From the NCBI GenBank assembly GCA_002269645.1, contig NIVC01003684.1, positions 18,972 through 82,971 on the forward strand: DNA of 64,000 nucleotides. The letters are read 5' to 3'. Positions 1-64,000 of this stretch are shown here, in pieces. Position 1 is the stretch's first letter, and the number at the start of each line of letters is the position of its first letter. Under the pieces are notes generated by a model, which did no database searches, was not told where the DNA came from, and worked only from the letters and a program-made list of their open reading frames with translations. This stretch comes from Macrostomum lignano (taxonomy: Eukaryota). The translations under genes were made by a program, and so were the position numbers.

Positions 1-1029
1 ACAAATTCAAATATAGGCATTAGAATTTGACTTTTTAATATTTTCTTAAATTATTCTCTATTTATCTAGTGATCACGAGTGGCTTTACTTGTAGCTTGCC
101 TTCAGTGTTGGGTGTGTTACTCATTACTAAAGTGATTGTACCAGGGCTTTTACCTCCTACTTTATCAATTTTAATCCCACTAAATGCCACCAAAGTTGTC
201 GCAGGGGTTATTCTTCTGTCTCTATAAATGTCTTAATGTTGGTAGCTGCCACCAGGATTATCCTATTAATAAATTATGAGTTTATCAATCTTAGAACAAT
301 CTGAGAAATTTTTCTTAGAATTGATCTGAGTATATATCTTAGTATTTAGTCTGAGTATTTAGTCTAAGTATTTAGTCTGAGTACTTAGTCTGAGTATTAT
401 TCTTAGAAAACTATTAGCCCTTAAAGATTTTATTCCTCTGTTATTCTGGTAGCGTTCTGTTATTCTGGTAGCGTTCTATTTAATGATTTGGCCCGAGCGG
501 TATTTTGGCTTACTGGTATATGTATTTCATGTACTTTGCAAGTCCTTGGGCATTACCGAGATCAGAGGGTCACAGCCTCCAGTTATTCTTACACTTATTA
601 CTTCGGAACTACTTTGTATTTCTTACTACTCAATGCTGCTACTTCTCAATAGTATATACTATATACGCTTCAGTCTATTTGGCTCTTATGTCTGCAAATG
701 AATGACTCGGAAAACGGCTCCTCTTATATTTATTCGTAACACTCCTTTCTTTATATGCTTACTCCTTTCATAGGAACTGCACGAAGGCAAGTTGCTCTCT
801 CTTTGGCTTGGATCATGTCTATTTATACTAAATTATTTCATAGTTTTAAACAAAAATTAATTCGCGAAAATATTCTGGAAAATACATACAGTATAACAAA
901 TTGTTTGCTTAGTATTTTGGCACGAATTTAAAAGTATCGAATTGTAAAATTATAGATCACCCTGCACATGATAAAAGTTGTTACTTTTTTGGTAATGGCA
1001 CTTTTTGCATTACTTTTTCTGGGTAACAA

Positions 1030-2112
1030 GGGCCATTCCATATAATTATGGTCATAACATGACAGACTATTTTTACTTATAAAATGAAATCTAATAATAG
1101 AATACACTAAGCCAATATTTTGAATGAAAGATTATTTTGTCAAGAATATGTTTATAAAGTTTTATATAGATATCAGCATTAGTATAGATGCTATTAAACC
1201 TTGAATGGCACTTATGGTCATATATGCGCAACAGTCGGCCGAGTCGGTCGATCCGGCTGACCGATTTGGAAGTCGCAAAAATGCCCACCCGAAAAAACAC
1301 AAAGTAGTAGTACTAAGTAGCTGACGAGGCATTTTGGCTTTATAATACAGTCATAGTTACTCCTGCTATTTACCAAAAGTTGCGTTAATTTTGCTTTTGG
1401 GTTTTTTACATGTAAGTTGCATTTTTGGCCAAAAACTATGTCGCATTTTTGTTAAAACTAAGTCACACGGCTGACCAAATTTTGGAGTTGCGCATGTATG
1501 CTTATGGTCGTAACAACAGGATTTTTGACATATTGAAACTAAAAGGTAAAAGTCTTATAACATTTTTCATTTTTGATATTTTGCAATATTTTTTTAAATT
1601 AGACTAAGAACAACTTTAGAAGTCATACTCTTTTATTAGAATATATAAACTCAAAAAGGCAACAAAGATACAAAAGAAAAGGCAGCCTTATGGTTGTAAC
1701 ATTATGGTCTAAACATATTTTTTCTGTCAATTCAGTAACTTTGAGGTACTAATATATTAAAAATATAATAGATTATATGGTTGCTAATGTTTTCATCTGA
1801 TGATGCAAGTACTATAATTTTATATATAGTTTGTTTTAACCTTCTAAAGCCTTCTATTTGTTTTTAAAAGGTACATAAACTTAATGATGTCTTTTGCTTA
1901 GAAAATTTCCAATTTTTTAATTTTTACAAAAATAACTTTTTGCCAATTGATAACATACTAATCCAACATTTTATCATTTATTTATTCTTAGATTGTATAC
2001 ATTACATACAAAAAAAGATTTGGTAAAAAAACTTGGCTGATAAGGCAATGACAAGCAAAAATATTGACTTTTTTCTATTTTCCAAATATGTCCATCTTAT
2101 ATGGAATGGGCC
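1030..2112. mobile_element. Putative non-autonomous TIR element (MITE-like), ~1.08 kb
   Basis: GGGCCATTCCATATAA at 1030-1045 and its near-perfect reverse complement TTATATGGAATGGGCC at 2097-2112 (15/16 match). The internal motif TTATGGT(C/T) recurs at ~1046, 1212, 1502 and 1687. No clear TSD and no ORF. Confidence 0.45.
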
Positions 2113-2778
2113 ATAATGATTGTTACTTTAAACTTTCTTAATATTTCCATTACTTATTACCCATGACTTCTATTTGACCATTACCAAATAAGGAAACAGA
2201 ATATAAAAGTACATGGTATACAAACAAGTTAAAATTAAATAAAAGTATAAATATTGGTATAAAGCAAACAAAAACAAAAAATGCAAAGCAAATAACATCA
2301 ATAGATTCCATAATTATCACTTATACTACTAAATTCTTATTATTGCTATTTGTTTTTTTCTTTTAATGCTTTTTTACTATTTAGCAAATAATAAATAAAA
2401 TTTTAAAAGATTATATAGTCACAGAAAAATAAAAAACCTATAACTGAATAAATTGTTTTAATTTTGTTGTAATTCTAATTGTATTTCTTAGACTAAATTT
2501 AGTGCATATTTATTTTTTGGTTTTAATTACTTCATTGAATCATTTTTCTTTTTTCATTTATAAAGAAGAATTAATTCACTTATAATCAAGAACTTGAAGA
2601 CAACAAACTTGATAAAGACAATGATAGTGATTTGAATTAATCAAGTGGGAATAATTTAGACTATTATTCCATTTACTCTAGTGTAGACAGACAGTGCTAC
2701 AGCTATAGCTATTTCTAATGTGAGTGATATTGCTAATGCTATTGGTGCTTATGCTCTAAAGCATATATAGGCCTATCT

Positions 2779-2960
2779 TTGGCCACATATTTGCAACTAC
2801 TAGAGATAAAAAACTTGGCCTCCCTAAAAAACCCAGTTCTCATTTGCCAACTTTATCTTCTAAGAAGTCAAAGTCTAAATCCTATTAAGACCCATGTCTT
2901 TTCTTTGAAATATTTAAATAAGCATTTAAAGTCAAAACATCCAAGTAATGTTTCAAAGAC
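2779..2960 (+). pseudogene. Decayed BED zinc-finger fragment, probably a hAT-type transposase N-terminus
   Basis: ORF 2779 reads ...VLICQLY...YLNKHLKSKHP, resembling BED C-x2-C...L-x2-H-L-x3-H-P with the second Cys changed to Tyr. Context is highly AT-rich and degenerate. No catalytic domain recognised. Confidence 0.3.
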
Positions 2961-5569
2961 AAAAGTACTTATCAGTAAGCATTTGTCACTTTATTTACTT
3001 GCTTATTACATAACATTATATATTTTAAATATATTTATTATTAATATTTATTTAATTTTTAAAAAAATAAAGGCTAGATCTAAAAAAGAATATTTTAAAG
3101 AAGGCTTAGGTGAACAATATAAATATTTATTTTTAAAAATATTATATTTATAAATTTATACTAATATTAGGCCCGATTTACTTTATATTTATAATAGAAT
3201 CTATAAAAAGCATCTGGAATCAATAGAATCTATATTATATATACATTATATAGAAACACTAAAGGGCTAAAAACTATAAATTATAATCCTATATATATAA
3301 GCTATATTATTTGTTTAATTAATACAACTTTTTAGTTTTCTTTTGCAGAATTCAATATAAGCATAACAGTTAATTTTCATATAAGAAATCTAAACATATG
3401 CCAGTGTAATGCAATGCCATAATCTAGGCCTAGTGAAAATAATAGAAAATAGGCCTAATGATAGGCCTCCTAACCAATATAAATGTACTAACAATTCAAG
3501 TCATTAGACATTATTTAATTTATTTTAAATTGTTTTCATATAACCTACAACTGGATAGATATTAAACAAGATCTCCAAAACTTACTACTTAGTAACTTAA
3601 AACATAAGTGAGTAAGTTCAAGTGACACCTGCCAGCAAATGAAAAGGTGACAGACAAAATAACCACGCACAGGAATTACTATATTAAATATTCAAATCAA
3701 AGTTCAAAGTTAAGAGATTGGAAACCAGTAGCTGCATTAATTTTTAGCATAATTAATAACGCTTTTTAATTAAAACCTAAGCTAACTAAACCCTTTTAAA
3801 ATATAAAGGTGTCGACATAGACAAAGATATGATTTACATAACATCCAGTCCATAAGAGGCTTAGACGGCCTAGGACGGGTACATAACAAACCGGACCTAA
3901 GATTTTTTAGCCTGTTTGTACAACAGTAAGTTCTGGCAGTAAGTTCTTAGCAATTGAACCACTGTATATAGCTATATGGCTCATGAGATATATAGCTTAG
4001 ATAGATTATCAATATTGTGGTAATTGTAGGCGCAGCCTCCCACTGTCTTTCCCCACTGACTTTCCCAGTGCGGATTGTGCACTTGGTGGGAAATTTCATT
4101 ACGTATGTTGACGTCATTTCCCTGTGTGGAAATCCCATTTTCCTCTTAGTGTAATTCGGGTGCCTACTCCTTGTAATTTTTGTTTTTCTGTTAATTTAAA
4201 TTGTGTTACACCCGGTGTTTAGTCGCTACCACCCGGTGTACCCATCTTTTCCATTGCGTGTAACCCTCTCTTCCACCCGTTTTCCTCCCGGTGGCTCATG
4301 AGAACAGTGACGTATTTAAGGGACTGCGCCCCCCTTTCCTCCAGCCCCAATTCCCGGATCCCAAGTTCCAAATATTTGAGTGGCTCTAAGTGTACATGTA
4401 GATCCAGTTCTCCCGACCCGACCAGCTCCTCTCCCGGCCAGCCAAATAAGTAAATTGCTATATGTTAATAATTAATTATTTTTATCTTTAACAGCTTAAT
4501 AATATTCATATCCAGTTTGTGCAACAATAATACTAAGCAGTTAATCGTGTGCCAAACGGTGTCTTAAGCCTTCGTGACCTCGCGGAAGAATTCAGTTGAC
4601 CCTCGGTGGTCTTATTAAAGAGAAGTTCTAGGGCAGATTCGAGTAAACTTGAGCTTTAGACCTTTTCTCCGCGAATTACCGCGGTGGTGGCAGCGACCTA
4701 CTACCATTTAGTAAAATACAACACTAGCTGCGGCACCCAGCAAAAATCTAGTTTATTTTAATTAAGTTAATTCTCCGTAGCGGCTAAATTTTGCACCCCG
4801 AGTTCGTCCGAGTTTGTTTAAATCGCAAAGATCAGCGCCGATTTGAATGGCCTGCAAAAACCGAGACTCTCAGACCCACCCCCAAAATATTTTGTCTCCA
4901 ACCCCCGTCTTCAATATCCTTCCCTTTGTCTCTTGCAACACCTTCTATTTGCATACATCAGCTATACAAATTCAGTTGTATTTATTCAGTATCATAAAAA
5001 ATATCTAAACTATCATATCGGCAAAATAAAAAGCAAATTTTATTACTAAAAGTAGTAGGAACTACGGATTGCGCTAGCTAGTATTTACCTCACATCTCTC
5101 ATCATTTTCGCACGAGCTTTATAGTAGTCACGTGCTCATGAATATCAAAAGTATTTACTCAACGGATCATCTCTCCATTTTTTCAAAGTTGGCATGCCCG
5201 TTTGGAAAACCAATATTTGGTCAAGGACTACTCAGGTAGAAGGACGGGAAACCAATCGTTTCTTGGAAAATTTTGGAGGCAGGTTTTTTCCGAAAAAAAT
5301 ACACTACGGAGATAGGAGGTTTTCATTTTTTCAGCACAATAAAAATTGCTTTCGATTTCGATAGGCAAACCCACTGTTAATCTTTTGATATGTTGTGCCT
5401 TTCTTATCACGTCGTGCCAAGAAGCGGATGTGCGCGACTGTGCGAACAGAAACGCTAACCGCCGCTTTTGAGGCATCCTGCCCTTTAAAAGCCTATAAAG
5501 GGAAAAAAATCTACGCCGTGGTGGAATCCCGAGCTCGGCAACCTTCGTCACAGAGATAAGAGACTCCAC

Positions 5570-8130
5570 CGCAGAGCAACTAAAACCAAGAGCTCAGCGG
5601 ACCAAACCGCCGATCATGAAACAATCCATGAGTTTAAAAGGCAGGTCAGGAACGCGAAAGCTCAGAAATGGCGTCAATACTGTGAGGAGCTAGAGGACTC
5701 ACGCCCCACCTCCAGAACTGTGAAAGCGCTTGCGCTGGACAAAATGTCTAAGCTTTCCTCTGTTAAGCGCACCGGCGGCAAGTCCACGGACAACCCAGGC
5801 GAAACGCTTGATGCAATGCTCTCTGCGTTTTACCCAACAAGCCGGTCAACGTGACCACTCCGGACGCACTGGCTGCCTCTATCATCACGGAGAACCGCAT
5901 CGCAATAGCGGCTAACTCCTTCACACCTTTTAAGGCTCCAGTACCCGATTGTATTGTACCCGCCCTCCTGAGAGAGGCGGTTAAATGCCCATGGCTTCCT
6001 GAGTAAACTTTGCAGCCTTTTCGGGCGTGCATCACCCTTGGTTACGTCCCACAGGCTTTGGACCGAGGCAAAGGTGATTTTTATCCCTAAGCCAGGCCGT
6101 CCGGACTACCATTCTATCAAATCCTTCAGACTGATCAGCCTCCAACCTCCAACCTCAACCTCCTCCCTGGTCAAGCTGATGGAGAGATTGGTGCTCTGGC
6201 GCCTCCTCTCTGTGGAGCTGAAGAACAAACCCTTCTGCGGAAACCAGCACGCTTTGCAGGCGGGTCGCTCCACTGAAAGCGCGCAGCACGTCCTGGTCGA
6301 TAAACTAGAGAAGGTCGTGCTTGGAAACGGCTTCGCTCAAGGGATCTTCCTGAACATCATTAGCGCCTTCGATAACTTCATCTTCCAGGCGTTCCAAAGA
6401 GCCCTCTGTGAGAGGCAAACCCACTCGCATCTCACCAGGTGGATCATGTACATGATCAGCCATCGCACGGCCACCGCCAGTTTGCTTTGGCTACCAGAGG
6501 ACGTCTGCAAAGGTAGCCTTCAAGGTGGGGTGCTGTCTCAAGTTCTCTGGAATATGGTCATCGATGAGCTCCTTCGGGATGCTCGGCCTGACCCCTCTGA
6601 AAGTAGGATATGCGGACGATGTCCCCGCGGTGGCATCTGGTCCGTCCCCTGATACCCTGGGGGACCTTCTTCAGAATTTTATTTACGCCGCTGAGCAATG
6701 AGCGGATCGCTGTGGTCTAAAGCTCTCTGAGACTAAGACCGCAGCGATCATGTTCACCAGCAGGTCCAAGTGGAAAATTCGGCCGCTTACGCTTTACGGA
6801 AGGGAAGTCCCCTACAAGCAGACTAAATATCTGGGTATTAACCTGGATCACAGGCTGCTGGTCACCCCACGTTCAAGCAATAGCCAAGAGGGCCCTCGCA
6901 GTTCTCGCGCTGCTGCGCAGGGCCGTCGGCACCACCTGGGGGCTCAGTCCTAAGCGCCTCTGGTGGATCTACACTGCAATGGTTAAGCCCGCTGTCTCGT
7001 CCGGCGGCCTGATCTGGGCTAGCGCCCTGCAGATGAAGACCTGCCTAGAGAGTCTCAGGAGAGCGCAAGGGCGCGCATACCGCATTATCATGAACGCCCC
7101 CGTCTGCTCCTTACGATGGCCTCAACGCCTTCCTCAACATTCCCCCGCTGGACATCTTTGTCCGCAGGGAAGCGGCTAAGACTGCCCGCCGTCTAATTGA
7201 CGCTGGCATTCGTATCCTGCCCCACAAGGCCATGGCTTCTGCCTCACGCCGACCTCTGCCTCAAATACTTGAGAGACGGCGGCGGGCTCCACGGCTTATC
7301 TGACGGCGAACCCCGCACTCTCAACCTCTTTCAGCGCTAAAAGGTCACCATCCCCTCTAGGGATGTTGCCACTGACCACTGGAATCTCCAGGAGTTCCAT
7401 TGTTAAACAGACGGATCCATCAAAGACGGCCATGCTGGCTTTGGGGTCTGCATCATCATCAACGGCCGCGTCATTGTCACGCATGTCCAGCACACTGGCA
7501 GACTCTTCACGGTCTTCCAAGGGTACGAGAGGAGAGCTGAGTGCCAAGAGACGAGAGGAGAGAGGATAGCCAAGCGAACTTACAGGCCTTTGCCACACCC
7601 CAAAGAACTCCCGGACAGTCGCCGACTGCGCCCGGCAACTCAGCCTCCTGGCCAGTAGCAATACTGTCAGGCTGAAGTGGATCCCAGGGCACGCAGGGTT
7701 TCCGGGGAACGAGCTGGCAGACACCCTCGCCAAGAGGGGCGGCTCTGGCTCTTTTCTTGGCCCTGCTCCCCTGATCCCTATCCCCGATCTACAGTCATCA
7801 ATCGTCAGATCGATGACTGGGCTGACTCCCTCCACATGGGCGGGCACCCAAAACTGCCGGCAATCTCGTGCTGCGGTTCCGTGCCCCTCTCGCAGGCTCA
7901 GAAACGTCCTTCTGAAGCAAAATCGGAAGGATATTCGAGCCCTTGTCCATGACCCTTACCGGCCATGGCTACCTCTTCCGAGGCCACCTCGAGAGTGAAC
8001 TTTGAAGAGTGAACGCTGCAGGACGGACCGGCGGGACCACCCTGACCGGCCCCGCGCCTCCTGCCTGTCTGTAGGGCCTTCAAGGGCTAGCGTAATGGGC
8101 GACCCTCGCCTCCCCGCTGTGTCTACGGAC
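5570..8130 (+). mobile_element. 5'-truncated, frameshifted non-LTR retrotransposon (I-group, Loa/R1-like) with RT and RNase H
   Basis: Linker KRQVRNAKAQKWRQYCEEL (~5625). RT motifs IFIPKPGRPDY..KSFRLISL, QGGVLSQVLWNMVIDELL and YADD (6609-6620). RNase H motifs TDGSIKDGHAGFG (~7390) and [23 protein letters not shown] (~7670-7740). C-terminal LTGHGYL (~7955). Multiple frameshifts and stops; no endonuclease region. Confidence 0.9.
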
Positions 8131-8888
8131 CACCCTGCAGCTAAGTCAAGTCGAAGTGCCTCTTTTATAGCTCTATTGATATTCATAAAGTTTTCGTTTA
8201 GAAAATTAAGATTCTTGTTAATTGTTTTATTCTACGTACCTAAAAATCATAAAAATGCATGGCACAGCTCGACTCATTGGTTTCATGAATCCATTTTATC
8301 AGGTCTGTTACACATACTGCTACACAATCAGCTAAGAATGACAAAATAGATCGTGTGCCTATCTAAACATGGCAAGGCTCAATTGCAACATCAAAAAGAC
8401 ATCATTTTTTAAATTGGTATCGTAAAAACAAACATCTAGTTAATTTTATAACTTAGCTATCTGATGAGCCAAGTTGAGAATGCTGCAATAAATTATTTTA
8501 CAATCATACAAACATCAATCTACTCGCGTGCGTAAACCATTTTTTTCCTATGCAGGAAATGAAAATGCGAGCATCGTGCTTGAGCAAAAAATTTCCCCAT
8601 TCGATTATACAATAATTCTATTATCTTATTAATAACTGCTATTCACAATTATTAACAATGGAAGTGAATTAAGGCAAATGATAGCAAATCCTATTCTTCT
8701 TGATTTGCATGAATGCTCTTCCTCCAAAAAAACAATTTTAAGGACAAAAATAGCTTCGCTATTGAAGCGAGAGCAATGTTTTTAATATCAATGAAAAGTG
8801 CATATTTTTAATACACGTTTGAATAAGGTTTCTTCTGTTTGACACAGAATGTGTGAAATCTGGTAACATCTTGTAACATGTAATTTTG

Positions 8889-9962
8889 TGACAGCCTTGT
8901 TAATTCTGTGACAACCTTGTTAATTCTGTGACAACCTTGTTAATTCTGTGATTCTGTGAACCTTGTTAATTCTGTGAACCTTGTTAATTCTGTGTGACAA
9001 CCTTGTTAATTCTGTGTGACAACCTTGTTAATTCTGTGTGACAACCTTGTTAATTCTGTGTGACAACCTTGTTAATTCTGTGTGACAACCTTGTTAATTC
9101 TGTGTGACAACCTTGTTAATTCTGTGTGACAACCTTGTTAATCCGGTGTGACAACCTTGTTAATTCTGTGTGACAACCTTGTTAATTCTGTGTGACAACC
9201 TTGTTAATTTTGTGTGACAACCTTGTTAATTCTGTGTGACAACCTTGTTAATCCGGTGTGACAACCTTGTTAACTCTGTGTGACAACCTTGTTAATTCTG
9301 TGTGAGAACCTTGTTAATTCTGTGTGACAACCTTGTTAATTCTGTGTGACAACCTTGTTAATTCTGTGTGACAACCTTGTTAGTTCTGTGTGCCAACCTT
9401 GTTAATTCTGTGTGACAACCTTGTTAATTCTGTGTGACAACCTTGTTAATTTTGTGTGACAACCTTGTTAATTCTGTGTGACAACCTTGTTAATTCTGTG
9501 TGATTACCTTGTTAATTCTGTGTGACAATCTTGTTAATTCTGTGTGATTACCTTGTTAATCCTGTGGGACAACCTTGATAATTTTGTGTGACAACCTTGT
9601 TAATTCTGTGTGACAACCTTGTTAACTCTGTGTGACAATCTTGTTAACTCTGTGTGACAACCTTGGTAATTCTGTGTGACAACCTTGTTAATTCTGTGTG
9701 ACAACCTTGTTAATCCTGTGAGAAAACCTTGTTAATTTTGTGTGACAACCTTGTTAATCCTGTGTGACAACCTTGTTAATCCTGTGTGACAACCTTGTTA
9801 ATCCTGTGGGACAACCTTGATAATTTTGTGTGACAACCTTGTTAATTCTGTGTGACAACCTTGTTAATTCTGTGTGACAACCTTGTTAATTCTGTGACAA
9901 CCTTGTTAATTCTGTGTGACAACCTTGTTAATTCTGTGACAACCTTGTTAACTCTGTGTGAC
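8889..9962. repeat. 22-bp minisatellite (GACAACCTTGTTAATTCTGTGT)n
   Basis: Tandem array visible directly, upstream of the lectin promoter. Confidence 0.95.
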
Positions 9963-10148
9963 AGTTTCGGAGTTCGGAAACTTTCTATTCCTTTTGTCTA
10001 CATGGCATCCAATACTACATTATTACATACCCAAGAATGCAGTATGCAGTATTTTTCTGTCCAGAAACCTTCCATAAGATTTCTCGGTGGCAAGCATGGA
10101 AGCACAGGAAGGCTGTGATTGGCTGTAAACCAGATGCTGCTACAGCTC

Positions 10149-10155
10149 TATAAAT
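10149..10155 (+). promoter_or_regulatory. Putative TATA box of the lectin gene
   Basis: TATAAAT ~90 bp upstream of the lectin ATG (10241). Confidence 0.4.
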
Positions 10156-10240
10156 ATTCGCGTGCTTGGGCAGCCTGAGCATCCAGACCCAGCTCAGAGC
10201 ATATATGATCCAATAAATCCATTCAAGAGCTCTCGCAGTT

Positions 10241-10316
10241 ATGACTGCCAGATTGCATCGGAGATACCTGCTTCTACAGTTAATTTACTTTCTCGTCGCC
10301 ATGGTTACAGTGAGCG
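10241..10316 (+). CDS. SUEL lectin exon 1 (signal peptide)
   Basis: ATG at 10241, hydrophobic core, GTGAGT donor at 10317; phase matches exon 2. Confidence 0.75.
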
Positions 10317-13300
10317 GTGAGTATAGCGAGTTCAATTCCCATTAGGCACTCTTTTTACCCAAACAGCTAATGGAAGCGGCTTATCAGACTAGCGACATCA
10401 CTGTCTGATCCCATCCCCTGGGTGTATTAACAGTAGGAATACCAAGCCATTTTTCCGCCCGTCGAACTACCAAGAGGGGGGGAAAAATTCCCCCCCTGAC
10501 AATTTTTTTTGCTGCGTCGGAACGGAGCAACGCAGGCACACAAAATTCAAGAACATGGGCTAACTTTTTGTTGCGCACCTTCTCAAACAAGAATCAAGTT
10601 GCCAACCCTCCGGACCGTCGAGATATTCGACGATTCTGCCAGAAGGTCAGATTTTTCCCATAAGCGCTAGTGTATTCAGTACACCCCTGTGTGCCAATTA
10701 GCACTGCGCCTCAGTGCAGCCTTGCCAAGTCTCCAAATTTCATCAGCACGTCGACCAAATGTGTCTGCATCAGCTCTGACTTCGTTGGTTACTGGCCTTC
10801 ACCGAGACGGAGCTTCTAGACCTTCAACAGGTGGCACCAGGTGACTATGAACACCTTGATGCGAATTTCTCTAGTTTCGCCGATCAAGCCTCGACAGTAG
10901 GCAAGCCTCAACTGCCAGACACCCTCAGCTAGTCTCCTGAGCATTCCTTCATCATCCCGACACCGACGGCACCTTCAACAGGTGGCATCAGGTGACTATG
11001 GACGTCCTTTTGCAACTATGTCAGGTCTTTCTTATCAAGCTTCAATAATGGGCAAACCTCAACCGACGGACATTGTCAGCTAGTCTCTCAAGCATTCCGT
11101 CATCATCTCGACGCCGTCGGCTCCTTCAACAGATTACACCAGGTGACTATGGACAGCCTGATAAGAATTTCTCTAGTTTTGCCGATCAAGCCTCGATAGT
11201 AGGCAAAAATCAACTGCTGGACATCCTCAGCTAGTCAGTCAAGCATTCAGCCATCAACCGGACGCCGTCGGCTCCTTCAACAGATTACACCAGGTGACTA
11301 TGGACATCCTGTTGCAAATATGTCAGGTTTTTCTTATGCTTCAGAAATGTTAAGAGAATGATGAAAAATCACGCTCAGGTGTCCTTACTCCCCTGGTGCC
11401 ACCTGTTGAAGGTGCCGACGGCGTCGGGGTGATGGCTGAATGCTTGACTGACTAGCTGAGGATGTCCAGCAGTTGATGTTTGCTCATTATTGAAGCTTGA
11501 TAAGAAAAACCTGACATAGTTGCAAAAGGACGTCCATAGTCACCTGATGCCACCTGTTGAAGGTGCCGTCGGTGTCGGGATGATGAAGGAATGCTCAGGA
11601 GACTAGCTGAGGGTGTCTGGCAGTTGAGGCTTGCCTACTGTCGAGGCTTGATCGGCGAAACTAGAGAAATTCGCATCAAGGTGTTCATAGTCACCTGGTG
11701 CCACCTGTTGAAGGTCTAGAAGCTCCGTCTCGGTGAAGGCCAGTAACCAACGAAGTCAGAGCTGATGCAGACACATTTGGTCGACGTGCTGATGAAATTT
11801 GGAGACTTGGCAAGGCTGCACTGAGGCGCAGTGCTAATTGGCGCACAGGGGTGTACTGAATACACTAGCGCTTATGGAAAAAATCTGACCTTCTGGCAGA
11901 ATCGTCGAATATCTCGACGGTCCGGAGGGTTGGCAACTTGATTCTTGTTTGAGAAGGTGCGCAACAAAAAGTTAGCCCATGTTCTTGAATTTTGTGTGCC
12001 TGCGTTGCTCCGTTCCGACGCAGCAAAAAAAATTGTCAGGGGGGGGGAAATTTTCCCCCCCTCTTGGTAGTTCTACTGTTAATGGGTGTAGAATAAAGAA
12101 CCCCATTATCCTGTTTACGCTTCACCCAGCCCGAGGAATCAAAGCTAAATTTGGGATTCTTGTGTTTTATGGTTCTCCCAGTCAGATCCCGGATTTCCGT
12201 ACTGGGTCGCCTGAAAACAGTGGCCAAGTATCATCGCCAGTGATCCTAAGCCTCATCATGATCCGATGGTCCTCAGCCTCATGATCCAATTGTCCTCAGC
12301 TTCATCATGATCCAGTGGTCCTCAGCCTCATCATGATCCAATTGCCCTCAGCTTCATCATGATCCAATGGTCCTCAACCTCATCATGATCCAATGGTCCT
12401 CAACCTCATCATGATCCAATGGTCCTCAGCCTCATCATGATCCAATTGTCCTCAGCTTCATCATGATCCAATGGTCCTCAGCCTCATCATGATTCAATTG
12501 TCCTCAGCTTCATGATCCAATTGTCCTCAGCTTCATCATGATCCAATGGTCCTCAGCCTCATCATGATCCAATGGTCCTCAGCTTCATCATGATCCAATG
12601 GTCCTCAACCTCATCATGATCCAATGGTCCTCAGCCTCATCATGATCCAATGGTCCTCAGCCTCATCATGATCCAATGGTCCTCAGCCTCATCATGATCC
12701 AATGGTCCTCAGCCTCATCATGATCCAATGGTCCTCAACCTCATCATGATCCAATGGTCCTCAACCTCATCATTTTCCAATGGTCCTCAACCTCATCATG
12801 ATCCAATGGTCCTCAACCTCATCATGATCCAATGGTCCTCAGCCTCATCATGATTCAATTGTCCTCAGCTTCATGATCCAATTGTCCTCAGCTTCATCAT
12901 GATCCAATGGTCCTCAGCCTCATCATGATCCAATGGTCCTCAGCTTCATCATGATCCAATGGTCCTCAACCTCATCATGATCCAATGGTCCTCAGCTTCA
13001 TGATCCAATGGTCCTCAGCTTCATCATGATCCAATGGTCCTCAACCTCATCATGATCCAATGGTCCTCAACCTCATCATGATCCAATGGTCCTCAACCTC
13101 ATCATGATCCAATGGTCCTCAGCCTCATCATGATCCAATGGTCCTCAGCCTCATCATGATCCAATGGTCCTCAACCTCATCATGATCCAATGGTCCTCAG
13201 CCTCATCATGATCCAATGGTCCTCAGCCTCATCATGATCCAATGGTCCTCAGCCTCATCATTTTCCAATGGTCCTCAGCAAAATAGCCCTATAGTCGAGT

Positions 13301-14513
13301 GGATTTCTAATGCAGATAACATGCTAATCATTTTTAGTTATCATGCTATTGCAAAAGACTGTAAAACGGTGACTCGATATTTCGATGTTGTGAAGTTTCA
13401 AATTTCTGAAATTTCGAGTTTATGAAATGCGCCCTCTTGCTGTGCAGCACGGTATTCCACTCTGGTGTGCGAAGGCGAATCGGCAAGCCTCACCTGCTCG
13501 ACATCTCGGCGCATCGACATCGCCTACGTGATGTACGGCAAATCAAGCGAGTTCAGCACCGACTGTGTGAAGGACACAAATACTGCTGATAACTGTCAGA
13601 GCTCTCAATCCTTGAGCTACGTCAAATCTGTGTGCCAGAATCAATCAGCTTGCAGTGTGCTGGCCAGCAATGATCACTTTGGAGATCCCTGCCCGAACAA
13701 CTACAAGTACCTGTTTGTTAACTACACATGTGCACCTGGTGAGGCTCCCTGGCTATGATGATTGCTCATTATTCCCGTTTTTCTCTCAGTTTTACACTCG
13801 TAATTGTCTTCTGCGCATCTCCCTCCCATCTCCACCCCCTCTCTCCATACCTCTCTACACCTCTCTACCCCTCTCTACACCTCTCTACCCCTCTCTACCC
13901 CTCTCTACGCCTCTCTACCCCTCTCTACACCTCTCTACGCCTCTCTACACCTCTCTACACCTCTCTACACCTCTCTACACCTCTCTACACCTCTCTACAC
14001 CTCTCTACACCTCTCTACCCCTCTCTACCCCTCTCTACGCCTCTCTACCCCTCTCTACACCTCTCTACACCTCTCTACACCTCTCTACACCTCTCTACAC
14101 CTCTCTACACCTCTCTACACCTCTCTACACCTCTCTACGCCTCTCTACACCTCTCTACACCTCTCTACACCTCTCTACACCTCTCTACACCTCTCTACAC
14201 CTCTCTACCCCTCTCTACACCTCTCTACCCCTCTCTACCCCTCTCTACGCCTCTCTACACCTCTCTACACCTCTCTACACCTCTCTACACCTCTCTACAC
14301 CTCTCTACACCTCTCTACCCCTCTCTACACCTCTCTACACCTCTCTACCCCTCTCTACACCTCTCTACACCTCTCTACACCTCTCTACACCTCTCTACAC
14401 CTCTCTACCCCTCTCTACACCTCTCTACCCCTCTCTACCCAACTCCCTCCCTTCTCTATCCAACTCCCTCCCCTCTTTACCCCCTCTGCAACCATGCTTC
14501 TGCAGTAACTTGA
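10241..14513 (+). CDS. Secreted SUEL/rhamnose-binding (Gal_Lectin) single-domain lectin, ~124 aa; join(10241..10316,13448..13738,14506..14513)
   Basis: Exon 1 encodes the signal peptide MTARLHRRYLLLQLIYFLVAMVTVS with a phase-1 G|GTGAGT donor. Exon 2 is a phase 1-1 SUEL domain (VCEGESASLTC...YG...C...C.VLASNDHFGDPCPNNYKYLFVNYTC). The candidate last exon TTCTGCAG|TA ACT TGA is less certain. Confidence 0.8.
10431..12078. mobile_element. TTAA-flanked fold-back non-autonomous DNA transposon (piggyBac-like target site) in lectin intron 1
   Basis: TTAA at 10427-10430 and 12079-12082. 16-bp TIRs CAGTAGGAATACCAAG / CTTGGTAGTTCTACTG (14/16 match). Long near-identical inverted arms 10464-~11335 and ~11390-12073, with internal ~150-bp subrepeats. 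No transposase ORF. Confidence 0.85.
12243..13278. repeat. 26-bp minisatellite (CATCATGATCCAATGGTCCTCAGCCT)n in lectin intron 1
   Basis: Tandem array visible directly. Confidence 0.95.
13448..13738 (+). CDS. SUEL lectin exon 2 (Gal_Lectin domain)
   Basis: TGCAG acceptor, GTGAGG donor; SUEL cysteine pattern and FGDPC..YKYL motif (ORF 13465). Confidence 0.92.
13845..14440. repeat. 10-bp repeat (CTCTCTACAC)n in lectin intron 2
   Basis: Tandem array; source of the spurious STPLY ORFs. Confidence 0.95.
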
Positions 14514-14934
14514 GTCTGTCTAAAGCAAAGGTAAGAATGGTAAGAAAAAAGTTGTAAACAAACTGGAATAATTATGCTTTTACTGCACGAAAAATACCTG
14601 CATGCATCTTCGTTTTAAGAATCTTGTGATTAAAATGTAAAGTTTCAAATACACTGCAACAGGCAGCTAGTATAATTGACAAGACGGCAGTTCAGACGTC
14701 AAAAATATTGATGTTTTTCTATCGCATCTGTTAAATTTATTTCATAGTAATTCATCAAAGTCAATATAATAAAGTAGAAATAAACCACTAAGAATCCAAA
14801 AATGGTTGTGGAATGTCTTTCTTGTGCTTTCAGAGGGTAGTCTGGCAAAAAGTAAAAAAACTCGAAAGAATTTAGAAATGTCACTTTTTATTAATCAACC
14901 AGAACATGCAGAGCTTTTAGTGAGGTCAAGCGAC

Positions 14935-15215
14935 CCCTTAGCTAAGATTCTTAGGGGAGGGTCAGTGACCCCCTTGGAGTAGCTAAGAATCTTAGGGAGG
15001 GTCAGTGACCCCCTTTAGAGCAAAAAAATATTAGAGGGACCAGTGACCCCCTTTAGAGTAAACTAAGAATCTTAGGGGAGGGTCAGTGACCCCTTGGAGT
15101 AGTTACGAATCTTAGGGGAGGGCCAGTGACCCCTTGGAGTAGTTACGAATCTTAGGGGAGGGTCAGTGACCCCTTGGAGAAGTTACAAATCTCAGGGGAG
15201 GGCCAGTGACCCCCA
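14935..15215. repeat. ~40-bp tandem repeat (…CTTAGGGGAGGGTCAGTGACCCCTTGGAGT…), ~7 copies
   Basis: Tandem array between the convergent 3' ends of the lectin and EFCAB5. Confidence 0.9.
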
Positions 15216-15463
15216 TTTCGATTTCGCGCGCCAGACTCGCTGAGCTCACAGTTATGAAGCTCAAATTAAAATTATTTCACAATATCCATACGCTTAAATA
15301 ATTCGAAAACTATTCAAAAAGGTTATATTAAAAAATTCGAGTATTTTATAACGGCAAAAAGAAAACAGGAAAAGTACACAGAATCAGAAGCAAACGAAAA
15401 TATTCCTTCTGTCTGCACCTCTGCTTCATTTCTGTTCCTTTTTAAATAATCACATTTCTGCTT

Positions 15464-15759
15464 TCATTCCGTCTGCTCCGCTGGCTCTTCCGGAGGCGGC
15501 GGCGGGGTGCCGACAACCTGCGTCGGTTCCGCAGTTGCCGTCCCGTCCTCCTCGCCGTCGCCGTCGCCTTCGCCGCCGTCAGCCCCGTCAGCCGCCGCTG
15601 CCGCCGCCTCCTCGGGCACAGCTGGCAGATTCTGACTCACCCCTCGCCTCTTGTTCATGTCCAACGTGTGCCGGACAATGCTGACGCACACCACTAACCA
15701 GTTGAACAGGAATTCGGCCGGCTTCGACCCGTGCTTGCTGGCCATGTTCTGCGGTACGT
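15464..15759 (-). CDS. EFCAB5: EFCAB5 exon 11 (terminal)
   Basis: GACAG|[21 protein letters not shown]... to the TGA stop at 15464-15466. Confidence 0.85.
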
Positions 15760-18700
15760 CTGTCAATTCATTTTATTGCTCTTTTTGAATGGCAAAGCAT
15801 GAGAATCTGTTCTGTTACTTGCAATGCTACTAATAGTAAGCGGTAGCCGATTATGCATGGGAATGAAAACTAGGCTTCCAAAATTATTATTTAGTGCATT
15901 TTATATTAAGACCCTCGTACTCCTAGCCAAGCTTTCTGATTGGGTAGCTCTACCATTCCAGCTCTCTTATTGGCCAGATCCATTCTCTTTAGTTCTTCGC
16001 CCCACATTTAGGTTTGACTCTCTAAGCTCTCTGATTGGCTGGCTTTATCCCCTTACACACCCGCCCCATTCCTAGTTTTTAATTTTACCCTCCAAGCTTT
16101 CTAATTGGCTGGCTCTATCCCGTTACTCACCCGCCCCACTTTTACTCTCCAAGCTTTCGCATTGGTTGCACCATGTATAATATGTCATAAGCGTAATACG
16201 CTGTGCAGTACAAAAAACATGGGAAGTTTTGAAACAGCAAATACGTAAACAGTAGTGCAAATCCGAAACAAATTGAATGTAATCACTCAGGATGTGCAGA
16301 GACTATATGGGGAACAATTCGTGTCCAAATCCAAATGGTTGTTTTGTAACCGAGGTAAAAGCTGAATAAAAAACTTTCCTAATGATGTAATTCACCTGAT
16401 ATCAAAGATACGAGAGGTCGAGCTCTCCAATTGTCGTGGATTAATTCTGCAATTGCATTTATTTAAAAACTAGCATCTAATTCTTTTTTATCTACATGTA
16501 GCTACATTGATTACTTGCTTTAAGTAGCGAGATGAAACCTTAAATAGAAGTTTGTTTATGTTGTCGAAAAAATAAAATGTTATTCAAGAAAACATCCCCA
16601 TCTGCTCAATACTACTCAAATCCCCAGAATCCCATGTTCTCAATGCTACTCAAATCCCCAGAATCCCATATGCTCAATGCTACTCAAATCCCCAGAATCC
16701 CATGTGCTCAATGCTACTCAAATCCCCAGAATCCCATATTCTGGGATTTCTGGCTACTCAAATACCCAGAATCCCATATGCTCAATGCTACTCAAATCCC
16801 CAGAATCCCATATGCTCAATGCTACTCAAATCCCCAGAATCCCATACGCTCACCATTAAGACAGGCATCAATGAACTCCAGCGGCACGGCGGCGGGATCC
16901 TTCTGCGGATCGAACTCCATGACCATGCGGCCCAGGCTGATCTTCACGTGCTTCTGGCAGTGCCGCCACTTGTCGAAGTCGCCGGCCTTGGCCGCATCCG
17001 GATAGAACATCGCCAGCACGCCGCGGATGATGGTCAGCACTGTGCTCGGAGGCTCCTTGTAGCTGCGCAGCTCAGCGTACGCCTCCTTGCTGAGTCGGCC
17101 AACGTTCTCGCGCAGGTCCCGCAGCATGAAGCTGTCGAACAGGGCCTCGGCCGACATGCCGCCGGGTGCCAGAGCGCCGGCTTCGCCAAGCGCCTGTTTG
17201 ATAATCTCGTCCTGGGTCAGCTGCAGCAGCCGGAGGATCTTCATCACCTCTCGCTGGTTGGCCTCGGTCAGAAAGCGCAGCTTGCCCATGCTCAGGTCGA
17301 TCACGGCGGTTGCCAAGCCGTTCAGATCACGCAGTGGCGTAGCCAGTCGGCGCTCGCCGTACGCGTCGGCAGTGAGCGACTCGGAATTGTCTACGCACAT
17401 GAACAGGTAGTCTCTGGCGAGAGTTAGGGGGATCGGTGAGGATTAGCTACCACTTTTAGCTTGTACTGCTGTCGAACTTCTATGCTCAAGTTTTGGAGTT
17501 TTGTGTCAGTCTGGGATTCGCCGATGTCAGAATGGGATTCTTCATTGTTAGGTTGGGATTCTTCATTGTTAGGTTGGGATTCCCCGATGTCAATCTGGGA
17601 TTCCCCGATGTCAGACTGGGATTCCCCGATGTCAGACTGGGATTCCCCGATGTCAGACTGGGATTCCCCGATGTCAATCTGGGATTCCCCGATGTCAGAC
17701 TGGGATTCCCCGATGTCAGACTGTGATTCCCCGATGTCAGAATGGGATTCCCCAATGTCAGACTGGGATTCCTTGATGTCATCCGGGGATTCTCCGATGT
17801 CAGGTTGGGATTCCCCACTGTAAGATTTTGATTCTTCATTGTAAGGTTGGGATTCCCCTATGTCAGTCTGGGATTTCCCGGTTCCCGGGTGTCAGTCCGG
17901 GATTCCCCGGTTCTCGGATATCAGTCTGGGATTCCCCGATACCGGATGTCAGTCTGGGATTCCCCACTGTCAGACTGAGATTCTCCTACGTCATATTGGG
18001 ATTCCCCGATGTCAGGTTGGAGTTCTAGAGGTCAGGTTTTTCTTTAGGTGTCAGACTGAGATATCAGATGTTAAAAACTTAATTGCATGGTTTTCAAAAC
18101 TAATTAGTTCTGAAATATTTTCCCCAAACCTCACCTGAACACATTCTCGTCCCTGTTAAGCTTTGGTGGCACCTTATATTTTTCAACCTCGCCATCCTGC
18201 GTGACGTTCATCACCTTGCGCAAGCAGTAGGCACCTTTGCCGCGCCTGTGGTCGCTTTCGCGCATGTACAGAGCGGTGCTCTGAATAGCGGGCACCCGCC
18301 TGCAGATCCAAACCAGCGATTCCGATACGCGCAAAGTCTTCTGCAGCGCGTCCACCTGTGAGAGTTATGGTTGAGTTTTTTAAGCTTTGTTTCAAGTTTT
18401 GAAATCCTTTTTAGTCAGAATTCTTGAAATCAAATATCACCTCTAATAGTGTGTAGAATGCATACAGTGCTGGGCCTCAGTTGATCCTCAATTGCTGGGC
18501 AACCACCACCAGCCTCCCAGATCCTCAGTTGCTGGGCAACCACCACCAGCCTCCCAGATCCTCAGTTGCTGGGCAACCACCACCAGCCTCCCAGATCCTC
18601 AGTTGCTGGGCAACCACCACCAGCCTCCCAGATCCTCAGTTACTGGGCAACCACCACCAGCCTCCCAGATCCTCAATTGCTGGGCAACCACCACCAGCCT

Positions 18701-21700
18701 CCCAGATCCTCAGTTGCTGGGCAACCACCACCAGCCTCCCAGATCCTCAGTTGCTGGGCAACCACCACCAGCCTCCCAGATCCTCAGTTACTGGGCAACC
18801 ACCACCAGCCTCCCAGATCCTCAGTTACTGGGCAACCACCACCAGCCTCCCAGATCCTCAGTTGCTGACCCCCCACCACCAGCCTCCCAGATCCTCAGTT
18901 ACTGGGCAACCACCGCCAGTCTCCCAGATCCTCAGTTACTGGGCAACCACCGCCAGTCTCCCAGATCCTCAGTTACTGGGCAACCACCGCCAGTCTCCCA
19001 GATCCTCAGTTACTGGGCAACCACCGCCAGTCTCCCAGATTCTCAGTTACTGGGCAACCACCACCAGCCTCTCAGATTCTCAGTTACTGGGCAACCACCG
19101 CCAGTCTCCCAGATTCTCAGTTACTGGGCAACCACCACCAGCCTCTCAGATTCTCAGTTGCTGGGCTACCCTGCCATGTCCTCAAGATGCAAAAGAACTT
19201 TTTTAAAGTTTCTCAGAATTGAAATTCGCCAAAGACCCTTCAAGCCATCATTGGCCAACCTTGTGGTAGGCGATGCTGAAGGCATTCGAGACGCCCTGGA
19301 AGAACTGCATCTCGTGAGCCACGAAGTGCCTCTTGCGCACTGGATCAGCCACAGTGTCCACCGCCAGGGTGCCGAAAACCCGCTTCTGCCGGTCCTTCAG
19401 GGGCACCACGGCTAGAGCGCCGTCCACCTCCTGCAGATTGATGGCCTTGTTGAAGTAGTGCACCGATGGGTTGGCCGTCACTCGGGGCACGTGCAGCGGC
19501 TTGCCGGACTGGACCACCTGCCGATTGGGGTTGGGGTTGGAGTTGGAGTTGGGGTTGGAATTGGAGTTAGAGTTGGGGTTGGGGTTGGAGTTGGAGTTGG
19601 AGTTGGAGTTGGGGTTGGGGTTGGGGTTGGGGTTGGGATTGGAGTTGGAATTGGGGTTGGAGTTGGAGTTGGAGTTGGAGTTAGAGTTGGGGTTGGGGTT
19701 GGGGTTGGAATTGGAGTTGGGGTTGGAGTTAGGGTTGGAATTGGGGTTGGAGTTGAGGGGGGAGTTGCGGTTGGAGTTGGGGTTGGAGTTGGGGTTGGAG
19801 TTGGCGTTGGAGTTGGGAATGGGATTGGCGCACCTGAAAGCTGACACCGGTCTCGGACAGCTCGTACAGGCTCTGGCCGACCACAAAGTCGGCATCCTCA
19901 GGCGTGGCGGCCACGTAACGGAGCACCAGGCCGCCCAGCTCTGCCACATTCTCATTGTTGCTCTCTAGCAGGGCCAGATTAGCGCAGATCCTCTTGCCAT
20001 CGCCGTGCGTCTCCGCGTCGCGGTACAGCGCCCAGAACACGGCGCGGTACACCGGCTCCATGCTGGCGCCGCTCTCCTCACCGGCCAGTCGGATGCTGGC
20101 CAACCACTTCTTGCGCGCCGCGCCGCGGATTCGCTCCTGCTGGGAGCGCTCGACAGACTCGGCCATGAACTGGATGAGCTCCTCCATGCTGTCCGCCTCG
20201 CCGCCTGTCGTTGCCGCCGATTTGACGAAATCGCGAAATTCGCGCTTGGCCAGCCGGCTGTCCTGGTGCTGCTGCTGCTGCTTGGTTAGCTTGGACGACC
20301 GGCTCTTCAGCTCCTTCTTGGCTTTAACCAGGGCCTTGCGCAGGGTGGCGTCTTTGTACTTTAGCATGACGTTCTCCACTTCGTCTAGGTCGAGGAATCC
20401 GGAACCGTCGTTGTCCCAGAGCTGGAAGAGTTCGTCTAGCAGCACTTTGCGCTTGGCTGATAACTGGCGCTGTTGGATCTGCAGTGGCGGTATTAGGGGG
20501 CGGGTATTAGGGGGCGGGTATGAGTATGAGTATGAGGATAAGGATGAGTATGAGTATGAATATGAGCATGAGTATGAGGATGAGGATGAGTATGAGTATG
20601 AATATGAGCATGAGTATGAGGATGAGGATGAGTATGAGTATGAATATGAGCATGAGTATGAGGATGAGGATGAGTATGAGTATGAATATGAGTATGAGTA
20701 TGAGCATGAGCATGAGCATGAGCATGAGCATGAGTACGAGTACGAGTGTGAGTATGAGCATGAGCATGAGTATGAGTATGAGCATGAGCAAGAGTATGAG
20801 TATGAGTACGAGTACGAGTATGAGCATGAGCATGAGCATGAGCATGAGCATGAGTATGAGTGTGAGCATGAGCATGAGTATGAGTATGAGCATGAGCAAG
20901 AGTATGAGTATGAGCATGACTGAGTAAATACAGTATCAATACCACTCACCAGCTTAATCCTGGCCAGTCTCTCGTCCTCAGTCTCTACATATCCCTCCCG
21001 GACAAAGATGATCAAGTCCTCCATCAGGTCTTTCTTCGGCTCGTCACCAAGGAACGTCTCGGTGACGTGGACAAACTGGCCGTTGGTGAGATTCATCTCG
21101 TCAAAGGCGGACGATTTTGTCCGAGATGTGTCCGCCGTGCGATTGGAAATTCCGGCTGTTTAGGGAGCGTGCGGGGGTTACTTTGGGTATGACCGCTCTA
21201 GTGGGTCAGAGTAACTCACTGACTTCTCTAGTGGGTCAGAGTGACTCACTGACTGCTCTAGTGGGTCAGAGTGACTCACTGACTGCTCTAGTGGGTCAAA
21301 GTGACTCACTGACTGCTCTAGTGGGTCAGAGGGACTCACTTACTGCTCTAGTGGGTCAGAGTAACTCACTGACTTCTCTAGTCGGTCAGAGTAACTCACT
21401 GACTTCTCTAGTGGGTCAGAGTGACTCACTGACTGCTCTAGTGGGTCAGAGTGACTCTCACTCACTGCTCTAGTGGGTCAGAGTGACTCACTGACTGCTC
21501 TAGTGGGTCAGAGTGACTCACTGACTTCTCTAGTGGGTCAGAGTGACTCACTGACTTCTCTAGTGGGTCAGTGTGACTCACTGACTGCTCTAGTGGGTCA
21601 GAGGGACTCACTGACTGTTCTAGTGGGTCAGAGTGACTCAGTAGCACAACCGTTAAAACTGAATGTGCTTAAACTGAAAGCACTGGAAAAGTAAAAAATC

Positions 21701-24700
21701 TGAATAGTGTAAATAGCATATAAATGATAAAGTTTTCAACAGAAAAAGTTCAATAAACCTGTGATCGCATAGAACAGAAGGCTTACATGTACACTCTTAC
21801 GAGTATTAAAGCAAATAAACAAAGGACAGATTTATAGCGGTCTTCAGAAAAGAACAGAACTGAATATTATAAGCATAGAAAATATTCAGTAAAATGTTTT
21901 TTACCAAGAAACTGATCCAATGCTTTGCTAACTGAAATGGATCATTTTTATTGTTCATTTTTTGCTTTTATTCCTCCGCGAACTATTGGGTTGGCATTGA
22001 TGCATGCAAAAATTGAGGCTAAACTCAATTAAATAACGTGATGGAATATGAAACACCGTGCACTCGTGACTCCTGTTCCACGACTTTTGAAGTGCTTTTT
22101 GTTGAGAATGAAAAAGCAGACTAGCGTCGTCACTCACTAATAATGACGGATCGGATGTCAGTTTCCAAGTGAATGCTTCAAGTGCGGGAGATTTATAAGG
22201 CAGCTTGATGACGTCACTGCTGTTCTGTTCGGTATATCGAACTTAAGTATAATAACAATAACTATAGTTGATTACACCTGCCCCAATCCGACAGCTCAGC
22301 CGCAGCTATTGCGAGGCGCATCTGAAGGCTGCGTACGGCTGTTCAGTCCAAGGACTGGGGGGTCGCCACACACAGCCTCAATTACCCCAGCTAATGCTGG
22401 CACCCATTTTACAGCTGGGTGAGCTGAATAAATGCAGAGTTAAATGTCTTGCTCAAGGACACAAATTGTTCCAGTGGGATCAGGAATCGAACCCCCGACC
22501 TTCAAGTCGTGATTCCGACGCTCTAGCCACAAGGCTACAGACCCTGCTAGGCTAAAACATCTAATCATGCTTAACTACAGCACTTTAGCCTTGGAACTTA
22601 CTGATATCGCGGCTCAATGGCTCCACGCCTTCGTCCTGAAGATCGATCGGGACGTCTTCTGCAACAGAAAAAATCACTTGACTTATGATTCCTTTTGCCA
22701 AGCTTTCCAGAAGTTAATCCGCTTCTAGTAGCAGCAAAATCAACTCACCCGCTAACATTTCATCAGCTTCTCCGCCCGTCGCCTTTTCGCCTTCGCCCTC
22801 ACCCTGCTGCGGCGGCGTCGGCGGCGACGACGGTGACTCCGTCCGTTTGCGCACCTCGTCCTCGAAAGTCACTTCGCGTTTCGCCTTGGCTTTGGCCTTT
22901 GCGTCGCTGCCGCTGGAGCCGCTGACCTCCTCGCGGGTGGCGGCCTCTGACGGCTGATTTGCCTCCTCCTCAGCGCCCTCGTCGGCGACCGTCTTCCTGG
23001 CTGGAGGCGGTGACGGACTCTTTGCCGGGGATTGGTCTGCAGCTGCAGCTGGCGGTGGCGATGGACTTTTAGCTGCCTTCGGAGAGGCCAGCGTCTCCTG
23101 ATCCTCAGCCGCCTGCGGCGGAGGCGGCGACGGACTTTTGGCTGCCTCTTTCGGAGAAGGCTGCGGCGATGGACTTTTTGGTTGCTCGGCAGTCGCAGGT
23201 TCAGGCGACTTCGCCGCTGGTGGTGATGGCGTCTTGCGAGTCTGCTCCTTGCCCTGCGACTCCGTCGCTACTTTGCTGCTTTCCTCTCCCAGCTGCTCTC
23301 CATCCTTGGGCGACTCGCGTCCTTCAACTGTTTCTTCTGCCATCTCCCTGTCAGTCTCTTCAGTCTCCTCCACTTCTTCATCATCCTCGAGAACGGCGGC
23401 CGCTTCCGCCGCAGCCTCCTCGGCCTCCTCCTGTAGCATAGTTTTGGCTCGCTCCTCGTCCTCCTTAGCCTGCTCCTCCAGGACTTCGCGCATCTCCTCG
23501 TGCAGCTCACGAACCGGCCCTGGAATTAGAAGCGGCAATGTTCTTTAGTGAATCAAGCCTAAAGTTAAGGCGTGGGTTTGTGTGCCAGGGTAGAAAGATA
23601 ATAACCGGAGTTGAGTGGTTGGCGGAGCTAGGGGAGGTGTTAAGGCGTGGGGTTGGTGTGCCAGGGTAGAAAGATAATAGCCAGAATTGAGTGGGTTGGC
23701 GGAGCTAGGGGAGGTGTCAAGGCGTGGGGTTGGTGTGCAAGGGTAGAAAGATAATAGCCAGAATTGAGTGGGTTGGCGGAGCTAGGGGAGGTGTCAAGGC
23801 GTGGGGTTGGTGTGCCGGGGTAGAAATACAAGTGTGCTATGAAGTTGTTGGTGAAATTCATTATACGAGCTAAAATTGCTCGTAGTGGTTTTCTTGAGAT
23901 GGGTTAGAAGTTTTAGATAAGTTTGGCAGATGGTTCATTATTAGCGAAAGACTAGCAATCTACGCCCCCCGTTGGGGAGCCAAAGAAATGCTATACACGT
24001 TTTTTTAATAAGCTACATGTATCCTTGAAATCTTAAAAAATCTCCTGTCAAACCTTGTAAGCCTTGACATGTCAGTAATTCCCCCCCCCCAGCTTTAACA
24101 TATCAACTTCCCCCTTGACATCTCAGCAATGCCGCCAATAAGCCTTGGAAATCTAAAAATATCTGTCAACCTTCCAACCCTAACCCTAACCCTAACCCTA
24201 ACCCTAACCTAACCCTAAAGCATTGAAATTTCAGTAATTCTCTCTAAGAGTCATTATAGCACTACTACAGCATTATAGCGATAAGCTTCTTTTATTTTTT
24301 ACATAACGCTTTTTTTATCAGCGATCCCTCGCCTGAGGAGGCATCAAATAATGTAATAAAAAGTTTTCAATATACTACATGTAGCTTCTGACTTTAGCCT
24401 TGAAATCTCATTTATACCCCCGTGAGCCTTGACATCTCAGCTATTCCCCCCCCCGTAAGCCTTGACATGTCAGCGATGGCCCCCATAAACCTTGAAATCT
24501 AAAAAATCCACTGTTAACCTTGAAACCCGATAAAATCTAACCCTCAACCCACACCTGACCTAAACCTAACTTTAACCCAACCTAAAGCCTTGAAATCTCA
24601 GCAATTCTTCTCCCCTAAGCCTTGACATTTTAGTGATTCCTTCTTTAAGAATCACAGCACTATAACGATTTCCACCAAGCTTTGACATCGTAGCAATTCC

Positions 24701-27700
24701 CAAATGAATCTTTTAACTTCGACATGACTTTTCTTTTATGTATACATAGTGCTACTTTTATTTTTTACATGACTCTTCTTCTATCAGCACCCCCCCCATG
24801 GCGAGCCAACAAAGAATGCAATAAAAAATTGAGTAAAGTACATGAACTTTGAAGTAGCTTTTGACTTTTGCTTTGAGATCCCAGAAACAACCCCCCCCCT
24901 CGTAATCTCAGTTATTCTCTCAGAGCCTTTACGTCTCAGTTTTTCTTCCCAGCACAGCATTATAGCTGCATTTCATTTTTACATGACACCCTTCATGTCT
25001 GACATGACGCTTCTTTTGATTTTTACATTACACTTCTTTTATTCTTCCATGATGCTTCTTAATTTTTTAAATGACGCTTTCATTAGTTTTTAAATGAGGC
25101 TTCTTTGATTTTTTCATGACGCTTCTATGATTGTTTACATGACGCTTCTATGCTTTTTACATGACACTTCTATGCTTTTTACATGACGCTTCTATGATTA
25201 TTTCATGACGCTTCTATGATTGTTTACATGACGCTTCTATGATTGTTTACATGATGCTTCTACGATTTCTGCAGGACGCTTCTATGATTTTTACATGATG
25301 CTTCTATGATTTTTTCATGACGCTCCTATGATTTTTTCATGACGCTTCTATGATTTTTACATGACGCTTCTATGATTTTTTCATGACGCTTCTATGATTG
25401 TTTCATGACGCTTCCATGATTTTTTACATGACACTTCTATGATTTTTACATGACGCTTCCATGATTTTTTCATGACGCTTCTGTGATTGTTTATATGACG
25501 CTTCTATGCTTTTTATATGACGCTTCTATGATTTTTTACATGACGCTTCTATGCTTTTTACATGACGCTTCCATGATTTTTTCATGACGCTTCTGTGATT
25601 GTTTATATGACGCTTCTATGCTTTTTACATGACGCTTCTACGATATCTGCAGGACGCTTCTATGATTGTTTACATGACGCTTCTATGAATTTTACATGAC
25701 GCTTCTATGATTTTTTCATGACGCTTCTATGATTTTTTACATGACGCTTCTATGATTTTTACATGACGCTTCTATGATTTTTACATGACGCTTCTATGAT
25801 TTTTTACATGACGCTTCCATGATTTTTTCATGACGCTTCTATGATTTTTTACATGACGCTTCTATGATTTTTTACATGACGCTTCTATGATTTTTTTGTT
25901 TTCTTCTTGGTGTTAAAAAGCTTTAATTAAAAAAATTCCACTCTCTAAAAATTCGAACCATCGTCCCTGCATTTAGCAGTCAGTCTGTTTACCTCTAGGC
26001 TAGCTCTCATCGTTTTGATAATATGAATTTTAGCACTTATAATTATAAGTTTCAAAACTCTAAGCATAGAGTAAATCACACGAGGCAGTTATGACATAAT
26101 CAATTTCTCAGTCAGTCAGTATCAGTTAACAATATGGTTACGCAATTTAAATCAAGTCTGGTGCTACGCTTCCACACTGCATTTTCAATTCAAGTCAGAG
26201 TTACAATTCAGTTATGATGCAATCTATTTCAGAATCAGAATTCAACCAGTCAGTTTTTTCTCTAGCATTCTTACAATGCATTTCAAGTCGAAAAGTTTGC
26301 TTGACCTTTGCAAAAAAACATGTTTTTCGAATATTTAATCCTTTTAACATGGAGCAATTTCTTAGCCAAGATGCATGTACCGTCACGGGAAAATTTCTGA
26401 TCAAACAGTGCAAGTCTCATGAAAATCGGTTAAGCCATTTTTTCTCTAATCGATTGCAAGCAAGCAAGCAAGATTTTCATTTTTAGTATATACGAGGCCA
26501 ACTCCTCCTCTGGAGGAGAAAGGGGAAGAATTCCCATCACCGGAACTCCATTCCCTGAAATGCCATTCCCTGAATCCCATCATCCAACTCCTCTCCGCGA
26601 AACTGAACATCATCGAAATCCTCTCCGTAAAAGATAACTCCATCAAAAACCTCTCCGTGAAACTGACATTCATCAAAATCCTCTCCGAGAAACAGAAATC
26701 CTCTCCGTTAAACTGGACTTTATGGAAATCCTCTGCGTGAAACTGAAATCCATCAAAATCGTCTCCGCGAAACAGAAATTCTCTCCTTAAAACTGGACTG
26801 AATCGAAATTTTCTCCGTCAAAAAGAATCAACACTCAGGATTTAGTGGTTAGGGTTAGGGTTAGGGTTAGAGCTACAACGCAGCAGCGTGTTGAAAGGCG
26901 CCGATAAAAAATTGAACCAATTAAATTCATTGAATGCGCAACCGATTTCACAGTCAGTCAGTATCAGTCTCGGTAAAAGTTAACAAAAAGATTGCGCAAA
27001 CTAAATCAACCCTTCAATACACAGCGACTGACCCCCTTCCGCAGTCGCAATTAAAAGTTGAACCGCCCCTCCCCTCCCACCAACTGTTGGGGGGTTGGTC
27101 GAACCCCCATTGAACTCCAAAATGAGTACACTGCAGAAAGTTAAAAGTATGGAAATCGTTTTTTAAATGCTGTGCTTTTTGTTTTCACATTTAAAGCAAA
27201 CAACTTATATCCTCGAAGTCTGCATTGAAAGATCTTTCCAGCAATATAAGTCTCTTCTCTCAGAGTTCAAAACTCGAGGAACAGTTGGCGTTTGAAATAT
27301 CCCAATTTAAAGCATTGAACTATCGAGTGTACGCATGCGTGCACTGCCTGCTAAAAAGGCTTGCAAGTTTATTCATTAAATTCCACTGCCGCCCCAGCAC
27401 CCTCAACACAGAGGGGTTTGGTTAAGTTCTCAGTGCACACAGTTGTGGCGCAATCGCTAAAAATTGATGTCAACCGGCCCAGCTTACACTCCTTCAGCTG
27501 AAAGAATACACTGCACAGATAGGCCAGCTGTTGTGGCGCAATCATTGCAAATTACGCAAGATGGGCATATTCCCCTATTGTTCTACGATTTCTGCTTTTT
27601 TAGGGATCTTAAAATTTGAAAATAAAAAATTGAAATAGCCCACTGCCATCCTCGGAAAATTTGCAGTGTTCCCATATAAGTTTCAACGCTGACTTGCAAG

Positions 27701-30115
27701 TCGTCTAGGAGGAGATATGTATCACACAAACAGACAAACAACGCACCAACTTTAGTATTAACGAGTGGAACTCCTCCTTCGGAGGAGAAAGGGGAAGAAC
27801 TCCCATCACCGGAATTCCATTCCCTGAAATATCCATCAACTGAAATTCCATGTCTTGAACCCTATCTTCCAAATCGTCTCCAAATTCTTTACAAACCTTT
27901 CAAAGACTATAGCTCAAAGACTCTTACGTCTCTCATATCTCCTCTCTCCTCTCTTCGCTATTATCATGACTCTCTTCTCTCTCCTCTCTCTCTTCTCATC
28001 TCTACTCCCTTTATCTATCTCTTCTCCCTCGTCTTTCGTCTCTACTTTCTCCTTTCTCCTCTTCTCTCTCATCTCTCATCTGTACTCTTTTTCTTTCTCC
28101 TCTACTCTCTCCTCTTCTATTTCCTCTGTACGCTCTTATCCCTCCTCTCTTCTTTCTCCTCTTATCTCTCCTGTCTCCTCTTTGCTATCTTATATCTCCC
28201 CTCTCATCTCCTCTCTTCTTTTCTCTTCTCTCTCCTTCGTTCCCGCCTTACTCCCCTCTTCTCTCCCATCTGGCATGTCTAATCTCTCCACTCATTTCTA
28301 CTCTGTTTTCTATCATCTCATCTCTCTTCTCTTTTCATTCTTTTCCTTACTCTATTCTCTGACTGATTGAAGATGCCAAATACATCAAGATCCTCTCCGC
28401 GAAGCAGAAATCCTGTTCGTGCAACTGAAAACCATCGAAATCCTCTCCGTGAAACTGGACTCCTTCGAAATCCTCTCCTTGAAACCTGAATCCATCAAAA
28501 TTGTTTCCATAAAACAGAAATCAATCATAAATTATCTCAGCGAAACAGAAAGCCTCTCCGTGAAGCTGAACATGATCGAAATCCTCTCCGTGAAACTGAA
28601 GACCATGGAAATCCTTTCGTGAAACTGAACATCATCGAAATCCTCTCCACGAAACAGAAATCTTCTCCGTCAGAATTTAAACATTGAAATCGTCTCCGCT
28701 AAACTTGACTTAATCGAATTTTTTCCGTCAAACAACTCAACTCGCCAGATTCATTAGGGCTAGGGTTAAGGTTAGGGTTAGGGTTAGGGTTAGAACTACG
28801 CACAGCTTCGTGTTAAAAGGCACTGATAAAAATATTGAATTAATTGAATCAAATCATTGCGCAACCGATTTCACAGTCAGTCAGTATCAGTCTCAGTTAA
28901 AGTTAACAAAAACATTGCGCAATCTAAATCAACCCTCCAATACACAGCAGCAGTGAGAAGTTGAACCCTCCCCCAACTTTATCTATTACGTCTCGCAAAA
29001 CTGAGTACAATTTTTGCAGAAAGTTAAAAGTATGGAAATAGTTTTTTAAATGCGGTGCTTTTTCTTTTCATATTTAAAGCAAACAACTTATATCCCTAAA
29101 CTCAGCGTTGCAAGATCTTTCCAGCAATATAAGTCTCTCCTCTCAAAGTTTAAAACTCAAGGAGCAGTTAGCGTTTGAAATTTACCGATTTCCCGACTGC
29201 TTGCCTGAGAGGCTCGCAATTTTGTACATTGAATTTCACTGCCAAGCTAATACACAGGGCCGATAATAAAAAAGCTAACCAATTGAATCAATTGATTGCG
29301 CAATATATTTCTGTGTTAGTCAGTATAAGTCTCAGTTAAAGTTAACAAAAAGTTTGCGCAATCTAATCAACCCTCCAATACAAAGCAACTGACCCCCTTC
29401 CTATACACAGCGCCAGTTAGAAGTCGAAACCCCCAACTTTATCTCTCACCTCTCGCCAAAATGAGTACAATCTTTGCAGAAAGTTTAAAGTATGGAAATA
29501 GTTTTTGCAATGCAGAGCTTTTAGTTTTCATATTTGAAGCAAACAATTTATATCCCTGAAATCAGCTTTGCAAGTTCTTTCCAGCAATATAAATTTTTTC
29601 TCTCAAAGTTAAAAACTCGAGCAACAGTTTGCGTTTGAAACTTTCTGATTTAAAGCATTGAAATATCGATTGTACGTTCACTGCCTGCTAAAGAGGCCCG
29701 CAAGTTTATGCATTGAATTTCAAGGTTCAACAAAATCACAGGGCTGCCTATTGAAAATTAGAACACAAATCTTTGCGCAATTGTCTATACAGTCAGCCAG
29801 TGAGCCAGGGTCCGATTGTACACAGGCAGCCATTTAGAACGCCCCATCCCCCCACTGGAGAGAAAATACACTGCAGAGATAGGGAAAAGTTGTGGCGCAA
29901 TCACTTGAAATTCATGCAAATTTTCAGCTCCAAGCAGAAAGAGGGGACAATTAAGATTATCAAAGGTCAAGACCGCCGTTTTCTGCTTTTTTGAGGATCT
30001 TAGAAATTAAAATTTCAGAATTAAAATAGCCTATAGCCGACCTCGGATAATTTCCAATCTTCCCATATAAGTTTCAACGCTGAGTTGCCACTATTCAAGG
30101 AGGAGTTGTCGAAAT

Positions 30116-30151
<36 letters not shown>

Positions 30152-30178
30152 GACAGACAAACAACGCGTCAACTTTAG

Positions 30179-30209
<31 letters not shown>

Positions 30210-32339
30210 GATCAGAGCAATTTTCGGAAATTTTGAGGGGACAAGCCTGTTTGATAACGCTCTGAGATTCTCACATTTTCTAGGATTTCTTAGAAACTGT
30301 CTCCTGTGTTCGGCCACCGACTCGTAGAACTTGTCAAACAGCAGCAGGATGCGCTGCCTATCAAGCATGCCAATCTCGTCGTGGTCGCAGCTGATAAACA
30401 GATCGGATAGAATGGTGCGGCGCAGCTCTCGCTCGGCCCGGCGCTTATAGGTGAGCGCGCACTCGCCCAAGTGATTTGTGAACTCCTCGAACAGGTCGAA
30501 CGGCATATCTTCGATGAGCTCCGTCAAGAACTGCAGATTAGCGTATTAATTGGCGATATGCTGTTGCTTGGTATCAAACTCATTTTAACATCTTCTCAAA
30601 CTAAAACCAGATAATTTGCGGTACAAAACTCTATACAAATGACATACTCTCGAGTTTTACTTTTTTTACCCCAAATGTACATACCACCGAATCAGACTTT
30701 TCTACCCCATATGTACATACAACCGAATCAGAATTTTCTACCCCATGTGTACATACCACCGAATCAGACTTTTCTACCCCATATGTACATACAACCGAAT
30801 CAGAATTTTCTACCCCATGTGTACATACAACTGAATCAGAATTTTCTACCCGAAATGTACGTCCTCCCTGATAAGCTCTTTCTACCCCAAATGTACACAG
30901 GGGCGTAGCCAAGGGGGTAAGGGGGGAGGGGGGATTTTTTACTGCCTTTGTATTTTGCTTCCATCGCTAACATCGGAGATGGATTGATGTCATCTGTCCC
31001 CCTGTCGTGAATACTGGCTACGCGCCAGAATTTACATTCTTTACAACTCAATTTTCTGATTCTTTTCTGTGACTTTTCACCTGCTGATGCCTTTAACTAC
31101 TACAAAAAAGTGGCTGAACCAAAACCATTTAGTACCATCGTCCACTCACATCTCCGAATTCCTTGCGGCCAATCTTGTGCGAAGCCTCCTCGGTCACCAG
31201 AACTTCGAATACGAGGCGAAGGTGCTGACGCAGCTCGTCGGGAAAGTCCTGCGCCAACTCCGAGAAGGATTTAATGGCCCGTTGGAGCTATTGGAGACAG
31301 AATGAGAAATGAATTCGAATGATTGAGATCTACTGCTTCCAGTAGTAGCAAGCATGGAAAACTATTGCAATACGAAAGGCTTCCTTACCACGGGCAGCTC
31401 GATTCGAAGTTCGTCGCCAACTCGGAACTTGTCAAATAATTCCTCGATGACGCGCTGCTTCCGTTTGTGCTCTTCTAGCCGGCGCTTCTCTGCCTCTTCC
31501 TTCTCCAGCTTCTTCCGCTTGGCATTGGCCTTGAGCTGGGCCAGCTTGTTGTCCTTGAAGGTGAAAATCTCCTGGCGCAGCTCCTCGGAGATCTCTCGTA
31601 GGCCGCGGATGTAGGGCGACGCCTCGGAGAAATTGCTGTAGCGCGGGTTGTTCCGCATCAGGTACTGGCCCAGGTAGTTGATCGGATTGAAGTTCGGGCA
31701 CGGCTCCTCTGTGTTCTGCAGCTCCCGGCGTTGCACCTCATTCAGCAGCTTCTCCAGGCCGAGGATCACGGTGGGAAAGACGGAGTCGATGAGGAAGGCC
31801 CGAGTCTCGATGGAGGCCCGCTCCATGTTCAGCCACTCCTTGGCCAGCAGCTCCGTGGGGATTCGCCGCGACAGTCGCTCGGCCTCCTGGCGGGCCTGGC
31901 GCGCCTCCGACTTGACGTCGTCTCGGGAGGCCAGCAGCCGCTGCATCATCTCTTCTTCGTGGGCGCGGCGGTAGCGGCCAACAGCGCTGCGCACCTGCGG
32001 CCTCAGGTACTCGGGCGGCTGCGGGTTCAACGGCGGCAGGGAGGCGCGCGAAGCCACTCCGCCGCTGCCACCGCCTGTTGAGGTAGCCGGACTTTTTCGG
32101 CCACCGCCGGCGCTGCCGGGCTGACGGCGAATCATTGAAGCGGAGCCGCCGCCGCCGCTGCTGGCTTGCCGACTCTGCGGCCGGCTGTGGCTGACGGGCT
32201 TGCGGGCGAGGCCGCTCTCGACAAGGAGCGCCGAGGACGAGGCGGCCCGGCTAACCTGCTTGCCGTCGTTGCTGCCTGCGGCGGCCGCCGCTGTGTTTGG
32301 CGACTGCGCCGTGCCTGGTGGTGAACTCTCGGAGCTCAT
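15464..32339 (-). CDS. EFCAB5: EF-hand calcium-binding domain-containing protein 5 ortholog, ~1452 aa; complement(join(15464..15759,16854..17413,18135..18355,19260..19517,19834..20478,20950..21155,22602..22658,22749..23519,30275..30530,31150..31287,31389..32339))
   Basis: Recognised motifs LAKEWLN...[18 protein letters not shown]...[26 protein letters not shown]-hand [26 protein letters not shown] and ELRSYKEPP. All 10 introns are GT-AG with consistent phases; CDS totals 4359 nt. Confidence 0.88.
16590..16845. repeat. 34-bp minisatellite in EFCAB5 intron 10
   Basis: (GAATCCCATATGCTCAATGCTACTCAAATCCCCA)n abutting the donor site. Confidence 0.9.
16854..17413 (-). CDS. EFCAB5: EFCAB5 exon 10
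   Basis: GCCAG|RDYLFMCVD...ELRSYKEPP...ACLN G|GTGAGC. Confidence 0.88.
17505..18065. repeat. 21-bp minisatellite in EFCAB5 intron 9
   Basis: (CTGGGATTCCCCGATGTCAGA)n, degenerating rightward. Confidence 0.9.
18135..18355 (-). CDS. EFCAB5: EFCAB5 exon 9
   Basis: CACAG|[10 protein letters not shown]...DENVF AG|GTGAGG. Confidence 0.85.
18470..19165. repeat. 37-bp minisatellite in EFCAB5 intron 8
   Basis: (GCTGGGCAACCACCACCAGCCTCCCAGATCCTCAGTT)n. Confidence 0.95.
19260..19517 (-). CDS. EFCAB5: EFCAB5 exon 8 (GAF-like region)
   Basis: GGCAG|[13 protein letters not shown]...IAYHK|GTTGGC. Confidence 0.85.
19525..19825. repeat. Hexamer (GGGTTG/GAGTTG)n filling EFCAB5 intron 7
   Basis: Visible directly; includes (TTGGGG)n runs. 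Confidence 0.95.
19834..20478 (-). CDS. EFCAB5: EFCAB5 exon 7 (EF-hand)
   Basis: TGCAG|IQQRQ...[13 protein letters not shown]...TGVSFQ|GTGCGC. Confidence 0.9.
20520..20920. repeat. Hexamer (ATGAGT/ATGAGC)n filling EFCAB5 intron 6
   Basis: Visible directly. Confidence 0.95.
20950..21155 (-). CDS. EFCAB5: EFCAB5 exon 6
   Basis: AACAG|TGISNRT...[13 protein letters not shown]...LARIKL|GTGAGT. Confidence 0.85.
21190..21640. repeat. 30-bp minisatellite in EFCAB5 intron 5
   Basis: (CTCTAGTGGGTCAGAGTGACTCACTGACTG)n. Confidence 0.95.
22265..22545 (-). mobile_element. tRNA-derived SINE with CORE-like central domain
   Basis: On the minus strand: A box TAGCCTTGTGG, B box GGTTCGATTCC (22483-22493), then GTGTCCTTGAGCAAGACATTTAAC...CAGCTGTAAAATGGG, resembling the CORE-SINE (MIR-type) consensus. 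Confidence 0.7.
22602..22658 (-). CDS. EFCAB5: EFCAB5 exon 5 (57-bp micro-exon)
   Basis: TTGCAG|[19 protein letters not shown]|GTAAGT, phase 1-1. Confidence 0.75.
22749..23519 (-). CDS. EFCAB5: EFCAB5 exon 4 (acidic, Ser/Pro-rich low-complexity region)
   Basis: CCAG|GG completes the Trp of RKWP; ends G|GTGAGT; ORF 22714..23538. Confidence 0.85.
23566..23826. repeat. ~76-bp tandem repeat, ~3.5 copies, in EFCAB5 intron 3
   Basis: AAGGCGTGGGGTTGGTGTGCCAGGGTAGAAAGATAAT... recurs in tandem. Confidence 0.85.
23950..30200 (+). mobile_element. Tandem stack of non-autonomous Helitron/Helentron (HINE/Lep1-like) repeats with embedded telomere-like tracts
   Basis: Homologous units joined at TTTAGTAT motifs (~26481, ~27751, ~30173). 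Repeated 5' ends GAG..AACTCCTCC..GGAGGAGAAAGGGGAAGAA (~26495, ~27765). 3' ends AAGTTTCAACGCTGA...GGAGGAG...(AC)n(GACA)n...CTTTAGTATATATAGAT. Family assignment is by resemblance only. Confidence 0.55.
25100..25895. repeat. ~21-22-bp minisatellite (ACATGACGCTTCTATGATTTTT)n
   Basis: Tandem array within the intron 3 repeat stack. Confidence 0.95.
30275..30530 (-). CDS. EFCAB5: EFCAB5 exon 3
   Basis: TGCAG|[11 protein letters not shown]...LRNPRK T|GTGAGA. Confidence 0.88.
30660..30900. repeat. 36-bp minisatellite in EFCAB5 intron 2
   Basis: (CTACCCCATATGTACATACAACCGAATCAGAATTTT)n. Confidence 0.9.
31150..31287 (-). CDS. EFCAB5: EFCAB5 exon 2
   Basis: AG|LQRAIKSF...KEFGD|GTGAGT, phase 0-0. Confidence 0.85.
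31389..32339 (-). CDS. EFCAB5: EFCAB5 coding exon 1
   Basis: ATG MSSESS... to ...IELPV|GTAAGG; lies within ORF 31362..32435. Confidence 0.88.
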
Positions 32340-33305
32340 TGATGACAGAGCATGCAGTATGTTTTGACATTTTTTATCATTTATTGAGAACTTGTATCGC
32401 AAGGCATTGAATTTGCAACTAAGAAAAATGAGCAATATAAAAAATAGATGTCAAATGATTGAATCAAACCCTTGATAATTTTCTTATCTTTTTTCTTTAT
32501 CTTTGCTTTGTGCTCAGATATTTATACAAGTATTGGTAGAAATTTCTTTGAAACACAATATATTATAAATGATCATAAAATACTGTGCAACATTAAGAAC
32601 TATTATATAAAACAAGTTCAAATCGATTCTTTTAATTGAAAATATCTTATTTCTTATCTCTTAGTCAAGATAAAACAAAAATATTTGTCACCTCACAAAC
32701 TTATATCATGAGTCTTTAAAATAACTTGTATTTGCCCCATCTAAATGGCATCATGTATCCATATTATAAAGTATGAGCTACTTTTTCTTGTCCCATTGAC
32801 CAAATTAAGTTAATATAGACAAAATAATTATTCTTAAAGCATCGCACGCACCAAATAACAAAAAATCGCTTGATATTTGATATTGTTATTTGATCCAACA
32901 TAATACGCTCGTATTTCAGACAAAACTGTACAGTAGAATACAATTACAAGCCAGGAAAAAAGTTCTTAAAGCAAGTGATTTAAAAACATAGACATGTAAA
33001 TTAAAATTATATTTTCGTCAGTAAAAAATTACTATGAACAATAAGCTTGCGACAATTTATTTTGGGTTGGCTTTTGATTCCGATTTGGCGCCCCAACGGG
33101 GGACGCTGATTGCTAGTTTAACCTATAAATCTACTAACTTATAGTTAGCTACAGAGACATTGAGCAGTAAATTTAAGCACTTTTTTACTAATTTTATCTT
33201 TGCTAGATAAAGATAAAGATAAATAATTTTATTTAGAATTGGATAGATTCTACATAAAAATAGTTACCTTGTTTATCATTTACCAAGACAATCGGTTGTG
33301 CCCTG

Positions 33306-33312
33306 GTTGCTA
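33306..33312. promoter_or_regulatory. RFX half-site (GTTGCTA) in the EFCAB5/DZANK1 divergent intergenic region
   Basis: Reverse complement TAGCAAC, ~1 kb from each ATG. A degenerate TTTACCAAGACAAT lies just upstream. The motif is short and may be chance. Confidence 0.25.
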
Positions 33313-34421
33313 ATTTGGTCTATTTCGCTTTGAACGCATAGTTCAAAAAAGTTAGATCTGTTTTCAATGGATACGAACATAGCCTAACAAAGCTTTTTTT
33401 CCGTACTAAAAAATATCGCATTTTAATTAGTAAAACTGTTTAAGCTTATTATTTATTTGTTTAATACTAAAAATACTACACTTTACACGAAATTTGGAAA
33501 GCAAGAAATTGTTTATAGCTTTTTATTCAATTTGAGGACGGAAATACTATTTTGAGTAGAAAAATTCTTCTTATGCGTGGTATACTGAATCCACTTTAAC
33601 CCTTTAGTGTGAATTAAAAAGAATTAACGAAAGAATAATGTTTTGTATTCTAAAGCCAGAATTGAGACTTACTAAAATAATTTAACAATTTAACACACTC
33701 TAGAAAGCATTAAAATAACGCTTTTGAGTTCTTATTGAAGGCTATGGAAAGTGAAACTATTTGAGTTCTTGGTTGTTGACGAAACTTTTAGGTTTTTAGT
33801 ATATAGGTACATGTCTTTTTTAATCATTTTTGTCTTTTTTGTAGAGCATAAGCTTTCACTTTCGAGGCTTCATATTTTGTGAATATTATATCTAAATTGA
33901 ACTCAATTGAATCAATTTTATTTGATACGCTTCAATGAATATAAAAAAATGATATCAAACGAATAATTTATACAGTTAATAAAATTAATTAACCATCAGT
34001 TATTTTTAACTCTGACGTTTTAAACTTTAGTTACTTTGTGTCATTATTTTGAGCTACTAATTATAGTTCATAAATTTCTGTCATTATTATTCACTGCCTA
34101 AGATGCCTATATTACTTCCCAAAACAAATTTTAGTGTTAAACTAATATCTAATTTAAATATATTCCTTTGATGTAATAATATAATCATTGATCATTAATC
34201 ATTAATCAATGATATAATTCGATTTAATATATCCTATGGTAGGAGTAAATCACTGAAGATCGTATTAACTTTAAAAATTTAGGTACTTCTTGTTGCATAC
34301 AAAATGACTAATGGTTTATCAGTAAATGCAGTGTGAATCAACTCATATGTACGAGCAAAATAATCACTGATTCGAAACTTTTTTTCGATGCCGATAACCT
34401 TATGCTAATCAACGCGCCGTC

Positions 34422-45342
<10,921 letters not shown>

Positions 45343-45434
45343 GGGATTTAGGACTCTGGAGAGATTCCGAGGCCGCCTCGAATCTTTGTCCGCCACTCCA
45401 TGATTTATAGGCTGACTAGTGATCACTTTTCCTC

Positions 45435-45960
45435 TGACTAACCACCCTCTCATTCACCCACCTTCTCATTCACCCACCCTCTCATTCACCCACCCTCTCA
45501 ATCACCCACCCTCTCATTCACCCACCCCCTCATTCACCCACCCCTACCCTCTCATTCACCGACCCTCTCATTCACCCACTCCCTCATTCACCCACCCTCT
45601 CATTCACCCACCCTCTCATTCACCCACACTCTAATTCACCCACCCTCTCAATCACCCACCCCTCATTCACCCACCCCCTACCCTCTCATTCACCCACCCT
45701 CTCATATACCCACCCTCTCATTCACCCACTCCCTCATTCACCCACACTCTCATTCACCCACCGATCATTCACCCACCCTCTAATTCACGCACCCTCTCAA
45801 TCACCCACCCCTCATTCACCCACCCCTACCCTCTCATTCACCGACCCTCTCATTCACCCACACCCTCATTCACCCACCCCCTCATTCACCCACCCCCTCA
45901 TTCATCCACCCCCTCATTCACCCACACCCTCATTCACCCACCCCCTCATTCACCAACCCC
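45435..45960. repeat. ~17-bp repeat (CATTCACCCACCCTCT)n downstream of the DZANK1 stop
   Basis: Visible directly. Confidence 0.9.
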
Positions 45961-47009
45961 CCATTCTTATTAGTACATCTTTCTTTAGTGCATGAAAGTT
46001 TTTTTCAAGATTAAAGAATGTTAAAATGATTTCGTATGGCAAAGATGCAGAAACACGGCACCAGGTTGACCCGGGCTGCTATTAGCATCTGTTTATTTGT
46101 CTATTTTAAGAGTTCAATTCACCCTACTGAATGATTTCTAGTGCACGTAAACTAATTATCCCATATTTATTTTTTGTTTCTTTTTGTCTAACACAGCCAG
46201 TTACTTCTGCCAGAAATCAATTTTCTCGTGTCGGCCATCGCTTGCGAACATGACTAGAGCATCATCTCCTATATTCTTCCTAATCCCTTGCTCTCATATT
46301 GGTTTCCGTCCAGCAACGATCATTATTTGTTCCGCCAATTGTTAGGCTGTGTTGCTTTCTGAAGGCTTTGTCAAAAGCCCCGATTTCACTTACAAAGTAC
46401 AAAGTGAACTTTTTAAAACGTATTTTTTGCTACTTTCGATGGCTTGTTAGTTGATTTTGAATGCTTGGTCTCTCTGTTCCTAAAATGTTTTCTTGTGATT
46501 ACAAGCGTGTGTGCTTAGTTATGTTTTAAAAGGACTATCAAATTTGGTAAACAAAATCAAATAAGCCATTTAGTTCGTTTTTTCCTAGCTAGTAATTTTA
46601 TCCCAACTCATAAATTGAAACAATGTTTGTTGATATTTGTACTAAACCAGGTAATTTTTTGTTTTATTTTGTGTATAACTAATATTTGCTGTAATTAATG
46701 TACGTCGATGTCTTATGCTTGCTCTGCAATTATATATTACTTTTTATATCAAATACATATAAAAGCTGTACGATTCTTCAGTGTTAGCACGTTTTGGAGA
46801 CTCCCACTTATCCACTCATCTTTCTGTCAGTCTATCCAACAGCTATGAATCCGGTATTCAGCGACTTAATTAATTACAGTTTTCCAAGAAATTATTCGTA
46901 AGAGATTCATCGGGCACCTGGGACTTTTGCTGAGCCATTTTAGTCAAATAATTAGTTTCATCAGCCAATGCAAAAGCGACTATTTCGCCAGCTGATCATA
47001 AAGCAGCCC

Positions 47010-47385
47010 TCACCCAACCCCGATCCTCTCGATAGCCGATTATAAAACAGCTGCACCCCAGCCCGATTCTCTCCCTACCCGATCGTAAAACAGCCCCCAC
47101 CCAAGCCCGATTCTCTCCCTACCCGATCATAAAACAGCTCCACCCCAGCCCCATTCTCTCCCTACCCGATCGTAAAACAGCCCCCACCCCAGCCCCATTC
47201 TCTCCCTACTTGATCGTAAAACAGCTCCACCCCAGCCCCATTCTCTCCCTACCCGATCGTAAAACAACTCCACCCCAGCCCAATTCTCTCCCTACCCGAT
47301 CGTAAAACAGCCCCCACCCCAGCCCGATTCTCTCCCTACCCGATCGTAAAACAGCGCCTACCCCAGCCCCATTCTCTCCCTAGCC
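47010..47385. repeat. 44-bp minisatellite, ~8 copies
   Basis: (CCGATCGTAAAACAGCCCCCACCCCAGCCCGATTCTCTCCCTAC)n. Confidence 0.92.
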
Positions 47386-48010
47386 CATAGTAACACAGAT
47401 TCTTTGGAATTTAACGAAATGGAAATAAACCTATTATAAAGAGTGCAAACGCAGGGAGTAAGTCTGTAAGCAGCGTTTTGGCTACTGTAATTACTAGCTA
47501 TTTTGGCTAGGTAAAGGGCGTGGCTGGCTCCCGCATCCGGTAATTAAAGCTCAGATCGACTCCACGCCCCTGTCTCGGCTTCCTCTTTCTTGAACCGGTC
47601 TGATTTCAGCGGCGCAGTTCAGCTAACTATAATGCGCAGAATCTGTGTACGCGCGCATCCGCATACAGATACGGCTGACACATGCGCGCGAGTCGTGTTC
47701 ATTATTTTGAGTTCACCAAATACTAGTCAAGAGCTAGCTCTCTCTATCTCTCTCTCTCTCTCAGGCTTCAAGCTTCGCTCCAATATCTGTCTGTCTGTCT
47801 CTCTTATTTCATTCCTCAGCGCTGCATGAGACGAGTGCTTTCAGACTATAGCTTAATAATTGAAATATAGATTGAAATTGCTTACACACTCTGGGGGAGA
47901 GGATTGATCTGATGTTTCATATTGCCTAGCTGCGCGATACAGGTTGCTAAATCCCACTGCTTATAGCAGCTGAGAATTCACACTTGTATAACTTCTTAAT
48001 GGGGGCAGAG

Positions 48011-48075
48011 TACATGTAGCTCAGTGGTTAACACGTCTGACTCTTGCGCTGATGTACGCGGGTTCGATTCCGTGC
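48011..48075 (+). mobile_element. tRNA-derived SINE head or tRNA pseudogene, followed by a long (TCTG)n
   Basis: A box TAGCTCAGTGG (48017-48027) and B box GGTTCGATTCC (48061-48071) at tRNA-like spacing; the anticodon and acceptor stems do not pair. Confidence 0.55.
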
Positions 48076-48645
<570 letters not shown>

Positions 48646-49433
48646 TCCGTCTTGCAGGTGCAGGATGTCTGTAAAGAATTTTTTATTCATAAATGATAGC
48701 AGACATCCAAATCCTGAAATCTTTTTGGTGGGACTGAATGCGGGAAACAGTTTCCCGGAGATCCGAACAAAAGACAACGGAGCAGCTTTTCAGAGGTGCC
48801 AAACGGCATTGGAACATGTTTCCTGTAAAACAAACCGGCTTCAATTGACTGCTCATAAAAGTTCAATGCACCGAGACGACCGGAGTTGGTAGGACAACCG
48901 GGACTTTCCATCGAGAAAAGAAACTTAATTTGCATTTTTTGCCGCCCGAGCCGGAATTTAGGGGGGGGGGTGGGGCAGGGGATGAGGCTGAGAGGCTGAC
49001 CAGCGAGTCATCGAGTTCTCAGGCAGAGCCGAGGGAAATGAGTTTATCTCTTAGGACTTATTATTAGCTTTGGCCCCGTTCCCCTATTTTTATACCAGTG
49101 GCTCTGGAATATTGCAGTCGGATTGGGATTCAGACAGTGCAGCTGGACTGCAATAGAAATCCCTTGTATCGATAGAAGTTCTACGACCCCCTGTCGAGAC
49201 TTAGCGGTCACGTGACCCGCAGCTTATCACGTGGCCGCATTAATTTGTGGATTGTGCGCGACAATTGGCTCGGAGGTTTTTTGTGCGATTCACAACCCAT
49301 GAGAGGTCAACCCGTCAAAAAGGTTGTGGGTCCATGTCGCCGTGGACGAAGTGTACTAAAAGTCTAAGACGCTATGTAAGAGCAGATAGTTGAGAACATT
49401 AAACCATTAACAGAGTGGAGAACATCAACATCA

Positions 49434-49700
49434 CAGGGGTTGGCAACCTCCGGCCCGGAAGAGGGAGAGGGAGGAAGAGGGAAGAGGGAGTGAGGAAGAG
49501 GGGTAATGAGGGAGAGGGGTAGTGAGGGGGAGAGGTAGTGAGGAAGAGGGGTAATGAGGGAGAGGGGTAGTGAGGGGGAGGGGTAGTGAGGAAGAGGGGT
49601 AATGAGGGAGAGGGGTAGTGAGGGGGAGGGGTAGTGAGGAAGAGGGGTCCTTTGAAACTTCACAATAGCAATCCGGCCCGCTCAAGGCTTGTGTCTTTTC
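49434..49700 (+). mobile_element. hAT/Charlie (MER58-like) element end, interrupted by a 16-bp GA-rich array
   Basis: CAGGGGTTGGCAACCTCCGGCCCG at 49434 and subterminal GGGTCCTTTGAAACTTCACAATAGCAATCCGGCCCGCTC (49645-49683). Confidence 0.6.
49460..49645. repeat. 16-bp GA-rich repeat (TAGTGAGGGAGAGGGG)n-like; second copy at 51250-51510
   Basis: Visible directly at two sites. Confidence 0.9.
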
Positions 49701-49704
49701 TCAG

Positions 49705-50545
49705 CTCTCTCTCCTCTCCTCTCCTCTCCTCTCCTCTCCTCTCCTCTCCTCTCCTCTCCTCTCCTCTCCTCTCCTCTCCTCTCCTCTCCTCTCCTCTCCT
49801 CTCCTCTCCTCTCCTCTCCTCTCCTCTCCTCTCCTCTCCTCTCCTCTCCTCTCCTCTCCTCTCCTCTCCTCTCCTCTCCTCTCCTCTCCTCTCCTCTCCT
49901 CTCCTCTCCTCTCCTCTCCTCTCCTCTCCTCTCCTCTCCTCTCCTCTCCTCTCCTCTCCTCTCCTCTCCTCTCCTCTCCTCTCCTCTCCTCTATCTCCTC
50001 TCCTCTCCTCTATCTCCTCTCCTCTCCTCTATCTCCTCTCCTCTCCTCTCCTCTCTCTCCTCTCCTCTCCTCTCCTCTCTCCTCTCCTCTCTCTCCTCTC
50101 CTCTCCTCTATCTCCTCTCCTCTCCTCTCCTCTCCTCTCCTCTCTCTCCTCTCCTCTCCTCTCTCTCCTCTCCTCTCTCTCTCCTCTCCTCTCTCTCCTC
50201 TCCTCTCCTCTCTCTCCTCTCCTCTCTCTCTCCTCTCCTCTCCTTTCCTCTCCTTTCCTCTCTTCTCCTCTCCTCTCCTCTCCTCTCTCCTCTCCTTTCC
50301 TCTCTTCTCCTCTCCTCTCCTCTCCTCTCTCCTCTCCTTTCCTCTCTTCTCCTCTCCTCTCCTCTCCTCTCCTTTCCTCTCTTCTCCTCTCCTCTCCTCT
50401 CCTCTCTCCTCTCCTCTCCTTTCCTCTCCTTTCCTCTCTTCTCCTCTCCTCTCCTCTCCTCTCTCCTCTCCTCTCCTCTCTCCTGTCCTCTCCTCTCCTC
50501 TCTCTCCTCTCCTCTCCTCTCTCCTCTCCTCTCCTCTCCTCTCCA
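49705..50545. repeat. (CTCCT)n polypyrimidine array
   Basis: Visible directly. Confidence 0.98.
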
Positions 50546-52301
50546 TTATTCTTTCGCATATCATTTCTCCTATTTCTCTTGTCTCTTATCTATTTCCTCT
50601 GACCCTCTCCTCTCTGCCCTCCGCAGTCATGCCACTAGATTCTCTATCTGGCCCTTGATGTAAAAGAGTTTGCCGACACGTGAATTATCGTGTCCAACTA
50701 AGCTCAGCTCCAGAGCACCCTGCTGTGCCGGAACTTTCAAAACCATGAAACGCCTTTAGGATCCAAGCGAAGTAGCATCTAGAGAACAGACAGGTGTGTA
50801 CTCCTATCTTCAGTTTTATTTATTAACCTGAAACTGAACTGAGCTGGCCTCAGCTAGTTCGCGAAGTAATCTTGGCATTGTTGATCGATAAACAAAACGA
50901 GGGAAACGAGGAAAACACAACGGCCAGCTCGAGAGACTGACAGGGTGCAGCGGGAGAGAAGGGGTGTGAAATGGCCTGTAGCCTCTTCCACCACTCGTAT
51001 AATCTGCAAGTATGATAAATCATAAATGAATTCGCAGACAGGAGACAACGGAAACTTGGATGGAGATTATGGGGGTGGGCAGGAAGAGACCAGAGAGACA
51101 GAGACTGGTGAATGGATGGGAATATTAGTTAGTTAATTAGGAGACTTATAGAGATATTAGGGTTTGAAGGAATTATGAAGAGATGCGACAGGAACAGTAT
51201 AAGGGTAGGGTAGGTTGAGAGAGGTAATGACGGACTGACGAAATAATGGAGAGGTTGTGAGGGAGAGGGGTAGTGAGGGAGAGGGGTAGTGAGGGAGAGG
51301 GGTAGTGAGGGAGAGGGGTAGTGAGGGAGAGGGGTAGTGAGGGAGAGGGGTAGTGAGGGAGAGGGGTAGTGAGGGAGAGGGGTAGTGAGGGAGAGGGGTA
51401 GTGAGGGAGAGGGTAGTGAGGGGAGGGGTAGTGAGGGAGAGGGGTAGTGAGGGAGAGGGGTAGTGAGGGAGAGGGGTAGTGAGGGAGAGGGGTAGTGAGG
51501 GAGAGGGGTAGCGATTGAGAGGTGGTGAGGGAATGGTGAAGAGAGGTAGCAGTGAGGCCAGGAACGGAGAGCAATGATGGAGAAAGGTATTGCAGAGACT
51601 GTGGATGCAGTACATGCCTGAAAGAGTGTGCCTGGCTGAAGCGCGCAGCGGAGGAGGCCCAGCAGCTGATTGCCAAAGCAAAGCAACAAATTGCGGTCTC
51701 GAATACAGTTTTTCACAAGAAAAATCATCGCACAAAAACTGATATTATGAAATAGTTAACAAATTAAGATTGCAGACAAAAACAGTTAGGGGGTGAAAAA
51801 TTGAAATGATTGTTCAATTTTAGGATCGGGCACAGCGGGGGGGGCTTTGGTGGCACACAGTTGGACATAAAGTGAAATAATAAAAAACACGCAGAGCTTT
51901 TTGAGTCAAAATTATAGAAGAACTAATTGTGCGCTAATGAATAGAGCAGTGGAATGAACGGCTCAATAAAGAATTCAGCGATTACATAGACCTATAATTT
52001 GAGGCCAATTATTTAACTGCGCTCCAACGAGCTGTGAATAATGAACGCACCTTAGTCTTGTCATATGAGAAATTCCCCCCCAATGAGCCTTTTGGAATCT
52101 ACACTAGGGAATTCCAATAAATCTCAACCTGAACATATAAGAAATTCCCCCTATGAACTGGAATTTACAGTAGGGAATTCCGATGAGTCTAAGCCTAATC
52201 ATACGAGAAATCCCCCCCCAATGAGCCTTTTGAAATCCACCTCGTACAGACTGCTTCCCTTAGTCAAGGATTCCATCTATGGAGTTAATCCGCAGCCCTA
52301 A

Positions 52302-55300
52302 TTAGAAGGGATTAATCCTGGCGCCAGTCATGCTAGGCGAGAACGGGTTCACCTTGGCCCACATGTACGCATCGTTCAGCCCGATGGTGAACCGGCCGTC
52401 CTCCAGGTAAAACACCGGCCCCCTGATTCGCTTTTCCATGAAGAAGCAGTTGTCGAAGTCAGAGTGGTACGGCAGGGCGCTGCCGGCGGCCACATCTTCG
52501 CCGACCTCCAGGCCGGTGTCCCCAGCGCACTTGCGCACCAGCCCGCGCCACACCGGCCGCATCTCCTCCGGCAGGTGGCGCTCGTCGGCGCTGCCGCCCG
52601 AGCGCCTCATCAGCTTCCAGGCGTGCAGCTCCTTGTCCAGCAGCGACCCGGTCAGCGCCCGGCCCAGCCCGGCCATGGCGTCTTTGTGCCGCTCGAAGTG
52701 AAGCCGGGCGTGCCGAAACAGCGGCGCCACCACGGAGTGGTAGCCCTGCCTGATGGCCTTCAACGCGCCCAGGTAGGTGGCCAGGAACAGCAGCTCGTTC
52801 TTCTCCTGCACGGCGGAGGCCTGCTGTAGCTTGCCGGTGCGAGCGCAGCTCATCAGCTCCACGAGCGCCTCCACGCAGTTCAACGTCCACGGCGAGTCGC
52901 GATCGTTAAGAATGTCGCGCACCGCGGCCAGACCGAACTCCAGGCCAGCCAGCGGGTTGGGCGACAGCAGATAGTGGCCGACAATGTCCAGCTGGAGGCG
53001 CAGCCGAGACTCCGGCGTGCCAGAAGCGCCAGTCGGAGCGTCGGCCCGCAGCCGCTCGGCGATCTCCAGGCAGGCGTCCAGGCCGGGCAGGCCCAGCACG
53101 CGGTGTACAGCGTCAATGTCGCCAGCCGAGCCCGAGAAGCGGCAGGCGAACGCCACCAGGAGGTCCTGGCGCCGGCTGTGTAGCTCCGCCAGCTTGGCCA
53201 GCAGCTCCGCCCGGCGCTTGGCGTCCAGGCCGGGCAGCCTGTCGAGCCGCCAGCCGCTCCACTCGGCGGCGAAGTTGCGCAGCCGCTGGTCGCAGGACTC
53301 GACTCGCGTCGCCAGCCAGAGCGCCAAGTCGAGCTCGTTGCCGCGCAGCAGCTTGCCGACGGCCGATCCAACGTCGCCGATGGCCAAGTGGCAACAGGCG
53401 GCGTCCACCGGGGCGCCGCGCTGAAACAGACTGTCGGCCAGGCTGCCCCAGGCCGTGCGCAGCCGATCTGGGCTGCTGACGCCGGGCCTGCGGTATTCCC
53501 GGGATTCGTCCGGATCGTCCGGCCCGGCGAACAGGCCCTCGTGCGCAGCCTGCGCCACCATCAGCGCGTCCGAATATTTCCCGCGCCGGGAGAGCAACTG
53601 GGCGGCGGAGTCGGCCGCCCCGGTGGCCACGGAGAAAGCAACTAGGTCGTCGAGTTCCAGGCTTCGCTGGCTGGCCATGTACCGGTGGCACAGCTCGCGC
53701 CAGAAGGCCTGAGAGACGCCCGGCGCCAGGGCCAGGGCGCGCTCCCACCGGCCCAGCTGGGCCTGCAGCTCGCAGTAGCGGCGCAGGTTGCCGCAGCGCA
53801 GATGGGCCGCGGCAGCGTCCCGCAGCTGTCGGTGCCGCGAAGTCGGCCGTCCGGCCGTCGCCACCGATGCCGACGAGGACAAGGAATTGGAGGCGGCCAG
53901 TTCGAGCTGCTGGGCCCTGGCGGCCTGGAACTTCAGCAGGTCCTTGGCGGCCACGTAGCTGCCGGGCCGGCCGTAGGAGTCGCCAAGCGCGGCTGTCGGC
54001 GTGCCGGCGAGCGCCCGCTGCAGGTCATGCAGGTTGCCGGCAGCCGGGCTGGCGTGCAGCAGCAGAACCAGCTGGTCGCCGCCGCAGCTGCTGGTGCTGC
54101 CGACCACGCTGCCAGCATCGCGGAGAAGCCGGCGCGACTGGCTGCCGGACAGAGCCGGCTGGCCCGGCTGCTGCCTGAGCGCGGCTTCGGCCGGCAGGAT
54201 GAAGGAGTCGGCCATGCCGCGGAACAGCAGGCAGGCGGGCAGGGGGCCGGCCAGCTCGGCAAGCGACCACAGCCGCAGCGTGGAGTCGCGCGAGCACGAG
54301 GCCAGCAGCATGGGGCGGCGCGGGTGCAGCGCCAGGCCGTAGACGTCGGAGCGGTGGTCGGTGACGGCCGCCAGACAGGAGCCGTCGCGGATGTCCCAGC
54401 AGTGGATGTGGCAGTCCCAGCTGCCGGACACGAGCATGTAGGCCAACTCGGGGTGCCAGACAAGGCCGCGCACTGGCCCGGTGTGGCCTTTGAGGTGGGC
54501 GACGCTCTTCTCGGCGGTGCAGTCCCAGACTCGAATCGTGCCGTCGTCCGAGCCGCTGCACAGGTAGCTCTCGCGCAGCGGCGACCAGCGCACGCCGAAC
54601 ACCTTGCTGGCGTGGCCGGTGAAAACTCGGTTGGGCCGGTCGCCGCCGGCGCTGGCCAGATAGAAGATCCGAACAGCTTTGTCCTCGCAGGCTGTGGCCA
54701 GAATGTCGCGCGAGTGCTGGTGCCAGGCGACGCCGTAGACAGCGGCCGGGTGGCTCAACCGGCGGGCAAGTCGGCCGCAGTCGTCTCGCACAACGCAGGT
54801 GCAGTCGGCCGAGGCCGAGGCGAGATGGTGCGGCGCCTTGGCGCTCCAGCTGACGCAGTAGACCGCCTGCTGGCCGTGCTCGGTAAAGCGGCTGTCGATG
54901 CAGCCAGTGGCGACGTCGAGGACGAAGATGCCGTTCTTGGCGGTGGCTCCGGCTACGCGCGCGCCGTCCGGGCTCCAGGCGATGCTGTAGACGATGCCCT
55001 CGTTGTCCGGCGAGCTCTGCACCGGGCTGAAGCCGGCGCCGCTGATCCGCCAGAGCTTCACGGTGCCGTCGAAGCTGCCGGTGGCCAGCAGGCTCTCGTC
55101 CCGCGGGCTGAACTCGCAGTCGAAGACGGTCTCGACGTGGCCCATTTCGCGCAGGAAGTGCCAGTCCCGACGCTGAACGTCGTACAGCCCGACTCCGCCG
55201 TCCAGAAAGGCGCACAGCAGCAGGCAGTCGGGCAGGCAGTAGCCCCCGACGGTTGTCGCAGTCGCCGATGAAGAAGCCGTCGAAGCTGCCGTCGAGTCGC

Positions 55301-56342
55301 AGCCGGCGTCCCCGACAGTTGGCGGCTCTAACGGCGCGGCGGAGCACCCCGTCGAGGCCAGCACGCGCAGATTGCGGAAGCCGGACTTTTTCACGCGGAT
55401 GTTATCGATCGGGGTGGCCCGGGACACGCTGTAGAGCCGCAGCACGCCTGTGGCGGAGTCGCCGGCAACGAACAGGCCGGGAGCGCTAGGCAGCCAGGCC
55501 AGGCTGTGCGCCGGAGAAGCAGCCGAGGGCAGCTGGAACACCACGCTGGTCGTCTGCGCGTCCACATCAACCAGTCGCAGGCCGTTGCAGCGCGAGTCCA
55601 CCAGAAGGAAATTCGGCGACAGAGCGTCCCATTCAAGGCCAAGCACGGTGTCCTCGGCGTCTTCTTCGTCCTCGGCGAGGTCGTCCTCGGCCTCGAGGAA
55701 GCTGACTCGACGCAGAGCTTTCTTGCCGGGCCGGACAACGCTCAGCGTGCCGTCCTCGTGGCCCAGGGCGATGCGTCCAGCAGCTTCGCTGGAGTTGGCA
55801 GCTCCGGCCGGGTGCCAGCGGTAGATTGTCACCTGACTGGCCAGGGCCTGCGTCTCCTTGTGCACTGCCGGCGTCTGCGAGGCCGACCCGGCGGCGCCGC
55901 TATAGTTCCACAGCATCAGCGGGCCGCCGCCGTCAAGGAAGCCGACGGTGCCGTGGCTGTGCGGCAGGAAGGAGGCGCATCGCGGCTGCATCGGCTCCGG
56001 CAGGGCCAGGCGAACCAGCGGCGCCTGCTTGCGGACGTTCCACACCAGCAGCAGCGGATCCAGGCTCGCCGACACGAACAGATCGCCGTCGGCTGGGTGC
56101 CAGGACAGCGAGGTGACGGTCTTCTTGTGCTGCGCCATGACGCTGACCAGCTGGTAGGGCCCGCCGCCGCCCGGCTTGGCCTGCTCGTAGACATAGACGG
56201 CCAGGGTGGCTGCGAAGGCGAACCTACTGGCGTCCGGCGAGCAGGCCAGCGTGTCGGAGCTCCAGGGCTGGCAGCCGGCCTCCAGCAGCGCCAGCTGACG
56301 CACCTGACACGGCATTGTGTAGGGAAACACTGTGCTCATCAT
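52302..56342 (-). CDS. WDR17: WD repeat-containing protein 17 ortholog, 1346 aa, single coding exon
   Basis: Uninterrupted ORF. N-terminal QVRQLALLEAGCQPW...FAFAATLAVYVY, many WD40 repeats (GHVETVFDCEF, GHASKVF, GHTGPVRGL), and the C-terminal LNDAYMWAKVNPFSPSMTGARINPF characteristic of WDR17. Confidence 0.95.
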   Translation of the reverse strand: MMSTVFPYTMPCQVRQLALLEAGCQPWSSDTLACSPDASRFAFAATLAVYVYEQAKPGGGGPYQLVSVMAQHKKTVTSLSWHPADGDLFVSASLDPLLLVWNVRKQAPLVRLALPEPMQPRCASFLPHSHGTVGFLDGGGPLMLWNYSGAAGSASQTPAVHKETQALASQVTIYRWHPAGAANSSEAAGRIALGHEDGTLSVVRPGKKALRRVSFLEAEDDLAEDEEDAEDTVLGLEWDALSPNFLLVDSRCNGLRLVDVDAQTTSVVFQLPSAASPAHSLAWLPSAPGLFVAGDSATGVLRLYSVSRATPIDNIRVKKSGFRNLRVLASTGCSAAPLEPPTVGDAGCDSTAASTASSSATATTVGGYCLPDCLLLCAFLDGGVGLYDVQRRDWHFLREMGHVETVFDCEFSPRDESLLATGSFDGTVKLWRISGAGFSPVQSSPDNEGIVYSIAWSPDGARVAGATAKNGIFVLDVATGCIDSRFTEHGQQAVYCVSWSAKAPHHLASASADCTCVVRDDCGRLARRLSHPAAVYGVAWHQHSRDILATACEDKAVRIFYLASAGGDRPNRVFTGHASKVFGVRWSPLRESYLCSGSDDGTIRVWDCTAEKSVAHLKGHTGPVRGLVWHPELAYMLVSGSWDCHIHCWDIRDGSCLAAVTDHRSDVYGLALHPRRPMLLASCSRDSTLRLWSLAELAGPLPACLLFRGMADSFILPAEAALRQQPGQPALSGSQSRRLLRDAGSVVGSTSSCGGDQLVLLLHASPAAGNLHDLQRALAGTPTAALGDSYGRPGSYVAAKDLLKFQAARAQQLELAASNSLSSSASVATAGRPTSRHRQLRDAAAAHLRCGNLRRYCELQAQLGRWERALALAPGVSQAFWRELCHRYMASQRSLELDDLVAFSVATGAADSAAQLLSRRGKYSDALMVAQAAHEGLFAGPDDPDESREYRRPGVSSPDRLRTAWGSLADSLFQRGAPVDAACCHLAIGDVGSAVGKLLRGNELDLALWLATRVESCDQRLRNFAAEWSGWRLDRLPGLDAKRRAELLAKLAELHSRRQDLLVAFACRFSGSAGDIDAVHRVLGLPGLDACLEIAERLRADAPTGASGTPESRLRLQLDIVGHYLLSPNPLAGLEFGLAAVRDILNDRDSPWTLNCVEALVELMSCARTGKLQQASAVQEKNELLFLATYLGALKAIRQGYHSVVAPLFRHARLHFERHKDAMAGLGRALTGSLLDKELHAWKLMRRSGGSADERHLPEEMRPVWRGLVRKCAGDTGLEVGEDVAAGSALPYHSDFDNCFFMEKRIRGPVFYLEDGRFTIGLNDAYMWAKVNPFSPSMTGARINPF

Positions 56343-57157
56343 GATGACTGCTCCTGCTCCTGCTGCCCGTGGCTCCTTTGAGTCTTTTGAGCTGATGAAG
56401 CGAGGTTAATAACAAAAAATCGGGGAGCAAGGACACAGAGGCGGCAGCTGCTGACAGACTGACAGGAATTGCAAAAAAAACTATACAGTGGGAAGAAGTG
56501 AGCGAAATGTTGCTTTAGTCCTCAGATGCGCCACCCCTTAGCCATGCCGAGTTCGCACCCTCCTCCCTCCCTTATCCCCCTTCCTCCCGCTCTCCCCTCC
56601 CCCCTGTGTGTTTGCCGGGGTGAAGGGGACGCATTTTTTGCATTGGCTGGAAGCTGCAGCAGCAAATACCGCCTCGAATTCAGCATATCCTCAGCCCGCC
56701 TCTCTCTCTCTGCTCACCGCCCATTCAGTAATAAGCTGCTGGTGGCTCTACAGTCACACTTCTCATCCGCTGCTGTTGCTGCTAGGCCCCTCAGTGGGGA
56801 GGGTGGCACCCAATGGTGGGCTAAGGGTAGGCAGGGACGGAGAAGAAATGAAACGAAAGACAATAGAAAAGCAAGGCGGTCTTTAAGTGGGCGAGGAATG
56901 CAGCAAGAGATGATGAGGGAGGAAGAAGAAGATGTCTCTTTGACAAGAAGACAAGAACAGGTACAAGATGAAGGATATAGATTTGCTAATCTGTTGCCAG
57001 ACCAGGCCGTCTTCTAGAGGAGACCCGCGTTCTCCCCCTCCACCTGGCTTCTTGTTTTCTTCCCGTCCCGGATTTTTTCTGCTTCTGGAAGCGGAGGGAA
57101 CGGCTGCAGGGGGTTACAATAGTGCAAGCGAGTGTAAACAGGGTAGAGGGCAAACAC

Positions 57158-57171
57158 TGGGCCATGGCAAC
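57158..57171. promoter_or_regulatory. RFX X-box-like motif TGGGCCATGGCAAC ~820 bp upstream of WDR17
   Basis: 11/14 match to GTTGCCATGGCAAC with a perfect CCATGGCAAC half, in the upstream region of a cilia-associated gene. Confidence 0.4.
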
Positions 57172-57664
57172 TCAGCCAGGTGGTCTCGCACTCTCCCCTT
57201 TCCCTCTGGGTATCGTTTGCTTTTCCCTCTCTTTTCCTGTGCCTCCGTTTCCCTACAACTCTCCGGAACTCGAAGCCGGTGACTCGGCGGCTGTCTAATC
57301 CGTCTAAATTTCTCGTTTCATGGATCTCTACATCATCTAATCTTTGTTACTTGGATACTTTTGAAGGGCTCAAGCAGTTACTGAAAAAACTGAGAGAGGG
57401 GGAGACGGAAGAGTAGTCCTCAAACCCCGAAGCACTGAGGCCGTAACGCAGATGTATAAGCAAAGTGACGATATTTCGAATATTCTATGCTCTTCCTCAG
57501 GACTGACACTGACGCGAATACTCGTATTTTTAAGCCAGGTGTTCTCCGATGTAAAGGCAAGAAACTGAGAGTTCGATGGGTGAGTGGAGAGTGCGCAAAT
57601 GTAAATTAAAAACGTGCGCAGACACTGTGCACATCAGAATTAGTCGGAGACTCTGAAGAGCCTA

Positions 57665-58290
57665 ATGAGTGAGGGGAGAGGAGGAGAGAGGGGAGAGAGG
57701 AGGGGAGAGAGGAGTGGACAGAGGAGGGGAGAGAGGAAGGAACAAAGGAGGGGAGAGAGGAGGGGAGAGAGGGAACAGAGGAGGGGAGAGAGGGAACAGA
57801 GGAGGGGAGAGAGGGAACAGAGGAGGGGAGAGAGGCAACAGAGGAGGGGAGAGAGGCAACAGAGGAGGGGAGGGAGGGAACAGAGGAGGGGAGAGAGGCA
57901 ACAGAGGAGGGGAGGGAGGGAACAGAGGAGGGGAGAGAGGCAACAGAGGAGGGGAGAGAGGAGGCGAGAGAGGAGGCGAGAGAAGAGGCGAGAGAGGAGG
58001 GAAGAATGGAGGAGAGCGAGAGAGGAGGGGAGAGACGAGGGGAGAGACGAGGGAAAGAGGAGGGGAGAGAGGAGGGGAGAGAGGGAACAGAGGAGGAGAG
58101 AGAGGGAGAGAGGAGGGGAGAGAGGCAACAGAGGAGGGGAGAGAGGGAACAGAGGAGGGGAGAGAGGCAACAGAGGAGGGGAGAGAGAAGGAGAGAGAGG
58201 CGAGAGAGGAGAGGGGAGAGGGAAGTAGGCGAAGGGAAAGAGAGAGGAGGGGAGAGAGAAGCGAGGGGAGGGGGGTGAGAGAGGAGAGGA
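57665..58290. repeat. GA-rich polypurine array (GAGGAGGGGAGAGAGG…)
   Basis: Visible directly; complementary in composition to 49705-50545. Confidence 0.95.
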
Positions 58291-58295
58291 GTTAA

Positions 58296-58380
58296 AAAGA
58301 AAAGAGAAGAGTCACAAACCCGGAGCGGGCCGGATCGCTATTGTGAAGTTTCAAAGGACCCGAGGGCCGGCACACCCCAG
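58296..58380 (-). mobile_element. Inverted copy of the hAT/Charlie-like end at 49434-49700
   Basis: The reverse complement of 58323-58361 matches 49645-49683 at 38/39 nt and extends to a truncated CTGGGGTGTGCCGGCCCTCGGG. Confidence 0.65.
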
Positions 58381-59664
58381 ATTTACAAGCTCAAAATTCG
58401 CCAGTCGCTTCTTCTAGCTCGAAAACTTTCCATTGTAGAGCTTGTGAAGCTTCGCTCCAACGAAAGTAACAAGCAGGACTTCTCGACGATGCCCCTAACC
58501 TGGCAAGAGTTCACTAAATGAGTGAACTCTTTTTTTTGGTCTGCTGGTTACCAAAGATCCGGAACTCGGTTTTCAGGGCGGTGTGGCCGCATTTAATTCT
58601 GGGGTGGTAGCTTCTTCTGCAGTCCTCGTGAGCCCTTTTGTGCAAAACTGCGCGAGGCCTCAGGAGAGCCTAATTCTAATCCTAATCCTAATCCTAATTC
58701 TAATCGATACGGCACAGTTATTGTCCATTTCTTCACTTTTATTCTGCAGCAAACAAGCAAACCAGAAATAAATTTATTGGTGAAGGCGAGGGTTAAAAAA
58801 TAGTAATATTTCAACGTGTCTAACATTGACCACTATATACTCGTAGTTGAGAAGAGTCGAGCTTATTAGCTGGCGACTTATAAAAATCGATAATTTTCAA
58901 TCAAGAATTATAAAGGCACTGCAACAACCTCCCCTCCTCGCATCCCTTTCTCCCCCTTTCTCTGTAAGTTTTCTTTCGTTTCTCCTCTTTAAAATGGACC
59001 AGAATTTCTAGCCATCAGCTCTTCCACCCTTCCTCGGCTAACCGCGGCCCTGAAAGTCAAGCGAATCTGCTGAAGTGTTGCAAATGAAAGTAGAAATAGT
59101 GAAAGTGCACTATTCCTATTCAGTATGTATTATATTATACAATAAGTTGGAGCCGCGCCCGACCCGAATGTCGACTCAATCACGCGTGGAAGAATTAGAA
59201 ACAGTTATAGACGAGAGCCTCACCTCAACTTGGTGGGGTGCGCCTTCGGCTTTTGCTATGCTACCCCTTCTTTCGCCACACCACGGTACTCTTACCTCTC
59301 TGCCGACTGTCCCCTGGGGCCAACGAGCTTCGATCTTTGCTGGCTGGTAGATCATTCTGCTTCTGGCGGGGGGGGGGGGTCGTAGCGCTCGTCCTACTCT
59401 ACTATGCTCTGCTTTCAGGGCATTCGATTTCCCCGTCAAAGTCGCTGCTCCCTCCCTTCCCAACAGCGGGAAAAGAATCAGTGCAGCCTGCGCCGATTGA
59501 AATGCCGGCAGCGCCACCCAATTTCCGTTCAGTTTTGACAAGTAAAAGCGGTGCGAATCGTGCAACACTGTTGGAGAATCGACCCGGATATCGAGGAGAA
59601 CATCCGGCAGGCAACCGGGATTCTCAGAGGCCTGTCGTGCGATTCAACAGCTATGAGGGCCAAC

Positions 59665-59808
59665 CCCCAAGGCACAGAGAGTGCACACACATTCCTTACA
59701 ATTAGAAAGTACATTATTGGCGCGCTTGTATGCGCTCCCCAAGGCACAGAGACTGCACACACATTCCTGACAATTAGAAAGTACATTATTGGCGCGCTTG
59801 TATGCGCT
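59665..59808. repeat. 72-bp direct tandem duplication
   Basis: CCCCAAGGCACAGAGA…GCGCTTGTATGCGCT occurs twice. Confidence 0.9.
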
Positions 59809-60429
59809 CAAAAGTCAGCGGAATTGGCAGAATTGCCTTTAGCACTTGGTCGCTGGTAATCGGCCGGGATGTCTTTTTTTGTCGAGATGACGCCTTCGCG
59901 AGTAGAGCTCTGGGCCGACTGGCAGGCAAATTTCTTCCCGATCGATGTCAAGCGTTGCTGGGGGCGCAATGAAGGACGAGTCGGGGAAGAGGCAGATCAG
60001 AAGCTTGGGCCTGTGGAAGGGAGACCGTGGCTCTAGGGGATGAGTTTCGAGCAGGGCATAGTTTGTTAAGAGAGCTGGAGGCTGGAGACACAACAGAGGC
60101 AGTTGGCACTATAGCCAGATAAACTTTTGTACGCGACGAAACATTTGCAGAAGATGTACGAAAGGACAGCGACTGAGGGAGAATGAGAACGAAATTAAAT
60201 GATGAAGCGCTGCATATAGGGGAGCGGAATATTGAGATCTGAGAGGCTGACTACAAGCTAGATGAAAGTGAATTCCCCCTAGCTAGCCGCTCCCCCGTAT
60301 CATGCCAAATATAAGGAAGGAGTGAAAAAGCAGTAGGGGACAAAATTTCCATTAAAAAGCTTTTAATGGCTTTTCTAACTTCATTCAAAATTACCATGGA
60401 TGGCTATTTGTTATCTAATACTCAAGGTA

Positions 60430-60790
60430 TCTATTGCAGATCGATGGGGGTATTTATTGCTTATCCATTGCAGATCGGGGGGTATTTAATGCTTATCTAT
60501 TGCAGATCGGGGGTATTTAATGCTTATCTATTGCAGATCGTGGGTTATTTAATGCTTATCTATTGCAGATCGGGGGTATTTAATGCTTATCTATTGCAGA
60601 TCGTGGGTTATTTAATGCTTATCTATTGCAGATCGATGGGGTATTTATTGCTTATCTCTTGCATATCGATGGGGGTATTTATTGCTTATCTCTTGCAGAT
60701 CGATGGGGGTATTTATTGCTTATCTCTTGCATATCGATGGGGTATTTATTGCTCATCTCTTGCAGATCGATGGGGTATTTATTGGACTTT
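60430..60790. repeat. ~32-bp minisatellite (TATTGCAGATCGGGGGTATTTAATGCTTATC)n
   Basis: Visible directly. Confidence 0.9.
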
Positions 60791-61181
60791 TGTTGCAAGA
60801 AACTCAACCTTAAATTTGCTGTCTGATGAGTACTACTAATAGTAGTTCGCAGTTGGAGTTGGATTCTTATCGACAATTGATGTCAGAAATTTTTTATCGG
60901 AAAGGCAAAGGGCAGAACGGATTAAGTCGCTTTATTTGCACGGGTGCTGTTTGCAGTTGGGCGAGGCCGGGTTGCTGACTGCATGGTTTTGTGTGAGTTG
61001 CGCAAATTCGAATGGCGCATTGTTCTCAAGCCCAAAGCTCTGTTCAAATAGTTGCTACGGTGCAGCGATGTGACAAGCGGACAGATTTGGCCCCCGGGGT
61101 CTACAGCGAGGAATGCCTAAATTTTAGGCGTTCTCTTTCGGACTAACTGGGCTCCTATATGACAATAGTAACTAATGTTGC

Positions 61182-61960
<779 letters not shown>

Positions 61961-62852
61961 CTTTACACAAAAGTACAATTTTCAAGGTGAGCCGTGCCCC
62001 GTAAGCTCTCCAGACTCAATTGTGTCTCAGATTTCGTGTGAGCCGCACAAGCGAAGTGCCCATTATCATCAGCTCACGCGCCAGTTCAGAGCAGCATTTC
62101 AAGCACTCCAGACAGGCTTAGAAAGCCTTCCTGTGAGTCAATTTGGCTCTCAGCGCACTGTGCCTCGAGTAGAAAAGAACGATGAAGAAAAAGCAAGCTC
62201 TGATTGCGCACTTTATACGGTTAGTTATTTTTCTCCCCATGCCAACCGTAATTAGATTGCCCCCTAAGGCGAGCGGGGCCAGCAGATGGACAGGTTCGGT
62301 GCCAGCCACTCAGGACAGCTCACCGACTGCCACTTACTACAATATAGTAAATATGAGCTAATGCTCAGCTTGACGGGTGGCAAATTAAGGGACAGAGAAA
62401 GACCAAGAGTGCCTTCCCGTGGAGATGATAGTGCAGTACCTCAACTGAGAGCACAATGCAATCTCTTCTGCTCATTCCTTTCCTCTCTCATGCCTCTCCT
62501 TACCTGGTCTGCTTCTGCTTCCCCCGTCGGCGCCCCAAATTTCTATAGCAGCGCCAGAAGACATTCACTGTCGCCGTAACAGAGCAAAACTGTGCCAACT
62601 TTATGAAGGAATTTTCCTTATTGCTCACATGAAACTGCCTGAGTTCTGCAAAATCTTGTCTTCCTGCAAAAGCAGATTGGTCATAAGAAATTCCACTTGA
62701 AAAACCGGTTGGCTTAAAGGTTTCAAAACTCCAAGGTTTAAAATCACTTGGACTATCACCGGAAGTGACGTTGGTTGAAAATCACTTGGACAATCACCGG
62801 AAGTGACATTGGTTCAGGATCACCAGTACAATAACCAGAAATAGTACCGCAA

Positions 62853-63023
62853 ATGCAGGCAGGTGTACAGTCCAGAGCTCCGGTCGTGGTCAGCCTTCTG
62901 AGCTGGTTTTGCTGCCTTCTCGTGTCGGGCCAGCTGAGGACGGAGCAGCAGCAGGCGGCCCTCGACTTTCACAACGAACTGCGGGCATCGGTAGTGCCGA
63001 CTGCGGCTAATATGCGAATGCTG
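62853..63023 (+). CDS. Secreted CAP/SCP (cysteine-rich secretory / PI16-like) protein, exon 1
   Basis: Signal peptide followed by ALDFHNELRASVVPTAANMRML (CAP HNxxR...P.A.NM motif); CTG|GTGAGT donor. Confidence 0.85.
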
Positions 63024-63104
63024 GTGAGTCAGCATCTTCATCTGCTCATTGGCTTCTTTTATTTCGTAGAAGATAGCTCTAATAGAGAGTGGTTCAGCTG
63101 TATG

Positions 63105-63600
63105 GTAGAGAGAGAGGGTTCCGTTGTAAGAGAGAGGCTTCAGTTTAGGGTAGAGAGAGGGTTCCGCTGTAGGGTAGAGAGAGGGTTCCGCTGTAGGGTA
63201 GAGAGAGGGTTCCGTTGTAGGGTAGAGAGGGTTCCGCTGTAGGGTGGAGAGAGGGTTCCGCTGTAGGGTAGAGAGAGGGTTCCGCTGTAGGGTAGAGAGA
63301 GGGTTCCGCTGTAGGGTAGAGAGAGGGTTCCGCTGTAGGGTAGAGAGAGGGTTCCGCTGTAGGGTAGAGAGAGGGTTCCACTGTAGGGTAGAGAATGGGT
63401 TCCGCTGTAGGGTAGAGAATGGGCTCCGCTGTAGGGTAGAGAGAGGGTTCCGCTGTAGGGTAGAGAGAGGGTTCCGCTGTAAGAAAGAGGGTTCCGCTGT
63501 AAGAGAGAGGGTTCCGTTGTAGGGTAGAGAATGGGCTCCGCTGTAGGGTAGAAAGAGGGTTCCGCTGTAGGGTAGAGAAAGGGTTCCGCTGTAGAGTAGA
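63105..63600. repeat. 24-bp minisatellite (GGGTTCCGCTGTAGGGTAGAGAGA)n in the CAP gene intron
   Basis: Visible directly. Confidence 0.95.
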
Positions 63601-63677
63601 GAGAGGATTAGGCTATAAGAATAAAAAGTACTTTCGCTGTAAGCTGCTTCTCTAATCTGCGCCACGCTCCGCCCCAG

Positions 63678-63908
63678 GCGTGGTCCAGCCGTCTGGCAGC
63701 CTGGCGCAGGCCGCGGCAGACAAGTGCATCTTCGAGCACAACTACGGAGGCGACTACGCGGCCTGGGCGAGAATCTGTACATGGGCGGCCGGACATCAAA
63801 TCGGCGATCATGCTTTGGTACACCGAGGGCGAGAATTACAATTTCGCTACTGGCTCGTGCAGTCCCGGACGATATCCATCGTATACAACCTGTGGCCATT
63901 GGAGCCAG
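63678..63908 (+). CDS. CAP/SCP protein exon 2 (three -1 indels; gene continues beyond the window)
   Basis: CCCCAG|AWSSRL...AQAAADKCIFEHN...GLGENLY...WYTEGENYNF...C..CGHWSQ|GTAGGC. The motifs are split over three frames: pseudogene or assembly error. Confidence 0.75.
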
Positions 63909-64000
63909 GTAGGCAGCTTTGTACTCTTGTTGCTGCTAGAGACCATTTTATGCTCATTGTAAGACATCAAACTCAGATCGAAATCCAACACACTACCGGT

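Follow-up and report, generated by a model that had tools for sequence, protein, structure and literature searches.

Two inverted copies of a short repeat bracket an intronless WDR17 gene in Macrostomum lignano

The FB and FB-like elements of Drosophila, including the FB-flanked composite 'TE' units, have unequal inverted arms in which a unique terminal segment is followed by tandem repeats, and the arms enclose an unrelated loop. The hAT MITEs (MER58/Charlie-like) are short, non-coding and located near gene ends. The mini-me/DINE-1 elements of Drosophila and the MINE-type elements of Lepidoptera combine a short conserved head with an internal microsatellite, which is hypervariable and expands in each copy on its own. 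Inversions with staggered breaks are documented in Drosophila to leave duplications, and there inverted copies of about 1 kb end a unique segment that has neither a target-site duplication (TSD) nor partner ends. Orphan retrogenes and genes with cDNA-mediated intron loss keep a complete coding sequence without the ancestral introns while their neighbors keep theirs, and they are the sole recorded copy. Features of all these systems are found in 64 kb of nuclear DNA from Macrostomum lignano (the window, which is the whole stretch of DNA analyzed), where inverted copies of one short repeat bracket an intronless WDR17 gene. Are the two copies the ends of one mobile unit that captured the gene, or do they have separate histories?

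The two copies are connected by an inverted match between 49646-49683 on the plus strand and 58323-58360 on the minus strand that is identical at 37 of 38 positions; a match of any kind was obtained in 0 of 100 shuffles. The inverted, near-identical segment described in an earlier sequence-only reading is thus real. Without gaps the match extends to 58 nt at 90% (49645-49702 and 58304-58361). A two-arm nhmmer profile finds just two copies in the 64-kb window, with E values of 3e-22 and 3e-20, and the arms span 49434-50545 and 57665-58380 (1.1 and 0.72 kb). In each copy, a head of about 85 bp with a sharp outer edge leads into a polypyrimidine array. The homology of the heads begins abruptly at the outer termini, outside of which the sequences are unrelated, and the inner flanks of the two copies also show no homology when compared. 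In the left head the homology to the right copy starts exactly at the outer terminal segment (49434-49459, plus strand, CAGGGGTTGGCAACCTCCGGCCCGGA), and the conserved core (49645-49705, plus strand) is identical to the right copy at 52 of 58 positions, with 38 of 39 in its first part. The right head (58304-58380, minus strand) reads CTGGGGTGTGCCGGCCCTCGGGTCCTTTGAAACTTCACAATAGCGATCCGGCCCGCTCCGGGTTTGTGACTCTTCTC and has its outer boundary at 58380. The terminus of the repeat unit is CAGGGG in the left variant or CTGGGG in the right one, continuing to CCGGCCC. The CAGGGG termini proposed for both ends are therefore present in the left copy and not in the right, which reads CTGGGGTGTGCCGGCCC. Other features of the head are a near-palindrome, GGTTGGCAACC, and a repeated CCGGCCCG. 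The outermost 26 columns, with 11 matches, 8 mismatches and a 7-nt gap, are more diverged than the core (Fisher p=0.004). A 30-nt core of the head gave 0 matches in metagenome and prokaryote collections, the head's three open frames gave no candidate in a protein search, and a literature text search for the terminal motifs returned primer matches only.

The arrays differ in period. The left polypyrimidine array, (CTCTC)n, lies at 49705-50545 on the plus strand (TRF 49705-50544, period 5, 167 copies) and belongs to the repeated unit. The right array, at 57665-58291 on the minus strand, is polypurine on the plus strand and CT-rich on the element strand (TRF 57671-58291, periods 12/21/42). The 6-mer cosine between the left array and the reverse complement of the right array is 0.58, compared with 0.07-0.23 for other arrays in the window, and nearly all blocks of at least 90% purine or pyrimidine in the 64 kb are the arrays adjoining the heads, the left one being one of only two blocks with at least 90% pyrimidine. 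Both TRF and the 6-mer comparison bear out the complementary CT/GA arrays described inward of both heads. The left head also contains a GA-rich 16-mer minisatellite (49461-49648, plus strand, GAGGGGTAGTGAGGGA) of 188 bp with a 48-bp higher-order unit that was inserted or expanded inside the head; it is private to this head and missing from the right copy. A second array of the same 16-mer is located at 51249-51522 (plus strand), in the 3' flank or 3' UTR of WDR17, and has a 6-mer cosine of 0.83 with the minisatellite of the left head.

The likeness of the heads to MER58/Charlie-like ends is a lead only, measured against what we take to be the consensus. Like the hAT MITEs, the copies are short, non-coding and near gene ends, and in the left copy CAGGGG is followed by GGCAA and GGCCC motifs. 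However, the right terminus, CTGGGG, is not followed by the GGCAAC block, neither copy has a significant partner terminal inverted repeat (TIR), and most of each copy is a long internal polypyrimidine array. An 8-bp TSD is missing both at the outer pair and at the candidate boundaries of single copies. The outer flanks (CAACATCA and ATTTACAA) are alike at 2 of 8 positions, so the outer pair has no TSD, either of 8 or of 9 bp and with small shifts allowed, as the sequence-only reading had cautioned for 8 bp; hAT membership fails for this reason. Inward of the arrays there are no copies of either outer flank within 1 mismatch.

The statement that no partner end lies next to either copy also holds. 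None was found by nhmmer over the window, and ungapped scans and a gapped arm scan, which reached only about the 99th percentile, were non-significant. By eye, a weak candidate for the partner terminus of the left copy is seen at 50666-50682 (minus strand, CACGTGTCGGCAAACTC), which matches the left terminus at 13 of 17 positions; it is not statistically supported, and a 13/17 match is reached at 3 positions in the window. A weak candidate for the inner end of the right copy at 57526-57547 (plus strand, ATTTTTAAG/CCAGGTGTTCTCC) is likewise not statistically supported. Its 9-mer agrees with the outer flank ATTTACAAG at 7 of 9 positions, and the candidate TIR of the right copy is CCAGGTGT at 57535. 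In a joint scan for TIR and TSD, the candidates at 50682 and 57535 are non-significant, with about 0.24 expected by chance in 1.8 kb.

The mini-me/DINE-1 and MINE-type elements resemble the two copies in having a short conserved head joined to an internal microsatellite of variable length, and TSDs are often missing or unclear in those elements too. Unlike them, the copies in M. lignano have no detectable 3' stem-loop, CTRR end or common 3' part. A Helitron signature was rejected: A/TC precedes both heads at their outer boundaries, which is at most suggestive, but a CTRR/T 3' end and a hairpin were not found by eye. The head was also considered as a SINE or a structured RNA and rejected, as its folding z-scores are near 0 and its Rfam matches are sub-threshold and miRNA-like; the latter are attributed to pairing of the GA minisatellite with the CT array.

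The two copies are probably separate members of one dispersed non-autonomous repeat that lie around a resident WDR17 with one-step intron loss, and do not form a transposition unit. The repeat unit would consist of the head of about 85 bp and a freely expanding polypyrimidine microsatellite. The left copy would lie just past the likely 3' end of the WDR17 transcript, and the right copy 1.3-2.0 kb upstream of the start codon. From the two copies known in the window, we infer that the family dispersed by independent insertion, and its class may be that of a hAT-like MITE, a tail-bearing retroposon or a Helitron-like element. The private minisatellite of the left head counts against a single mobilization event, as do the unlike outer flanks (2 of 8 positions) and termini whose divergence far exceeds that of the core. 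Repeats make up more than half of the M. lignano genome, and simple or tandem ones account for 15% (PMC5730564); the window itself is crowded with arrays, so two copies of the same family within 9 kb are unremarkable. Two observations count against separate copies: considered as TIR elements both are incomplete, each being without its own partner end or TSD, and the heads are placed exactly as the terminal inverted repeats of one element would be.

The WDR17 coding sequence (52302-56342, minus strand) is a single exon encoding 1346 aa plus a stop codon. The ORF encodes a full-length WDR17: named WDR17 proteins of several phyla align over 99% of the query at 39-41% identity (E=0), and WD40 and beta-propeller Pfam families are matched as well. 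The other interior ORFs have no Pfam match. Its GC3 is 0.88, compared with 0.85 for the largest DZANK1 exon. A horizontal origin of this GC-rich gene was rejected, since its GC3 matches that of the neighboring exon and the closest named homologs among the matches listed are animal WDR17. The best match is the M. lignano UniRef entry A0A1I8HAM5, which is identical outside frameshifted stretches. The search proposed in the sequence-only reading for other WDR17 copies was run on proteins, and among 5.8 billion of them no further M. lignano WDR17 is recorded beyond A0A1I8HAM5, be it a parent or a second cassette. Exact look-ups with the WDR17 ORF and an EF-hand ORF gave no match, and the cluster look-up returned the UniRef model alone. 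Parts of A0A1I8HAM5 map beyond the right arm (59848-60009 and 62835-63074), which speaks for the same locus or a segmentally duplicated one and not for a transposed cassette.

The 5' and 3' surroundings of the gene contain several signals. A splice-acceptor-like site, TTCATCAG/C (56387-56394, minus strand), lies 52 nt upstream of the ATG; it is a cis acceptor in the UniRef gene model, and it fits 5 of 6 positions of the M. lignano spliced-leader (SL) trans-splice acceptor motif [T/C]TNCAG. The putative exon of that model at 59848-60009 has GT/AG borders. The two distal upstream 'exons' of the model were not accepted as genuine 5' sequence of the gene; lying antisense to a CAP-domain coding sequence, they were probably predicted in error. 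Of the X-box attributed to the upstream region there is only a half-site (GTTGCCATGGCCC, near 57163 on the minus strand), and no full X-box, GTHNYYATRRNAAC, is present within 1 mismatch in 56343-59900. Downstream of the stop codon, the only AATAAA(TAAA) on the gene strand is found at 50815-50824 (minus strand), at a distance of 1.48 kb. It may serve as a poly(A) signal and is not followed by an A-tract.

How the gene came to be without introns is a separate matter from the repeats. WDR17 of Capitella teleta has 23 coding exons and 22 introns, whereas the coding sequence here has zero introns. The adjoining DZANK1-like gene has at least 7 coding exons, compared with 15 in Physella, and has kept at least 6 of about 14 introns (about 40%). 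At that retention rate, the probability that 0 of 22 introns would be left by independent loss is about 4.5e-6 to 5e-6. The intronless, processed character of WDR17 noted in the sequence-only reading is thus confirmed, and one-step, cDNA-mediated loss is well supported by the comparison with Capitella and with the neighboring gene. WDR17 looks like a resident copy from which all introns went in a single step. About 22 ancestral coding introns would have been removed in one reverse-transcriptase-mediated event, in which either a cDNA recombined into the original locus or an old retrocopy replaced its parent.

A related explanation takes WDR17 for a classical retrocopy, an mRNA copy that LINE activity inserted at a new locus, with later loss of the parent. 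This explanation concerns the gene alone and is therefore compatible with the separate-copy reading of the repeats. We regard it as possible but doubtful. The loss of all of the roughly 22 coding introns next to a gene that retains about 40% of its own would be expected of a retrocopy, LINE reverse-transcriptase sources are present in the window, and the window contains no homolog of the CH_2/SPATA4-like gene that neighbors WDR17 tail-to-tail in Capitella. Gene order in flatworms, however, is reported to be rapidly rearranged, so lost synteny is weak evidence. The gene resembles described orphan retrogenes and cases of cDNA-mediated intron loss in its complete intronless coding sequence, its intron-bearing neighbor and its single recorded copy, but it differs from them in several respects. 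Within 1.8 kb of the stop codon, the gene strand has no A-run of at least 6, in agreement with the caveat in the sequence-only reading that a poly(A) remnant is lacking. Neither the 35-nt SL nor its 3' half has a match near WDR17, and no flanking direct repeats (TSD) are recognized. The retained acceptor-like site 52 nt 5' of the ATG fits a retained 5' intron or an outron better than a retrocopy.

The repeats may alternatively have been produced by an inversion. Staggered breaks would have left a single segment of about 0.8-1.1 kb, comprising the head and the CT array, as inverted duplicates at the two ends of the inversion; the head would not be transposable and the WDR17 segment would be inverted. 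Like the breakpoint duplications of Drosophila, the window has exactly two copies in 64 kb, in inverted orientation and with a unique segment between them. Neither a TSD nor a partner end was found, and the two arrays are specifically similar to each other. The head, however, looks like a transposon in its CAGGGG start, its near-palindrome and its internal repeat, unlike the Drosophila duplications. The excess divergence of the outer 26 columns is also not predicted by simple decay after duplication. An inversion is unlikely on balance.

Even less probable is that the two ends are the arms of a foldback-like or Pack-type composite DNA element of about 8.9 kb, with inverted termini and a loop that holds the processed WDR17 and its upstream region. 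The termini point outward as in a single element, the long inverted arms have a conserved head followed by short tandem repeats as in Drosophila FB, no partner end was found beside either arm by nhmmer or the joint TIR and TSD scan, and the enclosed gene is intronless. The arms also enclose approximately one transcription unit; some 130 bp separate the putative poly(A) signal (50815) from the weak candidate inner end of the left copy (50682). Unlike FB, however, the locus has no 9-bp TSD, its arrays differ in period (5 bp versus 12/21/42 bp), and it is a single instance without evidence of mobility. The extreme termini, which a transposase must recognize, are the least conserved part of the heads. 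The window ORFs that were scanned include no transposase, protein records hold no second cassette or parent gene, and the other record of the gene extends past the right arm. Foldback or Pack-type elements very rarely capture a gene of 4 kb in full, promoter included. The proposal that one mobile 8.9-kb unit captured WDR17 is thus not supported, and its more specific form, a single foldback-like element with unequal arms in which a complete retrogene was later moved as cargo by a DNA transposon and the TSD was erased, deserves hardly any credence. Both this explanation and the inversion keep a small probability because neither copy has a demonstrable partner end of its own.

If a composite element were present after all, it would be one of the rare cases in which a foldback-type element carries an entire functional gene. 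With separate copies, the repeats represent an ordinary situation in a very repeat-rich genome, in which an uncharacterized, microsatellite-bearing family has two copies beside a gene. WDR17 itself is a conserved 4-kb ciliary gene that lacks about 22 coding introns next to a gene that kept about 40% of its own. It offers a clear spiralian case of intron loss that was concerted and reverse-transcriptase-mediated, and it may be used to ask how frequent concerted intron loss is in Macrostomum.

The WDR17 open reading frame (52302-56342, minus strand, 1346 aa) has WD40 and beta-propeller Pfam matches and aligns over 99% of its length, with 39-41% identity, to named WDR17 proteins of hemichordates, molluscs, echinoderms, annelids and vertebrates. 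The best match is UniRef A0A1I8HAM5, a predicted M. lignano protein that is identical except where its model is frameshifted, which places the window in M. lignano; no second M. lignano WDR17 was found in the protein collection searched. The GC3 of WDR17 (0.88) is close to that of the largest exon of the neighbouring DZANK1-like gene (0.85), thus the GC-rich island is native coding sequence.

The sequence-only reading described WDR17 as intronless and anomalous among its neighbours, and this was confirmed. WDR17 has one coding exon here versus 23 (in 5.9 kb) in Capitella teleta. The DZANK1-like gene, at 34422-45309 (plus strand), is convergent with WDR17 and like it cilium-associated. Its coding exons between 34.4 and 45.3 kb number at least 7, versus 15 in Physella DZANK1, and part of the ancestral intron positions are merged and part retained. 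At the retention rate of this gene the probability of keeping 0 of 22 introns is ~4.5e-6, which makes WDR17 anomalous. M. lignano genes have ~5 introns on average (PMC5730564). The reasonable mechanism is a loss that was concerted and cDNA-mediated, and the absence of introns is best explained by a single reverse transcriptase-mediated event. Two results count against a retrocopy of recent date: an A-tract was looked for up to 1.8 kb from the stop and not found, in agreement with the earlier failure to see a poly(A) remnant, and the 35-nt spliced leader (PMC8629364) has no remnant here either. A good-quality acceptor-like site, TTCATCAG/C, lies 52 nt upstream of the ATG, and past the stop the gene strand has a single AATAAA, at 50815-50824. 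The "X-box" described upstream of the gene is a half-site only.

In Capitella teleta (KB309538.1, 10001-18468) WDR17 and a CH_2-domain (SPATA4/SPEF1-like) gene are arranged tail-to-tail, 1 kb apart. Human WDR17 and SPATA4 have the same adjacency, and the microsynteny would then be old. The M. lignano window has no CH_2/SPATA4-like gene, and the loss of this neighbour is weak evidence for relocation of WDR17.

Two inverted repeat copies flank the gene. The left copy begins at 49434 (plus strand) with the outer terminus CAGGGGTTGGCAACCTCCGGCCCGGA, followed by a private 188-bp GA-rich 16-mer minisatellite within its head (49461-49648); next come the 61-bp core (49645-49705) and, up to 50545, a (CTCTC)n array of 840 bp. 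The right copy runs on the minus strand and starts at 58380 with the outer terminus CTGGGGTGTGCCGGCCCTCG, then the core, then a 626-bp array (57665-58291; CT-rich on the minus and GA-rich on the plus strand) with 12/21/42-bp periods. The inverted match noticed earlier is real: a 38-nt core query is found exactly at 49646-49683 and with 1 mismatch at 58323-58360 (minus strand), 0/100 shuffles matched, and the ungapped match reaches 58 nt at 90% identity. A two-arm nhmmer profile run on the whole window detected these two copies (E 3e-22 and 3e-20) and no other match below E=0.3. Homology starts precisely at an outer C(A/T)GGGG, and both the outer flanks and the inner flanks beyond the arrays are unrelated. 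CAGGGG termini had been assigned to both copies, but the right one reads CTGGGG.

Blocks whose pyrimidine or purine content over 100 nt is 90% or higher are scarce in the window (49676-50601, 49452-49571, 57653-58320 and 27964-28272), and the last is without an adjoining head. When the right array is reverse-complemented, its 6-mer spectrum and that of the left array have a cosine of 0.58, above the 0.07-0.34 of either array against the other arrays tested. Since the arrays resemble each other and belong to a rare tract type, the repeated unit consists of a head of ~85 bp and a polypyrimidine array, and the two copies have since undergone different expansions. The head fold is not unusual, and sub-threshold miRNA-like Rfam matches at 49554-49794 probably reflect pairing of the GA minisatellite with the CT array. 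The 16-mer family (GAGGGGTAGTGAGGGA, with a variant 12/16 similar on the other strand) is present three times within 6 kb, at 45442-45959, 49461-49648 and 51249-51522, and the two plus-strand arrays have a 6-mer cosine of 0.83; local spread of the minisatellite is suggested.

The flanking repeats are probably two separate copies of one dispersed repeat. The M. lignano genome is more than half repetitive (PMC5730564) and the window is packed with arrays, so that finding two members of one family 9 kb from each other, in one of the four possible orientation combinations, is not surprising. As reported earlier, no partner end could be demonstrated for either copy. Two candidates were picked by eye: on the left GAGTTTGCCGACACGTG ending at 50682, which matches the left terminus at 13/17 and is one of three such window positions, and on the right ATTTTTAAG/CCAGGTGT at 57526-57542. 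Neither was detected by nhmmer, and a joint TIR+TSD statistic gives ~0.24 equal or better sites as the chance expectation over the 1.8 kb scanned. This is compatible with two incomplete or TIR-less copies, with a foldback-like pair, or with an inverted duplication at inversion breakpoints, the breakpoint origin being unlikely.

That the 8.9-kb interval (49434-58380) is one composite or foldback unit carrying WDR17, as was proposed, is very improbable: the missing partner ends would fit it, but its one testable hallmark, a target-site duplication, fails, as first noted (the 8 bp outside the termini share 2/8 positions, and shifts reveal none), the outermost 26 alignment columns (11 matches, 8 mismatches, a 7-nt gap) are diverged relative to the core (52/58; Fisher p=0.004) so that the part needed by a transposase is the least conserved, the left head has its private minisatellite, and interior ORFs besides WDR17 have no Pfam match. 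Whole-gene capture by a composite element is rare.

The N-terminal extension of A0A1I8HAM5 also argues against a single unit. It maps to 60009-59848 and 63074-62835 (minus strand; 98-100% identical, few substitutions), both outside the right arm, thus the sole other WDR17 record shares context past the interval. In this model the exon at 59848-60009 is spliced to the WDR17 exon (56394, minus strand) via a 3.45-kb intron with canonical GT...AG borders, which would hold the entire right copy. Alternatively, the acceptor at 56394 could serve spliced-leader trans-splicing. Of the upstream exons in the model, the two distal ones are antisense to a plus-strand CAP/cysteine-rich secretory protein coding sequence and are probably artefacts. 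To recover the CAP domain (62835-63960; PF00188, E 8e-12), three frames have to be stitched together, which indicates short introns or else a frameshifted pseudogene; a GTGAGT donor follows ...NMRML.

Other features were observed in the window. A near-perfect palindrome in 10462-12075 (683-nt arms at 10473-11155 and 11380-12062, 95% complementary, 224-nt spacer) has termini that include poly-G/poly-C, additional internal sub-repeats and no Pfam match in its ORFs; it is a far better foldback-type structure than the WDR17-flanking pair. A fragmented non-LTR-type retroelement at 5972-7995 (plus strand) is degraded, since its reverse transcriptase (PF00078, E 8e-9) and its RNase H (PF00075, E 7e-8) do not share a frame. 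A SUEL-type lectin exon is present at 13426-13755 (plus strand; PF02140, E 1e-18). A 455-aa single ORF at 19729-21096 (minus strand), broken by 12/18-bp coding repeats, has EF-hand matches below the Pfam cut-off (best E 5e-5). Exons of ~1 kb or longer are found in further ORFs too. In the DZANK1-like gene, 16-, 21- and 34-bp tandem arrays fill a 4.7-kb gap between exons at 38.4 and 43.1 kb, and GC3 is 0.85 in the long exon versus 0.64-0.74 in the short ones.

If the exon at 59848-60009 is real, the WDR17 transcription unit begins outside the proposed transposon. Overall, this is an ordinary arrangement of repeats and genes with one modestly interesting feature.
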